Assembly (NCBI GenBank): GCA_964428655.1
Contig: CAYRYE010000002.1
Coordinates: 103,472-167,471 of the forward strand
Source: an uncultured Gammaproteobacteria bacterium
GTDB lineage: Bacteria; Patescibacteriota; Microgenomatia; UBA12405; JAHJSD01
Length of the DNA stretch: 64,000 nucleotides
Direction: 5' to 3'
Position 1 is the stretch's first letter. Every line of letters starts with the position of its first letter. Under the pieces are notes generated by a model. That model was given only the letters and a program-made list of their open reading frames with translations. It was not told where the DNA came from and ran no database searches. This document shows, one piece after another, positions 1 through 64,000 of the stretch. The position numbers were made by a program, and so were the translations under genes.

Positions 1-819
1 TCTTGGTCCAGCTGGCGAAAACCCAAAATTCCTTAGGTGTCAATAGTGTTCTGTCTCACACCACGGCTGGAACTTATCTCAAGTAACGGGAAATTGGAGG
101 TCTGAGAATTAGAGGAAGATCAATTTCATATACATCCGCTCGCCCAAATTTCGATTTCCACGTTGATCCTTTTCCGTCATAAGCCAGATAGCCTCCACTA
201 CGAATTCGCCTTGTTCTTACAAGCCTTATTCCTGGCCTAGCAAAAGATAACGGTTTGTCCCTCGCGCTTCCTCTTCTTTCTCTCTCTGCTTGTCTTCTGG
301 TCCTTACTCTTCGCAAAACCTCTACTGCACTACTAGTCATATCTACCTCCCCCGACCTCTAGAAGGTCCGAACACACGACCACGGTGTCCTCTAGCGCTA
401 TATCTTCTATATATTGGTATTTTCCGCCACCTTAACTCTACTTTCCTCTCTTCTACTACTTCCCTCTTTGTGGGTACACTTTTAGCCCTCAACACATTCC
501 CCACTATATCTGGTGACCTTCTTACTCCGTCAATAATAACGCTTTTTCTAATCATTGATCTCTTTTCACTCCTCTCCTTCCGCCTCTAGTAACCGGTCGA
601 TAAGACCCTTCTCCCCTTCTGGGCGGCCTCTGTTCTCTTACCGTCTGCCTCGGAAGTTGAAAGCCTCTTCGCGACAATATGGGGCAACTATCAGCCGTGC
701 CGCATGTATGGCATCTATTTCCCACCCCTTTACATTCCGCCAATTTAATCACCTTCCCTTACTAAACTAACCTCTAACATTACAAATTTATAAAGATTTG
801 AGAAAGATGATAGCATATA
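1..819. other. ORF-poor, strand-asymmetric (C/T-rich on + strand) region downstream of proS; candidate ncRNA or degraded gene, extends beyond window edge
   Basis: Only short abutting ORFs in three different frames on the minus strand (Arg/Gly-rich low-complexity translations); + strand strongly pyrimidine-rich; GC higher than typical intergenic DNA here; no 16S/23S terminal signatures found. Confidence 0.3.
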
Positions 820-2505
820 TTATGGGGTTTTGGCAAGTTGCAAATCCCTGCTCCTTTTTTCTTTTCTGTTTTTGACTTCTACCAATTTCTCCCCAACTAC
901 TCTTTTGCTCACCACTAATCGCCAGGGAACGCCGATTAAATCAGCGTCTTTGAACTTTTCTCCCGGCGAAGCATCCTCACGATCGTCAAATAAAACCTCC
1001 TCGCCTTTATTAACTAAATATTGATAAACTTTTTCTGCCCAAGCTTTGACTTTTTTGTTATGTAAATCTAAACCCACCAAATGGTATTTATAAGGCGCTA
1101 CTGCCTCAGGCCAGATAATACCGTTTTTATCGTAGTGGGTTTCAACAATTGTTGCCATTGAGCGGCCAATGCCAATGCCGTAAGACCCCATCCACATTGG
1201 TTTTCGCCTGCCTTTTTTATCAGTAAAATATCCTTTTTGAGGCTTGGTGTAAAAATGATCAATTTTAAAACAATGGCCCCATTCAATTGCTTTTTTGGCT
1301 TTTAACTTCCCCTTCTTGCACTCAGAACAAATGTCGTTTTCTTTAGCATTAACAATGTCAGCCAAAATTTTGTATTTAAAATCGCGGCCATAATTAACAT
1401 TAATTGAATCAGTTTTATCCTCTTTTTGGCCGCCAACATAATTACTTACCATTGGCAAACCAAGATCGCCAATAAAAGTCACTCCTTTGATTCCCCAAGA
1501 ATGAACATAGCCCGGCTTAGTGCCGATTTTGGCTAAATCTTTCTCTGTTGCCGGCTCCATCTTCTCAACCTCTAAAACCCGCTTTAATTTAATTTCATTA
1601 ACTTCTTGATCGCCTCGAACAGAGGCAATAATAATCCTGCCTTTTTCATCTTTGTAAACAACATTTTTTAAATACCGCCATAAAGGCCCACCATAATGTT
1701 TGATATTGTCTTCCATAGTGCAAACCCACTTTGGCTGATCAATAATTTTGAACTTCTTTTCTTTCTCCTCTGAATTAATGGGCATTCTTTCAAACGTAGC
1801 TTTTTCAATATTAGCGGCATAACCGCACTTGCTGCAGACAAAAAAAGTATTATCACCCACTGAAGCTTCCACCATAAATTCGTGAGACAAACTACCTCCA
1901 ATCGCCCCTGAATCAGCCAAAACTGGAGTCACTTTTAAACCAAGCTTTTTGGCAATTTTCAAGTAGGCGTTGTAAAATCTCTGGTAACTCTCCATAAATT
2001 GTTTTTCATCAGCACAAAAGTTGTAAGCATCTTTCATCATGAACTCTCTAACCCGAAGCAAACCCCCTCGAGGCCGTTTATCATCTCTAAATTTTTGGGA
2101 AAACTGATAAATTTCAATTGGTAAATCTTTGTAAGAAGGCGAAAACATCTTAACCAATTCAACCATCATTCCCTCAGCTGTCGCGCCAATCGCGAAAGTT
2201 GAACCATGATGATCGTCAACAATCATCATTTCTTCGCCAAAGGCTTGATCTCTGTTAGTTGCCTGCCAAATTTCAATGGAATGCAAAGTGGGAACAATCA
2301 GTTTTTGGCAACCGATAGCCTCCATTTCTTCTTCAATAATCTGATAAATCTTTAACCAAACGCGCATTCCTAGGGGTAAAAAGCCCCAACGACCGGTAGA
2401 AAAGCGGCGAATAAAGCCTCCCTGCCAAAGAAGTTTATGACCAGTCATTACTGCATCTGAAGGAACAGTTTTAATTGTCTTGCCAAACAGCTTTGAATAA
2501 CGCAT
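820..2505 (-). CDS. proS: prolyl-tRNA synthetase (bacterial type, class II)
   Basis: 561 aa; N-terminal MRYSKLFGKT...SDA..GHKLL ProRS signature, class II motifs (FRDE-like RVREFMMKDAYNF), C-terminal anticodon-binding region. Confidence 0.9.
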   Translation of the reverse strand: MRYSKLFGKTIKTVPSDAVMTGHKLLWQGGFIRRFSTGRWGFLPLGMRVWLKIYQIIEEEMEAIGCQKLIVPTLHSIEIWQATNRDQAFGEEMMIVDDHHGSTFAIGATAEGMMVELVKMFSPSYKDLPIEIYQFSQKFRDDKRPRGGLLRVREFMMKDAYNFCADEKQFMESYQRFYNAYLKIAKKLGLKVTPVLADSGAIGGSLSHEFMVEASVGDNTFFVCSKCGYAANIEKATFERMPINSEEKEKKFKIIDQPKWVCTMEDNIKHYGGPLWRYLKNVVYKDEKGRIIIASVRGDQEVNEIKLKRVLEVEKMEPATEKDLAKIGTKPGYVHSWGIKGVTFIGDLGLPMVSNYVGGQKEDKTDSINVNYGRDFKYKILADIVNAKENDICSECKKGKLKAKKAIEWGHCFKIDHFYTKPQKGYFTDKKGRRKPMWMGSYGIGIGRSMATIVETHYDKNGIIWPEAVAPYKYHLVGLDLHNKKVKAWAEKVYQYLVNKGEEVLFDDREDASPGEKFKDADLIGVPWRLVVSKRVVGEKLVEVKNRKEKRSRDLQLAKTP

Positions 2506-2517
2506 GGAATTATTATA

Positions 2518-4098
2518 TCAAACCTTATTCTTCATCTCTAATTCTTTAAATTCCCCCCGGTATCTTTCTATTATCTCTTTGGCGATCGGGGCGGCAACAT
2601 AAGAACCGGAGCCGCCGCGCTCAACTAAAACGGTAATTACTACTTCTGGATTATCGCTTGGGTAGAACAGAGTAAACCAGGCATGGGCATCATCAGTGCC
2701 GTCTCCCACCTCGGCGGTGCCTGTCTTACAAGCTACGCGAGGTTTAAAATCAAAAAAGGGAAAGCCTGTTCCACCGGAAGAACAGGCTTCAATCATGCCC
2801 TGTTTAATTAATTCTAAATGCTTTTGTTGAATATTTAGATCGCGGCAATTATCTACTACTGTTAAGTGTGGCTGACAGAGTTTGCCGCCATTAGCAATTA
2901 CTGCTGTTACCGCTGCTATTTGAAGCGGCGTTGTCGTCAAATCGCCCTGGCCAATGGCCAAATGATAAGTATTGCCCAAAAACCAGCGTTCACCCTTTAC
3001 TTCTTCCTTCCATTCTGGCGACGGCAAGAAGCCATTAATCTCCCCAGGCAAATCAATCCCTGTTGGCTCACCCAAGCCAAACCTCCCGGCCCAATCTAGC
3101 AGTCCTTGGGCTCCCAGCCATTCACCCACTTTGTAGAAATAAATATCATTTGATCTCTTAATTGCCCTAATTAAACTCACCATCCCTTCGGTTTGACCAT
3201 ACTGAAGCCAATACCAATTGCCAAACCGCCACTCACCAATTCTTATTTCACCCACATCTTCAACCTCTTTGTCAGCATCAATCTTGCCCTCTTCCAACCC
3301 TGCGGCAGCGGTTATCATTTTAAAGACAGATCCTGGATGATAAGCACCACCAATGGCCCGATTCAACAAGGGCAAATCGCCATCATTTAGTAATTGCCCT
3401 ATCTTCCCCTCATCTCTTCCCTTAGTGAAAATATTAGGATCAAAAGAGGGAGAAGAAACTAGAGCCAAAACTTCTCCATTTTGAGAATTTAAAACTACTA
3501 TCGCCCCTTTTTTGTTTTCAAACGCTTGCCAAGCCGCCTTCTGCCATCTTAAGTCAAGAGTGGTTAATAAATCCCCCCCTGACTGAGATTCCCTTCTCCC
3601 TAACTCCCTAACTGTTTCACCAATGGCAGTAACCTCAACTAATTTCTCTCCTGGTTTGCCCCTCAAGAGCTCATCATAAAACTGTTCTACTCCTCCTCTC
3701 CCTACTAGATCTCCCGATTGTATCCCCTCATTAGCGCTAACCTCCTCTTTTGTTGCTTCTCCTAAATAGCCGCTTAAATGAGCCGTGATTTTGCCCTCTG
3801 GATATTCTCTTAACCAAACCTTTTCTAATTCCTCCCCTTTTGCTTCTAAGCGCAAAGCTTCGCCTCTTTCAACTACTTCACCTTGACTGTCAAAATATCT
3901 AATAGAGTTTCTGACTAATTCTTTGTGGTTTTTATCCGAAATTCGCCCTCTGGGTGCCGGAATTCTAACTCTTTTTATTCTATTGCCTTCGGCGAGCTGG
4001 CGAAAGTAGGCGCCGCGAATGAGCATTAAGTCTGCCGCTCGGGTTAAGAAGAGACCAAAAATAAGAAACAAAAGCCAGTGGAAAAACTTAATAATCAT
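2518..4098 (-). CDS. mrdA: penicillin-binding protein 2 family transpeptidase
   Basis: 526 aa; N-terminal TM helix, SVFK (SxxK) active-site motif, PBP dimerisation plus transpeptidase architecture; immediately downstream of mreBC. Confidence 0.8.
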   Translation of the reverse strand: MIIKFFHWLLFLIFGLFLTRAADLMLIRGAYFRQLAEGNRIKRVRIPAPRGRISDKNHKELVRNSIRYFDSQGEVVERGEALRLEAKGEELEKVWLREYPEGKITAHLSGYLGEATKEEVSANEGIQSGDLVGRGGVEQFYDELLRGKPGEKLVEVTAIGETVRELGRRESQSGGDLLTTLDLRWQKAAWQAFENKKGAIVVLNSQNGEVLALVSSPSFDPNIFTKGRDEGKIGQLLNDGDLPLLNRAIGGAYHPGSVFKMITAAAGLEEGKIDADKEVEDVGEIRIGEWRFGNWYWLQYGQTEGMVSLIRAIKRSNDIYFYKVGEWLGAQGLLDWAGRFGLGEPTGIDLPGEINGFLPSPEWKEEVKGERWFLGNTYHLAIGQGDLTTTPLQIAAVTAVIANGGKLCQPHLTVVDNCRDLNIQQKHLELIKQGMIEACSSGGTGFPFFDFKPRVACKTGTAEVGDGTDDAHAWFTLFYPSDNPEVVITVLVERGGSGSYVAAPIAKEIIERYRGEFKELEMKNKV

Positions 4099-4105
4099 AT
4101 AAGTT

Positions 4106-4864
4106 TTATTTTATGATTCCTACCGTCAATAACTTCTTTGGGTCAATCAGCCACTTTACTTTAGCCTCTTGAAAAACTTTATCTTCAGAAGGAAAAATCT
4201 CAGTAATTTCACCAATAAGAAAAACTTCACCAGTTTCTATCAAAGCGCCAACTAAATCACTGACTCTAATTTTATCACTAGCCAAAATCTCTTTTATCCG
4301 CAAATTGTGGCCATCGCCAACCAATATCCCTTCAGCTACAGTTGGACTATTTTTTTTAGCTTCCGCTTCATTCAACCAAATCTTAACTGGAATCTTTATT
4401 CCTGAAGAATTCAACAAGCCAATTCTCGCTCCCTGGCCAGAAATTCTCTGGACTTTCCCAACGAGAACCCTGCCGCTGACTACTGAAGCTCCTTCTTTAA
4501 ACTCCTCTTGGCTAGTGAGAGAAGCCAAAATTTCTCTATCGCTTCCTCCAACCAGCTTGGCTAAAATAACTCTTGTTTTCGGCTTAATGCCCGCGTCAAG
4601 CAATCTCCTCGCCTGGCTATTTTCTTCCCTGAGTTCTAAAACCTCTCCTTGACAAGAAATCAATTGCCTCTCTAAATGTTCTAATTCTTCTACTGGACCA
4701 ATGATTTTTTGATAAACCTTTTCTCTGGAAGCCCCCAACAACTGACCAACTCCATTTTTGAACGGATTTAAAAAACCCAAGCTATCTAGGCCCCAAAAAA
4801 ACAAACCCAAAGCTAAAATTAACCACCAATTTTTAAACCTAAAATCCAATTTTGACTTTCCCAT
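4106..4864 (-). CDS. mreC: rod shape-determining protein MreC
   Basis: 252 aa; N-terminal TM, coiled-coil then beta-rich domain; position between mreB and PBP2. Confidence 0.7.
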   Translation of the reverse strand: MGKSKLDFRFKNWWLILALGLFFWGLDSLGFLNPFKNGVGQLLGASREKVYQKIIGPVEELEHLERQLISCQGEVLELREENSQARRLLDAGIKPKTRVILAKLVGGSDREILASLTSQEEFKEGASVVSGRVLVGKVQRISGQGARIGLLNSSGIKIPVKIWLNEAEAKKNSPTVAEGILVGDGHNLRIKEILASDKIRVSDLVGALIETGEVFLIGEITEIFPSEDKVFQEAKVKWLIDPKKLLTVGIIK

Positions 4865-4869
4865 TTTAA

Positions 4870-5928
4870 TTAATCTAGGCCTCCGACTATTTTTATTCCC
4901 CTAAGCAATTTCTCATTCTCCAGCAGTTTCAAACAGCCATAGACAACACTAGCTAATGGATTTTTTGCTGTCCAAACCGGCATTTTAGTACTTTGGCCAA
5001 CCATTTTTTCCATCCCCAACAATTGAGAACAGCCTCCGCTTAAAACAATACCTCGCTTTGAAATATCAGCGGTTAACTCTGGCGGCGTTTCTTCTAAAAG
5101 CTCATTAACTTGAGAAAGAATTTCCTGAATAATCGGCGAAAGCGCCTCTCTTACCTCTTCCTCGCTAATTTCAACGCTCTTGGGCAGCCCTGTTTCTAAA
5201 TCTCGACCTTTAACCAACTCGCTTCTCGATTCATGTTCGCCATTCTGGGGCATAACGCTGCCAATTTCAATTTTCAATTTTTCGGCAGTCGGCAAACCAA
5301 TAAGCACTCCGTACTTTAAACGGAGAAAATTAAGAATGGCTTCATCCATTTCCCGACCAGCGAGCTTAAGACAACGGCTCAAAACAACTCCCCCCAAAGA
5401 GATAACAGCAATTTCTGTGGTTCCCCCGCCAATATCAATCAGTAAATTTCCGGCTGCTTTTTCAATTGTTAAGTCAACGCCAATCGCAGTCGCCATCGGC
5501 TCTTCAACAAGAAAAACTTTACCCACTCCCGCGCTTAAAGCAACTGACTTAACCGCTCTTTTTTCTACCTCTGTTATTCCTGAAGGAACACCAATTACTA
5601 CCCTAGGTTTCAAAAAGCGAGGAAAGCGAGAGGGCAACTCATTAATTGAACTAACTAGGTGATCCAAAAAGGCAACTGTAGCGTCAAAATCAGCGATCGC
5701 CCCATCTAGTAATGGTTCAACTATCTCTATCTCTCGAGGTTCTTTGCCCACCATCTGTTTCACTTTGTTACCAAAAAACAAAACCTTCCCTGGCTTACCC
5801 AGCTTCTTCTTCTGCCTGGCAACTAGAGTCGGTTCTTCAAAAATAATCCCTTTGCCGGGAACGCCGGCCAAAGTATTAGAAGTTCCTAAATCAATACCAA
5901 TGGACAAATTTAAATTGTTTAATAACAT
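4870..5928 (-). CDS. mreB: rod shape-determining actin homolog MreB
   Basis: 352 aa; IGIDLGTSNT phosphate-1 motif, actin/Hsp70 fold signatures throughout. Confidence 0.9.
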   Translation of the reverse strand: MLLNNLNLSIGIDLGTSNTLAGVPGKGIIFEEPTLVARQKKKLGKPGKVLFFGNKVKQMVGKEPREIEIVEPLLDGAIADFDATVAFLDHLVSSINELPSRFPRFLKPRVVIGVPSGITEVEKRAVKSVALSAGVGKVFLVEEPMATAIGVDLTIEKAAGNLLIDIGGGTTEIAVISLGGVVLSRCLKLAGREMDEAILNFLRLKYGVLIGLPTAEKLKIEIGSVMPQNGEHESRSELVKGRDLETGLPKSVEISEEEVREALSPIIQEILSQVNELLEETPPELTADISKRGIVLSGGCSQLLGMEKMVGQSTKMPVWTAKNPLASVVYGCLKLLENEKLLRGIKIVGGLD

Positions 5929-5999
5929 ATGTCTTAAAAACTCTAAATCCTAAGCTAGAAATTAGAGTTTATCCTTATTTTATATGATAAACTCTCTTA

Positions 6000-7880
6000 A
6001 TGAAACTTTGGGATAAAATAATCTTTTGGACCTACGCCGTCCTCTTCTTTTTGGTTCCCCTGATTCTAAGTCCTTGGAACTACGAGCTTTTTGAGTTTAA
6101 CAAAATGCTGGTTGTTTATTTGGCAGCCGTGGTTATCGGCTGGGCCTGGGTTTGCAAAATGATCACTTGCCGAAAATTCATTTTTCGCTACAGCTTTTGG
6201 GATCTTCCCTTGCTTTTATTTCTAACTTCACAAATAATTTCCACCGTTATCTCCATCGACCGATACACTAGCATTTTTGGCTATTACTCCCGATTCCACG
6301 GTGGGCTGTTATCAACAATCAGCTACCTTTTGCTCTACTGGGGATTGGTGAGCAATCTCGATAAAAAAAAAGCAAGCAGGTTGATTAAAGTTATTCTGAT
6401 TTCCGGTTTATTGGTTTCTCTTTACGGCATCGCTGAGCATTTTGGTATTGATAAAAATCTTTGGGTCCAAGATGTTCAGAACCGGGTTTTTTCAACTTTA
6501 GGCCAGCCAAACTGGTTAGCCGCCTATCTAAATATTCTTATTTTTATTGCTTTGGGACTCTTTATCAATTCCTCCACCGCTCACCCCATCTACTATCTAC
6601 TACTATCTACTATCTACTATCTTTGCCTTCTCTACACTAAGTCCCGTTCTGGGTTCCTTGGCTTTATTATTCCCTTTGTTCTTTTTTTAATTATCAATTT
6701 TTTCCTTTCTCTAAAACAAAAAAAAGATAAGGCAAAACTAAAAAAAATCTCATTAATTCTAACCACATTTATAATCCTTTCTCTTTTAATTGGAACTCCC
6801 TTTAGCCCAAGATTAGGGAAAACCAAAATTAGAAAAACTGAAAATGATCAGACTAAAAAAGAGAGTGTCGATATCACCCCCTCATCCGAAATTCGCAAAA
6901 TTGTTTGGAAAGGGGCAATTGATCTGGGGAAAAAATACCCCTTTTTTGGCACCGGTGTAGAAACTTTTGCCTATAGCTACTATTGGGCCAGACCGGCTGA
7001 GCACAATCTTACCTCCGAATGGGATTTTCTTTACAATAAAGCCCACAATGAGTATTTGAATTTTGCCGCTACCACAGGCACGCTTGGCTTGTTAGCCTAT
7101 CTAACCCTAATTGTCTCTGCTTTAATTTTTACGATTAAAAAATTTCCCTCATGTTTTATATTCTATGTTCTAATTTCTATTTGTATCACTAATTTTTTTG
7201 GTTTTTCCGTTGTTGCTGTCGCTGCTTTATTTTTCCTTTTGCCAGCAATGAGTGTATCATTTAAACCCGCTTCTTTGAAAAAATACAAACTCTGTCTAGG
7301 TAAATTAGAGACAAAAAAATTAATCACGGTGGCCACTATTATTGCCGCTTGGGGAATTTTTGAAATTGCCAGTTACTGGCTGGCTGATTATCACTTTAAT
7401 CAAGGGTACAAATTAGAAAAGGCAGGCTTCCTAGATTCAGGCCTAAGCCACCTCAATAAAGCCGTAAGGCTAAATTCCCATGAGTCTAATTTTTACTCTG
7501 AACGAGCTATCATCCTAGCTAAAACCGCCGCCGCCTTAACCCAAAATGATCAATCTACTGCTGCCACTGAATTAGCCCAACCAGCAATTGAGGACTCTCG
7601 AAAAGCTCTTCAACTCTCCCCCTATCATATCAATTTGTATAAAAACCAAGCCAAAGTTTTCTATTATCTCGCTTTTCATGAATTAAAATATCTCCGGGAA
7701 GGTATAAAAACATTGCTAACGGCTGAGAAACTGGCCCTTACTGATCCTAAAATTCCCTATAGTATTGCCGTTATTTATCAAACCCTAGATGAGAATAAAC
7801 TTGCTAAAGAGTATTTTCAAAAAGCTATAGAATTAAAACCGAATTATGAGGCGGCTAAATCAGCTTTGGAGAAAATTTGA
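6000..7880 (+). CDS. O-antigen ligase (Wzy_C)-like polytopic membrane protein with C-terminal TPR repeats
   Basis: 626 aa; about 12 TM helices, conserved Wzy_C-like loop, C-terminal about 180 aa TPR-like helical repeats; contains in-frame 7-nt tandem repeat at 6598-6633. Confidence 0.65.
   Translation: MKLWDKIIFWTYAVLFFLVPLILSPWNYELFEFNKMLVVYLAAVVIGWAWVCKMITCRKFIFRYSFWDLPLLLFLTSQIISTVISIDRYTSIFGYYSRFHGGLLSTISYLLLYWGLVSNLDKKKASRLIKVILISGLLVSLYGIAEHFGIDKNLWVQDVQNRVFSTLGQPNWLAAYLNILIFIALGLFINSSTAHPIYYLLLSTIYYLCLLYTKSRSGFLGFIIPFVLFLIINFFLSLKQKKDKAKLKKISLILTTFIILSLLIGTPFSPRLGKTKIRKTENDQTKKESVDITPSSEIRKIVWKGAIDLGKKYPFFGTGVETFAYSYYWARPAEHNLTSEWDFLYNKAHNEYLNFAATTGTLGLLAYLTLIVSALIFTIKKFPSCFIFYVLISICITNFFGFSVVAVAALFFLLPAMSVSFKPASLKKYKLCLGKLETKKLITVATIIAAWGIFEIASYWLADYHFNQGYKLEKAGFLDSGLSHLNKAVRLNSHESNFYSERAIILAKTAAALTQNDQSTAATELAQPAIEDSRKALQLSPYHINLYKNQAKVFYYLAFHELKYLREGIKTLLTAEKLALTDPKIPYSIAVIYQTLDENKLAKEYFQKAIELKPNYEAAKSALEKI
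6598..6633. repeat. tandem repeat (ctactat-like 7-nt unit, about 5 copies) inside CDS
   Basis: atctactatctactactatctactatctactatc read directly; encodes HPIYYLLLSTIYY segment. Confidence 0.8.
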
Positions 7881-8439
7881 TTAATTTCCCCTTTTCTTCT
7901 TTAAAAAGCTTGCCGTTATCTTTTTTAATATGATCCACAAATAAAACGCCGTTTAAATGATCCAGCTCATGCTGGAAAATGACTGCGCAAAAGTCCTGGA
8001 GTTTTTCTTCTTTCTCAACTAATTTGTTTGTCTTTCCAATAGTCTGATACTTTACTTTTATCTTCAGCCAGCGGCGGACAGCTCCATGAAAATTAGGAAA
8101 TGAAAGGCAGCCCTCCAAAAAATCTTCCTTTTCACCATCACTTTTTAAAATCTGAGGATAAGTTTTCTTTTCACTAAAGGTATCAATAATTCTAGGGTTA
8201 ATATAGAAGCAAATATTATCTTTACAAGAACAGTTGCCATCACGACAACAGTTCACTTTACGCCTAATGGCGAATATCTGACAAACTTGGTTTACTTGAG
8301 GAGCAGCTAGGCCAACACCAATCTTTGATTTAGTCAATTCTTTCTCAAGAAGTTTGACTGTTTTTAAAACATCATTATTAAGAGTGGTAACTTTTTTAGA
8401 CTTTTTCCTTAAAACAGAATTCGGGTAAGTGATAATCAT
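7855..8439 (-). CDS. def: peptide deformylase with Cys-rich insertion
   Basis: 194 aa; motifs GVGLAAPQ, EGCLS, QHELDHL (HExxH); insertion NCCRDGNCSCKDNIC between motifs I and II. Confidence 0.85.
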   Translation of the reverse strand: MIITYPNSVLRKKSKKVTTLNNDVLKTVKLLEKELTKSKIGVGLAAPQVNQVCQIFAIRRKVNCCRDGNCSCKDNICFYINPRIIDTFSEKKTYPQILKSDGEKEDFLEGCLSFPNFHGAVRRWLKIKVKYQTIGKTNKLVEKEEKLQDFCAVIFQHELDHLNGVLFVDHIKKDNGKLFKEEKGKLIKFSPKLI

Positions 8440-8663
8440 TTCTTTTTGGACTTCTTTTTTTCCGGTGCTTTTTTAGTCATTTTCCCGTCTTTTTTAAGTC
8501 TTTTAATGCATCTGGTGCATAATTTCATTGTTTTTTTAATGCCGCCTTGATAGAAGGTTATTTTTTGGACATTGGCGCCAAATTTACGAGACGATCTGTT
8601 CTCAGCGTGAGAAACTCTTCGCCCAATAACATTTTTTTTGCCGCAAATCTGACACTTGGCCAT
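8436..8663 (-). CDS. rpmB: 50S ribosomal protein L28
   Basis: 75 aa; MAKCQICGKK...RVSHAENRSSRKF matches bL28 N-terminus; Lys-rich C-terminal tail. Confidence 0.75.
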   Translation of the reverse strand: MAKCQICGKKNVIGRRVSHAENRSSRKFGANVQKITFYQGGIKKTMKLCTRCIKRLKKDGKMTKKAPEKKKSKKK

Positions 8664-8732
8664 AACTGGTATAATATAACAAACAAATTTTTAATTTACA
8701 ACCTGCCCGGCAAACAGGTTTCGCAATTTCCA

Positions 8733-9314
8733 ATGATAATTTCGATTTTTACCATCTTAATTGCTATCTCAATCCATGAATTTGCTCATGCCTGGGTAGC
8801 TAATCGATTGGGTGATCCTACTGCCAGATTAGAGGGAAGAATGACTCTTAACCCCCTGGCTCATCTTGATCCCATAGGAACTATCGCTCTATTTTTAATC
8901 GGTTTTGGCTGGGGCAAGCCAGTTCCTATTGATCCCTATAACCTCCGCCAGCCTCGACGAGATCAGGCTTTAATTGCCCTTGCCGGCCCAATCACCAATA
9001 TCATTTTCGCCATCCTAATCAGCTTTATTTTTAAACTTTTTCACTTTACCCCTATACTTCATACTTTATACTTCATACTAAAAATTAATCTGGCTTTGGC
9101 TTTCTTTAATCTGCTCCCTCTTCACCCCTTGGACGGGTCTAAAGTGGTTCTGGGGTTTTTACCTTTTGAAACAGCGGAAAAATGGGAAGAGTTTTTAGAA
9201 AGGTACAGTCTACCCATCTTATTGACATCTTTTCTGCCAATATTTTCCGGCAAAACTGCCGTTGGTTTATTTTTATTCCCTCTTATCAATTTTTCCCTTC
9301 AACTTTTGATTTAA
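8733..9314 (+). CDS. site-2 protease (peptidase M50) family small membrane metalloprotease
   Basis: HEFAHA (HExxH) in first TM; internal ATG at 8733 preferred over listed 8547 start because the upstream part overlaps rpmB/def antisense; contains 13-nt tandem repeat at 9053-9080. Confidence 0.6.
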   Translation: MIISIFTILIAISIHEFAHAWVANRLGDPTARLEGRMTLNPLAHLDPIGTIALFLIGFGWGKPVPIDPYNLRQPRRDQALIALAGPITNIIFAILISFIFKLFHFTPILHTLYFILKINLALAFFNLLPLHPLDGSKVVLGFLPFETAEKWEEFLERYSLPILLTSFLPIFSGKTAVGLFLFPLINFSLQLLI

Positions 9315-9559
9315 TTGTTGGTCTTTGATACTATTTGACTGTCTTTGCTTATCTTGACAAGTGTTCCCAAATGAAAATAAAATAAAAGTGTCCCGTTAAA
9401 GAATTGACAATAAGCAAGAGCTTTTCCTCCACACTCGTTAAAAAAGGGAGGGCGCGTCTCCGATATCTTTTGGGTATCAGGGCAGCTCACCCGCCTTTAA
9501 TTTCGAGGAAAATTATTGCCATTGCACTCTTGACGGGACTTTAGTACTCCTGGAAACAT

Positions 9560-9588
9560 TTGCCTGCAACCAGGCTTTCGCATATAAT
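9560..9588 (+). promoter_or_regulatory. sigma70-like promoter for tRNA/rpmG cluster
   Basis: TTGCCT - 17 nt - TATAAT, about 14 nt upstream of first tRNA. Confidence 0.55.
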
Positions 9589-9602
9589 ATTCATATATTT
9601 GG

Positions 9603-9679
9603 GCCACCTTAGCTCAGTTGGTTAGAGCAACGGTTTTGTAAACCGTAGGTCCTCGGTTCGAATCCGAGAGGTGGCTCCA
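9603..9679 (+). tRNA. tRNA-Thr (anticodon TGT), CCA encoded
   Basis: Cloverleaf folded by hand: acceptor GCCACCT/AGGTGGC, D-arm GCTC-AGTTGGTTA-GAGC, anticodon loop TTTGTAA, T-arm CTCGG-TTCGAAT-CCGAG. Confidence 0.8.
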
Positions 9680-9751
9680 GCGCCCGTAGCTTAACGGACA
9701 GAGTGCTGGTTTGCGGAACCAGTGACGGGGGTTCGATTCCCCCCGGGCGCA
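9680..9751 (+). tRNA. tRNA-Arg (anticodon GCG as read), no CCA encoded
   Basis: Acceptor GCGCCCG/CGGGCGC, anticodon stem CTGGT/ACCAG with loop TTGCGGA, T-arm GGGGG-TTCGATT-CCCCC; GCG anticodon is uncommon, identity moderately confident. Confidence 0.6.
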
Positions 9752-9755
9752 CAAA

Positions 9756-9841
9756 GGAGGAGTCGGATAGCGGTCAATTCCACACGCTTGGAAAGCGTGA
9801 GCCTTTGGGCTACAGGGGTTCGAATCCCCTCTCCTCCGCCA
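9756..9841 (+). tRNA. tRNA-Ser (anticodon GGA), type II with long variable arm, CCA encoded
   Basis: Acceptor GGAGGAG/CTCCTCC, anticodon loop CTTGGAA, variable arm AGCC-TTTG-GGCT, T-arm AGGGG-TTCGAAT-CCCCT. Confidence 0.75.
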
Positions 9842-9842
9842 A

Positions 9843-9917
9843 GCTCCCGTAGCTCAACGGACAGAGCACTGGTCTTCGGAACCAGGGATGAGAGTTCAAT
9901 TCCCTCCGGGAGCACCA
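9843..9917 (+). tRNA. tRNA-Arg (anticodon TCG), CCA encoded
   Basis: Acceptor GCTCCCG/CGGGAGC, anticodon loop CTTCGGA, T-loop TTCAATT (one A.C mismatch in T-stem). Confidence 0.65.
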
Positions 9918-9918
9918 G

Positions 9919-9990
9919 GCCTGGATAGCTCAGAGGTGGAGCATTCCCTTGGTAAGGGAAAGGCCGTGGGTTCGAATCCCACTCCAGGCT
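9919..9990 (+). tRNA. tRNA-Thr (anticodon GGT), no CCA
   Basis: Acceptor GCCTGGA/TCCAGGC, anticodon stem TTCCC/GGGAA with loop TTGGTAA, T-arm GTGGG-TTCGAAT-CCCAC. Confidence 0.75.
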
Positions 9991-10015
9991 CAAAAATGTA
10001 GTATAATCACCCATT

Positions 10016-10192
10016 ATGGCAAAGAAAAAAGGGCCGAGAATGATTGTTGGCTTAGTTTGTTCAGAGTGTAATTCTTTTAACTACATCACTGAAAGAAACA
10101 AAGCCAACACGCCGGAAAAACTAAAATTAAAAAAATACTGCCGAAAGTGCAAAAAGCGGACTGAGCACAAAGAAACGCAAAAGCTGAAGTAA
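10016..10192 (+). CDS. rpmG: 50S ribosomal protein L33 (58 aa, below ORF-track cutoff; found by reading)
   Basis: MAKKKGPRMIVGLVCSECNSFNYITERNKANTPEKLKLKKYCRKCKKRTEHKETQKLK: CxxC...CxxC zinc ribbon and NK..P..L.LKKYC bL33 signature; classic location among tRNAs upstream of tRNA-Trp/secE/nusG; TATAAT at 10002-10007. Confidence 0.8.
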   Translation: MAKKKGPRMIVGLVCSECNSFNYITERNKANTPEKLKLKKYCRKCKKRTEHKETQKLK

Positions 10193-10195
10193 AAG

Positions 10196-10267
10196 GGGCC
10201 CGTAGTATAACGGCTAGTACATCGCCATGGCATGGCGAAAATAGGGGTTCGATTCCCCTCGGGTCCA
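10196..10267 (+). tRNA. tRNA-Ala (anticodon GGC), no CCA
   Basis: Acceptor GGGCCCG/CGGGTCC with G3:U70 identity pair, anticodon loop ATGGCAT. Confidence 0.75.
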
Positions 10268-10269
10268 CT

Positions 10270-10343
10270 AGGGGCGTCGGTTAATGGTAAACCACGGGTC
10301 TCCAAAACCCGGACTGGGGGTTCGATTCCCTCCGCCCCTGCCA
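10270..10343 (+). tRNA. tRNA-Trp (anticodon CCA), CCA encoded
   Basis: Acceptor AGGGGCG/CGCCCCT, anticodon stem CGGGT/ACCCG with loop CTCCAAA, T-arm GGGGG-TTCGATT-CCCTC. Confidence 0.8.
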
Positions 10344-10345
10344 GC

Positions 10346-10663
10346 ATGAAAAAACGTCAAAAACAATCATCGCAAAATTTGGTCAAAGACATTGCCAAAA
10401 CTCTAGAACTAGCGCCAGAAAAAGTCAATCTTGCCAAGTTAGGTCAAGAACATCACAAAAAACCTCGCTTTGTTTACGGATTTACTACTCCTTCAGTAAG
10501 AAACGGGAAGAAAATCCCAGCTGGTTTTTTCAAAGTATCCGGCTCAAAGCACGCCAAACAAATAAAAAGAGAGAGTTTAGCCATGCAAATAGCAAATGAG
10601 CAACTGAATGTTCCTACTGTCGGCATAATCTCACCCACAAAAAAATGCCTGGTGGCGGCATGA
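10346..10663 (+). CDS. N-lobe fragment of an aminoglycoside-phosphotransferase (APH)/choline-kinase-like protein kinase-fold enzyme
   Basis: 105 aa; FVYGF...FFKVS (beta3 Lys), IKRESLAMQ (alphaC Glu), LNVPTV hinge-like segment; stop overlaps start of next ORF (ATGA). Confidence 0.5.
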   Translation: MKKRQKQSSQNLVKDIAKTLELAPEKVNLAKLGQEHHKKPRFVYGFTTPSVRNGKKIPAGFFKVSGSKHAKQIKRESLAMQIANEQLNVPTVGIISPTKKCLVAA

Positions 10664-11418
10664 TTTTGGAACTGGCCTTTTTAGATTTTGAAAAAGATGG
10701 TCAAGTCATCATTAATAATGACCAAATTGCTAAAGCCAATCCGAGACTAGGAATCAGAGCGGCGAAAACTCTCTGCTTGTTCAGCGGTCAGGAAATTCCT
10801 GAGAGAGTTAACCATCTTGTTTTTAAACGAGGCGACTGGAGAAATAAATCGCCACGGTGTTTTTGGCAGATATGGGAAAAGTGTAGAGGGCGAGTATTTA
10901 AGCAAAAGTTCAAAGAAATGGTGGATGATCTAATCGGAGCCCAAAAGTTAAAAAAAATCATTAGATCTGCCAAGAAAGACATAAGCTCACTGTTTGAAAC
11001 GAAGAAAGAAACTGGAAAAAGGTATTTTGTTCACAATGATGCTTCGCCAAGTAATATGTTTTTCGGCCATGATGGTAAAGCCTTACTCTTGGATTTTGAA
11101 CACGCCGGGGTAACCCGCCACCAAGTATTGGCTTTAATTACCGATCTTGGTAACTTTTCCGGAAGATGCTGGCCCAATCCCAAAATGCAACAAGAATTTT
11201 TGGCAGAATGTCTCAAGACTAAAAATTTAGGAAGTTTAAAAAAACGGTACAAGTTAATAAAAGGCGTGTTGGTATTTGGAACCATCTTTTTGGCAAAATA
11301 TGGCATGGGTACGCGTCAAAAAGAACATCAGATGTCTGTCTCGCTGTTAGAAAACCTAGAAAAAGCATTGCTGAGAATAGACCAAGAATACAAATCACTT
11401 TCTAGCATGGTTCACTAG
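10660..11418 (+). CDS. C-lobe of APH/kinase-like phosphotransferase (split from the upstream ORF by a frame change)
   Basis: [13 protein letters not shown] catalytic loop (HxDxxxxN) and LLDFEHAG (DFE = DFG equivalent); ATG at 10660 chosen. Confidence 0.55.
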
Positions 11419-11449
11419 GTTTACACGCGAAAATCTTAATATAAGAGCA

Positions 11450-12838
11450 ATGACAAAGAAATTTCGGAAATTTAAAAACCTAAAATCACGTCCACCGCTA
11501 AAGGAACGGCTTTTTCATAGCAAAGTTGTCAACCAAGCAATTGCTGATATTTCTCAGCGAATCAAGGATCCGGATATCAAACGAATGTTTAGCCACTGTT
11601 TACCTAATACCTTAGACACTACTGTTTGCTATCGAGAAAGCAAGGCCGGCAAACCCGATACTTTTATTGTGACAGGAGACATCCCGGCCATGTGGCTCCG
11701 TGATTCAACCAGTCAGATTTGGCCGTATCTAAGATTCATCCAACAAGACAAAAAGCTTCAAAAACTTTTTATTGGCCTGATCAATCGTCAAGTAAAAAAT
11801 ATTTTGATTGACCCGTATGCCAATGCCTTTAAAGACATTGGCGCCCCACGCACCAAAAGAAACCCCTGGTGGCCCAAGGGCAAAGCTTGGAAAAAAGGAG
11901 TCTGGGAAAGAAAGTATGAGCTTGACAGTCCTTGTGCTTTTTTTCGCCTGTCTGCTGGCTACTACGAAGCAACAATGGATACTGACCCCTTTGATAAAAA
12001 CTGGCTGAAAGCAGTTAAGCTGGCGATTAAGATTATCAAAGATGAGCAAAATACTCTTGATAAACAAAACCTTAAAACCATGTTTAGGTTTTTCATGCCT
12101 AACCGAAAACCCCACCCCGCCATTCGCTTGCGAGGCTATGGCTATCCTGGCAAAAAATGCGGACTCAGCCGAACTGTATTTAGACCGTCTGATGATGAAG
12201 CCGTGTTTCCCTATTTAATCCCTGCCAATGCTTTAGCGGTGGTCACTCTTCGCGGCGTTTCAAAAATACTCAAACAAAAAAAGCAAAATCAACTCGCCCA
12301 AGCAACAATCCATCTTGCCGGGGAAATTGACCAGGGAATTAAAAAATACGGCGTGGTCGAACACAAAAAGTTTGGCAAGGTCTTTGCCTACGAAATAGAT
12401 GGCTTCGGCTCACATTGTTTGATGGATGACCCAAACGTACCCAATTTACTGAGCCTGCCTTACTTGGGCTACTGTTTGCCAAACGATCCAACTTATTTGG
12501 CAACTAGAAAGTTAGTTCTTAGTAACTCAAATCCATTTTATGCTAAAGGTAAAGTAGCTTTCGGAATGACTAGCCCTCATCGGGGCACAGTTAACCAATT
12601 TTGGCCGATGGGAACAATCATGCAAGCCATGACGTCCAGCGATGAAAACGAAATTACTTCCTGTTTGAAAACACTTAAAAAAACCCATGCCGGTACTTAC
12701 TTTATGCATGAAAGCGTCCATGTTGATAATCCCAAGAAATTCACCAGATCGTGGTTTGCCTGGGCCAATTCGCTTTTTGGAGAATTAATCCTCAAGATTG
12801 CTGAAAAATATCCCAAGATTCTAGAAAAAAACTTATGA
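11450..12838 (+). CDS. glycoside hydrolase family 125-like (DUF1237, metal-independent exo-alpha-1,6-mannosidase family)
   Basis: 462 aa; [13 protein letters not shown] motif characteristic of GH125/DUF1237 (alpha/alpha)6-barrel proteins. Confidence 0.65.
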
Positions 12839-12869
12839 AAATTATCAAACGGGTTCTAACATAGTCCAT

Positions 12870-12890
12870 TAGCCCCTGCAGATTTGAAAT
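12870..12890. repeat. direct repeat copy 1 (tagcccctgcagatttgaaat)
   Basis: 19/21 nt identical to second copy at 13249-13269. Confidence 0.7.
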
Positions 12891-13248
12891 TTACAAGAGA
12901 AATAAAATGAACAAAAAAAAGAACGTTCTGATTCACTTTTTACAGCTGACGGTGAGTATAAGGACCCAGGAGGCGGAGGAAGAACCCGGCCTCTTCCAGA
13001 GCCTGGGATTTGTCCAAGATCACCAAGAGGTCAGCGTCCTGTTATTACCTTCCCAGGAATAGAATGCCCCCACTGTGGAGAAACACACACGAGAGAAAAC
13101 TTGTCTCCAGTTCGTCGAGCTGGAATAACTCGAAGAAGAACTTAAGCAATCAAAGCCAAGATAGCGCTGGCCGCTATTTTCCAAAGGTGTTAATCTGAGA
13201 TATCTGGAGGGTGTATGCGTTTTTGAATTCGGTTCGAAGTTTTCGATA

Positions 13249-13269
13249 TAGCCCCTGCCGCTTTGAAAT
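13249..13269. repeat. direct repeat copy 2 (tagcccctgccgctttgaaat)
   Basis: 19/21 nt identical to copy at 12870-12890; the pair brackets about 380 bp holding a 51-aa ORF. Confidence 0.7.
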
Positions 13270-13295
13270 CTTTTTGGCGCTACCCAAAACTCACT

Positions 13296-13330
13296 TGAAA
13301 AATAGAATAATATAGGACTATAATAACAAA
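13296..13330 (+). promoter_or_regulatory. sigma70-like promoter (TTGAAA - 18 - TATAAT) upstream of GC-rich segment
   Basis: cttgaaaaatagaataatataggactataat read directly. Confidence 0.45.
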
Positions 13331-13361
13331 GATTATTAATCCAATCATTTTATAAATCAAA

Positions 13362-13646
13362 ATGACGACAGAACATGGTGCCCCAGTGAACGAAGCGGAA
13401 GCGGTAAGGCTAGCTGCCCAAGAAATAGCAGCCCCCCTTTACCGCGCAGTCGCAAGAGGGCTTAGAGAGAAGGGACCAGTAATTGGAACGATTGGGCTGA
13501 TATTGCAGGCAACTCAGCGAGGATCTCCCATTAGACAAATTCTTGAAGGAACTTGCAAGAGACACAGAGTTCCCCTTGACAAAGCAGGCGGACCAACGCA
13601 CTCCAAAGCCGGCGCAACAATCGCCAGAGCTGTTTGGAGAGGATAG
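13362..13646 (+). CDS. hypothetical GC-rich small ORF (94 aa), possibly instead a structured RNA
   Basis: GC about 55% versus about 40% surroundings; alternative ORFs on opposite strand; no recognisable domain. Confidence 0.25.
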   Translation: MTTEHGAPVNEAEAVRLAAQEIAAPLYRAVARGLREKGPVIGTIGLILQATQRGSPIRQILEGTCKRHRVPLDKAGGPTHSKAGATIARAVWRG

Positions 13647-14037
13647 TGAAAAAGATTGCACGCCATTGATGTGGCTAGGTACTGACCGCTAAACAAAGTT
13701 CATCAACTCCTACCACTTCCAGGACTAGAGGCAACACATTGTACATGATTTGTTACTAGTTTAGGCCCATAGACTCGATCCACTATTGTCTTCCCACACT
13801 AAACAATACCAAATCTTTTTCGGTGTAAAGTTCTTTGCCTAGAACATGTCTCAGGCCTATGTGAGCACGTTGAAAAACGAACACCACGACCCTCAGAAAG
13901 CACTCTCAAGTTACCCAAATCTGTCCCCTTCGGAAGCTCACTTCCTTCAGCTAAAATTAGCCTCATTTTATTTATTATAAAAATTGAAGAAGTTCTTGTC
14001 AATAACAATACTATAAAACACCTGAAAAGTGTATCTA

Positions 14038-14673
14038 TTAATCCGGGATCCTTTTACCTCGTTGATCGTGGCAGCGATTTTCTTTCTCATCACAAGCTTC
14101 TTCGCAGGTAGGATCGTTTTCAAAAATTCGAGGACACTCACTAATAAATGGATCTTCAAACTCGGCGCATTCTCCACTAGGTGTACAGGCATAATAAACA
14201 ACGCAGCCATCATTAATACGAATATTGCTGCTGGAAACGCCGTAATTGTACTCACAATCAGAACCACAACCACTCTGACAACCAGCCTTTTCGATCCCTG
14301 AATCTTGAAAATTTTCTAAATTAGCTAGAACCTTAAACCATTGACTGCAATCATCATCTTCAGTTTGATATCCATAACCACTTCTTTTTGGATCACAAGG
14401 AAAATTAGGCAAATAAATCATATTGCCCAGCTCAAGTTTTTCCCCACACTCAGGAAGATCGCCAGGAAAACAACCAGCATCAAAAAAATAATCATAAAGA
14501 GCAGTTTTTATTTTCTCCAGTTCAGCTTTCCTTTTCCCGTCCCTGGCCTTTTTCATTTGAGTCGAGATTAACAATGAACTAAATAAGATAATAAGGCCGA
14601 TAAGAACAATAATTACTAGGAGTTCAAAGAGACTAACCCCTTTAAAAGAATTGCCTCTGGAAGCAATTGTCAT
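14038..14673 (-). CDS. type IV pilin-like protein (prepilin N-terminal cleavage/methylation domain) with Cys-rich C-terminal domain
   Basis: KG|VSLFELLVIIVLIGLI prepilin motif with Glu at +5; 16 Cys in C-terminal 130 aa. Confidence 0.75.
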   Translation of the reverse strand: MTIASRGNSFKGVSLFELLVIIVLIGLIILFSSLLISTQMKKARDGKRKAELEKIKTALYDYFFDAGCFPGDLPECGEKLELGNMIYLPNFPCDPKRSGYGYQTEDDDCSQWFKVLANLENFQDSGIEKAGCQSGCGSDCEYNYGVSSSNIRINDGCVVYYACTPSGECAEFEDPFISECPRIFENDPTCEEACDEKENRCHDQRGKRIPD

Positions 14674-14723
14674 ATTTCAATATAACACACTGATTAACTT
14701 ACACACTCCCGGAGCGCGTAATA

Positions 14724-15377
14724 TCAGGAGTTCAGCCATTTTTGACGGCGGAGATAGGCCCAGAAAAGAAGAATACCGCCAATACCCACAATGCCCATGC
14801 TTAAAATCATCTCCCATTTATCTAGCCCTTCTGAAACAACGAGAAGGGCTTCCCCACTCTGCCATCCCAACCAGCCCAACAACATTCCTCTGACTAATAA
14901 CCCCAGAGCTGTAGATAGATAGAAACCCAGAGGGCGAATCCTCACCGCCCCGCAAACAGCTGAAATCAAGGAAGACGGGATAACCGGAATAGCTCTGAAA
15001 ACAAAGATTAACAATTCATCAACAACTCGTCCTTTAAAATATTTATCCTTAATTTTCACCACATCAGACCACTTAAAATCTAACCACTTGCTGAATTTAT
15101 CAATCAACCATTTCCCCCCAAACCAAGCGGCTAAATAGATCATGGTTGAACCAATGGTTGAACCAATAGCAAAAGGCAAAGCCGCTTTGAAGAAAACTTT
15201 TTCAATTACCTGCCAAAAATTGGAGATTTCTCTGGGAACAAAGAAAAAACCAGCCGCCATTGGCACCAGAGGCGAAGGAATAGGAACAATTATCTGTTCA
15301 ATTAACCCAGCCAAGGCAACACTGGCAACACCATTACCTTTTATTGTCTCAAAAATCAAGTTATTAAAATCCATCAT
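14724..15377 (-). CDS. DedA / SNARE-associated (VTT domain) family membrane protein
   Basis: 217 aa; multi-TM with conserved G-rich re-entrant loops typical of DedA/TVP38. Confidence 0.6.
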   Translation of the reverse strand: MMDFNNLIFETIKGNGVASVALAGLIEQIIVPIPSPLVPMAAGFFFVPREISNFWQVIEKVFFKAALPFAIGSTIGSTMIYLAAWFGGKWLIDKFSKWLDFKWSDVVKIKDKYFKGRVVDELLIFVFRAIPVIPSSLISAVCGAVRIRPLGFYLSTALGLLVRGMLLGWLGWQSGEALLVVSEGLDKWEMILSMGIVGIGGILLFWAYLRRQKWLNS

Positions 15378-15414
15378 AAGAATTAGTATTTAGTATATAG
15401 CATGTGGGGATAAT

Positions 15415-16113
15415 TTAAAAAAATAAACTAAAAGAAATCTGTTTTTTTACCTTTTGAACCCACTGATTAATCTTTTTTTCAGAATAAGGTTTCAGTTTTT
15501 CAAATCTTGGATCAAGGGTGTTTTTGGGTTGAAAGTTTTGCCACTTCCAGATCACGTTCCTTCTACCAACTATTTCTTTAAGCTGGTTTGCCATTTTCAA
15601 TAAAATCTTTTTTTTATGAATTTCGGGAACGATTGTAGTGTGAACTTCAAACAGCTTTTTAGATTTTAAAATCAATTTTAATGCTTTCTTAATTTCTCCT
15701 GTTGCTTCAAAATCAGTAATTTTTGGATATTCTTCCCAAACAGTTTTAAAATCAACTGCCCAAAAATCAACCAAATTCTCTTTAATAAGCTTCCCAATCA
15801 TTTCTGGTAAACTGCCATTAGTTTCAATCATTATCTCTAAACCAATATTTTTTACCTTTTTACAAAAGACGTCCAAATCTTTTTGAAGTATCGGTTCACC
15901 GCCCGTGATCACTAATCCATCCACCCATTTTTTTCTTTTTTCCAAATCAGCCAAAATTTCTTGTGCCGGAATCAGCCTCGTTGTGTTCATTTCAACTAAA
16001 TCTTTATTATGGCAAAAAGGACAACGAAAATTACAGCCTGGAGTAAAAATAACCGCCGCAATTTTCCCCGGCCATTCAATTAGTGAAGTTTGCAAATACC
16101 CGGCAATTTTCAT
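15415..16113 (-). CDS. nrdG: anaerobic ribonucleoside-triphosphate reductase activating protein (radical SAM)
   Basis: CNFRCPFC (Cx3Cx2C), GGEP motif; last gene of nrdD operon with 4-nt overlap to upstream ORF. Confidence 0.8.
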   Translation of the reverse strand: MKIAGYLQTSLIEWPGKIAAVIFTPGCNFRCPFCHNKDLVEMNTTRLIPAQEILADLEKRKKWVDGLVITGGEPILQKDLDVFCKKVKNIGLEIMIETNGSLPEMIGKLIKENLVDFWAVDFKTVWEEYPKITDFEATGEIKKALKLILKSKKLFEVHTTIVPEIHKKKILLKMANQLKEIVGRRNVIWKWQNFQPKNTLDPRFEKLKPYSEKKINQWVQKVKKQISFSLFF

Positions 16114-16448
16114 AGTTCTTTTTTTTCTTCATACTGACCCGGACTCCAAGCTGGAGAACTAGCCATAACTACTCTCATATCTCCCTCGACCTGATACCAT
16201 TTCCCTTTTTCAATCATCACCAAATCACCAACACTAATCTCAAATATTTCATCACCAAGGTAAAACTTCCCTCCACCTTTTAAAACAAAATAAGTCATAT
16301 CAACTTTTTCATTTTTCGCCCAGCCCTTTTCCGGATAACCCCCTTTAATATCTACAATTGCCAAATCTAGATTTTTAGTTCCTCCATACTCAAAAACCGT
16401 GCAGGTTGGTTTTTTAAAAACTTGTGCTTTTTGTTTTTTAACTAGCAT
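16110..16448 (-). CDS. cupin-domain protein
   Basis: 112 aa; two-motif cupin beta-barrel pattern; translationally coupled within nrdD operon. Confidence 0.55.
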   Translation of the reverse strand: MLVKKQKAQVFKKPTCTVFEYGGTKNLDLAIVDIKGGYPEKGWAKNEKVDMTYFVLKGGGKFYLGDEIFEISVGDLVMIEKGKWYQVEGDMRVVMASSPAWSPGQYEEKKEL

Positions 16449-16471
16449 AGTTTTAACAGGTTTCTTTAACT

Positions 16472-16759
16472 TTAATTTTTAATTTTGGCTTTTAAATCTC
16501 TAAGGCTTGGCACTTCGCCACGCCAACTAGCAATTTCTTTACCCCCATCGTTGCATAATAATATTGTTGGCGTGCTCATGACCATGTAAAAGGCGGCTTC
16601 GGCCATACCGTCGACAGTATCGATGTCAAACTTTTCAAGTTTAGGCTTCTTGCCACCCGTCCCACCGTCCCGATGTAACATCGTGAGGAGGGACTTCACC
16701 ACTTTTTTCGCTGCCGGACATTTTGGGCAATTCTTTTTAGTAAAGAGTTTTAAAATCAC
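16472..16759 (-). CDS. glutaredoxin/thioredoxin-like small redoxin (CPKC active site)
   Basis: 95 aa; KKNCPKCPAAKK N-terminal CxxC in thioredoxin fold context; within nrdD operon. Confidence 0.65.
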   Translation of the reverse strand: MILKLFTKKNCPKCPAAKKVVKSLLTMLHRDGGTGGKKPKLEKFDIDTVDGMAEAAFYMVMSTPTILLCNDGGKEIASWRGEVPSLRDLKAKIKN

Positions 16760-16980
16760 TTCTGCTCCTTTGCCAATTCAAATCTATAAAAAGCTTTACC
16801 ATTGCGGGTTATTTTTTCCAAAAACATATCTTTGGGCCTAACCCAAATCCGACCATCGTCTAAATGAATATAAACCACCATATCTTCTTCTGTTTCGCTA
16901 TGCTTCGCTTCAAACAAAACTTTCATTTTATAACCTTTAAAATGATTGTAAAGACCACCAATAATTAACTTTCTTGACAT
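16756..16980 (-). CDS. DUF1653-like small protein
   Basis: 74 aa; YNHFKGYKMKV...MVVYIHLDDGRIWVRP resembles DUF1653 signature (Y.HYKGG.Y ... WVRP). Confidence 0.45.
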   Translation of the reverse strand: MSRKLIIGGLYNHFKGYKMKVLFEAKHSETEEDMVVYIHLDDGRIWVRPKDMFLEKITRNGKAFYRFELAKEQK

Positions 16981-19070
16981 TAAAACCTCCCTTCATTCTT
17001 ATAACGATCTTTTAATTCGGCGATTTTACCTTTATTCCACCGACTAGTGAGGCTGAAAAAGCCAGAAACGCGAGTAATATAGTCAACATTTTTACTCTTG
17101 CAATAGGGACATTTTTTCAATAACCCTCGAGCTGTTTTTCGGCAATCATCGCAAAGGGTAAATTCAGGAGAAAAAGCAACCAGCTGGTTTTGTGTTTGAT
17201 AAAAAGTCTTTTCAATAAAATTGGCAATTGACTGCGGCGGCGGCTTTTGCTCACCCAGCCAAATATGCGTCATAGCACCAGCATCAATCAAGGGGTGGAA
17301 TAAGCCTTCTTTAGCCACCCGCTCAATAGGATCTATATTAGCGGAAACATTCATCTGAGTTGAATTAGTATAATAGACTGCCCCTGTTTTAAGATTGCCT
17401 TTAACCACTTGCTTTGCCTGCTCCGGGAACCATTCCAAATCCAGTTTAGCCAAACGATAAGAAGTCCCTTCTGCCGGAGTCTGTTCAGTGCAAATCCGAA
17501 TTCCTAATTCCTTACTCTGCTTCTGGGTACAAAGCCTCATAAAGGAAATTACTTTTAGGCCAAATTTTATAGCCTCATCTGATTGATGAAGCTCCTGTCC
17601 CAAATGATACTGAATCATCTCGTTTAAACCATAAATAGTAGTCAGCTCAACTGAACGGTCAAAACGATAATAAGGATAAGGATCATTTTCCTGCCGTGTG
17701 CAAAGGACCGCCAAAGGCCCAGCCGCTCCCAAGTCAAGAATCCTTTTAATAAAACGCCGTTTTTGAAGATGCGCTTGGGCAATTAAATCCAGCCGCTTTT
17801 TTAACAAAGAAAAAAGTTTCTTTTCATTATGTCCTGCTTTGTAAGCGATCCGCGGCAAATTAACCGTCAGCCAGCTGGTAGAGGAATGTCTCATTAATTC
17901 CGGCTTTTTGGTTTCAAGCAGATCCTGCTTGTCCAACTTAAAGGATAAACGACAGCACTGAGAAATCCGCACACTGCTTCCCCGATCAAAAAAGAACTCG
18001 GTATTCCCCTTTTCAATAGCTACCTGGGCGGCTAATTCCAAAAATTCTTTATGCCCCGGAGTCTGCCAAAATTTTTCCGTCATATGAAAATTCGGCTTAG
18101 GCCAAAAAAAGGGTCTCCCGACTCCGTCTCCGCCAAGATAAACTTTCATCAAGGCAGTCAAAAATCGCTGAGCGTCCTTTTGATAATATTTATAAGTTTT
18201 GCCTGTATATTTACCTCCTGGGCCAATGGCCGGAGTGTTAGCATAATGATCTGGTATCTCCCAATAAAGATTAATGTCGGAAAAAACCGCCTGGCCGCCC
18301 TTGGCAACATTTTGCATATTAAATTCGTAAACCATTAATTGAGCCAAATCATAAAGTTCTTTATCAGACATCCCAGTCAAAAAGGGAGCTAGAAAGATGT
18401 TGACTGCCTCCCAACCAATTGCTCCGGAAAAATTAACCTGCAGCATACAGGAAAATTTTATCAAATGCAGAATTAAAACATGAGCGTGCTTAGCAGGCTT
18501 GGCCATTGCCAACGAAGCAGCTACATTCAAACCGTATTTTTTAACATATTCAAGATTATTACCACAGCAATAAGGCCGATCAGGAAAAGTCAACTTGTGC
18601 AAATGAATATCCCCGCGTAAATGAGCATCGGCCACTCGAGGCGAATAGATCTCAGTCAAAGCATAATCTTTTTTCATTGAACCGGCCAAAGTCATATTGG
18701 TTGTTTCCGGAGTGTGGGGATTATTAGAAGAAACCTGCTCGTTATGAGCTAAGATAACATTGCCCACATCATAAATCGGCAATCCCAAGCGCCGATATTT
18801 ACGGTATTCTCTCTGCAAGCCCCGGTTAAGCAATTCCGCTCCCACTAAAGCCCGAACCAGGGCGCCGGTAATACGCTTGATCTTTAATCGCCGAACTTTT
18901 CGTTCTACTTTTTCGGCAACTTCTTTTAATAAACCATCAGTTAAACCGGTTTCTTGCTTCAAAGATTTAATAATATAACAGTTATCCCAAGAGCCAATTT
19001 CCTCACTGGTAGTTCTCACTTGCATAGTTAAATCCCTAATCTCGTCGCGTTTTGTTGGTACCGGGCTCAT
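16980..19070 (-). CDS. nrdD: anaerobic ribonucleoside-triphosphate reductase (class III), paralog with N-terminal ATP-cone and RVSGFF glycyl-radical motif
   Basis: 696 aa; HLRGDIHLHKL...YCCGNNLEY NrdD N-terminal motif, CCRLSF, C-terminal Zn ribbon CDDC...CPYC and ITRVSGFFS glycyl-radical loop; about 100-aa ATP-cone-like N-terminus. Confidence 0.8.
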   Translation of the reverse strand: MSPVPTKRDEIRDLTMQVRTTSEEIGSWDNCYIIKSLKQETGLTDGLLKEVAEKVERKVRRLKIKRITGALVRALVGAELLNRGLQREYRKYRRLGLPIYDVGNVILAHNEQVSSNNPHTPETTNMTLAGSMKKDYALTEIYSPRVADAHLRGDIHLHKLTFPDRPYCCGNNLEYVKKYGLNVAASLAMAKPAKHAHVLILHLIKFSCMLQVNFSGAIGWEAVNIFLAPFLTGMSDKELYDLAQLMVYEFNMQNVAKGGQAVFSDINLYWEIPDHYANTPAIGPGGKYTGKTYKYYQKDAQRFLTALMKVYLGGDGVGRPFFWPKPNFHMTEKFWQTPGHKEFLELAAQVAIEKGNTEFFFDRGSSVRISQCCRLSFKLDKQDLLETKKPELMRHSSTSWLTVNLPRIAYKAGHNEKKLFSLLKKRLDLIAQAHLQKRRFIKRILDLGAAGPLAVLCTRQENDPYPYYRFDRSVELTTIYGLNEMIQYHLGQELHQSDEAIKFGLKVISFMRLCTQKQSKELGIRICTEQTPAEGTSYRLAKLDLEWFPEQAKQVVKGNLKTGAVYYTNSTQMNVSANIDPIERVAKEGLFHPLIDAGAMTHIWLGEQKPPPQSIANFIEKTFYQTQNQLVAFSPEFTLCDDCRKTARGLLKKCPYCKSKNVDYITRVSGFFSLTSRWNKGKIAELKDRYKNEGRF

Positions 19071-20956
19071 AGTTTCTTATTTCTAAATCGCTCTTTTAAC
19101 TCGTGCCTCTTCCCTTTATTCCATTGCTTAACAAAAGAATAATAACCGACTACTCTTGTTATCCAATCCACATCTTCACTACCGCAAAAACTGCATTTCT
19201 TTTTAATACCCCGCATTACCCGCCCGCAATCATCACAAATAGTGAACTCCGGACTAAAAGCTACTTGGACATTCTGCGTCTGATTAAAAATTTTCCAAAT
19301 CAACCTGGCCATCGACTGCGGCGACGGTCGAGACTCCCCTAGCCAAATATGACTCAAAGCGCCACCCTGCATCATTGGGTGAAACTTTCCTTCAACCTCA
19401 ATTCTTTCCAAAACATCTATTTCGGCGTCAACATCTAATTGGGAAGAATTTGTGTAGTAAACTTCATCTGTTTTTGGATTGCCGTGAACAATTTTTTTAC
19501 TCTCTTCCGGATAGCAAATCAAGTCTAGCTTGGCAAAACGATAGTTAGTTGATTCCGCCGGGTCTTGGTCTAAAAGTATTTTTAACCCCGACTTCTTACT
19601 TTCCTCCTCACACTTTTTTTTCATAAAAGCGGTTATCCGCAAGCCAAATTTAAGCGCTTCATCAGACTGGTGCAGAGCCCTACCCAAATGGAATCTGACC
19701 GCATCAGAAAGACCGCCAACTGCATTCATGAAAGTCATTTTATCAATTCGTAAATAAGGTTCTTTGTCACTTTTGGCAGTTATGGTCAACATACCCAAAG
19801 GCCCGGCAAGCCCCATTGCTAACAACTTTTTCAAAAATTTATACTTCTGCAGGTGAGCTTTAGTCAACAGTTGCAATTTCTCCTCTAAAATCTTGAAAAA
19901 ATTCTCATCATTATGTTTCGCTTGATAAGCTATCCGAGGTAGATTGATGGTCAAATAAGGACAGGCGGCATAACGCATCCGCCATGGCTTTTTGGCATCT
20001 TTTAAATCTTCTTTGGATAACTCGAACTGAACCCGACAGCACTCAGAAATTTTAGCAGTTGCTCCCCGGTCAAAAATAAAATAAGGATTGCCCATTTTCG
20101 AAGCAACATCACAGACATGTTCCAAAAACTCTTTATGACCCGGTGTCTTCCAAAATTTAGTAGTAATATGCACATTTGGTTTTGGCCAGAAAAAGGGCCT
20201 GCCCTTAGCATCGCCCCTTTTATAAATATTCAGTATTTGCCAAACCAAAGCCTGCGATTCTTTAACATAGTCTTTATAAAGCTTGCCCGTATATTCACCT
20301 CGGGGGCCAATGGCCGGCACATTGGCAAAATGATCAGGAATTTCCCAATAAAGATTAATGTCGGAAAAAACCGGCTGGGCCCCATGGGGACCAACTGTTT
20401 GATTAAATTGATAAATTATCCTCTGGGCTACCTGTCTTATTTCCCTATCCCCCATCCCTCCTAAATACGGGGCCATATACATATTTAGGGCATCCCAGCC
20501 AATGGCGCCGCCGAAATGGGCCCGCAGAGCCATGGTCATTCTCATCATATGATCAACCAGAGCATCAATGTGGCCGGCTGGTTTAACAGCGGCAAAAGAA
20601 GCATATTTAGTTAAGCCAAATTTTTTGACATATTCCAAGCTCTGGCCAGAACAATAGGGTCTGTCAATAAAGCCCAGCTTGTGAAGCTTTATATCTCCTT
20701 TTCTATGAGCTTCAGCAACATCTTTGGAAAAAACGTTCCGCAAAGCATATTCTTTTTTTAAAAACTCGGAAAGAGTAAAAGAGGTGCCTTCCGGACTATT
20801 TATTTTGTTGGCATCATCTTTGCTGCCTTCCGAGGCAATAACACCGCCTATTTCACCCAAAGTGATAATAATTTTTTTTCCCAGGCCATTGACTCTCCCT
20901 ATTTCGGTGAAATCAGTGGGGTCAAAACTATCGGTTTCTTTTTTTCTAATTGGCAT
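19067..20956 (-). CDS. nrdD: anaerobic ribonucleoside-triphosphate reductase (class III), paralog lacking ATP-cone, RVVGYY glycyl-radical motif
   Basis: 629 aa; HRKGDIKLHKL...YCSGQSLEY, ECCRVQF, Zn ribbon CDDC...CSFC, ITRVVGYYS; paralogous to downstream copy (shared FSDINLYWEIPDH, GRPFFWPKPN). Confidence 0.8.
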   Translation of the reverse strand: MPIRKKETDSFDPTDFTEIGRVNGLGKKIIITLGEIGGVIASEGSKDDANKINSPEGTSFTLSEFLKKEYALRNVFSKDVAEAHRKGDIKLHKLGFIDRPYCSGQSLEYVKKFGLTKYASFAAVKPAGHIDALVDHMMRMTMALRAHFGGAIGWDALNMYMAPYLGGMGDREIRQVAQRIIYQFNQTVGPHGAQPVFSDINLYWEIPDHFANVPAIGPRGEYTGKLYKDYVKESQALVWQILNIYKRGDAKGRPFFWPKPNVHITTKFWKTPGHKEFLEHVCDVASKMGNPYFIFDRGATAKISECCRVQFELSKEDLKDAKKPWRMRYAACPYLTINLPRIAYQAKHNDENFFKILEEKLQLLTKAHLQKYKFLKKLLAMGLAGPLGMLTITAKSDKEPYLRIDKMTFMNAVGGLSDAVRFHLGRALHQSDEALKFGLRITAFMKKKCEEESKKSGLKILLDQDPAESTNYRFAKLDLICYPEESKKIVHGNPKTDEVYYTNSSQLDVDAEIDVLERIEVEGKFHPMMQGGALSHIWLGESRPSPQSMARLIWKIFNQTQNVQVAFSPEFTICDDCGRVMRGIKKKCSFCGSEDVDWITRVVGYYSFVKQWNKGKRHELKERFRNKKL

Positions 20957-21165
20957 TTTCCAAACAAAAACACAAAAAAATAAAAACGCGCGCCGTTATA
21001 CTCTATTCAAGGGGCAGCCAGAACAAATCAAAAAGCAAGTTACAAGTTAAATAATAATATACACCAAAAGGCAATCTCGCTGTCAACTGGCAATCTCTGT
21101 ATCAAATTCTCTCAAAGATTAAAGATGGCTGTCGACCGCCCTAGAGTAGATCCCAAACAATAAAT

Positions 21166-21372
21166 TTGTTATTATATGACACAGTGTTGGAAAGAATCAG
21201 AGAATTTATCACCGATGTTAAGCGAGTCATCAAAGAAGTCACTTGGCCCAAAGCTAATGATTTAACTCAACTAACAGTTGTAGTAGTATTAATTTCAATC
21301 GTAGCTGGAGCCTTTTTGGGGACTGCGGATTTTTTATTCACCAAATTAATCAGCTGGGTGACACTGCAATGA
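21166..21372 (+). CDS. secE: preprotein translocase subunit SecE (TTG start as listed; GTG at 21184 also possible)
   Basis: [47 protein letters not shown] = SecE C-terminal TM signature; directly upstream of nusG. Confidence 0.8.
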
Positions 21373-21941
21373 AAACCAAAAAGTATCGCTACCCAATTAG
21401 TAATGCCAAGCCAATCGGTAATGTCCAATGGTTTGTGGTTCACACTTATTCTGGTCATGAATACAAAGTAACTCAGGCCTTAAAACAGCGCGTTCAAACT
21501 ATGGGCCTTGAAGACAAGGTTTTCGAAGTTATCATTCCCATCCAAGATAAGTTCTCCATTCGCCAAGGACAAAAAATTAAAACCCAAGAAAAAGTATTCC
21601 CTGGCTATATTCTCGTCCATATGGTCCTTAATGACAATTCATGGTTAGTGGTCCGAACTACGCCAGGCGTTACCGGATTCATTGGTGTGGACAACAAACC
21701 AACTCCTATCTCCAATAAAGAAGTGGAAAAAATTGTCAGCACTATTAAAAAAGGTAAACCAAGATTTAAAACTAAGTTTTCAGTTGGAGAGGCAGTTAAA
21801 ATTACTGATGGGCCCTTTATTGAATTTTTGGGCACCATTGAAGAGGTTAATAAGGAAAAGGGCAAACTAAAAGTTCTAGTCTCCATTTTTGGCCGAGAAA
21901 CACCAGTGGAGTTGGATTTCCTACAGGTTAGTAAAATATAA
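21369..21941 (+). CDS. nusG: transcription termination/antitermination factor NusG
   Basis: 190 aa; NGN domain [17 protein letters not shown] motif [21 protein letters not shown]. Confidence 0.9.
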
Positions 21942-21946
21942 ACAAG

Positions 21947-22369
21947 GTGGCTAAGAAAATCAAAACAATCATTAAATTAAATCTTCCCGCCGGAGAAGCG
22001 AACCCGGGACCTCCGGCTGGGCCAGCTTTGGGACAACACGGTGTTTCAATCATGGATTTTATTAATCAATATAACGAAAAAACAAAAGATCAAAAAGGCA
22101 ATATTATTCCGGTAGTTATCACTGTCTATGAAGACAGAACTTTTAACTTCATCACTAAACTCCCCCCAGTCTCAGCCTTAATTAAGAAAAAATTAGCTCT
22201 TAAAAAAGGTGCTGAAAAAACAAAACTGGAAAAAGTGGGAAAGTTAACCAAACAACAAATTGAAAACATTGCTAAAGAAAAAATGCCCGATTTAAATACC
22301 AACAACTTAGAAGCGGCAATGAAAATTGTTGAGGGAACAGCTAAAAGTATGGGAGTAGAGGTAATCTAG
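21947..22369 (+). CDS. rplK: 50S ribosomal protein L11
   Basis: 140 aa; [19 protein letters not shown]11 signature. Confidence 0.9.
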
Positions 22370-23145
22370 TGGGTCAGAAAAAAATCAAAGTCATTGGTGA
22401 AAAACCAAAACCAGAAAAAAAAGAAAAAGAGCCAAAAAAAATTCGAGTGGCAGGATTAAAGGGTGGCGAGCGAATTAAGGTCGTTGATGCTAATGCTGAG
22501 CCAATTAAAACCACAGAAGAAAAGACAGAGGAAGAAAAAAAGAAAACAGAAAGAAAACCAAAAGTCCGGGGCAAAAAATACAAAACTGCTAAAAACAGAG
22601 TTGATTCAAATAAACTTTACTCTCTTCCTGAGGCAATAGAATTAGTGAAAAAAACTTCAATTGGCAAATTCGTTGGCAACCTAGAAGCTCACATTGTTGT
22701 TAGACAAACTGGTGATTTGGGTGAAGTTAAACTTCCCTATTTTAAAGCCAAGACAAAGAAAATTGCTATCGCCGACGAAAAAATTGTCGAAAAAATCAAA
22801 AACGGCAAAATTGACTTTGATATTCTTCTAGCTAGTCCCCGAATAATGCCTAAATTAATTCCATTTGCCAAGGTTTTAGGGCCAAAAGGGCTGATGCCAA
22901 ATCCCAAAAGCGGCACTCTTGTTGATGACCCCAAAAAGGTCAAGGCTAAATTTGCTAAAAAAACTTTAAAAATAAAAACTGAGAAAAAAGCTCCGGTGGC
23001 TCATCTTGTGGCAGGAAAGCTTGATCAGCCAGACAAGGAGTTAATCGCTAATATTAAGGCTTTAATAAAAACCATCAATCCCAACCAAATAAAGAAACTG
23101 GTTCTTAAGGCCACTATGGGCCCAGGAGTAAAAGTAAAAGTGTGA
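22369..23145 (+). CDS. rplA: 50S ribosomal protein L1 with about 70-aa Lys/Glu-rich N-terminal extension (GTG start overlapping rplK stop)
   Basis: 258 aa; canonical uL1 core begins near KYKTAKNRVDSNKLYSLPEAIELVKK; preceding 70 aa are KEKEPKK low-complexity. Confidence 0.8.
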   Translation: MGQKKIKVIGEKPKPEKKEKEPKKIRVAGLKGGERIKVVDANAEPIKTTEEKTEEEKKKTERKPKVRGKKYKTAKNRVDSNKLYSLPEAIELVKKTSIGKFVGNLEAHIVVRQTGDLGEVKLPYFKAKTKKIAIADEKIVEKIKNGKIDFDILLASPRIMPKLIPFAKVLGPKGLMPNPKSGTLVDDPKKVKAKFAKKTLKIKTEKKAPVAHLVAGKLDQPDKELIANIKALIKTINPNQIKKLVLKATMGPGVKVKV

Positions 23146-23948
23146 GTTGTAAAACAGGTCTTAAAATCTTGAAACAATTAATCAGTAAAAGGATCGTCAA
23201 GGTCCTAGCTTTCTTAAAAAACATTTTTTTAAATCAAAACTCATTTAAGGATGGAGATCATCATCTTGAAGGTGAATTTCCATTTCAGTCTCAATTTGAC
23301 AGCGACAGGTCTTCTTCGGGTTGGAAATCTCAAAAAAAATACAAATTTTGGAGCCAACGAGCTTGTGGTATTGCCTGTGTTAGGATGATTATAAAAAGTA
23401 AAAAACAAGCGGCGCTCACAATGGCTGAACTCGCCAAAAGAGCACAACAATTAGGGGGCTATAAACTTTATGATCAAAAGGGGAATTTTATAGATAAAGG
23501 TTGGTATTACAAAGCTTTGCTTAAAGTCTTAGCAGACTTTGGCTTTTTAGGTAACGTGAATAAGGTTTTACCAACCAACCAAATCGCCAGGAAGATTAAA
23601 AAAGGTTGTTTTGCAGTGGTTTCTGTTAACAACCAAGTCCTAAACAATAAAAAAGTGGCCTTCTTCAATTTCAGTAATCACTTGGTCCTCGTAACGGGTT
23701 TTAGAGCCAAAAATGGCAAGGTTGTTGGTTTCTACCTCCATAATCCTTACGACACAACAAGAAAATCACAAAAAGGCAATTTTGTTGATATTGCTTTATT
23801 TAAAAAGGCCTTTGGCTACCGTGGCTTCTATTGCTGGCCAATCTCATCTCGCAACAAAGCCAGCAATTCAGGCAAAGAACACTCTGCAAAGCCAGCTAAA
23901 CAAGAGTTCTTAATCCATGGCAAACATTTGCCCTCTTTTCTCAAATGA
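23142..23948 (+). CDS. peptidase C39-like (papain-fold) domain protein
   Basis: 268 aa; WSQRACGIACVRMI matches Q...CG.AC catalytic-Cys motif of C39/C39-like domains, downstream His in NHLVLVTGF; occupies the position where rplJ-rplL are usually found. Confidence 0.5.
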   Translation: MSCKTGLKILKQLISKRIVKVLAFLKNIFLNQNSFKDGDHHLEGEFPFQSQFDSDRSSSGWKSQKKYKFWSQRACGIACVRMIIKSKKQAALTMAELAKRAQQLGGYKLYDQKGNFIDKGWYYKALLKVLADFGFLGNVNKVLPTNQIARKIKKGCFAVVSVNNQVLNNKKVAFFNFSNHLVLVTGFRAKNGKVVGFYLHNPYDTTRKSQKGNFVDIALFKKAFGYRGFYCWPISSRNKASNSGKEHSAKPAKQEFLIHGKHLPSFLK

Positions 23949-24023
23949 AACACCTCTAATCAATATCCTATAACATATCACGCCCTATCAAAATTAAAAA
24001 TACACCCATGATAAAATAGGATC

Positions 24024-25271
24024 ATGGGTTTTAAAAAACAGGTTGTTAGCCACTATAAAAATCTTAAACACTTTCTGGTCTCGATTAAAGAAACTCTCAA
24101 ACACGCCTATCCCGCCAGAAAACTAATGGTCATTGGTGTCACTGGAACTGACGGAAAGACCACCACTTGTCATTTAATCTACCAGATTCTAAATGAGGCC
24201 CAGAAATCAACAGCCCTTATTTCTACAATCGGCGCTTATTTTAAAGATAAAAAAATTGACACTGGTCTTCACACTACTACTCCCGACGCTACTGTTCTCC
24301 AACCCCTAATCAGTGAATTGGCCAAAAAGGGAGCCAAATATTTAGTTCTGGAAGCAACCTCCCATGGGTTAGATCAACACCGAGTATTGGGGTGTAACTT
24401 TTCTGTTGGAGTGTTGACGAACATCACCCACGAACATCTTGATTATCATCAAACATTTGAAAAATACAGAAAAACCAAGGCAAAACTATTTAAAAAAGTA
24501 AAAGTTGCTATTCTTAATAAAGACGATTCTTCCTTCTCTTTTATTAAAAACAAAATAAAAGGAAAAGTTATTTCCTATAGTATTAGTCAACCAGCTAATT
24601 TAAGAGTGATTTCCAGAAAGCTGAGTCCTCTAGGAACAGAATTTACCATTAAGGAGATAAGGAAAAGAATTAAGTTAAAAACCAAGCTTGTTGGCGACTA
24701 CAATATCTCAAATATTCTAGCGGCTATAGCGGTTACTCGCAGTCTGGGGATCAGTTGGGAAATTATTCAAAATGCAATTAGCAATTTTAAAGGGATCCCT
24801 GGAAGAATGGAAGTTATAGACATGGGGCAAAACTTTACTGCCATTGTTGACTTTGCCCATACCCCCAATGCCCTAGAAAAGGTTCTAAAAACATTGAGAA
24901 AATTAAAGGGCAAAGGTCGGATTATTGCCGTCCTTGGTTGCGCCGGGAAAAGAGATGTTTTAAAGCGGCCAATTATGGGTAAAATTGCTACCAAATTAGC
25001 TAATATTAGTATTTTTACTGCTGAAGATCCCAGATGCGAAAAAATTGAAGACATTATTGGCCAAATTGCAAAAGGAGCTGTTAAAAATAATTTTCTGATT
25101 GAGCCCGACAGACAAAAAGCGATTAATCTGGCAATTAAAACCGCCCGTGCAGACGATATTGTTATTCTCTGCGGCAAAGGGCATGAGCAAAGCATGGCCT
25201 ACGGAAACCAAGAAATTCCCTGGGATGATCGAAAAGCAGCTAAAAAAGCCCTGGCAAAATTAATGGAATAG
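24024..25271 (+). CDS. Mur ligase family protein, MurE-like, lacking the N-terminal UDP-binding domain
   Basis: 415 aa; P-loop VIGVTGTDGKTTT near N-terminus, VDFAHTPNALEK, EDPRCE (DNPR-like) C-terminal motif. Confidence 0.6.
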   Translation: MGFKKQVVSHYKNLKHFLVSIKETLKHAYPARKLMVIGVTGTDGKTTTCHLIYQILNEAQKSTALISTIGAYFKDKKIDTGLHTTTPDATVLQPLISELAKKGAKYLVLEATSHGLDQHRVLGCNFSVGVLTNITHEHLDYHQTFEKYRKTKAKLFKKVKVAILNKDDSSFSFIKNKIKGKVISYSISQPANLRVISRKLSPLGTEFTIKEIRKRIKLKTKLVGDYNISNILAAIAVTRSLGISWEIIQNAISNFKGIPGRMEVIDMGQNFTAIVDFAHTPNALEKVLKTLRKLKGKGRIIAVLGCAGKRDVLKRPIMGKIATKLANISIFTAEDPRCEKIEDIIGQIAKGAVKNNFLIEPDRQKAINLAIKTARADDIVILCGKGHEQSMAYGNQEIPWDDRKAAKKALAKLME

Positions 25272-25734
25272 TAATCATAAAATGGAGCTAGAAACTCTCT
25301 CCTTAAAAACCAAACAGTTACTCAAACATTACTTTTCTCTCCGCATTGCCAACAAGAAAATTGTTTGCCCCTGAAGGAAATTATTTTAATCAAAAACCAG
25401 ACTTTACCTTTAGAAAAACAAATGCTGCCTGAATTTCGGGGTCACCGTAACCTTTTCCCATAGTAAGAATAACTAGAATCGTTTCATCTACCATATTAAA
25501 ACAAATATTTATCCTGCTCTTACTCTAACACTTGGCCCACATGAACTCGCTTTATCATACACCTCGTGCAGATTACAACCCCTCCTGCGTCCCCTGCTAG
25601 GACAAACATTATTCTTTACCTGATTATCATGCACTCTAGGCAAACAGTATTCTTTACTTTTAAAAGGCAAAAGGCATCGGCATTTTGTTTCTCCTGGAAA
25701 AAGAATAATCATTTTTTCACCTCTTTAACAACTT

Positions 25735-27075
25735 TTACTTTCCCCTTATTTTAACACCTACTCCCAAACCTTGCAATTTTTCCGCAATTTTTTCATATCC
25801 TCTTTCAACGTGTTCAACTCCAAAAACCGTTGATTTCCCTTTAGCAATCGCCGCGGCTAACAAATAAGAAAAACCAGCCCGAATATCAGGCATCTCAATT
25901 TTTGTTCCTTTTAATTTAGTCGGACCAAAAATAATAGCGCTGTGATTAAATCTCTCCCCTTCAAACCGACAGGGCAAAGAACCAAGACAGCGAGTAGAGA
26001 GCTTAATGTTAGCTCCCATTTTGTCAAGCTCCTTAACATATTCAAAACGATTTTCAAAAACTGTTTCATGAACAATTGATTCTCCATGAGCTTGAGTCAA
26101 TAAAACAACAAACGGTTGTTGCCAATCAGTCATAAAGCCAGGGTGAGTGCTTGTTTCAATCGAAATTGATTTGAGAGGTGTTTTAGTAGCGAAAAAACGA
26201 ATTCCCTCTTTTTGAACTTCGATTCCCCCACCAACTAGTCTGATTTTGTTCAGAAAAGTAACCATGTGTCTCTGTTCTGCGCCCTTAACCAAAACGTCGC
26301 CTCCTGAGGCAATTGCGGCACAAGCAAAAGAAGCTGCCTCTATTCTATCAGTGATCACTTGATGATCATATCCTCCCAACTTATCAATACCATCAATGAT
26401 ATAAGTTCTATCCTCTCTCATTTCAACTATCGCTCCCATTTTTTGTAAAACCATTACCAAATCAATCACTTCAGGCTCAATAGCTGCATTTCTTAAAACT
26501 GTTCTCCCTTGAGCAAGAACCGACGACAATAAAACATTCTCAGTCGCCCCAACACTGGGATAAGGTAAAAGGATTTCTGCCCCATGAAGCCGGTCAGCAG
26601 AAATTAGATATTCATCATTTTGGCGTTCAATCTTCGCCCCCATTTTCTCTAGAGCCATAAAGTGAAAATTGACTGGCCTCTTGCCAATCTCATCTCCACC
26701 CACTATTGGAACCCTTGCCCAACCACAGCGATGAAGTAAAGGACCAATCATTAAGATAGGAATTCTATTGCGACCCGTATATGACTGGGAAACAGCAGGT
26801 ATTTTAATCTTGGAAGTTTGAATTTTAATCCTTCTTCCCCTACCTCGGCAGTCAACTTTACCACCTAATTCCCGACACATCTGAAGAGTAAGTTGAGTAT
26901 CTTCAATATTTGGAGCATTATCCAAAACGCAGACTTCTTTAGTTAACAAAGAAGCGACTATCTCTTTTGTCGCTGCGTTTTTAGCTCCAGAAATCTCAAC
27001 TTCACCTCTCAGTGGACCAATCGGAAAAATTTCATAGTGGCACTTCTTTTTGAGAGGCTCTTCATTTTTCATCAT
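25735..27075 (-). CDS. murA: UDP-N-acetylglucosamine 1-carboxyvinyltransferase
   Basis: 446 aa; EISGAKNAATK motif, EPSP-synthase-like two-domain fold signatures. Confidence 0.9.
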   Translation of the reverse strand: MMKNEEPLKKKCHYEIFPIGPLRGEVEISGAKNAATKEIVASLLTKEVCVLDNAPNIEDTQLTLQMCRELGGKVDCRGRGRRIKIQTSKIKIPAVSQSYTGRNRIPILMIGPLLHRCGWARVPIVGGDEIGKRPVNFHFMALEKMGAKIERQNDEYLISADRLHGAEILLPYPSVGATENVLLSSVLAQGRTVLRNAAIEPEVIDLVMVLQKMGAIVEMREDRTYIIDGIDKLGGYDHQVITDRIEAASFACAAIASGGDVLVKGAEQRHMVTFLNKIRLVGGGIEVQKEGIRFFATKTPLKSISIETSTHPGFMTDWQQPFVVLLTQAHGESIVHETVFENRFEYVKELDKMGANIKLSTRCLGSLPCRFEGERFNHSAIIFGPTKLKGTKIEMPDIRAGFSYLLAAAIAKGKSTVFGVEHVERGYEKIAEKLQGLGVGVKIRGK

Positions 27076-27175
27076 AAAGGTGCTTTTTATTATACTAGTT
27101 CACGAAAATAAAATTAAAAACGAACTACTTTGAGAGTTCCTTAAAAATTGGAAAACTTTTGTTCTACCCTTGCAC

Positions 27176-28213
27176 TCATCCCAAAGCAAGCCACAAGCCG
27201 AAAATTCCTAGAATTATTCCTGTCAACCAAGCCCGCATAACAATTTTCGGTTCCTGCCAACCAATTTTCTCAAAGGCATGGTGAAGGGGGGCCAGGGGAA
27301 AAACTTTCTTATCAAAAAATTTTATTGAAAGCAATTGAATTGAACTAGATATAATCTCTACAACAAAAATCCCGCCAATAAAAACCAAGGCAAATATCTT
27401 ACCTGTTAGCAGACCAACTAAACCTAGAGTGGCTCCAAAAGATAAAGCGCCTGCATCACCTAACCAAATCCTAGCCGGATAAACATTAAAATACAAAAAG
27501 GCAATCAAAGCCCCAATCCAAATGGCCAAAAATATGGATAGGGGTATATCTAAATTTGAAAACGAAATGACCATAAAAGCAACCAAACAGATTAAAAGAA
27601 GCCCTGAAGAAAGCCCATCCAATCCATCAGTAACATTGTAAGCATTAGAAAAGGCAACAAGTACAAAAGCGGCAAAAGGAATAAAAAACCACCCCATAGA
27701 GACAACGATTGAGGTAAAAGGAAGATGAACAAAATCTAAGCCTAAATTAAAGTATAAAAGGCCACCAATTAAAAGGCCTAGTGCCCATTGGAGAATGAAC
27801 TTCATTTTTCCTGAAATACCAAATTTTAAGCCTATTTTTCCCTTTTCAGGTTTGCCAAAAATCTTGACCCAGTCATCAAAAAGACCTAGAAATCCAAAAC
27901 CCAAAAATGTTAAAAGTAAAACATGGACCTCATCTGTAAAAGAGTAAGTAGAGTACTTTCTCCAATCAATTTTAAGAAGATAAATTGTCAACAAAAAAAT
28001 AATTGTCGTTAAAACAATAATCAAGACGCCACCTCCGATTGGGGTGCCTGCTTTCCAATCATGAAGTTTATCAAAAACAGGTACTTTTCCTTTTTTTGGC
28101 GCTTCTTTTCTACGAGTAAATTTTAAATGATAGAGAAAGTCTATAAAGGGAACAATTCCAACCGAGTTAATAAAGAATGAAGCTAAAAGCAAGCTCAAGT
28201 AGTAATGAATCAT
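27176..28213 (-). CDS. mraY: phospho-N-acetylmuramoyl-pentapeptide transferase
   Basis: 345 aa; 10 TM, NAYNVTDGLDGL and LGDAGALSFG motifs. Confidence 0.85.
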   Translation of the reverse strand: MIHYYLSLLLASFFINSVGIVPFIDFLYHLKFTRRKEAPKKGKVPVFDKLHDWKAGTPIGGGVLIIVLTTIIFLLTIYLLKIDWRKYSTYSFTDEVHVLLLTFLGFGFLGLFDDWVKIFGKPEKGKIGLKFGISGKMKFILQWALGLLIGGLLYFNLGLDFVHLPFTSIVVSMGWFFIPFAAFVLVAFSNAYNVTDGLDGLSSGLLLICLVAFMVISFSNLDIPLSIFLAIWIGALIAFLYFNVYPARIWLGDAGALSFGATLGLVGLLTGKIFALVFIGGIFVVEIISSSIQLLSIKFFDKKVFPLAPLHHAFEKIGWQEPKIVMRAWLTGIILGIFGLWLALG

Positions 28214-28312
28214 TAGTGTTTTTAAGTATAGCCTTTTCTTTACTTTTCCGCAACCTAAATCTGACTACGGCTTAGTTTCTCAAGGACTCCTCCCCATCCT
28301 GCTAATTGTATA

Positions 28313-29650
28313 TTAAATAGACCTAATAATTCTATCGAACTTTTTTCCTCTATTAAACTCATTAGCAAACATTTCAAAACTAGAGCCTCCAGGAGAGAAA
28401 AGCAAAATGTCCCCACTGCTGCTTAAATTTACAGCCTTATTTGCGGCTTCAGATAAATTATCAAAATCCCAAAATGTTGGAATACTACCTATATTCAGTT
28501 TCTCTACCTCTCTCTTCAATTTCTCCGAACCGCTGCCCCTGAGAACAACAACAGACTTCGGCTTATACATTCTGATCGCTTTGGCCAATGGTCTATAATT
28601 CAGGTCCTTATCTGTACCGCCAGTGAGCAGAATCACTTCTTTGCCCCTGCCGGTAAACCTCTTTAGAGCTACCGCTACTGCTTCCGGAACAGTAGCGCAT
28701 GTATCATTCACTACATGAATTCCATTGAACTTTCCCAAATACATCTGTCTGCCATAAAGGCCCTGGTAGTTTTTAATCGCACCTAAAACAATATCATCAG
28801 AAACATCTAAGTATTTCGCTACTACGGCAGCAAGAAGAAGATTATGCCTGTTATGATCCCCAGCAAGAGGATGGAAATCGCTGAAAACCAAATCTTGTAA
28901 AAAACCAAACTGGGAAAACTTAGGAGTAATAACTTTTTCCAAAGCTTCCTCACTAAATCCCTTAGTCATTTTGTCATAGAAATTGGAAATCAAGAGGTCG
29001 CCTTTATTTTGAAATTTAAAGATTGTCTTCTTAGCATCAACATATTTACCCATGGTGCCGTGACGGTCTAAATGATCTCTCATTATATTAGTTATCACCG
29101 CAATTTGGGGGCTTTGCCGTTTTAACCTCATCCACTCCAACATAAAACTGGATATTTCTAAAACCGAAATAGAGTCTTCATCAAGTTCATCTAAAATATT
29201 GAAAGCAGAAACACCAATATTACCCCCCAGGAAGGCTTTTTTCTTTGCCTTCTTGAGAATTTGATAAATAATATTAGTTGTCGTCGACTTTCCTCTCGTT
29301 CCCGTCACGCCAATTGATAGACCTTTTTTATTGGCAAAAAAGTAAGACATGGGGCAAAAAACCGGAATATTACTTTTAATGGCAGTGTCTATATATTTAT
29401 TACCTGGCGGAACTGCTGGGGAGGCAATTACAATTTCTGCATTCCTAAAGTCTCCTTCCCTATGCTCACCTAAAATAAATTTTATCCTAGAAAATTCTTT
29501 TAAGGCCTTTACCGAAGAGAAAAGGATCTTTTCGTCTTTAAGGTCAGTAACTAGAACATCGCGTCCTTTTTGGGCAAAATATCTAGCGGCTCCTACCCCA
29601 CCCTGGTTCAAACCTAAACCCATTACTAAAATATAGTTCCCACTCATCAC
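28313..29650 (-). CDS. murD: UDP-N-acetylmuramoylalanine--D-glutamate ligase
   Basis: 445 aa; N-terminal Rossmann ILVMGLGLNQGGVGAARY, P-loop GVTGTRGKSTTT; sits between mraY and murC. Confidence 0.75.
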   Translation of the reverse strand: MMSGNYILVMGLGLNQGGVGAARYFAQKGRDVLVTDLKDEKILFSSVKALKEFSRIKFILGEHREGDFRNAEIVIASPAVPPGNKYIDTAIKSNIPVFCPMSYFFANKKGLSIGVTGTRGKSTTTNIIYQILKKAKKKAFLGGNIGVSAFNILDELDEDSISVLEISSFMLEWMRLKRQSPQIAVITNIMRDHLDRHGTMGKYVDAKKTIFKFQNKGDLLISNFYDKMTKGFSEEALEKVITPKFSQFGFLQDLVFSDFHPLAGDHNRHNLLLAAVVAKYLDVSDDIVLGAIKNYQGLYGRQMYLGKFNGIHVVNDTCATVPEAVAVALKRFTGRGKEVILLTGGTDKDLNYRPLAKAIRMYKPKSVVVLRGSGSEKLKREVEKLNIGSIPTFWDFDNLSEAANKAVNLSSSGDILLFSPGGSSFEMFANEFNRGKKFDRIIRSI

Positions 29651-30987
29651 GAGGAAGAAAACTTTTGTCCTTTTAAAAAGGTATCAATTGGTCCAGCGCT
29701 CAAAACAATGATAACACAAGCGGTTTGGCCCTCTTTTTTAAACTCATCCCAGAGTTCTTGGTAGTTTTCTAGCAACTTAACCTTCACTCCATGAGCAACA
29801 ATTCCTTTTTTTACTTCTTTAATGTTTACCCCCTCGACTGCCTCTTTTGATTCTCTGCCTTTAACATAATAAATTGGCAAAAGAATTAATTTATCTACTC
29901 CCTGCCAACAAGTTACAAGCTGGTCAAATAGGCGCCAGGTACGTTCATACTGATGGGGCTCAAAAACAGCTATTAGCCTTTCTTTAGAAAAAACGCTCCT
30001 TAAGGCACTAATTACTGCTTTAATTTGGTCTGGGTGGTGACCATAGTCATTAATCACCACTGCTCGACCAATTTTCCCCATTCTTTCTAATCTTCTTGAG
30101 CAACCAGTGAAGCTAGCCAAGGCTTTGACTGCCTGCCCTGGAGCCACTTTTACTCCTGCTGTTGCCCTAATTGCAGCTAGGGCATTGAAAACATTGTGTT
30201 TGCCCGGCACCTTTAATTCTAATTTAAACTCAGAGCTTCCAAACTTCACCACAGATTCAGAACCCCATTTTTTTGGCTGAAATTTTTCTATCTCTTCTCC
30301 ATATTCTTGAGTTTTTTTGCCCTGTTCCCTTGCTTTAGCTAAGACTTTTTTTACATAAGGATCTTTAACATAACCAATAACTAAAGAGCCCTTCTTCATC
30401 TGAGAAACTAACCGGATAAAGGCTTTAAGCGTGTCTTCTTTGCTTTGATAACAATCAGGATGATCGTAGGCAATATTGGTAATAACCAGAAGATCAGGTT
30501 TTAAAGACAAAAACTGCTTTTTATATTCACAGGCCTCAACAACAAAAATATCACTGGTGCCGCTTCGATATATTCCCTCACCAATAATAGCATTGGGGTC
30601 TCTGCCTATCTGTTCTAAAATAGTCTTGATCATCAAGGTGGTTGTAGTTTTTCCATGGGCACCACAAACAGCAATCGTAAAATAATCAGAAACTGCCTCG
30701 CCCAAAGCTTCGAAATAAGTAGAAGTTTTAATCCCCTGTTTTTTAGCTTCAACAATTTCCGGATGGGACTGGTTGATATTGGGAAAGATTAACCAGTCAA
30801 CTCCCTTCTTAACGTGTTCACGACTATTGCCTTCAAAGAATTTTACTCCTTTTTCAATTAGTGGCTTAGTTCGCTCGTTGACAGCAACATCACAACCACT
30901 GACTTGATAGCCCTTATCATTCATCCACCCTGCCAAAGCACTTAATCCTGCCCCACCAATGCCTAGAAAGTGAACCCGCATTAGCAC
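29647..30987 (-). CDS. murC: UDP-N-acetylmuramate--L-alanine ligase
   Basis: 446 aa; VHFLGIGGAGLSALAGW N-terminus, P-loop GAHGKTTTT. Confidence 0.85.
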   Translation of the reverse strand: MLMRVHFLGIGGAGLSALAGWMNDKGYQVSGCDVAVNERTKPLIEKGVKFFEGNSREHVKKGVDWLIFPNINQSHPEIVEAKKQGIKTSTYFEALGEAVSDYFTIAVCGAHGKTTTTLMIKTILEQIGRDPNAIIGEGIYRSGTSDIFVVEACEYKKQFLSLKPDLLVITNIAYDHPDCYQSKEDTLKAFIRLVSQMKKGSLVIGYVKDPYVKKVLAKAREQGKKTQEYGEEIEKFQPKKWGSESVVKFGSSEFKLELKVPGKHNVFNALAAIRATAGVKVAPGQAVKALASFTGCSRRLERMGKIGRAVVINDYGHHPDQIKAVISALRSVFSKERLIAVFEPHQYERTWRLFDQLVTCWQGVDKLILLPIYYVKGRESKEAVEGVNIKEVKKGIVAHGVKVKLLENYQELWDEFKKEGQTACVIIVLSAGPIDTFLKGQKFSSS

Positions 30988-31526
30988 TCCTTTAATTCCT
31001 GCAAAACTTCAACAAAAATTTTTTCTGTCTTCTCTTCCTTACCAAAAAGCATTAAAACAAAATCTTCTGGTTCAATATTAGCAGGAGGCTTCCCAATACC
31101 AATTCTGATCCGCCAAAAATCTTTAGTCCCTAAGTTTTCGATAACTGATTCTACTCCATGATGCCCGGCGGCTCCTTTTCCAAATTGAATTTTAAATTCA
31201 CCAAAGGGAATGTCCAAGTCGTCGTGAATGAGATATAAATGATTGATGATTGATGATTGCCGTGCGTCGCCAAAGGTTTTGCCGACAACACGATGATTAA
31301 TAAATTTAAGAAGTTTTTTTAGGCAGTTTCCCGATTCGTTCATAAAACAGTTAAGAAAAACTATCTTCCAATTATTCTCCAACCTTATAATTTCTCCACT
31401 CTTTCGACTGTTCACTATCGCCCCATCATTCCGCTTCCTGATTAAATACTGACCAAACATTTTTCCCACATTGTGGCGTGTTTTGGAATATTTCTCTCCA
31501 GGGTTTCCAAGACAGACAAAGATCAT
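30981..31526 (-). CDS. pth: peptidyl-tRNA hydrolase with about 13-aa insertion carrying a repeat element
   Basis: 181 aa; MIFVCLGNPGEKYSKTRHNVG, catalytic His, ...GHNGV-like GHHGV; insertion HRVVGKTFGDARQSSI coincides with tandem repeat 31240-31259 and shared element 31260-31284. Confidence 0.85.
   Translation of the reverse strand: MIFVCLGNPGEKYSKTRHNVGKMFGQYLIRKRNDGAIVNSRKSGEIIRLENNWKIVFLNCFMNESGNCLKKLLKFINHRVVGKTFGDARQSSIINHLYLIHDDLDIPFGEFKIQFGKGAAGHHGVESVIENLGTKDFWRIRIGIGKPPANIEPEDFVLMLFGKEEKTEKIFVEVLQELKEC
31240..31259. repeat. tandem repeat tgattga x3 inside pth
   Basis: tgattgatgattgatgattg read directly. Confidence 0.8.
31260..31284. repeat. 25-nt hairpin-capable element (copy 1) ccgtgcgtcgccaaaggttttgccg, shared with 32479-32503
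   Basis: 24/25 identity with second copy; imperfect palindrome gtcgccaaa/tttgccgac. Confidence 0.75.
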
Positions 31527-31527
31527 T

Positions 31528-31869
31528 CTATTCTCGCTCTACTAGGGATTCTATTATTTCTGCTCCGGCATCCTTTTCTCCAGTCACCCCATCCAAAAAC
31601 TCTTCCAGCCTACGAGTAGCTAGAAATCTATCTTGCGGATCGTTTTGTTCGCCTTTCAAGTGTTTCACAAGAATAACCAAAGCCCCGGCTACTAACGCAC
31701 CATTTTCGTCTGCAATAAGGGCAGCCAAAAGTTGTTTCACTCCTTCTCTGACAGTCTCAACATTTCCCTTTTCTTGTTTCTCTTCTCCAAGGGATCGAAA
31801 ACCCTTAACAACCCCAACTTCTAGAGCTTGTTGCTGACTTTGAAGCTTACTACCTCTATCTTCCGCCAC
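31528..31869 (-). CDS. hypothetical protein (113 aa)
   Basis: Long ORF, no recognised motif; somewhat GC-rich. Confidence 0.35.
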   Translation of the reverse strand: MAEDRGSKLQSQQQALEVGVVKGFRSLGEEKQEKGNVETVREGVKQLLAALIADENGALVAGALVILVKHLKGEQNDPQDRFLATRRLEEFLDGVTGEKDAGAEIIESLVERE

Positions 31870-31892
31870 TTTTTACCCCCTTGCTTTTTAAT

Positions 31893-32279
31893 CTATAATT
31901 TTAACTGCTTTTCTAGATTTTCTAATTCTCCTGGTAATTGCAAATTATTTAAATCTAAATTCTTCGGTAAATTTGGGATATTTGGTGCTGGCATGATTCT
32001 TTCCCACTGAATCTGCTGCAAAGTCTTTTCTACCCAACCACTCATTATGCGGCTCAAATTCATCTGGGAAAAAAGATAAGCAATTACCCCAAAAATCACA
32101 ATATAGCCAAAAAGAGTTCCTAACGTATGAAAAACGCCGGCCAGAAAATTAAAGAAGGCAAATTTAAAAGGATTGGCCGAGTAAATCATGTGCCGGCCGG
32201 AAGTTTTCAACTCACCAAGCTGCTGGTTCAACTTTTTAAGTTGTTCGGTTAAATCTTTCTCTTGCTCCATTGTGGGCAC
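31893..32279 (-). CDS. hypothetical membrane protein (128 aa, 2 TM, coiled-coil ends)
   Basis: Hydrophobic core FKFAFFNFLAGVFHTLGTLFGYIVIFGVIAYLF. Confidence 0.35.
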   Translation of the reverse strand: MPTMEQEKDLTEQLKKLNQQLGELKTSGRHMIYSANPFKFAFFNFLAGVFHTLGTLFGYIVIFGVIAYLFSQMNLSRIMSGWVEKTLQQIQWERIMPAPNIPNLPKNLDLNNLQLPGELENLEKQLKL

Positions 32280-32346
32280 GCCAGGATTCGAACCTGGGAC
32301 CCCTGACTTATAAGATCAGTGCTCTAACCACTGAGCTACGCGCCCG
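32274..32346 (-). tRNA. tRNA-Ile (anticodon TAT as read; AUA-decoding type), no CCA
   Basis: Reverse complement folds as GGGCGCG-TA-GCTC-AGTGGTTA-GAGC-A-CTGAT-CTTATAA-GTCAG-GGGTC-CCAGG-TTCGAAT-CCTGG-CGTGCCC-A. Confidence 0.6.
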
Positions 32347-32369
32347 CCTGTGGCGGCTAAATCTGCTTT

Positions 32370-33656
32370 TCAATTAAAGTATACCAAATTGCCAGCAATT
32401 TCAACAAATTTTATTTTTGTCAACACCGGGTAGCCTGTCCCGACGTTACATCGGGGTTGACTTATACCTAAACACCGGCCGTGCGTCGCCAAAGGCTTTG
32501 CCGGCGGCATGGAGGCAATCGGAATATAATTATCTGATAAGCCTTTGCCATCTGGCCAAACAATGGCCATTGCCTTTTTGCCAATCTGACTTTGCCAGAA
32601 TCGCAAGCGAAGCTCTTTTTCCAGTTTAGCTAATTTTTTGGCCCTAATTTTTTTAGTCCTCTCATCAATTTGATTTTCCATTTCAGCCGCTGGCGTTCCT
32701 TTTCTTAACGAATATCTAAAAATGTGAATTTTGCCAAATTTAATTTTTTTCACAAAGTCTAAAGTTTTCTGAAAATCTTTTTCCGTCTCGCCGGGAAAAC
32801 CAACAATAATATCAGTGGTGATATTCAATCCTTTTCCTATTCTGCGTCGCACAATTTTGACTATTTTTTCGAACTGCTCGGTTGTGTAACACCGATTCAT
32901 TAATTTTAAAATCCGATTACTGCCAGACTGCAAACTCAGATGTAAATGCCTGGCTAATCTATCCCTTCCTATTTTTTTATAAATAGAAATCAGCTTTTCG
33001 ACATCAATCATTGGGTTTATGGAGCCCAGCCGCAAAAGTTTAACATCAGTTTTTTTCAAAACTTCTTCAACCAAGTCAATCCAACTCTTGCCATTATCAC
33101 TGTATTGGGAAACGTTTTGACCGGTTAAAACTATTTCCAAAGCGCCGTTGTTAATTGCTCTCTCTGACTGACAAACTATTTCCTTTACAGGAACACTAAT
33201 AGGTTTTCCTCGAATCAAACAAGGTAAGCAATAACTACAGGCGTTAGCACAGCCGGTTTGGATTTTGATTAAAACTCTTGAATCTTTGTCTCTTTTGCCA
33301 GCCGCGAGTCCTACTGGAGTGTTTTTATTACTAATTTTTTCCCACTTTTTCTCATTCTCCAACAGTTCATCTATTCTCTCTGGAACTCGGCCGCCAAACT
33401 TTTGAATTTTGTCCACCCAACAACCAGCAACTACTAACTTTGCTTTGGGATTCTTACGCCGCAACTGCCGAATCGCCTGCCGAGTTTCTTTCTCTGCCTT
33501 ATGAGTAACTACACAGGTATTTAAAACCAATAAATCTGCCTTCTCGGCCTCTTTTGCTTTCTTCCAGCCACTTCCCAAAAGCAAACCCTCCAGTTTCTGA
33601 CTCTCCGCCTGATTCAACCGACAACCCAAAGTTTGGATATAAAAAAGATTTTTCAT
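32370..33656 (-). CDS. MiaB/MtaB-family radical SAM methylthiotransferase with atypical C-terminal extension
   Basis: 428 aa; N-terminal MTTase domain IQTLGCRLNQAES, radical SAM CANACSYCLPC; C-terminal about 45 aa contains the shared 25-nt element in a different frame from the pth copy. Confidence 0.75.
   Translation of the reverse strand: MKNLFYIQTLGCRLNQAESQKLEGLLLGSGWKKAKEAEKADLLVLNTCVVTHKAEKETRQAIRQLRRKNPKAKLVVAGCWVDKIQKFGGRVPERIDELLENEKKWEKISNKNTPVGLAAGKRDKDSRVLIKIQTGCANACSYCLPCLIRGKPISVPVKEIVCQSERAINNGALEIVLTGQNVSQYSDNGKSWIDLVEEVLKKTDVKLLRLGSINPMIDVEKLISIYKKIGRDRLARHLHLSLQSGSNRILKLMNRCYTTEQFEKIVKIVRRRIGKGLNITTDIIVGFPGETEKDFQKTLDFVKKIKFGKIHIFRYSLRKGTPAAEMENQIDERTKKIRAKKLAKLEKELRLRFWQSQIGKKAMAIVWPDGKGLSDNYIPIASMPPAKPLATHGRCLGISQPRCNVGTGYPVLTKIKFVEIAGNLVYFN
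32479..32503. repeat. 25-nt hairpin-capable element (copy 2) ccgtgcgtcgccaaaggctttgccg
   Basis: see copy 1 at 31260-31284. Confidence 0.75.
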
Positions 33657-33726
33657 ATATTGAAGTTATTTTAACCTAAGAAAGTGAAAAAGTTGAACTG
33701 GCAAAAAGCTAAATTGATTCCTCTGC

Positions 33727-34083
33727 TTATTCTACTGGTTTTACTGGTGTTGCAGAAGCCTCCGGCGATACTTCAGGAACCCTTGCTGCTGGTTGCTCAG
33801 AACCTACAGCTTGAGCAAAGATTTTATCTCTTTCCTGCCGTGCTTCAGCTAACTCCTCTACTGCCTGGTAATCACCTGAGGCAATAGCTTCATCTTCAAT
33901 CTCTTTAAAGAGAGCATCCAAGTAAACCATTACTTCTCGAGAAAGCTCTTCATCCAAGGCCTCCCCTTTGGATAAAGTCTCGACTGCCCCTACATACCTG
34001 GCCCTTACTTCCTCATCCAAGGTATTATCTTCTTTAATAAAATTAATCATTACCTGGAAATAGTTTTTATTATCTTGATCCAT
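33727..34083 (-). CDS. hypothetical acidic protein (118 aa)
   Basis: Asp/Glu-rich, GC-rich ORF paired with the upstream 632-aa gene. Confidence 0.35.
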   Translation of the reverse strand: MDQDNKNYFQVMINFIKEDNTLDEEVRARYVGAVETLSKGEALDEELSREVMVYLDALFKEIEDEAIASGDYQAVEELAEARQERDKIFAQAVGSEQPAARVPEVSPEASATPVKPVE

Positions 34084-34106
34084 ATTTTAAAAAATTATTA
34101 ACAGTT

Positions 34107-36005
34107 TTAACCCCTTTTCCTTCTTCGAGTAACTCTGGTTACCACCGCTCTGGCTTTTTCACTCAAAGTAGCTCCAGCGGACAAAGCTGAAACAACCGGA
34201 GCAACAACTCTTATTATCGCCCCCTCAACCTTTAAAGTAGTGGCAACTGTCGGACCAATATTCCGAACTCTCTCCCAAAACCGAATACTCCTCATAGCTT
34301 CTCCAGCATCACCAATTGCTGTTCCCGCCGCCCCAGTATCGGTGGCCCCCGCAGCTTCAACAACAGCGGTACCGGCTTCACCTAATTGACTCCACAGAGA
34401 AGTTAACTTTTCTCCAGCTTGGGCAACTACCCCATCAACACTGACTCCTAAGGCTTCTGCCCCCGCAGCAACCCCTCGGAGAGCAACATAACTTAAAGCG
34501 GCTACGGCTGCTGCCTCAGCCACTTTAACTCCTGTTTCTGCCGCTTTAGACATATCCAGTCTTCTACTAACCGAAAAAACTCTTGCCTGAGTCATCTTTT
34601 CTAAGGCCACTCTTTCCTTAACACCGTCTTCAATAATCATCATCAGAGCTTTAACTTCGTGCAAAGCGGAAATATTTCCCTGATCCAATTGTTCCGCCAA
34701 GCTTTCACTAGTCAATCTTTCAACTGCTGTCTGTTCGGCTAACTCAGTCCTCATTATCCGACCATAAATCCCTTCTGCAAAATCATCTCCCGGTTCTCCA
34801 ACAGAAGTTTCAACACTACCTTGTCCACCCATAGTTACCTCACAACCCAATTGATCAGCAACATTTAGACGGGGAACAGCATTAAAAGCAGCCCTTTTTA
34901 GAGGATCGCTCAATGAATCAGCATGTTCTTCCTCCCAACTCCCTAATTCTCCAGAATTTAAAACATGCTCAGGTAATTCTGCCACCAGAGGATTAAGCGC
35001 TTCTCCTACTTGTTTTTGTAAAGCAGCTAAATTTTCTCCCCTTTCTGCTAGAATCCCCTCAAGTCTACCATCAATCTCCCTATCAATTGCCTCCCTCATC
35101 GTTTCTGGACCAGTCTCTTCTTCTACTAGAATCTGTCCAATGACTGTCTCATAGAGAGTTGCTACTTCAACCAATCCTGCCCCTCTTAATTTCCTCTTTG
35201 CTCTCCGAGCTAATTTTTTCTCTCCCCGAACTCTGACTTGATCAACGACAGAAATTAAGCCTTTATCACCACCAAACCTATCCACCAATTCACTAGGAAC
35301 AATTCCATCCCTTGCTCTACCAACAACTTGTTGAGCGACAGCATTTTGGCCAGCAACTAAAATAACAGCTGTTTCTTCATGCTGTTCAACCATTTGAAGG
35401 ACTTCCTGTAATCTGGCCAATAAAATCTTTGCCTCGGCATGGCTAGGAACTTTACCCAATTCTCCGGCAATAACCTGTAGATAGCTGATCCCTCTTTTTT
35501 CTACCTTAGCAGCGCTTAAGTCACCTCCTGCTGCAGTAGCTTTTGCTAAAGCTTTAGCAATTTGCTCTGTCAGAATTTGATCAACCTCACCCATGTGGCC
35601 AGTATATTCAGTCTCTATTTCTCCTGGCTCCATATCAGGAGCGGATGCCTTCATTGGCTCAACATGCGTTTGGGCCTTCCTAAAACTTTTTCCCTTTCTT
35701 TTTGCTTCTTTCCTCTCGTTCCTAGCTCTGTCAATTCTTTCTTGAGCCGCATCTTTCTTTCCCTTAACCTTTTCGACTGCAACTTTCACTTTTGGCTCAG
35801 TTTGAGCCACAATTTCAGCCTGTTTACCACCAAGCTCATCTAAAGCTCCCTCTAGAGATTCAAAAGCAAAACCAGTGGTAACAATGTTCCGAGCTGCCTC
35901 CATCTGGGCATCGATCTCTCCTTGAGGAACTTTTTCCACTAGCCTTTTTGGAATATCAACTCTCGGAGCAGCAGTTTCGGAAGTAATAACTGGTGTTTCA
36001 CTCAC
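34107..36005 (-). CDS. hypothetical large Ala/Val/Glu-rich protein (632 aa), compositionally atypical
   Basis: Uninterrupted 1.9 kb ORF, GC clearly above the window average, no signal peptide or known motif. Confidence 0.45.
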   Translation of the reverse strand: MSETPVITSETAAPRVDIPKRLVEKVPQGEIDAQMEAARNIVTTGFAFESLEGALDELGGKQAEIVAQTEPKVKVAVEKVKGKKDAAQERIDRARNERKEAKRKGKSFRKAQTHVEPMKASAPDMEPGEIETEYTGHMGEVDQILTEQIAKALAKATAAGGDLSAAKVEKRGISYLQVIAGELGKVPSHAEAKILLARLQEVLQMVEQHEETAVILVAGQNAVAQQVVGRARDGIVPSELVDRFGGDKGLISVVDQVRVRGEKKLARRAKRKLRGAGLVEVATLYETVIGQILVEEETGPETMREAIDREIDGRLEGILAERGENLAALQKQVGEALNPLVAELPEHVLNSGELGSWEEEHADSLSDPLKRAAFNAVPRLNVADQLGCEVTMGGQGSVETSVGEPGDDFAEGIYGRIMRTELAEQTAVERLTSESLAEQLDQGNISALHEVKALMMIIEDGVKERVALEKMTQARVFSVSRRLDMSKAAETGVKVAEAAAVAALSYVALRGVAAGAEALGVSVDGVVAQAGEKLTSLWSQLGEAGTAVVEAAGATDTGAAGTAIGDAGEAMRSIRFWERVRNIGPTVATTLKVEGAIIRVVAPVVSALSAGATLSEKARAVVTRVTRRRKRG

Positions 36006-36124
36006 AATTTTTCGGATTTAGTTAATTTCTAACCTCAAGAGAACTATAAGAGATCAGTGCCCTGTTTGTCAAGAAGAAGTTTGGACTTGTTAAAATCAAG
36101 CCAAACTTGATAAAATAACATTAA

Positions 36125-36201
36125 GTTCCCGTAGCTCAGATGGATAGAGCGTTCGCCTCCTAAGCGAAAGGTCGAGGGTTCGAATCCCTCCGGGAGCACC
36201 A
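36125..36201 (+). tRNA. tRNA-Arg (anticodon CCT), CCA encoded; last A is the A of the next gene's ATG
   Basis: GTTCCCG-TA-GCTC-AGATGGATA-GAGC-G-TTCGC-CTCCTAA-GCGAA-AGGTC-GAGGG-TTCGAAT-CCCTC-CGGGAGC-A-CCA. Confidence 0.75.
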
Positions 36202-37661
36202 TGAACCAAAATCAAACCTCTAAAGAGGCAATTGAGATCCATCTTCGCACCTACCGTTCAGTTTTGCGGAGTTCAAATGAAATTGCTGTTTCTACTTTAA
36301 TTCCCACTTATCTAAAAATGAATCCATTATTACACCCCAAGGCGGGCTTGGAAAATGAAACAGACCAGGAAGCTCTCGCTTATGCTCTCAATCGTTTTCC
36401 TAAAGAAATTCTACAGACAAAATTAATTGTTATTGGTCAAACTAAAAAAGTTTTCCTAGAAGCTGACTATAATCTTGGCAAATGGAAAAGAGTCAAGGCT
36501 CTTCATCGGCGGCGGCAAACTTTCTTTGATCCAAAAACTAAAACTCTAGCTTGCTTTGCCGCTTCTATCTCTGACGTTGACGATATTGTTAATCTGGCCA
36601 TTGCTCTTCAAATTGAGCTTAAAAAGAGCGGGGTGAAAAAACACATAAGAATCTCTGGTGAAGTTCCAAACTTTAAAATCAAGCTGCTGGCTGGCACTTG
36701 GGTTAATTTTGCCAAAACGGCTCAAAATTGGTGGCAAACGGTGATCAGAAAAACCAAATCCCAATTTGACCTCGTCAATCAACCACTGGTTTTCATTTCC
36801 TCCAACAATCATAGCCTGATTAATTCCCTAGATTGTTTTTGTCTTGATCACAAAAGCGAAATCCTTGATCATTTTAAAAAAGAAAGGCCAGAGATCAAAT
36901 CTAACAAAAATTCCTACTTTATTTATTTTGCTTCTCAATTCGTATTCAAAACCAACAAAAATCTCTGGCAAAAGAAACTGGCTAGAGAAAAAAAATTGGG
37001 AATTATCCGCATCCCACCCCAAACTAGTCTCTATTCAGAAACACAAATCATTCCAGGAAAACTTATTAGTAAAAAACTCAAAGATCTAATTATTTTAAAC
37101 ATTGAATATCCTTTAGGTTTTGCTGCTTTTCATCTTCTAGAGGAGGTTTTAGAAAACGCTCAGAAAATACTGGCAGTTTACATTCTAGGTAAAGCGGCTG
37201 CCTTAAACACGAAAATTGGTGATATTCTAATTCCTAAAATCGTCTTTGACGAACACACCCAAAATACCTATATGCTGAACAATTGTTTTAACAATAACTT
37301 CCCATATAAATTCAAGACTGGTTCTGTCTTGGATAATCAAAAATTAGTCTCTGTCTTAGGCACTTTTCTGGAAAACAAAGATCTTTTCAACATCTACTCA
37401 GAAAAAGAATTCAATATTATTGAAATGGAGGCCGGCCCCTACTTAGGAGCCATTGCTCAAGCCACTTACCCCAAGCCTTTGCCTCAAAATACGATTGTTG
37501 ATCTTCACCAGCCCCCGTTCGACCTTGGTTTAATCTATTATTCTTCAGACAGCCCCTATATTCTCTCACAGCGCTTAGGAGAATTTTTAGGATTAGCTGG
37601 AATTGAGGCCACCTATTTAACAACAAAAGCAATTATTGACAGAGTTAAGAAGATTTTTTGA
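36201..37661 (+). CDS. two-domain protein: unknown N-terminal domain plus C-terminal nucleoside-phosphorylase (PNP_UDP_1)-like domain
   Basis: 486 aa; C-terminal VYILGKAAALNTKIGDILIP and EMEAGPYLGAI resemble PNP/MTAN phosphate-binding and EMEA motifs. Confidence 0.45.
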   Translation: MNQNQTSKEAIEIHLRTYRSVLRSSNEIAVSTLIPTYLKMNPLLHPKAGLENETDQEALAYALNRFPKEILQTKLIVIGQTKKVFLEADYNLGKWKRVKALHRRRQTFFDPKTKTLACFAASISDVDDIVNLAIALQIELKKSGVKKHIRISGEVPNFKIKLLAGTWVNFAKTAQNWWQTVIRKTKSQFDLVNQPLVFISSNNHSLINSLDCFCLDHKSEILDHFKKERPEIKSNKNSYFIYFASQFVFKTNKNLWQKKLAREKKLGIIRIPPQTSLYSETQIIPGKLISKKLKDLIILNIEYPLGFAAFHLLEEVLENAQKILAVYILGKAAALNTKIGDILIPKIVFDEHTQNTYMLNNCFNNNFPYKFKTGSVLDNQKLVSVLGTFLENKDLFNIYSEKEFNIIEMEAGPYLGAIAQATYPKPLPQNTIVDLHQPPFDLGLIYYSSDSPYILSQRLGEFLGLAGIEATYLTTKAIIDRVKKIF

Positions 37662-37662
37662 G

Positions 37663-38319
37663 TTATTCTCTCGGCGCTTTGCCGTAAATAATAATTGTCG
37701 TTCCAGGATTATTCCTGCTGGCCGAAATACTCTTTCTTTCTCCCAAATCAGGCCTGGCCCAGTAATATAATTTGCCTGCGTCTTCAGTTCTTAAATTAAT
37801 GCAACCATGAGACATTGGATGACCAAAATTGCTGTGCCAATAAGTGCCATGGATGCCATAGCCGCGCCAGCTAGGTATTTTCTCATTATAGAAATACATT
37901 ACATAAGGAACATTGGGAAGATAATAGTAAGTTCGCAAAGCTTTTGAACCGCCTTCCATTTTGCAGTATCGAAGCTTAATCCAAATTTGAAAAACACCGG
38001 TTGGTGTCCGGCCCCATTTGCCCGTTGAAATCAAAAAGTTATAAACCATCCGACCATCTTGGTAAGCATAGAGCCGCTGATTGGTCAGATCTATTTCAAT
38101 TCTTTTTTGACCGGTTGTCTGACCCAAAACTCGAACACTTCCTTCATCACCAAGCAAAGACATATCTACGGGTAAAGCTTGGTTATTGTAAAAAGCAGTT
38201 ACGCCTGAAGGGTCAAACTGGCCGCTTAAAGCAGGAAGTTTTCCACTTGATCCAAGGAGAACCAAACAGGTAATCAAAAAAACATTAGTCACTACCAAAA
38301 AACGGTACCAAAATTTCAT
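37663..38319 (-). CDS. L,D-transpeptidase (YkuD domain) with N-terminal TM anchor
   Basis: HGTYWHSNFGHPMSHGCINL catalytic His/Cys motif. Confidence 0.8.
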   Translation of the reverse strand: MKFWYRFLVVTNVFLITCLVLLGSSGKLPALSGQFDPSGVTAFYNNQALPVDMSLLGDEGSVRVLGQTTGQKRIEIDLTNQRLYAYQDGRMVYNFLISTGKWGRTPTGVFQIWIKLRYCKMEGGSKALRTYYYLPNVPYVMYFYNEKIPSWRGYGIHGTYWHSNFGHPMSHGCINLRTEDAGKLYYWARPDLGERKSISASRNNPGTTIIIYGKAPRE

Positions 38320-38987
38320 TATTCCCGTGCCTCCTCAACAATTTCTACTGCTTTTGAGGTGCCAATCCGATCAGCACCAGCATCTAGATAGGCCCAAACT
38401 CGGGCGGCGGTAGAAATTCCTCCTGCCGCCTTAATTTTAACTTTATTAGCCACCACTTCTTTAATCACTTTCACATACTTTATCTTGGCATCACGAGGAC
38501 CAAACCCAGAAGTAGTTTTGACAAAATCAGCCCCAGAACGCATTACTAAACTAGAGGCTTTTCTAATCTCTTCTTCGTTCAAAAAATAAGCCTCAATAAT
38601 AAATTTAACAATTATCTGATTATTCTTCTTTTTTACCGCCTTGACTATCATGTCTAATTCTTTAAAATAATCAGTTTCTTTGCCTGCTTTTAACCAGCCA
38701 ACATTGGCAGAAATATCCAACTCGTCAGCTCCATTCTCAATCGCATTCAAACCAACAGCAATTTTAGCCTCAATTGTATCCTGACCCAAAGGAAATGAAA
38801 CCACTGTTCCCACTTTACCTTCATCACCCAAAAGCTCCCTGGCTAATTTCACCCAACAGGGGTTAACAAAAGCGGCGTTAAAGCCATACCTTAAAACCTC
38901 TTGACAAAGTCGTTGAATTTCTGCCTTAGTCGAAGAAGCGCCATGATTAGCGTGATCCAAAATTTTGGCCAATTTTTTATCACTCAT
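38319..38987 (-). CDS. deoC: deoxyribose-phosphate aldolase
   Basis: 222 aa; DeoC TIM-barrel signatures incl. Schiff-base Lys region VKIKAAGGIST. Confidence 0.8.
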   Translation of the reverse strand: MSDKKLAKILDHANHGASSTKAEIQRLCQEVLRYGFNAAFVNPCWVKLARELLGDEGKVGTVVSFPLGQDTIEAKIAVGLNAIENGADELDISANVGWLKAGKETDYFKELDMIVKAVKKKNNQIIVKFIIEAYFLNEEEIRKASSLVMRSGADFVKTTSGFGPRDAKIKYVKVIKEVVANKVKIKAAGGISTAARVWAYLDAGADRIGTSKAVEIVEEARE

Positions 38988-39042
38988 CTATTGACCAATA
39001 TAGCACCCCAATACAAGAAAGACAATTAAGTCCTAATAAATT

Positions 39043-39279
39043 TTAACCCATTAAACGCTTTGCTTTCTTCAAAACCGAACCAATATCCCCTCTGTACCCA
39101 TTGGTGCCAATTCTGATCCTTACCCGTCCTGGAGGCAATGGTCTTCTTTTCGCACCACACTGATTTGCTGTCTCTTTTACTGTCATCCGAGTAGTGCGCC
39201 CGTCACCAAACCATTCTTCTACCACACCCCTTATAACGGGAAGCTTTTCTCTATTAACAACAACTTTGTATGATGGCAT
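39043..39279 (-). CDS. hypothetical small basic protein (78 aa)
   Basis: ORF only. Confidence 0.3.
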   Translation of the reverse strand: MPSYKVVVNREKLPVIRGVVEEWFGDGRTTRMTVKETANQCGAKRRPLPPGRVRIRIGTNGYRGDIGSVLKKAKRLMG

Positions 39280-39322
39280 TAAATAATCAAAAAACCTATA
39301 ACGTGAACTAAATATAACTTAA

Positions 39323-39985
39323 ATGCTCTTAAATTACAAGAAGCTAACCAGCTTTCTGGAAATAGACTGTGCTAAAATCTCAAACAGAATGATTAATGCT
39401 CTCTCAGGCTACTTGGCTGGCCTATCAGTGGGTGTTTACTGCTTAGGACTTTGTCTGCCGGTTTTTCTACCCATTCTTCTTTCTGAAAAAAGAGATAATA
39501 AAAAGAGTTTTCTTTTAATTTTAGAATTTTCGGCTGGACGATTGGTTGGCTATTTTCTTTTCGGCCTTATTTTCGGCTGGCTCGGCCAAACAATACGCAA
39601 TCAGCTAATTCATACTCTTGTTTCTCTGGTTAACCTTTGGATGGGGATCATGTTAATTCTCTACGCTTTAGGCAAAATTGAAAAAAAGCTCTGCGCCCTG
39701 ATTCCTTTTGCCAAAATTCGCTGGCCGTTTTTAGTTGGTTTCTTAACTGGAGTCAACGTTTGTCCGCCTTTTATTGCCTCTTTAACTCACATTTTCAATC
39801 TTAAAAGCGCAATAAAATCAATAATTTACTTTTTAGCCTTCTTTTTAGGCACCAGCACCTACCTAATCCCCGCCGCCTTTTTCGGCATCTTTACCAGATT
39901 CCCAATTATTCAGAAGTTGGCCCGAATCAGCGGAGTTTTGGTAGGAATCTACTTTATCAGCCGAAATCTAATTCTTATTTTTTAA
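39323..39985 (+). CDS. polytopic membrane protein with CxxxC in TM1 (DsbD_2/CcdA-like candidate)
   Basis: 220 aa, 6 predicted TM; VYCLGLCLP motif. Confidence 0.35.
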   Translation: MLLNYKKLTSFLEIDCAKISNRMINALSGYLAGLSVGVYCLGLCLPVFLPILLSEKRDNKKSFLLILEFSAGRLVGYFLFGLIFGWLGQTIRNQLIHTLVSLVNLWMGIMLILYALGKIEKKLCALIPFAKIRWPFLVGFLTGVNVCPPFIASLTHIFNLKSAIKSIIYFLAFFLGTSTYLIPAAFFGIFTRFPIIQKLARISGVLVGIYFISRNLILIF

Positions 39986-40390
39986 CCCCTTCATAAAATA
40001 GCCCAATCGAGCCATAAGGTGAAAAAAACTTATCACCACAAAAGAAGTTCCTAAATTATTGTGCCAAGAGAAAAGAAATTGATTGCTAACTCCTAAGCCC
40101 AAAAGCATACCAAAAACTCCAGCCGGAATAAAGAGAAGGAGTAAACTCACATTCCAAAAATATTTAAAACCAGCTTTAGATAAAAATGTGGTTTTGTTTA
40201 CCAAATACCAATGAAGAAAATACAAAACGGCCGGAATAAAAATAAACCAAAAAATCGGGTCAGCAGAAGCCTTTATTTGCTCTCCCAAAACTACTTCGCT
40301 TCGATCACAAATCTGATTACTGTTCTCATCAATATAGAGACTGCATAATCCAGGATAAGGATCATTGATACGACTATAAGGACAATTCAT
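39968..40390 (-). CDS. hypothetical membrane protein (140 aa)
   Basis: Cys-containing N-terminus then 3 TM helices. Confidence 0.3.
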   Translation of the reverse strand: MNCPYSRINDPYPGLCSLYIDENSNQICDRSEVVLGEQIKASADPIFWFIFIPAVLYFLHWYLVNKTTFLSKAGFKYFWNVSLLLLFIPAGVFGMLLGLGVSNQFLFSWHNNLGTSFVVISFFHLMARLGYFMKGLKNKN

Positions 40391-40408
40391 AGTAAAATAT
40401 TTAGTAGC

Positions 40409-41527
40409 ATGAGTAAAAAATATCTTGGCTTGTTAATCATTATAGCAGGAATAATTCTCTCCCTGCTGATTGTCATTAAAAATTCAATCAGCCAAAAAGG
40501 CCTTTCATCAGAAAATTTACAAGAGGCAAGTTATTATACTCAACTTGAGAACGGCAAGGTTCAATGCAATCTTTGCCCCAACCGCTGTGTTTTAAAACCA
40601 GGCCAGCGGGGCATCTGCGGCGTCCGGGAAAATATTAAGGGCAAGCTTTATTCCTTGGTTTACGGCAAACCTGTCTCCATTCATGTTGATCCAATTGAAA
40701 AAAAACCGTTTTACCATTTCCTGCCTGGAGCAAGAGTTTACTCTCTAGCCACTGTTGGTTGTAATTTGGATTGCAAATACTGCCAAAACTGGGACATTGC
40801 CCATCGAGATCCTGAAGATGTCGAAGCAAGAGATATGACTCCTCAACAAGTAGTCAATGAGGCTCTCCAGAACAAAGCTCAAATAATCGCCTTCACCTAC
40901 AACGAGCCAACTGTTTGGTACGAATACATGTTGGACATTGCCAAACTGGCTAAAGAAAAAGGTTTGCGAACAGTGATTATCACCAGCGGCTTTATTAATC
41001 CTGAACCCTTAAAAGAACTTCTTCCTTATCTTGACGCAATTAAAATTGATCTTAAGGCTTTCAATAATCAAGTTTATTCTGATCTTATCCAAGGCAGACT
41101 TGAACCGGTTTTAGACTCAATCAAAACTGTTAAGGAATCAGGTAAGTGGTTGGAATTAGTCAATCTAATTGTTCCCGGCTACACTGACGATCTTGATGAA
41201 ATTGGCCGAATGTGCCAATGGATCAAAGAAAACATCGGTGATGAAACTCCAATTCACTTCTCTAGATTCTGGCCAAAATATAAACTACTTAATCTGCCGC
41301 CAACATCAGAAGAAATCGTCAAACAAGCTCGCCAAACTTGTTTAGATATTGGTTTGAAATATGTTTATACCGGCAACATTGATGATCTGACCGGCAGTAC
41401 CACTTATTGCCCAGATAACAACCAGTCCTTGCTTCGCCGCCATGGTTATATTATTGAAGAAAACCTAATTGACTCCACCGGCAACTCAAAAGTTTGCCCA
41501 AGTCAAATTCCTGGAGTGTGGAATTAA
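40409..41527 (+). CDS. AmmeMemoRadiSam-system radical SAM enzyme, copy 1, with N-terminal TM anchor
   Basis: 372 aa; N-terminal TM LGLLIIIAGIILSLLIV, then CNLCPNRC...GICGVREN, HVDPIEKKPFYHFLPG, radical SAM GCNLDCKYCQNW; paralog of 43436-44503. Confidence 0.8.
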   Translation: MSKKYLGLLIIIAGIILSLLIVIKNSISQKGLSSENLQEASYYTQLENGKVQCNLCPNRCVLKPGQRGICGVRENIKGKLYSLVYGKPVSIHVDPIEKKPFYHFLPGARVYSLATVGCNLDCKYCQNWDIAHRDPEDVEARDMTPQQVVNEALQNKAQIIAFTYNEPTVWYEYMLDIAKLAKEKGLRTVIITSGFINPEPLKELLPYLDAIKIDLKAFNNQVYSDLIQGRLEPVLDSIKTVKESGKWLELVNLIVPGYTDDLDEIGRMCQWIKENIGDETPIHFSRFWPKYKLLNLPPTSEEIVKQARQTCLDIGLKYVYTGNIDDLTGSTTYCPDNNQSLLRRHGYIIEENLIDSTGNSKVCPSQIPGVWN

Positions 41528-43429
41528 TCAATTTACCCGAGTCGGACTGCAAAAAACTACTAAAAGCAGTAAAACTACCAGAAATCCCGAAAGATTAACT
41601 ATTCCCAACCCCGGCAATAAACAAGTGGCAGTTAATAGGGCGCCGAGAAAACCGCCAAAAAGATCAAAGGCGTAAATAAAGGCTGGATCTTTAGTTTTGG
41701 CAAGATAACAGGCGTTGGTTAAAGCATAAACAGCTCCATCAATAAAGCCACTGGCAATGCCAATTACCAGCCAAAACCAAATAAAGCCTTGCCAATGACC
41801 ACCAATAAACAAAAAGATGAAAATCAAAAGATAACTAACTAAAGCTGGCTTTAGCCATTGCTTTTTCCTTTCAACCCAATCGCCCAGCCAAACTCCTAAC
41901 GCCATTCCCAACAGCACCGCCGCAATAATTAACCCTAGTTGAGAATAAAGGTAGCCAATCTTGGTTTGAAAAAGAAAAAGAATCAAAGTCTCAACCGCCA
42001 TTAAAACAAAGCTGGAAGCGCCTGCTATTAAACCTAATCGCCGCTTTGAACTTAATTTGATGTTTAAAACAATTAAACCCGCTAACAAGGCCAATGGCAA
42101 AAACCAAATCATCCTCCCCATTATTTTGGGTAACTTAAAACTGGAAATCGTCTGCCAAAACAAGTGATGATAGAAGTAAGCTAAAGGCCAATGATCACGA
42201 TTTAATTCCTTTGTTCCTTTGTTAAACCTTGCTGTCAGATCTTTCCGCCGCTGATCCTGCCAAACCCAACGAAAATACTCGCCCTCAGTTTCTGGATCAA
42301 TCTTGATTGGCAACGATGAACCTAAAATAATTACTCTTTCTTCGGCCATCAGTAATTCTGTTTCCGGAAAAACCTGGTTAATGGTTTGGTAAATAATTTT
42401 TCCAAAACGCAATGCTTCTTCACTTTGATAATCAACTGGCAAATAAAACATCAAGGTAAAAATTCCTTTTTTGGTTAATTTTGCTTTAACTACCTTGAAG
42501 AACTCTAAAGTGAAATAACGATTAGTCAAAAGATTACTGGGGTTGCCCGGGGAAAAAACAATTAAATCCCAGTCATTAGCGCTTGCCAAAAATCGGCGAG
42601 GATCACTAACAAACGGCTTAACTGATTGATCCAAAAACTCTTTTTGCAGCTCAAAAAGTTTTCTCTCTGAAGAAAGAAAGACTGACTCCTGTGGCAAAAG
42701 TGTACTTGTTAATTCGTTGGCTAAATTTAAATCTCCAAAAGTCAAAATTTTTGCTGGGGTTGACAAAAATACTGGAAACAAACCAGCTATTTGCCGGCTG
42801 GAAAATCTTTCTTGATTATTAAAAACTGGATTGCCAGAAGAAAAAATTGTCTGCTGGCCAAGATTTTCAGCAACAATCAATTGACTTCCTTTAGAATAAA
42901 CAATTTTGGTTAGGTCGGGATACCGCCTTTTTAACGTTTGACAATCAAATTTAGAGGGCAAGGGAAAAGCTGTTTGACTTAAAACAAAAGTATAAAAAAG
43001 ACCGGCAGCAACAAAACCTATTGTTTCCCAAAAGTAAGCCAGGTTGGGTTTATAGCCCGTTTGACAACCTAAAGTAAACAAGGCTCCGGAAAGAATTGAA
43101 AGGGGCAAAACAGCCAAAGCGGTAATTAGCATTGCTTCAAAGAGTGACGGCAGTTCGCCAAAAGGCAAAACACGACTTAAAATCAAACGCAGCAGAATCA
43201 ACGTTATAGGTACCAATAAAGCAAAAATAAGTTGTAAAAACCAAACCAAACGGAGAAATCGGTAAAGCCTTTTTGCCCACAAGCTCCCCAAACCAACAAA
43301 AAGCAGCCAAAAACCTAAACCAAGAGCATAGAAAATCTCATCTCCCCCAAACCAACTAATCAGCTCGCGCAGAACTACTAGTTGACCCAAAAGTGAAAAA
43401 ACTCCTAATAGAAAAAAGAAAACAAGCAT
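41528..43429 (-). CDS. polytopic membrane protein with embedded spermidine-synthase-like (aminopropyltransferase fold) domain
   Basis: 633 aa; TM helices at both ends; central DLIVFSPGNPSNLLTNRYFTLEFFKVVKAKLTKKGIF resembles SpeE DVIIVDSSDP...FYQ...L..GG motifs. Confidence 0.6.
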   Translation of the reverse strand: MLVFFFLLGVFSLLGQLVVLRELISWFGGDEIFYALGLGFWLLFVGLGSLWAKRLYRFLRLVWFLQLIFALLVPITLILLRLILSRVLPFGELPSLFEAMLITALAVLPLSILSGALFTLGCQTGYKPNLAYFWETIGFVAAGLFYTFVLSQTAFPLPSKFDCQTLKRRYPDLTKIVYSKGSQLIVAENLGQQTIFSSGNPVFNNQERFSSRQIAGLFPVFLSTPAKILTFGDLNLANELTSTLLPQESVFLSSERKLFELQKEFLDQSVKPFVSDPRRFLASANDWDLIVFSPGNPSNLLTNRYFTLEFFKVVKAKLTKKGIFTLMFYLPVDYQSEEALRFGKIIYQTINQVFPETELLMAEERVIILGSSLPIKIDPETEGEYFRWVWQDQRRKDLTARFNKGTKELNRDHWPLAYFYHHLFWQTISSFKLPKIMGRMIWFLPLALLAGLIVLNIKLSSKRRLGLIAGASSFVLMAVETLILFLFQTKIGYLYSQLGLIIAAVLLGMALGVWLGDWVERKKQWLKPALVSYLLIFIFLFIGGHWQGFIWFWLVIGIASGFIDGAVYALTNACYLAKTKDPAFIYAFDLFGGFLGALLTATCLLPGLGIVNLSGFLVVLLLLVVFCSPTRVN

Positions 43430-43435
43430 TATTTA

Positions 43436-44503
43436 ATGTTAAAATTAATCAAAGATAATTTAATTATGCCAAACCTAAAGGCCTTTTACCAAAAACAGGC
43501 TAAGAATACTATCCGCTGTCTGGCCTGCTCGCATCATTGTCTGATCCACAAAAGTGAAAAGGGTATCTGCGGTGTTCGAGAAAACAACAAGGGAAAATTA
43601 AAGCTCCTGGTTAAAGGGAAAGCCGTAGGTATGCACCTTGATCCCATTGAGAAAAAACCGCTATTTCATTTTCTTCCCGGAGAAACAGCTTTGTCGTTTG
43701 GCACTCTTGGCTGTAATTTCTCCTGCCAATTTTGCCAAAACTGGACTCAATCCCAATCACCAAAACAAACTGACAATGTCCCTAAACTCATTGAAAAAAT
43801 CAGCCATAATTATTCGCCAAAAGAAATCGTTGATCTGGCTTTAGAATTCAAATCCCCAACCATTGCCTATACCTACAATGAACCAACGATTTTTATTGAA
43901 TATGCTCTGGAAACAATGACTCTGGCCAAAGAGGCCGGCTTGAAAAATGTCTGGGTCAGCAATGGCTTCATGAGCCGCCAAACACGAAAGGCTTTGGCCA
44001 GTAAACTCGATGGTATTAATATTGACCTTAAAAGTTTTAATCCTGATTTCTACCACCAAATTTGTGGAGCCAAAATCGAACCAGTTCTCGACAACATTAA
44101 GTGGCTCTGGAAAAAGGGTGTTTGGGTTGAAGTGACTACTCTGATTATTCCTGACAAGAATGATTCCCCCAGTGAACTGAAAAAGATTGCCAATTTTTTA
44201 AAAGACATCTCTTCCAATTTACCTTGGCACATTACTCCTTTTTATCCCAGCTACAAAATGCTTAATAAACCAAGAACTCCGGCAGAAAAATTACTTGAAG
44301 CTTGGCAAATCGGCAAAAAAGCAGGCCTAAATTTTGTTTACCCGGGAAATATTATTAATGAGGAACATGCTTCAACACATTGCAGCAAATGCGGCCAATT
44401 ATTAATAAAAAGAAGCGCTATTGGAGTAAGGGTAACCAGCAATTTTAAAAATGGCAGTTGTCAAAAATGTAGTCAGAAAATTCCGGGAATATGGCGGCGC
44501 TAA
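43436..44503 (+). CDS. AmmeMemoRadiSam-system radical SAM enzyme, copy 2 (soluble)
   Basis: 355 aa; CLACSHHC...GICGVRENNKGKL, LDPIEKKPLFHFLPG, GCNFSCQFCQNW. Confidence 0.8.
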   Translation: MLKLIKDNLIMPNLKAFYQKQAKNTIRCLACSHHCLIHKSEKGICGVRENNKGKLKLLVKGKAVGMHLDPIEKKPLFHFLPGETALSFGTLGCNFSCQFCQNWTQSQSPKQTDNVPKLIEKISHNYSPKEIVDLALEFKSPTIAYTYNEPTIFIEYALETMTLAKEAGLKNVWVSNGFMSRQTRKALASKLDGINIDLKSFNPDFYHQICGAKIEPVLDNIKWLWKKGVWVEVTTLIIPDKNDSPSELKKIANFLKDISSNLPWHITPFYPSYKMLNKPRTPAEKLLEAWQIGKKAGLNFVYPGNIINEEHASTHCSKCGQLLIKRSAIGVRVTSNFKNGSCQKCSQKIPGIWRR

Positions 44504-46023
44504 AACCAATTCTTATCACTGTTTTCTTAGCTGGAATAATCCTGTTTTTGCTTTTTATTTTTCGCTCCCGAAACAATGATAAAATAACAAAAGAAGAGAT
44601 GAAAACGACTCGCCAATCTGCTGTTTCAGGCAGTTTTTATCCAGCTAATAAAAACGAACTTCAGGAGCAGATCAATGCTTTACTACTATCAAATGAAAAA
44701 ATTACAAATGACCAAATGATTAAATTGTTAGTAGTTCCCCACGCCGGCTATGATTACTCAGGGGCAGTTGCCGCGGCTGGATTCAAACAGATCGAAGGAC
44801 AAACAATCAGCCAAGTAATCATCCTCGGCAGTTCCCATCAAGCCTGGTTCAACGGAGCCGTCATTGATGAAAGCGATTCTTGGCAAACTCCTTTAGGAGA
44901 AGTGGCTCTTGATAAAGAATTGGCTGAAAAACTAATCAATCAAGAAAACGATATTATTTTTTCCTCCAGCCATCATAGCCAAGAACATTCTCTGGAGGTT
45001 GAACTTCCCTTTTTACAAACTGTTCTAAAAAACTTCAAGATTGTGCCAATTCTTTTAGGAAACGCCAATGACCAAACAATTGAAAAATTAGCTGATCTAA
45101 TTACTCAGAACTTTGATGAAAAAACCCTCACTGTTGTCAGCACTGATCTTTCCCACTACCCCAGTTATGATATTGCCCAACAAGTTGATCAAAACACTAT
45201 TAACAGTATTATTTCTGGTGATGTTGTTAATTTTGAAAGAACAATCAGCCAACAAATGAGTATTGGCTACCCCAATTTAGACACTTGTGTCTGCGGCGAA
45301 AAAGCAGTTAAAACAGGCATGTTGATTGCTCAAAAACTAGGTCAGGCAAATTGGCAGCTGGTCAAATATGCCAACTCTGGGGACTCCACTTCGCCAGAGC
45401 TTCGCGGGGCAAGTGAAAGCCGAGTTGTTGGTTATGCGGCAATCATTTGGACGCAAAAAAGCGCTAAAAAGGAACACTATCCGGGATCGTCCCAACTGCT
45501 TTTAAAAATCGCCCGAGAAACTCTTGAAACTCATCTCAAAAACAAGAAAACTCCTGAATATAACATTGATGATCCAAAACTAAATGAAAAACTGGGTGTT
45601 TTCGTCACTTTAAGAAAAAATGATCAACTCCGCGGCTGTATGGGTGATTTTGATCCCAAAACACCACTTTGGCAAACAGTTCAGCGCCAAGCGATTACTG
45701 CCGCCACCGAAGACCCGCGCTTTTCGCCAGTAGGCTATGATGAATTAAAAGAGATTAAAATCGAAATTTCAGTCCTTTCTAAACCTAAAGAAATTGATGA
45801 CTGGCAAAAAATTGAGTTAGGCAAACACGGCGTTGTTCTTCGTCAAGGCAGCCGCGGCGGCACTTTCTTGCCCCAGGTGGCCACAGAAACCGGCTGGGCT
45901 TTGGAAGAATTTCTTTCCCAACTTTGCTCTCAAAAAGCCGGTCTGCCGCCCGAGTGTTATAAAGATCAAAAAACTAAACTTTTAGTTTATACTGCTGAAG
46001 TGCTTGGTGAAAATGGAGATTAG
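44491..46023 (+). CDS. MEMO1-family (AmmeMemoRadiSam protein B) fused to AMMECR1 domain, with N-terminal TM anchor
   Basis: 510 aa; SGSFYPA...VVPHAGYDYSG (MEMO1) then C-terminal LRGCMGDF...RGGTFLPQV (AMMECR1 signature). Confidence 0.8.
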   Translation: MAALKPILITVFLAGIILFLLFIFRSRNNDKITKEEMKTTRQSAVSGSFYPANKNELQEQINALLLSNEKITNDQMIKLLVVPHAGYDYSGAVAAAGFKQIEGQTISQVIILGSSHQAWFNGAVIDESDSWQTPLGEVALDKELAEKLINQENDIIFSSSHHSQEHSLEVELPFLQTVLKNFKIVPILLGNANDQTIEKLADLITQNFDEKTLTVVSTDLSHYPSYDIAQQVDQNTINSIISGDVVNFERTISQQMSIGYPNLDTCVCGEKAVKTGMLIAQKLGQANWQLVKYANSGDSTSPELRGASESRVVGYAAIIWTQKSAKKEHYPGSSQLLLKIARETLETHLKNKKTPEYNIDDPKLNEKLGVFVTLRKNDQLRGCMGDFDPKTPLWQTVQRQAITAATEDPRFSPVGYDELKEIKIEISVLSKPKEIDDWQKIELGKHGVVLRQGSRGGTFLPQVATETGWALEEFLSQLCSQKAGLPPECYKDQKTKLLVYTAEVLGENGD

Positions 46024-47320
46024 AATTAAAAGGCCTACTAAAATTGTCAAACTCATCATCATTACAGCCATATTTGGCCTTGGGATCACTGCCGGCTATT
46101 TCTGTCGATCTAAAAAGTCGCCAGCTAATCCGAATCAGGCAGCCAAAGAGAAAAATATTTACATCGCCCTTGTTTTGGAAGTTTATGACAAAATTAAAGA
46201 AAATTATTGGCAAAAAATAGATGATGAAAAATTAACCAACACTTTTGTTCTGGGAATCGAAAAACTAACTGGCCAGCCTCAGCACTTAAAAACTCTTGAC
46301 CGGGCCAATCTTCAAGTAAAACTAAATGAAATTAACAAGCTATTTGACTCGGAAAAGAAGCAAAAAGAATTTGCCACTAAGCTAGTTGATGTGGCTTTAG
46401 CTAACTTGGAGCCTTTTGGCCGCAGTCGTCTTTATGTCAAAAAAGACGAAATCGCCCTAAAAAAGAATGTCGAAAACAGAACCGATGTTGATCACTACCA
46501 GGTTTTAGGAGTCAACAAAAAGGCTTCGACTGAAGAAATCAATAAAGCCTTTGAAGAAAAAATCAAAGAAGTGGAAAAAGACGATTCTCCTGAAAACGAA
46601 GAAAAACAAAAAGCCCTTGCTCAAGCTCACCGCGTTCTCTCCGAATTAGAAGCCCGAGAAATTTACAATGAATCCGGCATTGAACCAACTATTAATTACA
46701 AATTGATTCGGCCTGACATTCTTTACATTCATTGGACTAAATTTTCGCCCACCACCCTTGATGACATTAAAAGAGTCACTGAAAAATTTGATGATCGACA
46801 AGGTTTAGACACTTTGATTTTAGATCTAAGAGATAATGTTGGCGGAGCAATTGACGGCCTCCCTTATTTCCTTGGTCCTTTTATTGGCAATGATCAATAT
46901 GCTTACCAATTTTTCCATCAGGGCGAAAAAGAAGACTTTAAAACCAAAATCGGCTGGATGCCTAGTTTAGTTCGGTATAAAAAGGTAATTGTTTTAATCA
47001 ATGAAGGTACTCAGTCGTCGGCTGAAGTAATGGCCGCTGCTTTGAAAAAATACAATGTTGGCATCTTAGTCGGTACCAAAACTAAAGGCTGGGGCACAGT
47101 GGAAAAAGTTTTTAAACTTGACAATCAAATTGATCCTAACGAAGAATACTCTGCGTTTTTAGTCCACCGGCTAACTCTGAGAGACGACGGCCAGCCAATC
47201 GAGGGCCACGGCATTGATCCAGTGATTAACATCAATGATCCCGACTGGGAAAAGCAACTTTACTCCTACTTTCACTATGATGAGCTGGCCGAGGTAATAA
47301 AAGAGATTTTCGGGAGATAA
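46013..47320 (+). CDS. membrane-anchored J-domain-like plus S41 (C-terminal processing) peptidase-like protein
   Basis: DHYQVLGVNKKASTEEINKAFEEK J-like helix (no HPD); LILDLRDNVGGAIDG and NEGTQSSAEVMAAAL match S41 LIxDLRxNxGG and catalytic Ser motif. Confidence 0.55.
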   Translation: MEIRIKRPTKIVKLIIITAIFGLGITAGYFCRSKKSPANPNQAAKEKNIYIALVLEVYDKIKENYWQKIDDEKLTNTFVLGIEKLTGQPQHLKTLDRANLQVKLNEINKLFDSEKKQKEFATKLVDVALANLEPFGRSRLYVKKDEIALKKNVENRTDVDHYQVLGVNKKASTEEINKAFEEKIKEVEKDDSPENEEKQKALAQAHRVLSELEAREIYNESGIEPTINYKLIRPDILYIHWTKFSPTTLDDIKRVTEKFDDRQGLDTLILDLRDNVGGAIDGLPYFLGPFIGNDQYAYQFFHQGEKEDFKTKIGWMPSLVRYKKVIVLINEGTQSSAEVMAAALKKYNVGILVGTKTKGWGTVEKVFKLDNQIDPNEEYSAFLVHRLTLRDDGQPIEGHGIDPVININDPDWEKQLYSYFHYDELAEVIKEIFGR

Positions 47321-47325
47321 TCGTC

Positions 47326-47357
47326 ATTGATAATTGATAATTAATAATTGATAATTT
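47326..47357. repeat. tandem repeat (tgataat-like units) in intergenic/promoter region
   Basis: attgataattgataattaataattgataattt read directly. Confidence 0.7.
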
Positions 47358-47361
47358 ATTT

Positions 47362-48588
47362 ATGGCCAACGGACATCCAGCCGGTCAACTGTACTTGCCT
47401 CACTGGCGTTACCGACCAAAACTCAAGGGGCTTTCGGGGATTTATATTAATACGGCCATCCGAAATCTGGCTAACAGCCTGATTGGTATTTTTATTCCTA
47501 TCTATATCTATAAAATAACCGGCAATTTCGCTCTTGTCTTTCTTTTTTACGCCATTTTCCGTCTGGCCACAATAGTCACCACTATTCCTGCCGCCAAAAT
47601 AATTAACAAAATTGGGCCTGACCTTTCAATGTTCATTTCCAGCATTACTCGATCAATTTATTTCATCCTTCTTATTTTGGCTAAAACTTCTTCGTTATCT
47701 TTATGGCTAGCGCCGGTTTTTGGTGGAATCACTGCCTTATACTGGCTCTCTTATCACAGCGCTTTTTCGTCTCAAAGTAAAAAAAAGAGGTTGTCGCGAC
47801 AAGTAGCCAATCTTTCCAACATCACCCGCTTAGCAACGATCTTTGCTCCTCTGCTTGGTGGTTTTATTGCCGATCAACTTGGGTTCCAAGTTCTCTTTCC
47901 CGCCGGAGTGCTTCTATTAGTCGCCTCATCACTACCAATCTTTCTGGATGAATACAATAAAAAGGAAAGGGTCTTGCCTCTCCCAAAACTGGAAAAGGAA
48001 ATTTTTTCTCAAAAAAACAAGAATCTATTTTTTGCCTATTTTTTTCAAGGCATTCATGGCAATGTAACCGGCATTGCCTGGCCTTTAATCCTTTATTTAT
48101 TCCTCCCCAACTTAGAGAAAATTGGCGGACTGACCACTTTCACCCTGATTATCTCCCTTATCACCGTTAACTGGTTCAGTCGGAGAATCAACCAGTTTAA
48201 GATTCTGCCTTTTTCTCTGGGTAATATAGCCAGAAGTCTTTTGTGGCTGCTAAGAGGAATAACTGTTAATCCTTTGCTGATTATTTTTTCTGACCCTGTT
48301 TTCCAAGTTTCCTCTGTTTTCGTTAATCTCCCCCACAATATCCTTCTTTATCAATTGGGTAAAAAAAATTCCCTTTCTTTCTTTGTTCAACGAGAACTTG
48401 CTCTCCACATGGGCACTTTTGTCTCCAGCTTACTTACTTTCTTTATTCTCTTTCACGGTTTTTCTTGGCCAATTGTCACTCTTCTTGCTGTTTGGGGAAT
48501 CAATTTAAGCACCATCTTTATGACCAAGTATTCCCAGACAACAAAACCACCCTTTGAAAAATTCAAAATAAAGCTCGCCAGACTTTAA
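47362..48588 (+). CDS. MFS-like polytopic membrane transporter
   Basis: 408 aa, about 12 TM helices, two 6-TM halves. Confidence 0.5.
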   Translation: MANGHPAGQLYLPHWRYRPKLKGLSGIYINTAIRNLANSLIGIFIPIYIYKITGNFALVFLFYAIFRLATIVTTIPAAKIINKIGPDLSMFISSITRSIYFILLILAKTSSLSLWLAPVFGGITALYWLSYHSAFSSQSKKKRLSRQVANLSNITRLATIFAPLLGGFIADQLGFQVLFPAGVLLLVASSLPIFLDEYNKKERVLPLPKLEKEIFSQKNKNLFFAYFFQGIHGNVTGIAWPLILYLFLPNLEKIGGLTTFTLIISLITVNWFSRRINQFKILPFSLGNIARSLLWLLRGITVNPLLIIFSDPVFQVSSVFVNLPHNILLYQLGKKNSLSFFVQRELALHMGTFVSSLLTFFILFHGFSWPIVTLLAVWGINLSTIFMTKYSQTTKPPFEKFKIKLARL

Positions 48589-48612
48589 AGAAGTCTTTTC
48601 CGGATCAATCAG

Positions 48613-49734
48613 CTATTTGTGAGCCCAGTGTGAGATATCAATCAAAACTACGTGCTTGTCGTCATAATCACCGGAGTTGGAAACAATTTTCACAGCCCCA
48701 TCCTTTTTAAGCACTGCTTCATCTTCAATCTCGGGAGAGCAGTAATCTGTGCCATCTGAACCAACCAAAAGAACAACTTGACGCCCAGCCCCATACACCT
48801 CGCTAGACGCAAATTCTGCCTTTTTCATTACTCCTATTCTCAGGTTTTTCTCAAATGCGCGGCGCGGCTGACCAAATGCAGTATCGATTGCTCCTTCTAA
48901 GTTGTCAACAGTTTCCGCTGCCCCTTGCGGCGTATTCTCTGCTTCTATAAATCTTCCAAGCAATTCCTGCCTTGCTTCACTAACTGCCTGGCTGATTTCT
49001 GATGGCGTCATTTCTTCAGTAGAACCAATATATCTCCTCAGTATATTTTGAGGCACTTCTAAAATTCTTTTTTCTTCAGGCTGAGCGCTGGAAATTAATT
49101 CAAGTCTTTCATCTCCCGCATAAGCCCAGGCAATATGATCTTCGGTAATCAAAACAACTGCGCCGGCAGTAGAATAATCAAATTTATCTTTTCTTCTCGC
49201 TCCTTTATAAGCCTGGTGAATCCGTCCATTCATATAAAGTGCCAATCGGCCGCAAAATTCCTGAGGAGAATCACTGAGACTATTTTCAAAGGCTTCTTCT
49301 CCACGAGCCACAGCGCTTACAGCACTCTGCGCGGCTTCTATGCCTTGAGTGGCTGCCATATGCCCATTTCCGCCCTCACTAACACCGTCAAGAGAAACAA
49401 TTAAAAGAGACTCACCAAACTTTGGGTGTTTAAAAACAGCCGCCAACATTCTGTCGTCACCGCCAACACCTTTTGCCTCCTTATCACTTCTAGCTTGAAT
49501 AGCGGCGCTGACAAACAATCTGGATTCTGCCAAAGAAACATTTCTTTGCATTTGGTGCATCGGCGGCTTTGCGCCCTCCACCACTTCCCTGCCCAAAGCC
49601 AAATAATTATTTCCAAGATGATCTTTTTCTTTTTTTTGAACTGAAATAATATCTTCTCCCATATTTTGCAATCTTTTCCGTAATCTGTTATACACTACAT
49701 ATAACATAAATGAGTCCTGAACATCAAAAAGCAA
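48613..49734 (-). CDS. PP2C-like (SpoIIE/PPM family) phosphatase-like protein, degenerate
   Basis: VSLDGVSEGGNGHMAATQG resembles VADGMGGH..G PPM motif; AYAGDERL resembles GDSR motif. Confidence 0.4.
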   Translation of the reverse strand: MLFDVQDSFMLYVVYNRLRKRLQNMGEDIISVQKKEKDHLGNNYLALGREVVEGAKPPMHQMQRNVSLAESRLFVSAAIQARSDKEAKGVGGDDRMLAAVFKHPKFGESLLIVSLDGVSEGGNGHMAATQGIEAAQSAVSAVARGEEAFENSLSDSPQEFCGRLALYMNGRIHQAYKGARRKDKFDYSTAGAVVLITEDHIAWAYAGDERLELISSAQPEEKRILEVPQNILRRYIGSTEEMTPSEISQAVSEARQELLGRFIEAENTPQGAAETVDNLEGAIDTAFGQPRRAFEKNLRIGVMKKAEFASSEVYGAGRQVVLLVGSDGTDYCSPEIEDEAVLKKDGAVKIVSNSGDYDDKHVVLIDISHWAHK

Positions 49735-49756
49735 AAAACATAATTATTATTACTTA

Positions 49757-49825
49757 GTCGCTTTAAACCCGAAACTTCGGGGTAAAAAGCGGCATGACCA
49801 AAATCCTTCGCGAGAAGGGTTTTTT
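49757..49825 (+). promoter_or_regulatory. ileS 5' leader: long hairpin (49757-49793) and intrinsic-terminator-like hairpin ccttcgcgagaagg + T-run (49805-49825) ending about 19 nt before the ATG
   Basis: Stems and T-run read directly; TACAAT at 49832-49837 only 6 nt before ATG. Confidence 0.45.
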
Positions 49826-49843
49826 GTTTGTTACAATAGAAAT

Positions 49844-52792
49844 ATGGTTAGGAAAAATAAGCCACCAAAAAAATATTTCAAAGAAGTGCCGGCTAAGTTT
49901 GATTTTATTGGCAATGAGAAAACGCTTTTGGATTGGTGGTATAAAAGCGGCGTGGTTAAAAAGTATCTAGATAAAAACAAGGACTCTAAAAAGAGATTCT
50001 CTTTTATAGATGGGCCTATCACCGCCAACAACCCCATGGGGGTTCATCACGCCTGGGGCCGAACCTTGAAAGATTTATATCAGCGCTACAAAAATATGCA
50101 AGGCTTCAAACAGCGCTTCCAAAATGGCTTTGACTGCCAGGGATTATGGATCGAAGTTGAAGTAGAAAAGGAAAGAAAATTTAAAACTAAAAAAGATATT
50201 GAAAAATACGGTATTGCTGAATTCGTTGAAGACTGCAAAAACAGGGTTCGAAAATATTCGAAAGTGCAAATTGAACAATCCAAAAAGCTAGGCTACTTTA
50301 TGGATTGGGGCAACGATTACTACACAATGAGCGATGAAAATAACTACGGCATTTGGAGTTTTCTGAAAAAAGTCTGGCAAGACGACAACCTTTATAAGGG
50401 CCGCGACAGCGTGCCCTGGTGCCCCCGCTGCGGCACAGCTATTTCCCAACACGAAATTTTAACTGAAGAATATAAAAAAATAACACACGATTCAATTTAT
50501 TTTGAACTCCCCATTGTTAGTCGTGACAACGAACGCTTTCTTGTCTGGACAACAACACCATGGACTTTGCCAGGAAACGTTGCTTTAGCTGTTCATCCAG
50601 AACTGGAATATTGGCTAATTAAAGGTTTTACTGGTATAAATTTTTGGATAGCCGGCCCACTAGCTAAAACGGTTTTTAATACTGATGTTAAGGCCATAAA
50701 AAAAATCAAGGGTAATAAATTGGTAGGGCTTAAATACACTGCGCCCTTTGATGAATGGCCTGCTGTTCAGGCCGCCAAAAAAGAAAATCCCAAAACTTTC
50801 CATACCGTAGTCGCCTCTAAAGAAATGGTGGCAGAAGATGAAGGAACCGGAATCGTTCATATTGCCACCGGCTGCGGCACTGAAGATTTCCGCCTTGGAC
50901 AAGAGAAAAAGCTGCCGGTTTTACCAACGATTGATGAAGCGGCTTGCTACCTAAATGGTTTTGGAGACTTAAGTCATAAGAATGCAAAAAACAATCCTCG
51001 ACTGGCTTTAGACCATCCATTATTAAAAGTTAAAGTCGGCAATCCTGCTGAAGACTATATTTTTGAAATTAAACCTTACACCCATCGCTATCCTGTCTGC
51101 TGGCGTTGCCAAACTGAACTCGTCTGGCGGGTAGTTGATGAGTGGTATATTGCTATGGACAATCAGCATCAACCCAAGGCGAAAAACTATCGTCAACGAC
51201 TAATGCAGATTATTAAAAAAGTTCATTGGATCCCCTCTTTTGGCTATGCCCGCGAATTAGACTGGCTTCGCAATATGGAAGATTGGCTCATTTCTAAAAA
51301 ACGCTATTGGGGCTTAGCTTTACCCATTTGGGAATGCTCGTGCGGTCATTTTGAAGTGATTGGCTCAAAAGAAGAATTAGAAAAAAAGGCAGTTGAAGGC
51401 TGGAAAGAATTCATTGGCCACACTCCACACCGACCCTGGATAGACAAAGTAAAAATCAAATGCCCCCAATGCGGTCAATTGATTAGCCGAATTTTAGATG
51501 TGGGCAATCCTTGGCTAGATGCAGGCATTGTTTCTTTTTCTACCCTGAAATATTTTAAAAAGCGTCAATACTGGCAGAAGTGGTTCCCTGCTGACTTAGT
51601 GCTTGAGTGTTTTCCGGGCCAGTTTAAAAACTGGTTCTATTCTCTTTTGGCCATGAGTGCTGTTTTGGAAAAGACAGCCCCTTTTAAAACTCTTTTAGGC
51701 CACGCTCTGGTCCGTGACGAAAAGGGCGAGGAAATGCACAAAAGCAAAGGTAATGCTATTTGGTTTGACGAGGCGGCAGAGAAAATGGGGGTTGACGCCA
51801 TGCGGTGGCTGTATGCGCGGCAGGAACCGAAATTTAATCTCAATTTCGGCTACGGCATTGCTGATGAAGTCAGAAGGCAATATATTTTCCTGCTTTGGAA
51901 CACTTATCGGTTCTTTGTTACCTATGCCAATTTAAATGGTTGGAAACCAAAGAAAAAATGGCCAAATGGTCAAATGGCCAAATGGTCGAAATTGGATAAA
52001 TGGATCTTGTCTCGTCTAGAATCAACTAAAAAAGTCGCTAAAGAAAAACTTGACGACTACCACCATCACGAAGCAATTAAAGCTATTGAAAAATTTCTGA
52101 ATGATCTTTCTTTATGGTACGTTAGAAGATCCAGAGAAAGAGTTAATCCTAACAACAGAGATAAAAAAGACAGAAGCGCTTGCCTCCCCACCTTATATTA
52201 TGTTCTGAAGAACCTCTCTCTAATTCTGGCTCCATTTGTTCCCTATTTAACAGAGACTATTTGGCAGGGATTAACTAATTCTGACAACTCTGTCCACCTT
52301 CAAAATTGGCCAGAAACAAAAAAAGAATTAATTAACAAAAAATTAGAAAAGCAAATGGCATTGGTGCGGGAAATTGTCACTCTCGGTCATAGTCAAAGAA
52401 AGGCAAAGCAAATTAAGGTTAGACAACCATTAAAAAAGTTCAAAGTTCAAAGTTCAAAGTTCAAAGTTAGTGAAGTCTTAATTCAACTAATTAAAGACGA
52501 ATTAAACGCAAAAGAAGTAGAAATTAAAACCGGAAAGGGCGAATTAAAAGTTGAGTTTGATACAAAAATCACCCTGGAACTAAAAGCAGAGGGTGAGGTA
52601 CGAGAATTGATCCGCCAAGTTCAAATCCTGCGCCGCGAAGCGGGATTATCTTTAGACGACAAAATCACTATCCACGCCCCCTCCTGGCCAAAAAAATGGG
52701 AAAAGGAAATACTAACACGAACTGGAGCTAAAGAAATTAAAAAAGGAAAAAAGCTCAAAATTATCACTAATTCTGACTTTAAGAACACCTAA
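49844..52792 (+). CDS. ileS: isoleucyl-tRNA synthetase (type 2-like), with atypical HIGH/KMSKS regions and two internal tandem repeats
   Basis: 982 aa; GPITANNPMGVHHAW aligns to GPPYANGSIHIGH; editing CP1 TTTPWTLPGNVALAV; EMHKSKGN at KMSKS position; WCPRCGT zinc motif. Confidence 0.85.
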   Translation: MVRKNKPPKKYFKEVPAKFDFIGNEKTLLDWWYKSGVVKKYLDKNKDSKKRFSFIDGPITANNPMGVHHAWGRTLKDLYQRYKNMQGFKQRFQNGFDCQGLWIEVEVEKERKFKTKKDIEKYGIAEFVEDCKNRVRKYSKVQIEQSKKLGYFMDWGNDYYTMSDENNYGIWSFLKKVWQDDNLYKGRDSVPWCPRCGTAISQHEILTEEYKKITHDSIYFELPIVSRDNERFLVWTTTPWTLPGNVALAVHPELEYWLIKGFTGINFWIAGPLAKTVFNTDVKAIKKIKGNKLVGLKYTAPFDEWPAVQAAKKENPKTFHTVVASKEMVAEDEGTGIVHIATGCGTEDFRLGQEKKLPVLPTIDEAACYLNGFGDLSHKNAKNNPRLALDHPLLKVKVGNPAEDYIFEIKPYTHRYPVCWRCQTELVWRVVDEWYIAMDNQHQPKAKNYRQRLMQIIKKVHWIPSFGYARELDWLRNMEDWLISKKRYWGLALPIWECSCGHFEVIGSKEELEKKAVEGWKEFIGHTPHRPWIDKVKIKCPQCGQLISRILDVGNPWLDAGIVSFSTLKYFKKRQYWQKWFPADLVLECFPGQFKNWFYSLLAMSAVLEKTAPFKTLLGHALVRDEKGEEMHKSKGNAIWFDEAAEKMGVDAMRWLYARQEPKFNLNFGYGIADEVRRQYIFLLWNTYRFFVTYANLNGWKPKKKWPNGQMAKWSKLDKWILSRLESTKKVAKEKLDDYHHHEAIKAIEKFLNDLSLWYVRRSRERVNPNNRDKKDRSACLPTLYYVLKNLSLILAPFVPYLTETIWQGLTNSDNSVHLQNWPETKKELINKKLEKQMALVREIVTLGHSQRKAKQIKVRQPLKKFKVQSSKFKVSEVLIQLIKDELNAKEVEIKTGKGELKVEFDTKITLELKAEGEVRELIRQVQILRREAGLSLDDKITIHAPSWPKKWEKEILTRTGAKEIKKGKKLKIITNSDFKNT
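51956..51993. repeat. tandem repeat (ccaaatggt/caaatggc 8-nt units) inside ileS
   Basis: aaatggccaaatggtcaaatggccaaatggtcgaaatt read directly. Confidence 0.8.
52438..52468. repeat. tandem repeat gttcaaa x4 inside ileS
   Basis: gttcaaagttcaaagttcaaagttcaaagtt read directly. Confidence 0.85.
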
Positions 52793-52799
52793 AGAATAA

Positions 52800-53174
52800 T
52801 TACCCCTCTATTCTCTTCCAATCTACTCTAACCATCAACTTCCGTGTCCTCCGCTCCTGAGCTCGCCGCCTCGGCCCACCTCCTGGCAGACGCCCTGATT
52901 TTGGTCTTCCTGAATCGCTTTTTCTTGTTGAAGCGTGAGTAGTGCCTTTTCTGCTATGTCCAGACATTGCCAATCGGTTAAGCTCTTTTTTATCAAGAGG
53001 CTGTGTGCGACCCACTTCCACAATTCGCCTACTAACTCTGGTGTGGGGGCCAAATTGATTAGACCACCTTTCCACTAGAAAAACTGCATCTTTGTGCCCA
53101 CCTTGCTCCAAGCGTTTAACAACCTGCCCAAGAGTTAGAGTTTCATTTCCCTGTTCTGGTTTTCCTGAATTCAT
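52800..53174 (-). CDS. hypothetical basic GC-rich protein (124 aa)
   Basis: ORF only; Arg/Gly-rich C-terminus. Confidence 0.3.
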   Translation of the reverse strand: MNSGKPEQGNETLTLGQVVKRLEQGGHKDAVFLVERWSNQFGPHTRVSRRIVEVGRTQPLDKKELNRLAMSGHSRKGTTHASTRKSDSGRPKSGRLPGGGPRRRAQERRTRKLMVRVDWKRIEG

Positions 53175-53242
53175 TTTGTTTGACCAGTCAATTATAAATA
53201 ATTAAACCGGGTTATTATTATAACAGCTCAAAAGCTCGAAGG

Positions 53243-54118
53243 TTACCAAAGCTTTCTAATCACCTCAGCGATTTTCTGGCAAAAAAGGACTCCGCCGGGG
53301 CCAGAGGGGTGGAGATTATCGCCGGCGTTAATATAAGTTAGTTTTCCTTCGCCGTTTGCGTCCATTGAAGGATGATAGGCATCAGCCAGAGAATAACCCT
53401 GAGAGGTAGCAAAATTGATTAAGTTTTGCAAATATTTTTTAACTGTTAGCACTCTAGCTCTTTTTTGGTCAGGAGGCCAATCAATACCGTCAATGCCATC
53501 GCCATAAACAGATGAATTAGGAGCAATAGTGGCCGCCAAAATGATTTTGGTTTTTGGCGAAAGCTGCTCTACCTTAGTGATTATCTCGGCAATTAAAAGC
53601 CATTGTTTATCCAACCCTTCTTGACTATCACCAAAGTTATTATAAGCAAAAGATTCTAAAACTAAAATATCAGGTTGAATCGACACAACCGAGGGAAAGT
53701 TTCTACCCAAATACTCATATTCGTTAGTCAGCCTATAAAGAGCATGCCCCAAATTACTGGCGCCAACACCAAAGTTATAGAGACTAAGATTAGTATTGGG
53801 AAAATAATTCTTCAAAGCGGTTTGAAGCTGAGGTAAATCTGATTGCAAAACGTCAATCATTGAATCACCTAAGACCGCAACAGCTAGGGACTTTGGTCCT
53901 GATTGCTTTTCGACTTCAACACCTAACACCTGTGGTGTTGACCTCGCTTCAGGTGTAGGGGTAGGGGTTGGCTCCTGCGCTAACAGTAAGCCAAAGCCGC
54001 TAATTTGGGGCTCACCCAATAATTGGCCAAATTGACTAACTTGAGCTTCTGCCTTTATTGAAACCCAAAAAAGTAAGCAAAGTAAAAAAACAGGGAAAAA
54101 TGCTAATTTCTGCTTCAC
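53243..54118 (-). CDS. secreted SGNH/GDSL-family hydrolase
   Basis: Signal peptide; block I AVLGDSM (GDS), C-terminal DNLHPSGPGG (DxxH). Confidence 0.65.
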   Translation of the reverse strand: MKQKLAFFPVFLLCLLFWVSIKAEAQVSQFGQLLGEPQISGFGLLLAQEPTPTPTPEARSTPQVLGVEVEKQSGPKSLAVAVLGDSMIDVLQSDLPQLQTALKNYFPNTNLSLYNFGVGASNLGHALYRLTNEYEYLGRNFPSVVSIQPDILVLESFAYNNFGDSQEGLDKQWLLIAEIITKVEQLSPKTKIILAATIAPNSSVYGDGIDGIDWPPDQKRARVLTVKKYLQNLINFATSQGYSLADAYHPSMDANGEGKLTYINAGDNLHPSGPGGVLFCQKIAEVIRKLW

Positions 54119-54177
54119 AAAATCAGTCTAAGTTTTCTTTTCTAATCTGTCAACCAATTTTTGCTAAAATATACCAT

Positions 54178-55179
54178 ATGTTTAAAAAGGCTGCATTGTT
54201 GGCTTTAGGCCTGTCTTTGGCAATTGGCGGGATTTGCCTGCTGTTCGGTCCCAACCAATCTCCTTCTAAAATTCTCTCGCCCCTAACCAGGTTTAATAAG
54301 CCAACCTCCGTGCCAAAACCTTTAGAAAAATATTATTTTGAGAATCTTAGAAAACAAAAGTTTCCTGGCAGTGAAATTAAATTGGAGAAAATAATTAAAG
54401 AGGAAGAAAAATACACTTCCTGGCTATTCTCATTCCAAAGTAATAATAAAAAAGTTACTGGGATGGCTAACATTCCGATGGGGTCGGGAAAATTACCAGT
54501 AATTATTATGCTTAGAGGCTATGTTGATGATGAAATCTATTTCACTGGTTTGGGCACCAGAAAAGCAGCTGGAGTATTTGCTGAAAACGGATTTATCACC
54601 CTCGCGCCTGATTTTTTGGGGTTTGGCAACTCTGACTCACCTTCAGAAGATATCCTAGAGGCCCGTTTTGCCCGACCAATTACAGTTTTAAACCTCCTGG
54701 CGTCAGTAAAAACCCTGCCGCAAGCAAACCTTGAAAAAATCTTTTTCTGGGCCCATTCCAACGGCGGCCAAATTGCTTTATCAGTTCTGGAAATTACTCA
54801 AAAAGATATTCCCACCACTCTTTGGGCACCGATTACCAAAGGCTTTCCTGAATCAATTCTCCATTACATGGATGATTATGAAAATTTAGATGAATTGGGT
54901 AAGGAGGTTTATGACAAAATCACTAATTTTTGCAAAAATTATAATTCCCAAAAAGTATCTATAAACAATTATTTTGCTGACATCAATGCCCCAATTCAAG
55001 TCCATCAAGGCAGTCAAGACCCTTTAATTGACCAAAAATGGTCAGATGAATTTGTCGAAAAAATAAAGAATTTGGGTGAAGATATTACTTATTTCAAATA
55101 CTCCAAAAGCAATCACCATCTAAAACAAGACTGGGATGAAGTAGTTGAAAAAGATTTAGAGTTTTTTAAAAATTTTTAG
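54178..55179 (+). CDS. alpha/beta-hydrolase (dienelactone hydrolase / S9 peptidase-like) with N-terminal TM
   Basis: Internal ATG at 54178 chosen (upstream part overlaps SGNH gene); nucleophile elbow WAHSNGG, catalytic Asp/His region QDPLID...H. Confidence 0.6.
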   Translation: MFKKAALLALGLSLAIGGICLLFGPNQSPSKILSPLTRFNKPTSVPKPLEKYYFENLRKQKFPGSEIKLEKIIKEEEKYTSWLFSFQSNNKKVTGMANIPMGSGKLPVIIMLRGYVDDEIYFTGLGTRKAAGVFAENGFITLAPDFLGFGNSDSPSEDILEARFARPITVLNLLASVKTLPQANLEKIFFWAHSNGGQIALSVLEITQKDIPTTLWAPITKGFPESILHYMDDYENLDELGKEVYDKITNFCKNYNSQKVSINNYFADINAPIQVHQGSQDPLIDQKWSDEFVEKIKNLGEDITYFKYSKSNHHLKQDWDEVVEKDLEFFKNF

Positions 55180-55197
55180 ATAGGAACAATTTTTTCT

Positions 55198-55401
55198 CTA
55201 CCTAACTTCCTTATTTCGCAGAATGGCGGCGCTTCTGCTTGAACCAGTCTGACACCAATAGGGTCTAGGTGAAATATTTAAAAAACGTTCGTTTCTGCAA
55301 CCGAAAACACAATGTCCTTCGCCCACTTTTTGTCTTGAACCCAAAAATCTAGTACAGTCTCCGCAAAACCTTGGCAGGGGTAATCTAGATAATTTTTTCA
55401 T
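55198..55401 (-). CDS. hypothetical Cys-rich small protein (67 aa)
   Basis: 6 Cys (FCGDC...GHCVFGC); ORF only. Confidence 0.25.
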   Translation of the reverse strand: MKKLSRLPLPRFCGDCTRFLGSRQKVGEGHCVFGCRNERFLNISPRPYWCQTGSSRSAAILRNKEVR

Positions 55402-55440
55402 TATAAGCTATTTTAACATCAAACGCCCTTTTGGAGAAGA

Positions 55441-55725
55441 TTAAGGATTTAGGTAAGAAGGCAATCTGTACTCAGTGGTGCGCCTAACAATAACCTTTGT
55501 TCCGCCCGCCGCAGCTGGTCCCTTCAAAAATCTAACTGTTGCCCCCGGCGCTAATTTCCTGTTCCCAAACAGATCTCTCACTTTCAATCTAGGAGGATGG
55601 CCAGGCCGAACCCGTAAGGTTGCTTTACCCAAAACAGTATTGCCTCGTACTGTTAAATCAACTCTCGGATCAATCATTGCCTCACCAGGCCTACCCGGAT
55701 AAGTTATAATTGTCTCACCTGCCAT
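55441..55725 (-). CDS. hypothetical GC-rich small protein (94 aa)
   Basis: ORF only. Confidence 0.25.
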   Translation of the reverse strand: MAGETIITYPGRPGEAMIDPRVDLTVRGNTVLGKATLRVRPGHPPRLKVRDLFGNRKLAPGATVRFLKGPAAAGGTKVIVRRTTEYRLPSYLNP

Positions 55726-55734
55726 ATTGTCCGA

Positions 55735-57090
55735 TTATATCACAATTTGCGTTATTCTATCTTTCCTTCTTTTCTTCTCCCAAAACTCACCTCGGCGGCA
55801 AAGCAAACCTTGAGCCTGGGATTTATCAACCATTAAGGCTTTAACTACTATTTCTAAAAAAATTGTATTTTGGGAACCCTTAACTAAAAGCAATTCCTTG
55901 CCTTTCAGATGCCCTTTTAGAAAATCAGCCGCTTGCCAAGCGGTTTTAAAAGCATTGATTTTGCTTTTAACAAATCCTAACTTTAAAGCCTTTGGCAGAA
56001 AATACTGTTTCATTTCCAAACCAACCAGAACAATTTCGTCAGCTACTTTAACCGCCTGCCTAGCTGCTTTCTCATGCTCAATTTTTGATTGGCTACCCAG
56101 CTCTCTCATATCACCTAAAACAGCGATCTTTTTCCTTTTAGTCTCTTTACCATATTTATCGAGCAAATCCAGCATTGTTGTTACTGCTTTCGGCGAAGAA
56201 TTATACGAAGAGTCAATTATCAAAGTGTCTTTAATGCCTTTGATTAAACTTGACCTGCCCGGGGGCAAAACAAAATATTTCTTAATCCCGGTAATCGCTT
56301 TTTTGGAATTAATGCCTAGCGCTTCAGCTATACCAACGGCTAAGCCAAAATTAATTTCATATACCTCGGGTAAAACACAATCTTTAAAATCTATTGAAAC
56401 TTTTTCCGCCTTAATTATTTTCGCCTTTGTCAGCTTTGCTCGTTTTTTAACAAATTCATCACCAAAGTTTAAAACCGCATAACCTTCTTTTGACAAATTG
56501 GCAATTAGCTTGGCTTTTTCGTCGGCGATAGCGCTAAGCACAGCGGACTCTCCAGGGGTGGCTCTAGACTCTCCCGGAGTGACCACAGAAACAACAGCCT
56601 CAAACTGCATGCTGTGAACCGGGGTAACACCGATGAAAACACCAATCTGGGGTTGAATAATTTTCAACAAATAACCCATATTCTTAGGCTCTGTTGGCTC
56701 ATCCACTCCCATTTCAACTACATAAACGTCATAGTCCTGCCAATTAACCAAGAGCGTTAAGGGAGAAAGAATGGCCACTCTCGCCCAATCAAAGAGAGAA
56801 AAATCTTTCATCTTTAAGCCTAAAATATTAAGAGGAATCCCACTTTCAGAATTAGCTTTTTCAGAGTACTTGACTTTGAAACTATCTTTTAGGGCTGCCG
56901 CTGTAGCATACATGGTCGAAGTTTTCCCAACCGACCCAGTAATGCCCACAATAACAACTTCTTTCTTTCTCCTCAATCTCCGAAAAAAATTAATCTTCGC
57001 CAACTGAATCTTAGAAAGGATCCGCAAATAGTGAAGAAATAATAATCCCACTCTCGATTTGAGTTTCATCGGACATAAACTCAGGGGCAA
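55735..57090 (-). CDS. murF: UDP-N-acetylmuramoyl-tripeptide--D-alanyl-D-alanine ligase, short N-terminus
   Basis: 451 aa; P-loop GITGSVGKTST, IIDSSYNSSP (MurF DDSYNANP motif). Confidence 0.7.
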   Translation of the reverse strand: MPLSLCPMKLKSRVGLLFLHYLRILSKIQLAKINFFRRLRRKKEVVIVGITGSVGKTSTMYATAAALKDSFKVKYSEKANSESGIPLNILGLKMKDFSLFDWARVAILSPLTLLVNWQDYDVYVVEMGVDEPTEPKNMGYLLKIIQPQIGVFIGVTPVHSMQFEAVVSVVTPGESRATPGESAVLSAIADEKAKLIANLSKEGYAVLNFGDEFVKKRAKLTKAKIIKAEKVSIDFKDCVLPEVYEINFGLAVGIAEALGINSKKAITGIKKYFVLPPGRSSLIKGIKDTLIIDSSYNSSPKAVTTMLDLLDKYGKETKRKKIAVLGDMRELGSQSKIEHEKAARQAVKVADEIVLVGLEMKQYFLPKALKLGFVKSKINAFKTAWQAADFLKGHLKGKELLLVKGSQNTIFLEIVVKALMVDKSQAQGLLCRRGEFWEKKRRKDRITQIVI

Positions 57091-57109
57091 ATTATACCTT
57101 TTTCAACAA

Positions 57110-58891
57110 TTAAACATTTAGAGATCGCTTATCAATATTATTTTTTATTAATCCCAAAAACTCAGCTAATTTCTGTTCTTTCTGTTTTTTCTGGCCCCTT
57201 TTACGAACATTGACTGATTTGTTTTTTTCCTCTTTATCGCCAAGGACTAAAATATAGGGAACTTTTTGAAGTTCTGCTTGACGAATACGGTAAGAAAGGG
57301 TCTGGCTGGAATCGTCAAGCTCAACACGAATATCTTCTTTTTTAAGAGTTTCGGCCACTTTTTGACCATAATCAACATGTTTTTCAGTAATGGGCAAAAC
57401 TACCACTTGCACTGGTACCAACCAAACCGGAAAAGCGCCAGCAAAATGTTCAGTTAAAAAGGAAATAAATCTGATGTGAGATCCCAATGGAGCCCGGTGA
57501 ATACAAACTGGTATTTTCTTTTTGCCATCTTCGCCAACATATTCTAAACCAAGGGCTTTGGGAATAAAAAAATCAAGTTGGTTAGTTGAGGCAGAGAAAA
57601 CTTTTCCAGTCACCGTCCTGATATTAAAGTCTATTTTAGGTCCATAGAAAGCGGCTCCGCCTTCCTCAATTTCATAAGCAATTCCTGATTTTTTAATATA
57701 TTCCAGAGTGATTTTTTCGGCTTTATCCCACATTTTGTCGTCGCCAAGATACTTGTCTTTATTTTCCTTGTCTCTAATGGCAAAAGAAAGAAAATAATCT
57801 TTTTCGATTAAACCCAAAACATCGTAATAATACTTATGCAGTTCCATCACTTTTTGGAATTCTTCCTCAGCCTGTTCTTCAGTGCAAAAAATATGGGCGT
57901 CATTTTGATGAATTGGCCCTCGGGCCCGCATTATGCCATGAAGTTCACCAGCCTTTTCATAACGATAAACTGCCCCATATTCAGCAATCCTCAAGGGTAA
58001 ATCGCGATAACTTCTTGGCTGACTTTTAAAAACTAAATGATGAGCAGCACAATTCATTGGTTTTAAGTAGTAGTTTCCTTTTTCTTTATCTCTCAAGGCT
58101 GGATACATTGACTCCAAATAATGGGGAACATGACCAGTTTTCTTAAATAACTCCTCGGTGGCAATATGGGGAGTAAAAACTCGAACATAACCCCACTTCC
58201 TCTCAGTTTTTTTGGCCCACTTTTCCAGTTCTTCAGCAATAATCGCCCCGTTGGGTAAAAGAGTCACCAAACCTTGACCAAGTTCATCAGATAGCTGATA
58301 AAGTTTAAGACTTTTGTTTAGCTCGCGATGGTCACGTTTTTTGGCTTCTTCAATTTGTTTTAAATAATCATCTAGCTCTTTTTGGGTTGGAAAGGCAGTA
58401 CCGTAAATGCGGGTGAGCATTTTGTTTTTTTCATCGCCTCGCCAATAAGCGCCGGCAACAGATAAGAGTTTGAAAGCGCCAATTTTACCTGTACTCTTTA
58501 TATGAGGACCAGCACAGAGATCAACAAATCCTTCGCCTGTGTAATAAAGCATTGCCTTTTCGCCTTTTTCCTCAATTTCATCCAACCATTCCTGCTTGTA
58601 AGGATTGCCTTTAAAAAGTTTTTTTGCCTCTTTAACGGCAATTTCTTTCTTAACTAAGGAAAGATTTTTCTTAATAATCTTTCTCATCTCTTTTTCAATC
58701 TTGGAAAAGTCACTCTCTGAAATTTTCAAACCACCCCTAATATTAAAGTCAAAATAAAAACCTTCATCTATTGCCGGCCCCATAGCTTTAATTATTTTGC
58801 CCGGCCAAAGATTGTCCATTGCCTGCATCAACACATGCTCGGCTGTATGCCTCATTACTTTCAGGGTGTTATTCGGATTTTGTTTCTTCAT
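57110..58891 (-). CDS. thrS: threonyl-tRNA synthetase lacking N-terminal TGS domain
   Basis: 593 aa; MRHTAEHVLMQAM (HxxxH of second additional domain), class II core motifs, C-terminal anticodon-binding domain. Confidence 0.9.
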   Translation of the reverse strand: MKKQNPNNTLKVMRHTAEHVLMQAMDNLWPGKIIKAMGPAIDEGFYFDFNIRGGLKISESDFSKIEKEMRKIIKKNLSLVKKEIAVKEAKKLFKGNPYKQEWLDEIEEKGEKAMLYYTGEGFVDLCAGPHIKSTGKIGAFKLLSVAGAYWRGDEKNKMLTRIYGTAFPTQKELDDYLKQIEEAKKRDHRELNKSLKLYQLSDELGQGLVTLLPNGAIIAEELEKWAKKTERKWGYVRVFTPHIATEELFKKTGHVPHYLESMYPALRDKEKGNYYLKPMNCAAHHLVFKSQPRSYRDLPLRIAEYGAVYRYEKAGELHGIMRARGPIHQNDAHIFCTEEQAEEEFQKVMELHKYYYDVLGLIEKDYFLSFAIRDKENKDKYLGDDKMWDKAEKITLEYIKKSGIAYEIEEGGAAFYGPKIDFNIRTVTGKVFSASTNQLDFFIPKALGLEYVGEDGKKKIPVCIHRAPLGSHIRFISFLTEHFAGAFPVWLVPVQVVVLPITEKHVDYGQKVAETLKKEDIRVELDDSSQTLSYRIRQAELQKVPYILVLGDKEEKNKSVNVRKRGQKKQKEQKLAEFLGLIKNNIDKRSLNV

Positions 58892-59310
58892 TTTCTGCTA
58901 TTAATATACAATTTAAGCAAATAAAAAACCAGCCTTCGCGGCTGGTTTGGTTCTTTTCCAAATTACTCCGCTACAAACCAGCCTCTTATAAGGCAGTAGC
59001 TGTAGTGGTAGCAATCAAAGAAATTTTCATTTTATTAGAGATAGTATATCACAACTTATCTTTTCCGAAATCAGCGGCTCCCCACTGCCTCTCTTACCAA
59101 TCCTGGCCGACAACCATGCGGACAATCTCCACTATGAACACAACAAAGAGCAGGTCTTTCTGTTCTTCCCCATTTTCCTCGACAGCCAACCCGAGTGCCT
59201 CCCCCGGTAGTTGTTGGAATAGCCCGACCACAACGAGTAACTTGTTTTACTCGTTCTGTTGTAACTTGCGACATATTTTCACTTATAACAAATTTATAAA
59301 AAATCGTCAA
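58892..59310 (-). promoter_or_regulatory. putative about 380-nt GC-rich structured 5' leader of thrS with its own promoter (TTGACG-17-TATAAG at 59282-59310); overlaps ORF 59071-59310
   Basis: Promoter hexamers and spacing read on minus strand; leader ends in terminator/antiterminator; the 67-79 aa Cys-rich ORF inside may be spurious or a leader peptide. Confidence 0.4.
58921..58984 (-). terminator. intrinsic terminator hairpin (ccagcc-gcgaa-ggctgg + U6) with mutually exclusive upstream pairing (ggctggtttg / caaaccagcc), 30 nt upstream of thrS ATG
   Basis: Minus-strand sequence ggctggtttgtagcggagtaatttggaaaagaaccaaaccagccgcgaaggctggtttttt read directly; segment caaaccagcc can pair with either neighbour. 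Confidence 0.55.
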
Positions 59311-59379
59311 TTAATAAAAAATGTTTTCTAAATCAAGAACAAGTTTGATTTTGTTAATCGCGGCGTCAACGCAAAAAAA

Positions 59380-59688
59380 TCTATAGTGTATAATATGTAC
59401 ATATATTGAAAATGTCAAAAAAACCTATTGCTCTAATTGCTCCTACGGGTAGACACTGTGAGGGATGTCGAACTCCAGCTGGAAGCATTTGCCCTGTAAA
59501 CCCCAGAACATCTTTAAAACCCACAAAAGAACAGCCTCGCGGAGAGGCATTATCTCCAAACTTATGTGTGAACACTAGTAGAGGTCTCTCTAAAAAGCAA
59601 CTCCGTGTAACTAGACGTTGGATAGGTCGAACAGCAAGGACTTGTTAGATACCGGGCTAGGTGTTAAAATCAAATCAAATATAATTAA
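59380..59688 (+). ncRNA. candidate GC-rich structured RNA (or 80-aa Cys-rich ORF 59406-59648) downstream of a TATAAT promoter and co-oriented with tRNA-Cys/tRNA-Lys
   Basis: TATAAT at 59388-59393; GC-rich in an AT-rich genome; several local hairpins (ggagaggcattatctcc, ccagctgg); no match to RNase P, tmRNA or SRP consensus that I could confirm by eye. Confidence 0.25.
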
Positions 59689-59761
59689 GGTCCGGTGGTG
59701 AAGTGGCTAACACGGCGGTCTGCAAAACCGCTATTCATGGGTTCGAGTCCCATCCGGACCT
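59689..59761 (+). tRNA. tRNA-Cys (anticodon GCA), no CCA
   Basis: GGTCCGG-TG-GTG-AAGTGGCTAA-CAC-G-GCGGT-CTGCAAA-ACCGC-TATTC-ATGGG-TTCGAGT-CCCAT-CCGGACC-T. Confidence 0.75.
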
Positions 59762-59768
59762 CTTTTTT

Positions 59769-59841
59769 GCGCCCGTAGCTCAGCTGGCAGAGCACCGGCC
59801 TTTTAAGCCGTGGGTCGGGGGTTCGAATCCCTCCGGGCGCA
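59769..59841 (+). tRNA. tRNA-Lys (anticodon TTT), no CCA
   Basis: GCGCCCG-TA-GCTC-AGCTGGCA-GAGC-A-CCGGC-CTTTTAA-GCCGT-GGGTC-GGGGG-TTCGAAT-CCCTC-CGGGCGC-A. Confidence 0.75.
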
Positions 59842-60228
59842 CAGTTTAACTATCATCTTCTGGTCACGTCTCGAGGGATCTGAAGGGGCACTAAGAATCG
59901 CAAAAGCCTGCTCTTCTGTTATATCCCCATGAATACTATATCTCCCGTCCACCTCCAACCAGGCACCCTCTGGGCCTACCAAAACCGCAAGACTTAACGC
60001 AATTGATTGAGGGCAAACTACTCTAGTTCTAGCCACACCCCCGGCATGTTTAAGTTCGTGCTTCACTACTTTTTTAACAAAAGGTTTTCCTCCTCGAACT
60101 CCATTCTTTTCTAAGAAAAACAGCGCTTGACGCCCAACTCTCCTAATTGCCCCAAAAGTATTAGCCCTTCCCTCGACTGGACCAGAAGCAAAATAACCAG
60201 CACAATACAACTCCCTTTCTTTAGCCAT
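59803..60228 (-). CDS. small HExxH-motif protein (putative metallopeptidase-like), 3' end antisense-overlaps tRNA-Lys
   Basis: 141 aa; VVKHELKHAGG; last about 13 codons are simply the reverse complement of the tRNA, so the true C-terminus is uncertain. Confidence 0.35.
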   Translation of the reverse strand: MAKERELYCAGYFASGPVEGRANTFGAIRRVGRQALFFLEKNGVRGGKPFVKKVVKHELKHAGGVARTRVVCPQSIALSLAVLVGPEGAWLEVDGRYSIHGDITEEQAFAILSAPSDPSRRDQKMIVKLCARRDSNPRPTA

Positions 60229-60423
60229 ATTTCTTTATTTTAAACTATTCCTTTCTTTGGCGCTATCTTTTCCTAACTTTTATATTCCTTCATTTTTTGC
60301 CCAAACAGAGCCAGTATTTTTTGGCGAACATCACTAGGATGGAAAGCAATAAAATAGGGTGTAATTACTTCTCTTGTCCTTCGTTTTTTCATCCACCAAA
60401 ATTGGAACCGATAGAAAATTTTC

Positions 60424-61086
60424 TCAATCAAATTCTGCATTTGGTAAAAAATCTTTAACCCATAAATTAGCTCTTATAAATTTTTGATAAATATTGCCTC
60501 TCTGCCATAAAAGCTTTAGTTGATAAATTTCGTAGGCAAGGAATAAATCCTTGTCTTTTACAAAAACATCGAGATGATCTTCATCTAAAAACATATTCAA
60601 ACAAATCTTGTTCTGAGATTTTTTTTCACCTGGTTTACGTCGGACACCGAGAATAGATAGCAAAAGAGTGGTAAAAAATCGAGTCGTCCAAAGCCAGCCA
60701 GAAGAAGAAATGATAAATAAATCAATGTCGTCAATTCTTTCAGCATTCTTCGCGGCCACACTCCCGGTTAGGCCGACAAATTTAATGGTAGGAATAACTT
60801 TTAAAATTTTGGCAATTTTTTTGGCTATTTTGAATTTTCTTATTGCTTCAACTCCTCGCTTTTTACGAATTCGAACAATTTTTGTCCGCCCGAGTAAAAA
60901 ATAGAGACCACTATCCTTTTCTATTCTTTTCTCTTTTTCTATTCTTTCCAAGGCAATATCAAAATCCTCTTTTCTCAGTCGCTTGGGGCCTCGCTTCCAA
61001 ATCAACCTCTGCCAAATTTCGTCTCTTGTTAAAGGAAAATCAAAAAGATCAGCATAAATAAAAGTCTTTAAAATAGCCTGCTTCAC
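60424..61086 (-). CDS. predicted nucleotidyltransferase (pol-beta superfamily fold)
   Basis: 220 aa; LTGSVAAKNAERIDDIDLFIIS matches G[SG]x9-13 D.D motif. Confidence 0.5.
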   Translation of the reverse strand: MKQAILKTFIYADLFDFPLTRDEIWQRLIWKRGPKRLRKEDFDIALERIEKEKRIEKDSGLYFLLGRTKIVRIRKKRGVEAIRKFKIAKKIAKILKVIPTIKFVGLTGSVAAKNAERIDDIDLFIISSSGWLWTTRFFTTLLLSILGVRRKPGEKKSQNKICLNMFLDEDHLDVFVKDKDLFLAYEIYQLKLLWQRGNIYQKFIRANLWVKDFLPNAEFD

Positions 61087-61117
61087 AGATTAATGATAAC
61101 ATGGAATAATAAGTCTT

Positions 61118-61849
61118 ATGACTAAAAAGGTTAGTTGTGTCATTCCTGTTTTTAACGAGGAAAGAACCGTGGCCGGCGTAATTGAAGTCTGCCTCAAAAC
61201 TCCAGAAATCAATGAAATAATCATTGTCAATGATGGCTCTGAAGACAACACAAAAGAAGAAATAGAAAAATTTTTGACTAAAGTCCAAATAATCAATCTC
61301 TCTAAAAACAAAGGCAAGGGTTATGCCGTTGCCCAAGGCGTAGCATCAACCAAATTCAAAACTCTACTTTTCTTAGATGCTGATTTGATCAATATAAAAC
61401 CATATCATCTCTCTTCCTTAATGCGCCCCGTACTCAACAATGAAGTTGATATGACCATTGCCGACTTAAATGCAGGCTTCAGAAAACCTTATTCTATCAT
61501 CTGGCCTTTCAGTGGGCAAAGATGTATATCTAAAAAACTGGTTGCTCCCCTTTTGGACAAAATAAGCAAGGCTGGATACGGAATGGAAATCATTCTCAAT
61601 GAGAAACTTAAAAACAAACGAGTAATAGTTATTCCTATTATTACCAGTAAAAATCTTCACCTCAGAAAACCCAAGAAACAAAAAGACTGGCTAGCTTTTT
61701 ATATTAAAGAAAGTTGGGATGTCTTCCAGAGTATGGTGAAACTAAAAAGCCGTTATTACCGTCAAAAGGCAAAAGAAAACTTTTTAGACGAACTCTCTGG
61801 CTATTTAAAAATCAACATCAAAAAAATAAAAGAGTATTTAGAAGAATGA
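61118..61849 (+). CDS. family 2 glycosyltransferase (dolichyl/polyprenyl-phosphate sugar transferase-like)
   Basis: 243 aa; VSCVIPVFNEE, IIVNDGSEDNT, DAD motif FLDADL. Confidence 0.8.
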   Translation: MTKKVSCVIPVFNEERTVAGVIEVCLKTPEINEIIIVNDGSEDNTKEEIEKFLTKVQIINLSKNKGKGYAVAQGVASTKFKTLLFLDADLINIKPYHLSSLMRPVLNNEVDMTIADLNAGFRKPYSIIWPFSGQRCISKKLVAPLLDKISKAGYGMEIILNEKLKNKRVIVIPIITSKNLHLRKPKKQKDWLAFYIKESWDVFQSMVKLKSRYYRQKAKENFLDELSGYLKINIKKIKEYLEE

Positions 61850-61850
61850 T

Positions 61851-62486
61851 TTAGGAAGCCATCTCTCTTCTGTTTTCCCAGGCCTGTTTTAAAGTCCAAG
61901 CGTCGGCGTAGTCAAGATCAGCGCCAGTGGGCAATCCCTGTCCAATACGAGTAATCTTAATTTTGGGCTTTGAGTTTTGAGTTTTGAGCTCCCGCAACTT
62001 GCGGGTTATATACATTGCTGTTGCTTCACCTTCCATGGTAGGATTAGTGGCCAAGATTATTTCTTTGATTTCGCTCTTTTTTACCCGATCAAACAATTCC
62101 CTAATGCGCAACTCTTCCGGGCCAATGTGTTCCAAGGGATTAATCACCCCACCCAAAACATGGTAAACGCTATTAAAATCACCCATTTTCTCGAAAGCCA
62201 CAATATCTAAGGGGTGCTCAACAACACAAATTATTGATTGATCACGCTGAGAATCACCACAAATTGAACACGGGTCAGTCTCATCAAGATTAAAACAAAT
62301 TGAGCACTGTTTAGTTTTCCGTTTTAAATCCAACAAAGCTTGAGCAAATTTTTCAATATAATGATTGGGCGTTTGCCACAAATAAAAAGTCAGCCGCGCC
62401 GCCGTCTTTGGCCCAATTCCCGGTAATTGTTCGAAAGTGGTGATTAGATTTTGTAATGATGAAGGTAATTTCATTTCCTCAGCCAC
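61851..62486 (-). CDS. recR: recombination protein RecR
   Basis: 211 aa; HhH LPGIGPKTAARL, C4 zinc finger CSICFNLDETDPCSICGD, Toprim domain; 7-nt tandem repeat (61968-61988) adds a short segment near the C-terminus. Confidence 0.85.
   Translation of the reverse strand: MAEEMKLPSSLQNLITTFEQLPGIGPKTAARLTFYLWQTPNHYIEKFAQALLDLKRKTKQCSICFNLDETDPCSICGDSQRDQSIICVVEHPLDIVAFEKMGDFNSVYHVLGGVINPLEHIGPEELRIRELFDRVKKSEIKEIILATNPTMEGEATAMYITRKLRELKTQNSKPKIKITRIGQGLPTGADLDYADAWTLKQAWENRREMAS
61968..61988. repeat. tandem repeat ttttgag x3 inside recR
   Basis: ctttgagttttgagttttgag read directly. Confidence 0.8.
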
Positions 62487-63424
62487 TCTCTTGCTTCAAT
62501 TGCCGCCTTACAACCCATACCAGCGGCAGTAATTGCCTGCTTATATTTCCAATCAACACAATCGCCGGCCGCAAAGACACCGTCAACTGAAGTGAAAACT
62601 TCATTATGGACTTTAACATATCCTTTCTCGTCAAGATCTAAAAACCCCTGCCTTGCCGGCAGGCGGGCCTTCAAAAAATCCGTATTAGGTTTGTGGCCAA
62701 TAGCTATAAAGCAACCATCCACCGCTAGCCGCCATTTACCCTTGCCAATCGTTTCCAATTCAAGAGTTTTTAATTTATTCTCTCCTAAAAACTTTTTAAC
62801 TTGGGTGTTAACCAAGGGCTTGATCTTCTTACTGGCTAAAACTCTATCCCGGATTATTTTTTCAGCTCGATATTTTTCCCGACGATGAATCAAATATATT
62901 TTTTTGGCAAAGCGGGTCAAAAATTCAGCCTCAGTAAAAGCAGTGTCGCCGCCGCCAACCACTGCTGCTACTTTGTCTTTAAAAAACGGCGCGTCACAAG
63001 TGGCGCAAACAGAAATACCTTTACCGCGCAATCTGCCTACTCCAGGAACATTCAACCACTTGGCTGAAGCGCCAGTGGCGACGATAACCACTTTAGCAAA
63101 ATATTCTTTATTGCTCTGGGTTTTGACAACGAAGCGCTTAAGGTTTCTAATCGAAACTGCCTCACCAGCTACCACCTCGGTGCCAAACTTCTCCACTTGT
63201 TTTTGCATTCGACTCATCAGCTCTGGCCCAGCAACACTCTCAAAACCAGGATAATTCTCAATATTGGTAGTTAATACTAACTGCCCTCCGGGTTGGTTAC
63301 CAGTCAAAACTAAAACTTTAAAACCACCTCGGGAAAGATAAATCGCGGCTGTTAAGCCAGCCGGCCCGGAACCGATAATAACTGCGTCATATTTGTTCAT
63401 TTGATCATCAGCAACTCCTGGCAC
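62471..63424 (-). CDS. trxB: thioredoxin-disulfide reductase
   Basis: 317 aa; FAD GxGxxG YDAVIIGSGPAGLTAA, redox-active CATCD, NADPH site GGGDTA. Confidence 0.85.
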   Translation of the reverse strand: MPGVADDQMNKYDAVIIGSGPAGLTAAIYLSRGGFKVLVLTGNQPGGQLVLTTNIENYPGFESVAGPELMSRMQKQVEKFGTEVVAGEAVSIRNLKRFVVKTQSNKEYFAKVVIVATGASAKWLNVPGVGRLRGKGISVCATCDAPFFKDKVAAVVGGGDTAFTEAEFLTRFAKKIYLIHRREKYRAEKIIRDRVLASKKIKPLVNTQVKKFLGENKLKTLELETIGKGKWRLAVDGCFIAIGHKPNTDFLKARLPARQGFLDLDEKGYVKVHNEVFTSVDGVFAAGDCVDWKYKQAITAAGMGCKAAIEAREWLRK

Positions 63425-63750
63425 TCTAAACTTTTAAAAATTTCTTTCAGGGCTATTTCGTTAGTTCGATCTTTACCCTTCAATTCTATCACTTCACAAC
63501 CACATTTAATTTTGCCGTCTTTCAATTTTATTAAAATATCAGCCTCGTCAATAAAAGGGCAAGAAATTGGTTGATTGCCAACAATAACCTGGGCCTGGCT
63601 CTCGCCGGTACGAATACCTGCTTGGTATTCAGCCAGAAAACTGACAAATTTTCTTGAATCCCGACGCAAAATTTCCTCGGCAATTTTCTTGCCCAACCAG
63701 AGCACTCCTTGGCCAGCAAAACCAGTAATAATAATTTTTATATTCTTCAT
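63397..63750 (-). CDS. 2-oxoacid:ferredoxin oxidoreductase gamma-subunit-like protein (short)
   Basis: 117 aa; IIITGFAGQGVLWLGKKIA resembles PorG/KorC GxGGQG N-terminus. Confidence 0.45.
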   Translation of the reverse strand: MKNIKIIITGFAGQGVLWLGKKIAEEILRRDSRKFVSFLAEYQAGIRTGESQAQVIVGNQPISCPFIDEADILIKLKDGKIKCGCEVIELKGKDRTNEIALKEIFKSLECQELLMIK

Positions 63751-64000
63751 CTTATCTTAAATCCACTCAAAAACTGCCTAATTTCCTTTTCTTGGCTTTT
63801 GGCTTTTTTAAATCTTGGGTCATTAACTCGGCAAAAACTAATCACTTCAACAAAAGCAAAGCCCGGATGTTGGTAAGCCGCTTCTATTATTTTGGCAAAA
63901 TGAGACAGGTTGTAAACAATGGTCCGGCTAAAAAAAACCTTAGGAAAAGAAGTAAAAAGTTTTTTTGGCTCCAACGGCGAATAGGAAGAGCCGGCAGGAT
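63747..64000 (-). CDS. C-terminal part of a larger protein (likely 2-oxoacid:ferredoxin oxidoreductase TPP-binding beta subunit); ORF runs off the window edge
   Basis: Frame stays open to position 64000; HPGFAFVEVISFC-type C-terminus; translationally coupled to downstream gamma-like ORF. Confidence 0.35.
   Translation of the reverse strand, partial: PAGSSYSPLEPKKLFTSFPKVFFSRTIVYNLSHFAKIIEAAYQHPGFAFVEVISFCRVNDPRFKKAKSQEKEIRQFLSGFKIR

Follow-up and report, generated by a model that had tools for sequence, protein, structure and literature searches.

Genomic context and sequence of the repeat

The window analysed in this work is a 64,000-nt stretch of AT-rich DNA with a GC content of 40%. The region of interest is a run of genes on the minus strand. 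A murC-like gene (29647–30987, minus strand) is followed by pth, which encodes peptidyl-tRNA hydrolase (Pth; 30981–31526, minus strand; Pfam PF01195, E = 1.3e-37), by two small ORFs, by tRNA-Ile(TAT) (32272–32345), and by mtaB, which encodes an MtaB-type radical-SAM methylthiotransferase (32370–33656, minus strand; Pfam UPF0004 and Radical_SAM). The original prediction assigned the last gene to the MiaB family. NCBIfam narrows this assignment to an MtaB-like protein, with TIGR00089 above the cut-off and a score of 336 bits for the MtaB model.

The 25-mer CCGTGCGTCGCCAAAGGYTTTGCCG occurs twice on the plus strand of the window, at 31260–31284 inside pth and at 32479–32503 inside the MtaB-type gene, and the two copies are identical at 24 of 25 positions, as the original prediction had noticed. 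In dinucleotide shuffles, the chance expectation is 0 matches with up to 3 mismatches allowed. The copies are indeed read in different frames, giving GKTFGDAR in pth and PPAKPLATHG in mtaB (minus-strand translation). The predicted unit of 25 nt, however, is too short. Alignment of the copies defines a true unit of 33 nt, corresponding to 31260–31292 and 32479–32511 (both plus strand), with the consensus CCGTGCGTCGCCAAAGGCTTTGCCGGCGGCRCG, a GC-rich imperfect palindrome; outside this block the flanks vary between families of copies. The unit is hereafter called the module. The pth copy is identical to the consensus at 29 of 33 positions and reads RVVGKTFGDAR on the minus strand, while the near-intact mtaB copy is identical at 32 of 33 positions and reads MPPAKPLATH.

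All five substitutions in the window copies, four in pth and one in mtaB, are GC>AT changes, and they weaken the stem. Thus, the pth copy is the older one and is decaying, and the hairpin itself is not maintained. The hairpin foreseen in the original prediction is present in the predicted fold, but its stability is modest, with −9.0 kcal/mol and z = −1.1 for a 29-nt segment of the pth copy. For a 38-nt consensus, z lies between 0 and −0.8; the block folds no better than shuffles. A permissive scan of the window from 30900 to 33800 with Rfam 15 gave no match over the modules at E ≤ 10, and in a scan of 18 loci only a tRNA reached the Rfam gathering score, with no family at the modules. A conserved extended structure, in which a covarying outer stem would carry the core at its apex, was considered and rejected. 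Specifically, adjacent complementary runs of 6 or more were present in only 5 of 58 copies, compared with 3.6% in controls, and these cases are insertions into another palindrome family.

Two further features adjoin the modules. In pth, a tandem heptamer, ATGATTG x3.0, is found at 31239–31259 (period 7, 100% matches in TRF), in agreement with the original prediction; on the mRNA strand it is CAATCAT x3, and it encodes QSSIINH. A fourth unit, ATGATTA, lies on the far side of the module at 31293–31299, is identical at 6 of 7 positions to the left-flank unit, and is in register with the module boundary. In mtaB, a second small hairpin, CCCGA-CGTTACA-TCGGG (32439–32456), adjoins the module and is seen in both the sequence and the fold. 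A similar hairpin, TCCCGAC..GTCGGGA, adjoins the module at a locus outside the window (L019).

Insertions in the Pth and MtaB proteins

Among 30 aligned Pth sequences, only the window protein carries the hairpin insert, which is absent in the 29 homologues. In this clade, other insertions are concentrated in the same loop, and the columns of the catalytic motifs are invariant. The original prediction estimated about 13 extra residues. The insertion is real, but its size is 18 aa compared with array-less orthologues; it consists of 11 aa from the 33-nt hairpin and 7 aa from three extra heptamers (21 nt). In comparison with solved Pth structures, a 14-residue gap falls in this loop. The AlphaFold model keeps the Pth fold, with a mean pLDDT of 92 and pTM of 0.88, and places the insert in the loop between the helix of residues 62–76 and the strand of residues 97–103. 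Confidence drops only there, to block means of 79 for residues 71–80 and 58, the lowest value, for residues 81–90 in the insert. The Pth fold is thus predicted to be intact, with the insert forming a low-confidence loop. The pth allele of the window is present in at least 7 independent assemblies and is therefore fixed and not an assembly artefact. Samples carrying it are SRR3085416, SRR3089646, SRR3091719, SRR3091743 and SRR3085435, and JGI 3300008516 and 3300005782.

The C-terminal domain of MtaB holds an insert of about 16 aa, which precedes the last conserved strand (...KIKFVEIAGNLVYFN). The module is absent from 21 aligned homologues, the closest of which (about 62–65% identical) runs straight through the insert site, and the last strand aligns with the orthologues. 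What had been described as an odd C-terminal tail is therefore an internal insertion. Eleven of its residues come from the 33-nt block. The alignment gap suggests that the remaining 5 or so residues probably come from the hairpin at 32439–32456, which would be a separate insertion.

Distribution of the module

A total of 185,579 species genomes were scanned with the 23-nt pattern GTGCGTCGCCAAAGGNTTTGCCG, which gave 23 loci, and several genomes have 2–4 copies. A further 46 contigs carrying the pattern were found in metagenomes. The genome and metagenome copies together represent 58 distinct contexts with the same 33-nt core, in several phyla. The repeat is therefore not limited to the two copies of the window, and it is not shared by all relatives. 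The hosts include Woese-, Falkow- and Gottesmanbacteria and unclassified members of Patescibacteria, as well as Chitinophagaceae/Niastella, metagenome-assembled genomes (MAGs) labelled Gammaproteobacteria, and one Micavibrio. Among the MAGs found are CAZUWX, DASUVL, CAZBTH, DPYI and JADFLW. The core does not vary between genomes placed in different phyla, with the placements resting mostly on MAG binning. The Micavibrio match (L023) is ambiguous: it lies in a 1986-aa ORF, its flanks are unlike the consensus, and about 0.07 chance matches are expected by our estimate.

Many copies are intergenic and near gene ends. Copy density appears low, and viral contigs, phage records and plasmids yielded no copy. 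With up to 10 mismatches allowed, a search of about 430 kb (about 370 kb of loci plus the window) gave no new sites; it recovered only variant-ended or interrupted versions of known copies, and the pth copy was the sole copy of intermediate divergence. A search of the protein database with four translated frames concatenated gave no candidates. Literature searches found no paper containing the module sequence and nothing specific on palindromic insertions in CPR bacteria.

In-frame copies in unrelated proteins

At least ten genes with a Pfam-confirmed identity contain an in-frame copy of the module, and between them these copies use both orientations and four of the six frames. The Pfam match spans the insert in peptide deformylase (def, L022), arginyl-tRNA synthetase (argS, L066), a methyltransferase (L038), an S41 peptidase (L039) and a metallophosphoesterase (L034). 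In a RarA-type AAA ATPase (L045) and a GT1 glycosyltransferase (L015), the module lies between two matched domains, and in an HhH-GPD glycosylase (L002) it is N-terminal to the domain. Four versions of the module peptide result: GRASPKALPAAR, PPAKPLATHG, AAGKAFGDARP and RRQSLWRRTA.

The module amounts to 11 codons without a stop codon in all six frames. Thus, its insertion into a surface loop or linker keeps the reading frame and is simply translated. Stop-freeness in six frames was considered as an adaptation and rejected; it is mostly a by-product of the 73% GC content of the module, and 33% of shuffles share it. The occurrence of both orientations and four frames in unrelated proteins argues against a common peptide function or a strand-specific RNA function. 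Like Rickettsia palindromic elements (RPEs), the module is in frame in unrelated conserved genes and is absent from the Pth and MtaB orthologues. These observations support the view that the module is selfish DNA tolerated by its host proteins and does not reflect a shared protein function. The central proposal of the original prediction, a small mobile or hairpin-forming element that unrelated proteins tolerate, is in this way supported by the presence of the module in many genomes and unrelated genes, by its absence in orthologues, and by an empty/filled pair of sites, described below.

Precise insertion and landing sites

A contig of Gottesmanbacteria (L017) carries two paralogous copies of one longer composite repeat, one empty and one filled. 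The empty copy reads ...AATTTTCGCTTCGGAGGGATTTCG..., with the junction ...TTTTCGCTTCGGAGGGATTTCG..., and the filled copy reads ...AATTTTCGCTTCG[GCCGTGCGTCGCCAAAGGCTTTGCCGGCGGCAC]GAGGGATTTCG..., with the junction ...TTTTCGCTTCG[33 nt]GAGGGATTTCG.... They differ by exactly 33 nt; the target is not duplicated, and the position of the junction is ambiguous by one G. As expected of a mobile module, the filled and empty sites of this pair differ by exactly the element.

The pth locus provides a comparable pair, with an interrupted heptamer array in the window and uninterrupted ones in orthologues. The mRNA-strand sequence of the window gene is TAATCAT|33 nt|CAATCAT CAATCAT CAATCAT TTA. Two Pth orthologues have, at the same codons, CT CAACCAT x4 TTA (L070, P0017) and (CACAAAT/CATAAAT) x4 (L071, P0012), both without a hairpin. 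The four-unit pth array therefore predates the hairpin, and the heptamers and the hairpin, which had been taken as one insertion, are separate: the heptamers are a pre-existing array. Comparison of these arrays indicates that the pth module entered between units 1 and 2, at the unit boundary. A strain-level empty site was not found for either of the two window copies; all assemblies with the pth allele carry the insert.

Other loci show the same arrangement. In the glycosyltransferase of L015, the module is flanked as AAATTGG x2|33|AAATTGG x2.7 within a 54-nt insert, and L062 reads ATTTTTG x2|33|ATTTTTA ATCTTTG ATTTTTT. In L039 and L030, the module is likewise exactly at array unit boundaries. 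Identity of at least 6/7 between the flanks of the module was seen three times, compared with about 0.1 expected by our estimate.

Heptamer arrays are not the only landing context. The module lies in the middle of a palindrome of another family (CCTGCCTGCCGG|33|CAGGCAGG) in L027, L040, L064 and others, and within composite repeats specific to Chitinophagaceae or Niastella. Other hairpins are in turn nested in the module, after GCCGG, in L018, L024, L036, L037 and L054. The landing contexts thus comprise palindrome apices, unit boundaries of heptamer arrays, positions beside other hairpins, and coding genes.

Comparison with known repeat families

Intragenic REPs, and REP families common to several species or phyla, have been documented (Di Nocera et al. 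2013, PMC3733652). REPs of the GTAG superfamily have an unpaired GTAG at one end of a short palindrome and are associated with RAYTs (PMC3733652); neither GTAG nor CTAC is present in the 33-nt consensus or its junctions. REPs of the CGTC type have a terminal CGTC, an 8–9-bp stem that is AT-first, a 4–5-nt loop and a CCA tail, and no dedicated transposase is known for them (PMC3733652). In the module, CGTC is at positions 6–9, inside the stem, followed by GCCAAAGG...; there is no AT-first stem and no CCA tail, and the predicted folds have a bulged stem and a 3-nt loop. The module thus has the architecture of neither type, and no RAYT gene flanked by it was found. Unlike REPs, it has mainly Patescibacteria and Chitinophagaceae as hosts, its core is identical across phyla, and its copy density is apparently low.

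Two short palindromic elements of Rickettsia, RPE-4 and RPE-6, were reportedly described by Ogata and colleagues in 2000. With these and with REPs, the module shares the character of dispersed, GC-rich imperfect palindromes of 20–40 nt, often nested in or clustered with other palindromes, and sometimes located inside genes and translated as extra loop residues. RPE-1 of Rickettsia reportedly comprises about 100–150 bp, is always in the same frame, is restricted to Rickettsia, and is the source of the notion of selfish DNA in protein-coding genes. The module resembles RPE-1 as a palindromic repeat that is in frame in many unrelated essential genes with function kept (at surface-exposed positions for RPE-1). 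It differs in being 33 nt long, in occurring in several frames and both orientations, and in its distribution across phyla.

MITEs are usually longer than 100 bp and have terminal inverted repeats and target-site duplications. The module is similarly non-autonomous, short and dispersed, and like them may lie within genes, but it is a single 33-nt imperfect palindrome and makes no duplication in L017, and so is not a MITE by these features.

In behaviour, the closest known elements are the SDRs of cyanobacteria. As Elhai and colleagues reportedly noted in 2008, these frequently lie within tandem heptamers and within each other. SDR1–8 are 21–27 nt long, SDR5 inserts precisely inside HIP1 without duplication, and the reports cover Nostocaceae only. 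The module is likewise tiny, has hairpin potential, inserts precisely, lands at heptamer boundaries and takes part in nesting. It differs in its length of 33 nt, in the phyla of its hosts and in its frequent in-frame location in housekeeping genes, and it has no known sequence similarity to SDRs.

We class the module as a micro-element resembling REPs and SDRs; its host range is unusually broad, and it is often found in frame within essential CPR genes. Its behaviour is known in principle; its cross-phylum identity, its exact boundaries and its link to heptamer arrays go beyond the described families. For the question of how REPs and SDRs move, the module offers defined boundaries, an empty/filled pair and a landing preference for heptamer arrays and palindrome apices. 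Because the core is identical in distant phyla, the question of mobility can be addressed by co-occurrence analysis and biochemistry. It also follows that odd insertions in essential CPR proteins may be translated selfish DNA, not functional novelty or annotation error, and that identical DNA in unrelated genes of a MAG need not signal misassembly.

Mobility and origin of the module

We consider the 33-nt module to be a tiny dispersed element of the REP/RPE/SDR kind that inserts non-autonomously, mobilised in trans and spread horizontally, with a probability of about three in four. Its insertion is precise, adding 33 nt without duplication to palindromes, heptamer arrays and coding loops, and the copies then decay neutrally under the AT-biased mutation of the genome. 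The window has received two such insertions, in pth and in mtaB, in different frames. The substrate would be DNA in single-stranded or extruded form, as in hairpins or slipped repeats, and the enzyme would act in trans, the most plausible candidate being a RAYT/IS200-like HUH Y1 transposase. Spread between phyla may have occurred by horizontal transfer together with the mobiliser, which is the simplest guess for the identity of the core.

HUH Y1 transposases (IS200/IS605 TnpA and RAYTs) are the known class of enzymes that insert hairpin-bearing DNA without target duplication. They are favoured here for this property and because distant members are present in some module-carrying genomes. Specifically, the neighbourhoods L058/L059 and L066 contain RAYT-like Y1 genes (PF01797) no more than a few kb from a module. 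Their scores with NF047646, 49 and 40 bits, are below the cut-off of 80, and the gene in L058 is flanked by different palindromes. This proximity concerns 2 of about 45 neighbourhoods and is not clearly above chance; a tblastn search for a RAYT-like gene in the 64-kb window found none. The recurrent neighbours in an all-against-all ORF comparison are glycosyltransferases and other common genes, and a four-helix-bundle (23S IVS) protein in two places.

The invariance of the core across phyla is unexplained by a purely selfish, decaying element and counts against the preferred explanation. It would be expected if a few master templates were copied through RNA, namely if a hairpin transcript were inserted and reverse-transcribed, giving the same kind of tiny element. 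RNA-mediated copying has reportedly been proposed for the SDRs, whose reported embedding in tandem heptamers and mutual nesting the module shares, and precise insertion without target duplication at L017 also fits. This route is nevertheless unlikely, as there is no reverse transcriptase gene near any copy in the ORF comparison, the module occurs in both orientations relative to host genes, and it has no Rfam match to a structured RNA. The striking invariance in 58 contexts from different phyla could also reflect selection on a functional motif, namely a protein-binding DNA site, an RNA hairpin acting as a regulator or terminator, or a beneficial peptide, and the many intergenic copies near gene ends also speak for it. 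Such a motif would, however, hardly be expected in both orientations and four frames of unrelated proteins, at low copy density and with no copy at orthologous sites; its stem is being weakened by GC>AT changes in the window, its fold stability is not above that of shuffles, and no Rfam family covers it. We regard selection on a functional motif as very unlikely.

The heptamers raise the possibility of target-site duplication, since the same heptamer lies directly on both sides of the module and the pth and L015 inserts both total 54 nt, i.e. the 33-nt module plus three extra heptamers; 33 + 7 would give 40 nt, and two slippage units would restore the frame at 54. This candidate was rejected. 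The L017 pair shows no duplication, complete four-unit arrays occupy the same pth codons in L070 and L071 without a hairpin, and hairpin-free four-unit arrays are common elsewhere, as in the RecR gene of the window, so that the duplication reading is largely refuted and highly improbable. Finally, the two window copies are only 1.2 kb apart and in the same orientation, as could result from local coincidence, gene conversion between pth and mtaB, or misassembly. The distribution refutes this: independent projects have yielded the core in dozens of unrelated contigs and genomes, and the independent assemblies of the pth allele and the null chance expectation point the same way, leaving such an origin next to no credibility. 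An insertion module mobilised in trans remains the preferred reading.

Heptamer arrays near the module

Period-7 arrays are about 6-fold enriched within 110 nt of modules, with 0.50 per kb compared with 0.08 per kb elsewhere in the same loci. They account for 31 of the 43 short tandem arrays in 364 kb and mostly have 4–5 units. Four-heptanucleotide tandem elements, between and within genes, have been described in Geobacter metallireducens (PMC2700814). The arrays here resemble the Geobacter elements and the cyanobacterial STRR in having about four heptamers and in lying between and within genes, but the heptamer is specific to each locus here, whereas one fixed heptamer is used at all sites there. 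This locus specificity suggests that the arrays arose locally.

We tentatively raise the idea, which is doubtful at present, that the module and the arrays of about four heptamers, which differ from locus to locus, are two footprints of one undescribed insertion machinery. This machinery would act on hairpins or slipped DNA in members of Patescibacteria, Bacteroidota and Proteobacteria. If so, it would form a counterpart to the unexplained association of SDRs with heptamers in Nostoc, the module would be the smallest mobile element known to spread horizontally, and the short extra loops of 7 aa and 11 aa in CPR housekeeping proteins would have a general source.

Protein length also varies in these genomes through in-frame heptamer expansions of 21 nt (3 x 7), a second source that has been little described. 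In the RecR gene of the window, TTTTGAG x4 corresponds to an insertion of exactly 7 aa relative to the solved RecR structure 3vdp.

The insertion loop of Pth and GC-rich sequences in other genes of the window

In the Pth alignment, the loop that carries the insert of the window Pth is a hot spot of insertion in the clade. At this loop, the homologue P0011 has an insertion of approximately 40 residues, with a GC-rich-looking peptide (…ARLASQPACRAERGGQ…), and the homologues P0025, P0018, and P0009 have still other inserts.

GC-rich sequences are also found in frame in two further genes of the window. Specifically, a thioredoxin-reductase-like (trxB-like) ORF (62471-63424, minus strand) contains a GC-rich palindrome, CCCTGCCTTGCCGGCAGGCGGGC (62646-62668), which is distinct from the 33-nt hairpin module shared by pth and mtaB and is translated as the peptide ARLPARQG. 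An 'LPARQGA' insert is present in the Pth homologue P0017, and the same palindrome family houses the 33-nt module in three contigs from other genomes or metagenomes (L027, L040, and L064). The second gene, a Memo/AMMECR1 fusion ORF (44491-46023, plus strand), contains the GC-rich segment GGGGACTCCACTTCGCCAGAGCTTCGCGGGGC (45379-45410), which gives the peptide ...DSTSPELRGA... and is similar to modules adjoining the 33-nt block in contigs L002 and L066. This segment is possibly another inserted hairpin family.

Nested and composite repeats

The 33-nt module is itself an insertion site for other GC-rich hairpin sequences in five contigs (L018, L024, L036, L037, and L054), always after GCCGG. Insertions between the repeat families are therefore nested in both directions.

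A composite repeat of approximately 100 nt around the module is nearly the same in L006, L010, and L020, from a MAG labelled Gammaproteobacteria, and in L017, a Gottesmanbacteria contig. The genomes bearing it are assigned to different phyla. The shared composite points either to its horizontal transfer or to an error of binning or labelling. A Micavibrio sp. contig (L023) has a match to the 23-nt pattern, with the T variant found in pth, at 2616-2638 within an ORF of 1986 aa, and the flanks of this match disagree with the module consensus. The match may have arisen by decay of a copy or by chance, with approximately 0.07 chance matches expected by estimate.

RAYT-like genes near a module

On the Patescibacteria contig L058, which belongs to the same genome as L014, L047, and L059, the 33-nt module lies 2 kb from two paralogous RAYT-like Y1 transposase genes (2600-3340 and 600-760). 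Each of these genes is bordered by its own palindromes (TCAAGGCTTAGCCTTGA; TTGCAAGGTCGGACCTTGCA), which makes the arrangement REPtron-like.

Heptamer arrays

Among the short tandem repeats of the window and of all module-bearing loci, locus-specific heptamer arrays, mostly of approximately 4-5 units, are the commonest, with period 7 accounting for 31 of the 43 short tandem arrays, period 8 for five, and period 6 for four. Arrays of the window are located at 6588-6622, 9054-9079, 47326-47356, and 52435-52468, and those outside it include arrays in L014, L034, L070, and L071, among other loci; several of the heptamer arrays are contained in long ORFs. L070 and L071, two contigs encoding Pth orthologues, bear additional heptamer arrays elsewhere in or adjoining pth (TTTTAAT, 4.3 units, at 1045-1075 of L070; GAGTTAC, 3.9 units, at 233-259 of L071).

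The RecR gene (61851-62486, minus strand) contains four tandem units of TTTTGAG (61961-61988). Compared with solved RecR structures, this array coincides exactly with an insertion of 7 residues, LKTQNSK, namely 21 nt in frame or three extra heptamers.

A second hairpin in the MtaB insert and a neighbouring tRNA gene

The MtaB insert contains a second small hairpin (32439-32456; arms CCCGA/TCGGG, 7-nt loop), 22 nt away from the 33-nt module, and a similar hairpin adjoins the module in contig L019. Between mtaB and a DUF5665 gene lies a gene for tRNA-Ile with the anticodon TAT (32272-32345). Decoding of AUA by tRNA-Ile(TAT) is uncommon among bacteria.

Follow-up and report, generated by a model that had tools for sequence, protein, structure and literature searches.

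On which side of the membrane does an AmmeMemoRadiSam system work when one of its radical SAM enzymes and its Memo-AMMECR1 fusion both carry N-terminal signal anchors? This question is raised by a locus in the window, the whole stretch of 64,000 nucleotides analyzed here from an uncultured Patescibacteriota bacterium. We favor, with a probability of roughly 0.6, the reading that the locus is an extracytoplasmic (outer-face) AmmeMemoRadiSam branch with one extra radical SAM paralog of cytoplasmic type. All open reading frames of the original prediction were present at their coordinates. Two further genes, for a DsbD_2-family and a Cys-rich protein, belong to the neighborhood and were not listed there; the export-type signals, the DsbD_2 partner, and the split of the two radical SAM enzymes between clades had also been overlooked. 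The features are as follows:

39323-39985, plus strand: DsbD_2-family protein with six transmembrane (TM) helices (PF13386, 74.8 bits), probable start at 39389
39968-40390, minus strand: membrane protein of 140 aa whose N-terminal domain is rich in Cys (3 Cys) and whose TM helices contain His
40409-41527, plus strand: rSAM1, first AmmeMemoRadiSam radical SAM enzyme, a member of the signal-bearing clade that begins with a signal anchor (MSKKYLGLLIIIAGIILSLLIVIK)
41528-43429, minus strand: MFS-SpeE, 12-TM MFS-fold protein of 633 aa, with a SpeE-fold domain inserted in the TM5-TM6 loop
43436-44503, plus strand: rSAM2, second AmmeMemoRadiSam radical SAM enzyme, cytoplasmic type, without signal
44491-46023, plus strand: Memo-AMMECR1 fusion, signal-anchored at its N-terminus (TIGR04336 and TIGR04335 matches)
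46004-47320, plus strand: membrane-anchored J-like/S41 peptidase (J-S41; DnaJ and Peptidase_S41 matches)
47362-48588, plus strand: MFS_1 transporter (PF07690, 62.4 bits)

Profile searches agreed with the family identities proposed earlier, namely two TIGR04337 enzymes, a TIGR04336/04335 fusion, a DnaJ plus Peptidase_S41 protein, and an MFS_1 transporter. The TIGR04337 scores were 373.5 bits for rSAM1 and 359.1 bits for rSAM2 (cut-off 220), and both enzymes contain the C-x2-C-x3-C...GICGVREN region together with a CxxxCxxC motif. The two share 39% identity and fall into different clades, with rSAM1 clustering with Tat/Sec-signal enzymes and rSAM2 with the signal-less L023, L058, and L085_r2. 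The duplication noticed in the original prediction is real, and ancient rather than recent. The true start of rSAM2, judged by comparison with its L085 ortholog, is probably M11 (43466), and its gene overlaps that of the fusion by 13 nt. The fusion itself combines Memo (aa 41-319, 256 bits) and AMMECR1 (aa 336-504, 184 bits) domains; H84/H116/C268 are invariant, the motifs LRGCxG and DxRF are present, and its sequence matches in the PDB were PH0010 (4.5e-34) and human MEMO1 (1e-18).

The proposed membrane association also proved real. N-terminal hydrophobic segments are kept in 117/120 close homologues of rSAM1 and 95/120 of the fusion. The rSAM1-type anchors are more positive on their N-terminal than on their C-terminal flank (net +2.0 vs +1.0), and in rSAMs of the CPR they are of KK type, not RR signals. 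A lipobox occurs in about 16/120 fusion homologues, these orthologs being 48–55% identical, and a very basic stretch directly follows many fusion anchors, including that of the window (FRSRNNDKITKEEMKTTR) and those of the lipobox-bearing orthologs.

Export signals were widespread beyond the window. Among the best 150 representative clusters retrieved with the rSAM1 core, where signals were called from motifs and hydropathy rather than by a trained predictor, 90 had no N-terminal extension, 29 had canonical twin-arginine signals (e.g., MISRREFMQ in L088, MRRRDFLKG in L090, and ISRRQVLR in L091), 2 had KR/RK signals, 6 had Sec-like signals or anchors, and 10 had a hydrophobic N-terminus with extra domains; about one third bore a Tat signal, a Sec-like signal or anchor, or an N-terminal fusion to a DsbD_2, FMN_bind/NapH-like, or secreted-type domain. 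All rSAMs tested were genuine TIGR04337 members (330–375 bits). The signals of their Memo-AMMECR1 partners co-vary with them: matching lipoprotein or Sec signals were found in L088 and L091 (lipobox), L082 (AFA|QDRQPAVAG), L068, L060, and L036, and a signal-less fusion is paired with a signal-less rSAM in L058. L073/P0292 and P0295 are single polypeptides in which the three domains all follow one N-terminal signal or anchor. Further fusions constrain which side of the membrane the rSAM occupies; they place FMN_bind between an anchor and the rSAM with no intervening TM (P0313, P0315), or have six TMs between FMN_bind and rSAM with CxxxCP motifs after TM3 and TM5 (P0294, P0308), FMN_bind directly following a DsbD_2 domain in P0308. 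In P0215, a DsbD_2-rSAM fusion from the CPR, loops 1, 3, and 5 contain 3, 4, and 3 Lys/Arg, and the loops alternating with them contain 0, 0, and 1, a distribution that points to an external rSAM.

Two membrane proteins accompany these enzymes. Four Cys of the DsbD_2 protein (CxxxC in TM1, C in loop 3, and C[PA]P in TM4) were invariant in 14/14 homologues adjoining fusion/rSAM genes; the gene adjoins in 10 loci, and the domain is covalently fused to rSAM in P0215, P0289, P0311, and P0308. The protein may shuttle thiol reducing power or electrons across the membrane and is a conserved partner of signal-bearing rSAMs. The neighboring 140-aa protein (precomputed assignment PF27309 MJ0753_N) has orthologs at the same position in L085, with a weak DUF4405 match below threshold (E 7e-4), and in L086, where the Cys-rich domain is preceded by a cleavable signal peptide; it is a lineage-specific accessory and possibly a small redox protein. 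For MFS-SpeE, the family profile search gave no match above threshold. In its AlphaFold model (pLDDT 92.3), 5 + 7 TM helices flank a domain of degenerate aminopropyltransferase (SpeE) fold (about aa 156-430), and the Foldseek match of this domain to 1uir (E 3.5e-8; family profile vs 1uir, E 1.3e-27) substantiates the spermidine-synthase-like domain suggested earlier; distant family members match PF01564 and PRK03612. The TM5-TM6 loop carrying the domain is predicted to face outward. None of 44 family members has the first catalytic Asp, and only 5/44 retain the second; in the window copy, the Gly-rich loop and ribose-binding Glu are missing as well. A polyamine-like substrate, as originally proposed, is therefore not indicated, and the further losses weaken a SAM-handling role in this organism.

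The architecture had been called unusual, but the anchored fusion and the anchored rSAM occur in hundreds of Patescibacteria, anchored Memo-AMMECR1 fusions (~500 aa) and anchored rSAMs (~370 aa) each forming more than 120 clusters there, and the trio of rSAM, fusion, and MFS/SpeE-like protein recurs in distant phyla. A search for MFS-SpeE homologues found an adjacent radical SAM gene at 8/8 places, diderm and Syntrophales-like contigs included, and this rSAM carried a signal at 7/7 places with DNA. Many fusion loci had no rSAM, DsbD_2, or MFS-SpeE gene within 10 kb. The signal-bearing branch is apparently large and undescribed, and its export signals, together with adjacent membrane proteins potentially able to pass electrons and cofactor through the membrane, suggest radical-SAM chemistry on the cell exterior.

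We hypothesize that rSAM1 and the fusion would each be held by their signal anchors at the outer face of the cell membrane of an anaerobic Microgenomates/Patescibacteria cell, where SAM would be cleaved outside the cytoplasm and the two may act together on a substrate located in the cell envelope. As to the anaerobic context, NrdD/NrdG are encoded within the window, and among Pfam families AMMECR1 ranks first as a marker of anaerobes (PMC13386939). A DsbD_2-type cysteine relay would carry reducing equivalents outward, a supply that FMN_bind/NapH-like modules fused to rSAM may take over in other lineages. The SpeE-fold domain of the MFS-fold transporter, nucleotide-binding and degenerate in its catalytic residues, would be exposed on the outer side, most economically to deliver or hold a SAM-derived cofactor or a small amine co-substrate. 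Several points count against this location. To our knowledge, no radical SAM enzyme acts outside the cytoplasm, and neither SAM nor a reductant of low potential is known to occur there; a thiol relay is not reducing enough for a radical SAM cluster. The KK anchors of CPR proteins imply export via Sec/YidC as an unfolded chain, and no way of inserting Fe-S clusters extracellularly is known. Translation of the cytoplasmic-type rSAM2 is coupled to that of the anchored fusion, L023 has an anchored fusion with only a cytoplasmic-type rSAM nearby, and the basic stretch after the fusion anchors would be cytoplasmic under the positive-inside rule, although lipobox-bearing orthologs have one too.

A rival reading is a tethered complex facing the cytoplasm. 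N-out/C-in helices would tether rSAM1 and Memo-AMMECR1 to the inner face beside soluble rSAM2, the substrate would be membrane-embedded (e.g., an isoprenoid lipid), and DsbD_2 and MFS-SpeE would serve post-reaction export or redox. The cytoplasm is where SAM, reductant, and Fe-S assembly are located, the CPR rSAMs lack the RR motif, the rSAM2 and fusion genes overlap, the basic stretch follows the fusion anchor, and Burroughs et al. 2019 reportedly tied Memo contexts to isoprenoid modification. We nevertheless consider it unlikely, given the lipoboxes on the fusion orthologs, the external rSAM of P0215, the window MFS-SpeE topology with its soluble domain outside, the clustering of rSAM1 with Tat/Sec-signal enzymes, and the charge bias of its anchor type.

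The original prediction had envisaged a membrane-associated peptide- or polyamine-processing machine with J-S41 and the MFS transporter as integral parts and the SpeE-like domain transferring aminopropyl groups, which we find distinctly improbable. J-S41 (DnaJ PF00226, aa 163-222, 43 bits, without the HPD motif; Peptidase_S41 PF03572, aa 238-409, 99 bits) does carry an N-terminal anchor too and overlaps the fusion gene by 11 nt, as first reported, when counted from the ATG at 46013, its probable start (20 nt from the TTG), and TIGR04337 enzymes resemble glycyl-radical activases, whose targets are proteins; peptide-processing systems also contain related rSAM domains (PMC7159879). However, J-S41 adjoins the fusion only in the close relatives L005, L085, and L086, the MFS_1 transporter is a neighbor in L005 and L086 alone, where its distance varies, and both are absent from all more distant loci keeping rSAM, fusion, and MFS-SpeE (with or without DsbD_2). 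No precursor-peptide candidate was found, a 78-aa ORF (39043-39279) having no family match, and the SpeE-like family has lost the first catalytic Asp in all 44 members and the second in most. J-S41 is a co-transcribed neighbor, not a core part, and the transporter is probably peripheral and outside the system; the families, duplication, membrane association, and SpeE-like domain of that interpretation stand, while its rarity, J-S41/MFS role, and polyamine substrate do not. Hardly credible is an ordinary soluble three-protein set with mis-called starts as anchors and coincidental synteny of membrane neighbors: it would suit the many fusion loci lacking the other genes and the L085 fusion, whose N-terminus some gene callers trim, but the conserved anchors speak against it, and linkage across phyla and covalent rSAM fusions with DsbD_2, FMN_bind, NapH-like, and Memo-AMMECR1 domains already contradict it.

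The extracytoplasmic reading can be set beside four known systems. The AMMECR1-Memo-radical SAM neighborhood, AMMECR1-dioxygenase fusions, and the Memo-AMMECR1 fusion have been known since 2007 (Balaji & Aravind 2007, PMC2034487). As in the classical set (TIGR04335/04336/04337), all three families exceed curated cut-offs in the window and keep their active-site motifs (AMMECR1, RGChG and DxRa; Memo, the His/His/Cys metal site; rSAM, CxxxCxxC). That set is described as soluble and cytoplasmic, whereas here one rSAM and the fusion have signal anchors (Tat, Sec, or lipoprotein signals elsewhere in the branch), MFS-SpeE and DsbD_2 are obligate membrane partners of the branch, and a second, cytoplasmic-type rSAM is added. 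By HMM score, the closest characterized relatives of TIGR04337 are glycyl-radical-enzyme activases of the PFL-AE family (PFLA 83 bits, YjjW activase 70 bits), but all these scores lie far below cut-offs, TIGR04337 has an extra N-terminal four-Cys region and C-terminal Cys pair, the partners are Memo and AMMECR1, and no glycyl-radical enzyme was found near the locus. MFS-SpeE shares an MFS-fold TM domain and a SpeE-fold domain with fused MFS/spermidine synthases (NCBIfam NF037959) and membrane-bound polyamine aminopropyltransferases (PRK03612), yet it scores far below cut-offs (20.5 vs 40 bits), holds the SpeE domain inside an outward loop rather than end-attached, has lost the catalytic Asp residues, and belongs to a family linked specifically to AmmeMemoRadiSam genes. 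Finally, FMN_bind/NapH-like modules are extracytosolic electron-transfer devices in a survey that leaves radical SAM, Memo, and AMMECR1 unmentioned (Méheust et al. 2021, PMC8238504). The window differs in having DsbD_2 (PF13386) rather than PF02683, and its neighborhood contained no FMN_bind or ApbE gene. What is shared is that signal-bearing rSAMs have PF04205, PF12801, and a DsbD-type Cys relay either as fused domains or as products of adjacent genes, which suggests that here, too, electrons are passed to an enzyme on the outer face.

All of the open reading frames named in the original prediction, which proposed an expanded, membrane-tethered AmmeMemoRadiSam locus, were recovered at the positions listed here, together with two neighboring genes that it did not name.

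Genes of the locus (window positions and strand)
39323-39985 (+), DsbD_2 protein (PF13386, 74.8 bits against a cut-off of 24.9), absent from the original prediction
39968-40390, divergent from rSAM1, 140-aa Cys-rich membrane protein (precomputed PF27309 MJ0753_N), absent from the original prediction
40409-41527 (+), rSAM1, anchored AmmeMemoRadiSam radical SAM enzyme (373.5 bits)
41528-43429 (-), MFS-SpeE, 633-aa polytopic membrane protein
43436-44503 (+), rSAM2, cytoplasmic-type AmmeMemoRadiSam radical SAM enzyme (359.1 bits), probable start M11 at 43466
44491-46023 (+), Memo-AMMECR1 fusion, 510 aa
46004-47320 (+), J-S41, J-like/S41 peptidase
47362-48588 (+), MFS transporter

Both radical SAM genes scored well above the TIGR04337 cut-off of 220, as had been claimed, and carry the CxxxCxxC cluster motif (CNLDCKYC in rSAM1 and CNFSCQFC in rSAM2); rSAM2 overlaps the fusion gene, and rSAM1 lies 3 kb upstream of it. 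The proposed fusion was borne out as a Memo domain (TIGR04336, aa 41-319) followed by an AMMECR1 domain (TIGR04335, aa 336-504), and the window holds no other Memo or AMMECR1 gene. The Memo domain reached 256.3 bits (TIGR04336, PF01875; cut-off 26), with H84, H116, and C268 invariant among 27 homologues; mapped by motif (PHAG, SH, C-G), these residues probably correspond to the MEMO1 metal ligands H49, H81, and C244 (PMC11081632). The AMMECR1 domain (TIGR04335, PF01871; 183.8 bits, cut-off 99) contains LRGCMG and DPRF, in which G382, C383, G385, D408, R410, and F411 are invariant, and the diagnostic motifs of this family are RGChG and DxRa (PMC2034487). Profile matches likewise agree with the predicted J-like/S41 protein (J domain plus Peptidase_S41) and the MFS_1 transporter after it. 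J-S41 scored 99 bits with PF03572 (cut-off 24) and 87.5 with TIGR00225 (cut-off 218.6), no PDZ domain was detected, and candidate Ser (GTQSSAE) and Lys (TKGWG) dyad residues were picked by eye; its J domain gave 43 bits with PF00226 but is missing the HPD motif, the position reading EVEKDD.

Promoter and terminator scans returned hits at chance level (23 versus 22.6 and 12 versus 12.7, respectively), so gene overlaps are the sole basis for placing the operon boundaries. Only 18 nt separate the divergent genes for the 140-aa protein and rSAM1 (40390/40409), and 6 nt separate MFS-SpeE from rSAM2 (43429/43436), or 36 nt if rSAM2 begins at M11; with near-zero intergenic DNA in both divergent pairs, promoters must sit within the neighboring coding sequences.

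The observation behind the original prediction was thus confirmed, while its interpretation is supported in part, and what failed was the claim of an unusual architecture and of a machine extending into J-S41 and the MFS transporter. An anchored Memo-AMMECR1 fusion beside an anchored radical SAM enzyme is commonplace in this lineage: each of the 120 best fusion-homologue clusters is a Memo+AMMECR1 protein of ~500 aa, 95 of them with an N-terminal hydrophobic segment, and 117 of the 120 best clusters of the ~370-aa radical SAM enzyme have an anchor. Close homologues carry the NCBI names Microgenomates, Shapirobacteria, or Gottesmanbacteria, and a genome-contig search with the fusion protein led to at least one distant locus (L001, from Neomarinimicrobiota, at 32% identity). 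Among 80 metagenome loci retrieved via the fusion, radical SAM enzymes were the commonest neighbors (18 loci), ahead of DsbD_2 proteins (10 loci) and 633-aa protein homologues (8 loci), and one locus (L085) repeats the whole window architecture, both radical SAM genes included. Accompaniment by J-S41 and the MFS transporter is restricted to the nearest relatives (L005, L085, and L086), and the two were rejected as core components. At the other end of the locus, a DUF6909 protein, a YkuD L,D-transpeptidase, and a DeoC-like aldolase (window 36201-38987) hold their place beside the DsbD_2 end in L086, with DeoC also in L085, which is probably lineage synteny. In 8-9 non-CPR loci (L057, L061, L064, L066, and others, e.g., L064:12109-14171), the genes after the fusion encode an RsmE-type RNA methyltransferase (PUA_4 + Methyltrans_RNA) and a MiaB/RimO-like radical SAM protein, a context that may lie behind the older RNA-modification hypothesis for AMMECR1.

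In its other genes, the window resembles a genome of anaerobic Patescibacteria/Microgenomates, with Mur ligases, PBP2, MreB, two NrdD and NrdG, and a thioredoxin-reductase-like gene. The NrdD paralogs are tandem and overlapping (16980-19070 and 19067-20956, within 15415-20956 on the minus strand), with the NrdG-like activase nearby (15415-16113). Directly downstream of a MiaB/RimO-like UPF0004 + radical SAM gene (32370-33656) is a tRNA-Ile (32272-32345, -) whose anticodon, UAU, is seldom seen in bacteria, and a tight array of seven tRNAs (Thr, Arg, Ser, Arg, Thr, Ala, Trp) with spacing down to 1-3 nt occupies 9603-10343 (+). Also present in this otherwise minimal CPR-type genome is a GH125 metal-independent alpha-mannosidase (11450-12838, +, 522 bits). 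Two open reading frames of 632 aa (34107-36005, -) and 373 aa (48613-49734, -) have weak or no family assignment (PP2C_2, E 0.0027) and are rich in Ala/Glu/Gly/Val, their neighbors being rich in Lys/Ile/Asn; GC content in the window peaks, at 0.442, in the 34-36 kb segment, and an acidic 131-aa open reading frame resembling these two interrupts the orthologous cluster in L086.

The two radical SAM enzymes share 39% identity and fall into separate clades of a core tree, which indicates that the predicted duplication is ancient, rules out a recent one, and marks the copies as being of different kinds. A signal-less clade contains rSAM2 of the window, the second copy of L085 (L085_r2), L023, and L058; the other clade contains rSAM1 and all remaining sequences, each with an N-terminal signal-like segment. 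Every radical SAM enzyme tested belonged to TIGR04337. Outside CPR bacteria, the signals in the second clade are of three sorts: canonical twin-arginine (L088, MISRREFMQ; L090, MRRRDFLKG; L091, ISRRQVLR), KR variants (L053, L060, L082, and L089), and Sec-like signal peptides (L064, L067, L075, L076, and L081). Tat signals were called by motif, TIGR01409 giving no report on full-length proteins. With the rSAM1 core as query, an exhaustive HMMER search found 1557 representatives at E <= 1e-30, of which the best 150 were classed by N-terminal extension.

N-terminal extensions of the best 150 radical SAM clusters
No extension: 90/150
Twin-arginine (RR) signal: 29/150
KR/RK signal: 2/150
Sec-like signal or anchor: 6/150
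Hydrophobic N-terminus plus extra domains: 10/150
N-truncated, long extension without hydrophobic segment, or short unclassable extension: 13/150

About a third of the system's radical SAM enzymes, among these best 150 of 1557 representatives, therefore bear export signals. The window's rSAM1 has no Tat motif (S/T-R-R-x-F-L-K), its N-terminus MSKKYLG offering KK and no RR, and the window's fusion has no lipobox (L-x-[GAS]-C) and no Cys within its N-terminal 60 residues. The signals of partner Memo-AMMECR1 proteins co-vary with those of the radical SAM enzymes, being of lipoprotein or Sec type in L088, L091, L082, L068, L060, and L036, and lacking in L058, where the radical SAM enzyme likewise has none. 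In some 16 of the 120 best fusion orthologs (CPR), a lipobox precedes a conserved C-x4-(D)-Y-L-x-L stretch. A further set of proteins of 900-1150 aa (P0337, P0338, P0362, P0373, P0382-P0384, P0389, P0396, P0401, P0404, P0414, P0423, and P0433) combines a signal-less N-terminal TIGR04337 core with ~700 further residues.

In the confident AlphaFold model of the 633-aa protein (pLDDT 92.3, pTM 0.91), five helices precede a soluble domain and seven come after it; the model has both a 12-TM MFS fold and a SpeE fold including the N-terminal beta-hairpin domain. The spermidine-synthase-like domain predicted to be embedded in it is thus present as a fold, with all sequence matches to spermidine synthases sub-threshold (TIGR00417, 19.4 bits versus 249.55; PF01564, 13.8 versus 22.9). 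The window copy lacks the catalytic D-x-x-D-P and the Gly-rich dcSAM loop, reading S-P-G-N-P and FGDLNLA instead, and has S in place of the ribose-binding Glu; across the family, the first catalytic position is Asp in 0 of 44 members, the adenine-binding Asp is kept in 41, and the ribose-binding Glu in 33. The missing first Asp, Glu, and Gly-rich loop rule out an active spermidine synthase. Loop Lys/Arg counts in the 44 members show the alternating pattern of a canonical N-in MFS protein, and the TM5-TM6 insert is predicted to lie outside; this topology was taken from AF2 helices and loop statistics, which replaced a first, ambiguous hydropathy topology that had missed helices. A radical SAM gene adjoins MFS-SpeE at all eight places retrieved via the family, and is signal-bearing at all seven with DNA. 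These places include L087 (a secretin/RND-bearing diderm contig) and L088 (a Syntrophales-like contig); most have the fusion, some have DsbD_2, and one distant locus again has two radical SAM genes. At the latter (P0286, JGI 3300042731), a distant MFS-SpeE homologue lies beside adjacent radical SAM genes of 385 and 351 aa, echoing the window, with heterodisulfide-reductase-like Fe-S genes upstream. We found no relevant description of a fused MFS/spermidine synthase in the literature searched.

Pfam scans of the radical SAM representatives revealed fusions to further domains.

Fusion architectures of radical SAM representatives
FMN_bind + NapH-like (Fer4_5) + radical SAM: P0293, P0294
DsbD_2 + FMN_bind + NapH-like + radical SAM: P0308
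Anchor + FMN_bind + radical SAM: P0313, P0315
DsbD_2 + radical SAM: P0289, P0215, P0311
Signal + beta-propeller or CBM_11 + radical SAM: P0287, P0291

In addition, L073/P0292 and P0295 unite one signal and all three catalytic domains in a single polypeptide. FMN_bind and NapH-like modules are established extracytosolic electron-transfer devices (PMC8238504). Zero transmembrane segments separate FMN_bind from the radical SAM domain in P0313 and P0315, and six do so in P0294 and P0308, both with cytoplasmic CxxxCP motifs after TM3 and TM5; these counts place the radical SAM domain on the same side of the membrane as FMN_bind. Since FMN_bind directly follows DsbD_2 in P0308, the DsbD_2 C-terminus should face out, which agrees with the Lys/Arg loop pattern of the CPR fusion P0215 (3, 4, 3 versus 0, 0, 1). 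In the DsbD_2 neighbors, putative transmembrane thiol relays, four Cys are invariant (14/14 homologues). At L017:103-1350, the DsbD_2 neighbor of the radical SAM/fusion cluster runs on, with no stop codon, into a NapH-like membrane domain with two CxxxCP motifs, and this continuous protein is a further tie between the system and transmembrane electron carriers.

The most coherent reading of these data is an outward-facing AmmeMemoRadiSam branch. The radical SAM enzyme would leave the cytoplasm by the Tat route in diderm bacteria and be held by a signal anchor in CPR bacteria, electrons would be supplied across the membrane by DsbD_2 or by FMN_bind/NapH-like modules fused to the enzyme, and the outward SpeE-fold domain of the MFS transporter may supply or hold a SAM-derived cofactor; the roles given to DsbD_2 and MFS-SpeE are our inferences. 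Three things would be wanting for a radical SAM enzyme after export, and the branch has a conserved counterpart to each: electrons could come through DsbD_2 or the FMN_bind/NapH modules, SAM through the MFS transporter with its SAM-binding-fold domain, and Tat signals would let the Fe-S protein cross the membrane already folded. It also fits the anaerobic distribution of AMMECR1 (PMC13386939). For the joint claim, that a large branch of the system performs radical SAM chemistry outside the cytoplasmic membrane with dedicated electron modules and cofactor supply by MFS-SpeE, we estimate a probability of about 0.45, slightly short of even odds.

A cytoplasm-facing tether in CPR bacteria is a live rival. 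Here the anchors would hold the enzymes to the inner face of the membrane, as suggested by the translational coupling of the cytoplasmic-type rSAM2 to the anchored fusion and by the basic stretches that come after the anchors. The rival stays live because the outward-facing reading leaves without account how Sec-type or anchored enzymes, the window's included, would acquire their Fe-S clusters, and it depends on SAM being present outside the cell.

Conservation of MEMO1 and AMMECR1 extends from archaea to humans, and both are linked to disease, yet what they do biochemically is still enigmatic; the three-gene set of bacteria offers the best way to find out. The export signals, together with the wiring to transmembrane electron carriers and a SAM-binding-fold MFS protein, yield a testable hypothesis, namely that a substrate located in the envelope undergoes a redox reaction in which the partner proteins are defined. 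In the literature searched, we found no description of exported, periplasmic, or Tat radical SAM enzymes, nor of periplasmic Memo or AMMECR1, and an earlier report is possible in either case. If the outward-facing reading is true, the radical SAM superfamily would gain its first extracytoplasmic enzyme system, and a cell-envelope substrate would be indicated for Memo and AMMECR1. To our knowledge, the working assumption is that the radical SAM superfamily is confined to the cytoplasm; an exported member would overturn it and raise new questions on how SAM, electrons, and Fe-S clusters are delivered outside. AMMECR1-dioxygenase fusions and the radical SAM neighborhood have been known since 2007 (PMC2034487), and the locus described here represents, in a form typical of CPR bacteria, a widespread and apparently undescribed variant of this known system.

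Follow-up and report, generated by a model that had tools for sequence, protein, structure and literature searches.

A probable isoleucine leader-peptide attenuator in front of ileS in a CPR (Patescibacteria) bacterium

To our knowledge, gene regulation is almost entirely unexplored in CPR (Patescibacteria), bacteria that cannot be grown alone. In Firmicutes, the T-box riboswitch is found on ileS, and a translational form of it occurs in Actinobacteria. In mycobacteria, short leaderless ORFs rich in one amino acid (the poly-Cys attenuators) serve as starvation sensors for downstream genes, acting mainly on the translation of the downstream gene. Synthetase genes known to be controlled by leader-peptide attenuators include pheST, trpS and leuS of Streptomyces and the hisS paralogues of Bacillus (PMC1262725, PMC2965389), and exchanges between a T-box and a leader peptide at a single gene have been documented (PMC2965389). 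In pyrBI-type or ribosome-proximity attenuation, the nearness of the ribosome to the terminator decides termination without an antiterminator (PMC4824070). In the literature we found neither an Ile leader peptide described for ileS nor a Thr leader for thrS, and no such leader peptides in CPR/Patescibacteria.

The window analyzed here, meaning the whole 64-kb stretch of DNA, carries ileS on the plus strand. The elements in front of it are arranged, 5' to 3', as a P1-like site, a 15-codon ORF, the hairpin hp1, a terminator, TGT-TACAAT and the ileS ATG:

48613-~49663, minus strand: gene that is the upstream neighbor of the ileS intergenic region.
49666..49694, plus strand: candidate promoter P1, TTGCAA, 17 nt, (TGt)TATACA, read from the sequence.
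49710..49757, plus strand: predicted leader ORF MSPEHQKAKNIIIIT, 15 codons, with the stop TAG at 49755-49757, read from the sequence.
49740..49751, plus strand: putative regulatory codons ATA ATT ATT ATT, four consecutive Ile, read from the sequence.
49757..49793, plus strand: hairpin hp1, CGCTTT..CCCGA-AACT-TCGGG..AAAGCG, from folding.
49800..49825, plus strand: intrinsic terminator AAAATCCTTC-GCGA-GAAGGGTTTT plus TT, from the terminator scan and a second scan.
49829..49837, plus strand: candidate promoter P2, extended -10 TGT-TACAAT with the box at 49832-49837, from position enrichment in orthologues.
49844..52792, plus strand: ileS, isoleucyl-tRNA synthetase, 982 aa (Pfam tRNA-synt_1, Anticodon_1, DUF5915).

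A hairpin and a terminator follow an ORF with four Ile codons, and the bacterium therefore probably senses its Ile supply via a stalling ribosome. With a probability of roughly 60%, we read the unit, about 120 nt in length, as a leader-peptide, ribosome-mediated attenuator that reports charged tRNA-Ile and immediately precedes a basal leaderless promoter. The first-pass annotation had described a long hairpin at 49757-49793, a terminator-shaped hairpin with TTTTTT before ileS and a TACAAT 6 nt before the ileS ATG, and had favored a cis-regulatory attenuator over the terminator of an upstream gene, since it saw no plus-strand gene upstream that the terminator could serve. These elements were all recovered. 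The terminator has a GCGA loop and a T6 run and is reported by the terminator scan, and the TACAAT lies at 49832-49837. The upstream neighbor lies on the minus strand, and therefore no ordinary plus-strand gene ends before the ileS leader; the attenuator reading is supported. The ATG at 49844 is the only in-frame start upstream of the conserved N-terminus YFKEVPAKFDF, which is common to relatives, and the public gene call of ileS, at 968 aa instead of 982 aa, misses the first 14 codons.

Folded alone, hp1 reached -19.1 kcal/mol with a z of -4.3 against 200 dinucleotide shuffles, 1 of which folded equally well. The whole fold of the 197-nt intergenic region gave z = -3.25 for the plus strand and z = -1.46 for the minus strand. 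The GC core of the terminator, CCTTC-GCGA-GAAGG, spans 49805-49818, the A:U pairs extend the stem to 49800-49823, and the T6 run occupies 49820-49825. The core hairpin alone is worth -5.4 kcal/mol, and -9.6 to -10.8 kcal/mol with the A:U extension. A long-range pairing of A-tract and U-tract seen in the 197-nt fold would lengthen the terminator, not oppose it. The second scan called for a GC stem, a short loop, a T run, about -9.6 kcal/mol or better and an intergenic position; on both strands of the 64 kb it reported only two intergenic terminators, one before ileS and one before thrS. The hairpin and terminator in front of ileS are more than chance. They are tightly packed: the leader ORF ends where hp1 begins, the G of the leader stop codon being a member of the first base pair of hp1, the base of hp1 lies 8 nt past the start of the final Ile codon, and the gap between hp1 and the terminator is 6 nt.

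The window has 430 ATG ORFs of 8-30 aa in six frames, and MSPEHQKAKNIIIIT alone among them has at least 4/5 Ile near the C-terminus. The first-pass annotation had overlooked this 15-codon ORF at 49710-49757 with its four Ile codons. The comparison of ileS upstream regions across relatives, which that annotation had proposed, was run, and the design proved to be kept in eight relatives (L001, L004, L006, L012, L037, L161, L162 and L166) whose IleRS is 55-69% identical. The layout is present with divergent and with co-directional upstream genes alike, and a terminator lies between the leader ORF and ileS in 8/8 relatives. The common part of the leader peptides is the Ile run only (IIIIT, SIIIK, MIIN, IIIIR, NIIIA, IIIDF, IIINLRS and SIIG), the remaining peptide being unconserved, and the runs differ synonymously among ATT, ATC and ATA. 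The stop is UAG in 7/9 leaders compared with 8/48 window genes. An II-containing ORF followed by a terminator was found at 0 of about 66 more distant ileS loci.

A hairpin in the hp1 position was predicted in all nine leaders, at -14 to -20 kcal/mol and z of -2.3 to -5.7, with differing sequences. In full-length folds, six of the nine hairpins had their base 7-8 nt from the last Ile codon. Covariation analysis with MAFFT and RNAalifold recovered only the inner stem of hp1 and the terminator. Over the outer stem the alignment was of too low quality, and per-sequence folds were therefore used. By these predicted folds, hp1 is conserved as structure, not as sequence, and neither its loop nor the spacer is conserved among the nine leaders as a seed or protein site.

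These comparisons bear on an action in trans, in which the terminated leader RNA or the Ile-rich peptide would work elsewhere and hp1 would be conserved for that purpose. The order of hairpin, single-stranded spacer and terminator, 5' to 3', is small-RNA-like, and two papers document trans functions of attenuator-derived sRNAs and of leader peptides, e.g., of rhizobial trp (PMC7298713, PMC7968998). However, the spacer, the hp1 loop and the peptide beyond the Ile run are unconserved in the nine leaders, so that no seed or peptide motif is maintained, and the element always lies directly before ileS. We regard an action in trans as very improbable.

In the window and in L162, ileS is in the -1 frame relative to the leader, and no stop interrupts this frame between the Ile codons and the ileS ATG; hp1 also lies at frameshift-stimulator distance. 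In L004 and L006 there is an immediate stop in the -1 frame, and in L161, L166 and L012 both alternative frames are closed before the terminator (including by hand translation). Frameshift read-through into ileS was therefore rejected, the open frame being regarded as a coincidence.

The first-pass annotation had also seen a parallel device in front of thrS, and a Thr-rich ORF with attenuator hairpins was indeed found there:

57110..58891, minus strand: thrS, threonyl-tRNA synthetase, 593 aa (Pfam tRNA-synt_2b, HGTP_anticodon, tRNA_SAD).
59043..59048, minus strand: -10 box of the thrS leader, TATACT (TGa-TATACT), 12 nt before the leader ATG, from the sequence.
58986..59030, minus strand: predicted thrS leader ORF MKISLIATTTATAL, stop TAA, from the sequence.
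58923..58983, minus strand: thrS attenuator, segments 2-4, from the sequence and ribosome-masked folds.
58983-58974, minus strand: segment 2, GGCTGGTTTG, 2 nt after the stop.
58949-58940, minus strand: segment 3, CAAACCAGCC.
58934-58923, minus strand: segment 4, GGCTGG plus T6.

The Thr codons ACC ACT ACA .. ACT lie at 59009-58995 (4 Thr in 5 codons), and MKISLIATTTATAL is the only one of the 430 small ORFs of the window with at least 4/5 Thr near the C-terminus. A short ORF with a cluster of cognate codons is thus present in both the ileS and the thrS leader; its translation is predicted. In the free thrS RNA the Thr-codon region pairs with segment 2. The pairing 2:3 forms the antiterminator and 3:4 the terminator (58948-58923, minus strand, -14.3 kcal/mol), which are textbook alternative hairpins. 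As modeled, the thrS leader is of the ordinary four-segment attenuator design with Thr codons. In the 360-nt gap upstream of it, Rfam and ARAGORN found no structured RNA.

A blind scan of CPR loci for an ORF with a run of one residue followed by a terminator gave 10 matches. Ile runs were matched before ileS in five loci (the window, L012, L037, L161 and L031), a Thr run before thrS of the window and a Phe run before pheS of L081; the three remaining matches were without an open downstream gene. From these sequences, CPR bacteria probably use ribosome-mediated attenuation on synthetase genes, namely on ileS and thrS in the window and on pheS in a relative. The Thr leader was not found in five close thrS relatives (65-72% identity), in which the upstream neighbor is a tRNA or an operon partner; in a metagenome scan, the matches to ThrRS were for the most part 45%-identical proteins of unrelated bacteria. 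Of the family of cis-regulators that had been proposed from the two leaders, the recurrence therefore stands, including the Phe-rich leader and terminator before pheS of L081, but as a recurring design and not as one conserved element.

The search for a T-box with an Ile specifier (AUC) loop, also proposed at first pass, gave neither. No Rfam match to the T-box (RF00230) or any other riboswitch was obtained at the gathering threshold in the whole window or at an E value of ≤10 in 49550-49950, and no UGGN bulge, specifier loop or T-box sequence was visible in the sequence upstream of ileS. The only weak Rfam match to the ileS leader was Phe_leader (RF01859), with 21.2 bits against a threshold of 55. 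On the thrS leader the same model was the best sub-threshold match (26.0 bits, E = 0.019, full length, threshold 55), and Thr_leader (RF00506) reached 14.5 bits against a threshold of 55. The likeness of the window leaders to the Rfam leader families is one of layout only. A T-box or other riboswitch before ileS of the window was rejected on the negative Rfam result.

An RNA or protein sensor of this kind (a T-box, another riboswitch or a protein-binding, IleRS-autoregulatory leader) would fit ileS as a classic T-box-regulated gene, and four other, related CPR ileS loci (L019, L042, L052 and L069) bear a T-box-like leader with the specifier ATA, ATC or ATT. Against it, besides the lack of an Rfam match, the roughly 35 nt of free RNA are too short for Stem I plus an antiterminator, and the hp1 loops differ in every relative, which speaks against contact with a protein or tRNA. 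We consider such a sensor extremely unlikely in the window. Instead of a T-box, the ileS sensor is probably a leader peptide, translated from an ORF with a run of cognate codons. The leader of L019, L052 and L069 had no Rfam match even at an E value of ≤1 and is T-box-like by eye only, and ileS of L031, one among the more distant loci, has a classical Ile attenuator. This suggests that the sensor has been swapped at ileS among neighboring CPR lineages, between an hp1-type peptide, a classical peptide and a T-box-like RNA.

P1 is weak in the window and is missing from the list of the consensus scan. A start near 49701 from P1 would leave about 9 nt ahead of the leader ATG. The relatives have clear promoters at the P1 position, 3-11 nt (mostly 6-7 nt) before the leader start codon: TTGACG-17-TAAAAT in L012, TGGTATAAAT in L162, L004 and L006, and TGCTATATT in L037. 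These sequences suggest that the leader ORFs are leaderless. For P2, the pattern TAnnnT occurs 6-8 nt before the ATG in 39/65 ileS orthologous loci compared with about 2 per other position, and TAWAAT at spacers 6-8 in 22/65. The -10 element of ileS, with a spacer of 6 in the window, thus lies at the distance of 6-8 nt that is conserved in the orthologues. There is no Shine-Dalgarno sequence before ileS. The TACAAT probably marks a genuine promoter of a leaderless ileS mRNA, directly in front of the gene. The first-pass annotation had offered a leaderless mRNA and read-through of the terminator as alternatives; both halves probably stand, with P2 and an upstream promoter-leader-terminator unit side by side, and only the either/or falls. 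Since this unit stands in front of P2, a transcription start downstream of the hairpin would not speak against attenuation.

In L037, L166 and L012 no promoter was recognizable between the terminator and ileS, and in L037 the two are only 8 nt apart. Because these three loci are without a recognizable promoter after the terminator, read-through must occur. Translation of ileS from the read-through transcripts is assumed.

The two promoters also allow a constitutive terminator or insulator, in which all transcription from P1 would stop at the T run, yielding a tiny independent RNA of about 115-125 nt, the terminator would shield P2 from upstream or divergent transcription, and the Ile run would have no regulatory role for ileS. 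The leaderless P2 is well supported, and ileS of the window could be expressed without read-through. On the other hand, this account leaves the Ile run before ileS, the Thr run before thrS and the Phe run before pheS unexplained, as well as the fixed spacing of 7-8 nt between the last Ile codon and hp1 and the expression of the essential ileS in L037, L166 and L012, which are without P2. The terminator core, at -5.4 kcal/mol, is also weak.

A mutually exclusive antiterminator was absent from all nine hp1-type leaders by three approaches: minimum free energy folds with a ribosome masking each of the Ile codons or the stop, the partition-function probability of the terminator core in RNA truncated at the decision point, and RNAduplex of the upstream RNA with each terminator arm against 300 shuffles. 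Wherever the ribosome was placed, loss of the terminator cost 6.7-14.4 kcal/mol and the terminator core kept the same predicted probability; the complementarity of the upstream RNA to the terminator arms was no better than that of the shuffles. In the L031 leader, a positive control, the predicted terminator probability rose from 0.01 when the ribosome occupied the Ile codons to 0.93 when it had reached the stop. The thrS leader of the window, with a 10-bp 2:3 pairing, was positive in part. In these models the ileS leader lacks the antiterminator of a classical trp-type attenuator. Under all masks hp1 and the terminator fold independently, and thermodynamics would predict termination in every state, as an insulator would have it. 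We consider the insulator unlikely.

The only state that freed any strand of hp1 was the one with the ribosome at the stop codon, which mechanically implies an opposite logic. A ribosome at the UAG would hold the 5' arm of hp1 and give read-through, the freed purine-rich 3' arm transiently disturbing the pyrimidine-rich arm of the terminator, and stalling on Ile codons would leave hp1 closed and termination efficient. The excess of UAG stops (7/9 leaders versus 8/48 window genes) could hint at a functional dwell at the stop, and weak pairings of the GGGGU:AUCCU type are present in some leaders. However, such pairings are not above shuffles and leave the predicted terminator probability undiminished, and the preference for UAG may merely reflect the pairing of its G in hp1. 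IleRS would also drop when tRNA-Ile charging drops, a destabilizing positive feedback, and the ileS leader of L031 and the thrS leader of the window clearly follow the normal logic. The inverted logic is judged quite improbable.

According to the leader-peptide attenuator reading with normal logic, a ribosome with plentiful Ile-tRNA would pass the Ile codons, unwind hp1 to reach the UAG and depart; polymerases from P1 would halt at the T run, and ileS would be made from P2 only. With scarce Ile-tRNA the ribosome would be held on the Ile run and hp1 would remain folded, its base at about +11 from the P site; more polymerases from P1 would read through, adding ileS transcripts. A ribosome starts to unwind mRNA at about +11 from the P site. 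Because no antiterminator was found, we infer the step from the state of hp1 to the terminator. Our best guess is that hp1 would have two roles. It may be a pause hairpin for the polymerase and, judged by geometry alone, may act as a collapsible spacer between ribosome and terminator. With hp1 folded, about 2-19 unpaired nt would separate the stalled A site from the terminator core, near enough to hinder the hairpin. After hp1 has been unwound and the ribosome stands at the stop, this gap would widen to 32-50 nt and termination would proceed. An antiterminator-free attenuator of this form, in which hp1 as a sequence-independent hairpin exactly at the mRNA entry point and steric competition between ribosome and polymerase would make the weak terminator fail, is a tentative model that we consider unlikely.

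An ileS leader with a hairpin at a fixed distance and without an antiterminator would represent either a known mechanism in hidden form or an undescribed coupling of translation and termination. If true, a steric, collapsible spacer would be a new way of coupling translation to intrinsic termination. The element of about 120 nt is short enough that a heterologous coupled system should suit it. For annotation, gene callers miss such small ORFs and miss or mis-set the leaderless start of ileS.

The poly-Cys uORFs of mycobacteria differ from the ileS leader in that the latter has a clear intrinsic terminator. With pyrBI-type attenuation the ileS leader shares the antiterminator-free proximity principle proposed here. 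The pyrBI-type ORF, however, reaches up to or through the terminator, whereas the ileS leader stops 42 nt before the terminator stem and does not run into or through the terminator, no alternative frame being open in L161, L166 and L012. The closeness of ribosome and terminator would have to come from the folding of hp1.

The pheM-pheST leader of E. coli and the leuS and trpS leaders of Streptomyces are related in kind, and the Rfam Phe_leader is the best sub-threshold match of both window leaders. These systems have overlapping antiterminator and terminator hairpins, which the ileS leader of the window is without. Unlike them, the leader ORFs of the window are apparently leaderless or nearly so, and ileS has a second promoter after the terminator. 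Compared with the attenuators of the trp, thr, his and leu operons (Rfam Trp_leader, Thr_leader, His_leader and Leu_leader), the thrS leader of the window has all four segments in textbook order, with the codons in segment 1, the stop just before segment 2 and segment 2 duplicating segment 4. The ileS leader of L031 has the same classical arrangement for Ile. Unlike in the classical operons, the regulated gene here is a synthetase, not a biosynthetic operon. The T-box on ileS concerns the same gene and the same signal, the charging of tRNA-Ile, and its transcriptional form shares the output by an intrinsic terminator; its sensor is a tRNA-binding RNA, whereas the sensor proposed for ileS of the window is a translating ribosome.

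The region upstream of ileS contains, in order, a small open reading frame (ORF), a stable hairpin (hp1) and an intrinsic terminator.

Features of the ileS leader in the window
48613 to about 49663, minus strand: neighbour gene, divergent from ileS
49710-49757, plus strand: leader ORF between the divergent gene and hp1, product MSPEHQKAKNIIIIT followed by stop
49757-49793, plus strand: hp1, outer stem CGCTTT/AAAGCG plus two further pairs including the G of TAG, inner stem CCCGA/TCGGG
49805-49818, plus strand: terminator hairpin CCTTC-GCGA-GAAGG, stem lengthened by A:U pairs to 49800-49823
49820-49825, plus strand: T6 run directly 3' of the terminator hairpin
49832-49837, plus strand: TACAAT box, from the sequence
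49844, plus strand: ATG of ileS, gene confirmed by Pfam (tRNA-synt_1, Anticodon_1, DUF5915)

The first-pass annotation had placed the hairpin, the terminator with its T run, the TACAAT box and the ATG exactly, and it was right that no ordinary plus-strand gene ends at the terminator, the adjacent gene being on the opposite strand. The leader ORF, which that annotation had overlooked, reads ATG AGT CCT GAA CAT CAA AAA GCA AAA AAC ATA ATT ATT ATT ACT TAG, with four Ile codons in succession, and the final base of its stop codon is the first paired base of hp1. The six frames of the window contain 430 ORFs of 8-30 codons that begin with ATG. Of these, only the ileS and thrS leader ORFs have at least 4/5 Ile or at least 4/5 Thr, respectively, near the C terminus, and both lie directly 5' of the synthetase gene for that amino acid and share its strand. 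The fold of hp1 has an energy of -19.1 kcal/mol (z = -4.3), and the terminator was detected by a consensus scan. Scanning the 64 kb ourselves on the plus and minus strands, we found clean intergenic GC-stem and T-run terminators only in the two synthetase leaders; canonical intrinsic terminators are otherwise very rare, hardly any gene end having a GC hairpin with a T run. The z-score and the terminator scans indicate that these structures are real and not due to chance. The GC core of the terminator is weak (-5.4 kcal/mol), and P1, the candidate promoter of the leader transcript (49666-49694), is weak by consensus.

We interpret the ileS element as a ribosome-mediated leader-peptide attenuator of normal logic, with a probability of about 0.6: a ribosome stalled on the Ile codons would increase read-through into ileS. 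The proposal of a regulatory attenuator is thus retained, but as the leader-peptide type rather than a T-box, since Rfam found no T-box or riboswitch in the window. The only matches obtained with both the ileS and thrS leaders were weak full-length ones to the Phe leader-peptide model (21 and 26 bits; threshold, 55), which reflects a common layout and not family membership.

IleRS homologues place the organism in the Patescibacteria (CPR), in the Microgenomates/Shapirobacteria neighbourhood. When ileS upstream regions were compared, the same layout was found in eight relatives with 55-69% identical IleRS, five genomes (L001, L004, L006, L012 and L037) and three contigs with close homologues (L161, L162 and L166). 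A promoter-like -10 element lies a few bases 5' of an ORF of 9-15 codons with two to four Ile codons near its end, followed by a stable hairpin, a short spacer, a terminator and ileS. The predicted peptides of the relatives (MKSQREKTSQIIIDF, MAETGNYKKIIIIT, MMLIRKETSIIIK, MTNSQVVKNMIIN, (L)SVINKKSIIIIR, MKVWQNIIIA, MQGLQAKEIIINLRS and MFFSLSIIG) have only the Ile run in common, and its codons vary among ATT, ATC and ATA, a pattern characteristic, at the sequence level, of regulatory leader peptides. The leader is kept with divergent and with co-directional upstream genes alike, indicating that the AT-rich run is not merely part of a divergent promoter. At the more distant ileS loci, about 66 in number, no ORF with two adjacent Ile codons and a terminator behind it was found. 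All CPR loci compared were also scanned blind for small ORFs that carry a run of any one residue and precede a strong terminator. Of the 10 matches, five were Ile runs before ileS, one was the Thr run before thrS of the window, one was a Phe run before pheS of the related locus L081, and three were without an open downstream gene. Seven of the nine leaders with hp1 end in UAG, against only 8 of 48 genes of the window, probably because the G of this stop codon pairs within hp1.

The geometry of hp1 is conserved. All nine hairpins are stable (-14 to -20 kcal/mol; z, -2.3 to -5.7); neither their sequences nor their loops are related. In six leaders the base of hp1 lies 7-8 nt 3' of the position at which the last Ile codon begins, and in the other three it is nearer, counting extra outer pairs. 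With the last Ile codon in the A site, this base is at about +11 from the P site, the point where the ribosome begins to unwind mRNA; hp1 should therefore stay intact until the ribosome clears the Ile run, and the ribosome would have to unwind it in order to arrive at the stop codon. The folding state of hp1 would thus report ribosome position. The 3' end of hp1 is 0-6 nt from the terminator stem. With hp1 folded, the unpaired distance from the A site of the stalled ribosome to the terminator core is 2-19 nt; it becomes 32-50 nt once the ribosome has opened hp1 and stands at the stop codon.

An antiterminator was not found. hp1 and the terminator share no strand in any of the nine leaders. When ribosome masks were placed at each Ile codon and at the stop, the terminator was never lost from the minimum-energy fold, and forbidding it always cost 6.7-14.4 kcal/mol. 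The probability of the terminator core was independent of ribosome position in RNA cut to the part outside the polymerase at the decision point, and the best duplexes of upstream RNA with either terminator arm were not better than those with shuffled upstream sequence. The same tests gave a clear switch in L031, a relative with a different Ile leader, and a partial one in thrS. The three negative tests indicate that the third element defining a classical attenuator is not present in ileS.

According to in vivo work in E. coli, full terminator folding needs 10-15 nt or more of free mRNA between the A site and the hairpin (PMC4824070). Compared with this requirement, the 2-19 nt left by folded hp1 suggest that hp1 may act as a collapsible spacer setting the distance between ribosome and terminator; judged from this modelled geometry, such coupling is a conceivable but unlikely route. 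hp1 would probably also serve as a pause hairpin, allowing the ribosome to catch up. The scheme assumes that the predicted leader ORF is translated and that ileS is translated from read-through transcripts without a Shine-Dalgarno sequence.

A second candidate promoter, P2 (TGT-TACAAT, 49829-49837), lies just 5' of ileS. Of 65 orthologous loci, 39 have a TAnnnT box 6-8 nt 5' of the ileS ATG, compared with about 2 at any other position, suggesting that ileS in this clade is typically expressed as a leaderless mRNA; P2, with its 6-nt spacer, agrees with this pattern. The terminator T run abuts the -10 box in the window, L161 and L162, and the arrangement recurs after the thrS and L081 pheS attenuators. 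We read P2 as a putative basal promoter and P1 as a starvation-inducible addition, so that a transcription start downstream of the hairpin would be compatible with attenuation. No P2 was recognisable in L037, L166 and L012, which implies substantial read-through there and speaks against a purely constitutive terminator. The public IleRS entry (P0001, 968 aa, 100% identical) begins at 49886, 14 codons 3' of the ATG, and excludes the conserved N-terminal motif YFKEVPAKFDF common to the relatives. The database start is therefore probably wrong, and the lack of a ribosome-binding site is the most likely cause. At many operon-first genes of the window, too, a TAnnnT box is found 6-12 nt 5' of the ATG and a Shine-Dalgarno sequence is missing, an indication that leaderless or near-leaderless mRNAs are widespread.

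The parallel drawn with thrS was confirmed, as a Thr-rich leader ORF and a terminator precede that gene.

Features of the thrS region and elsewhere in the window
57110-58891, minus strand: thrS (Pfam)
59030-58986, minus strand: thrS leader ORF, product MKISLIATTTATAL followed by stop, Thr codons ACC ACT ACA GCT ACT
59073-59273, minus strand: small Cys-rich ORF (MSQVTTERVKQVTRCGRAIPTTTGGGTRVGCRGKWGRTERPALCCVHSGDCPHGCRPG...), TTGACG...TATAAG promoter-like site 7 nt before the ATG
59330-59688: gap of about 360 nt from the tRNA-Cys gene to the small ORF 5' of the thrS leader, GC-richer than its surroundings
16980-20956, minus strand: two overlapping adjacent NRDD-family genes, anaerobic ribonucleotide reductase, full-length matches, 696 and 629 aa
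9603-10340, plus strand: cluster of nine tRNA genes (Rfam)

In the thrS leader, segment 2 (GGCTGGTTTG) starts two bases 3' of the leader stop, segment 3 (CAAACCAGCC) lies twenty-four bases farther on, and GCGAA and then segment 4 (GGCTGG, T6) follow. Because segment 2 repeats segment 4, both are possible partners for segment 3. In predicted folds of the free RNA, the Thr-codon region is paired to segment 2. With a ribosome mask on the Thr codons the 2:3 antiterminator becomes competitive; a mask at the stop hides segment 2 and lets the terminator form. The folds thus model a textbook attenuator of the trp type. The Thr leader was absent in the five thrS relatives examined, so the suggested family of cis-regulators holds as a recurrent design and not as one conserved RNA family. 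The gap at 59330-59688 has no convincing ORF, gave nothing with Rfam (E <= 1) or ARAGORN, and may be an unrecognised structured RNA or a decayed gene. The NRDD pair is, by sequence, apparently a tandem duplication or two paralogues.

Other sensors were found at synthetase genes of CPR relatives.

Sensor regions in relatives
L031:140-700: four-segment Ile attenuator, then a small Cys-containing ORF of about 100 aa, then ileS
L019:2770-2975, L042:2785-3010, L052:2770-2985 and L069:2790-2995: T-box-like ileS leaders of four Collierbacteria-like CPR genomes
L081:12940-13165: Phe leader 5' of a pheS-like gene (MDIVRLQNLKNQ...EYLGRNGEI)

L031 (IleRS 54% identical) has an unrelated Ile leader peptide, MNTQRLATITAIIITSPAGGS, and a fully classical attenuator, with CCUCUCC directly after the Ile codons as segment 1, followed by GGGAGGG, GCCUCCC and GGGAGG as segments 2 to 4. 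Its predicted terminator probability rises from 0.01 when a ribosome occupies the Ile codons to 0.93 when it stands at the stop, and the position of the attenuator indicates control of a two-gene unit. In L081, a perfect TTGACA-17-TATAAT promoter lies 7 nt before a leaderless ORF, MQVPTITRAAIEVSFFFT, followed by hairpins, a terminator (GGACTCCCCAAAGGGGAG + T8) and again TGTTATAAT; from its sequence, this element appears to be a Phe leader-peptide attenuator. A tRNA gene is located directly 5' of thrS in place of a leader in L081, L168 and L169. The conserved leader of the four Collierbacteria-like genomes, about 150 nt long, contains AGATGGTACC, which is T-box-like, a terminator, and a variable triplet (ATA/ATC/ATC/ATT) followed by AAGTAAA, resembling an Ile specifier and conserved purine. 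It was not detected by Rfam even at E <= 1 and may be a divergent T-box outside current models.

In the literature searched, whose coverage is incomplete and gives no proof of novelty, ileS was associated with T-boxes only, and nothing on such elements in CPR bacteria was found. Leader-peptide attenuators are described for pheST, Streptomyces trpS and leuS, and Bacillus hisS paralogues, and T-box and leader-peptide sensors are known to replace one another at a single gene in evolution (PMC2965389). A classical attenuator has an antiterminator that shares a strand with the terminator, whereas the ileS leaders with hp1 are built without one.
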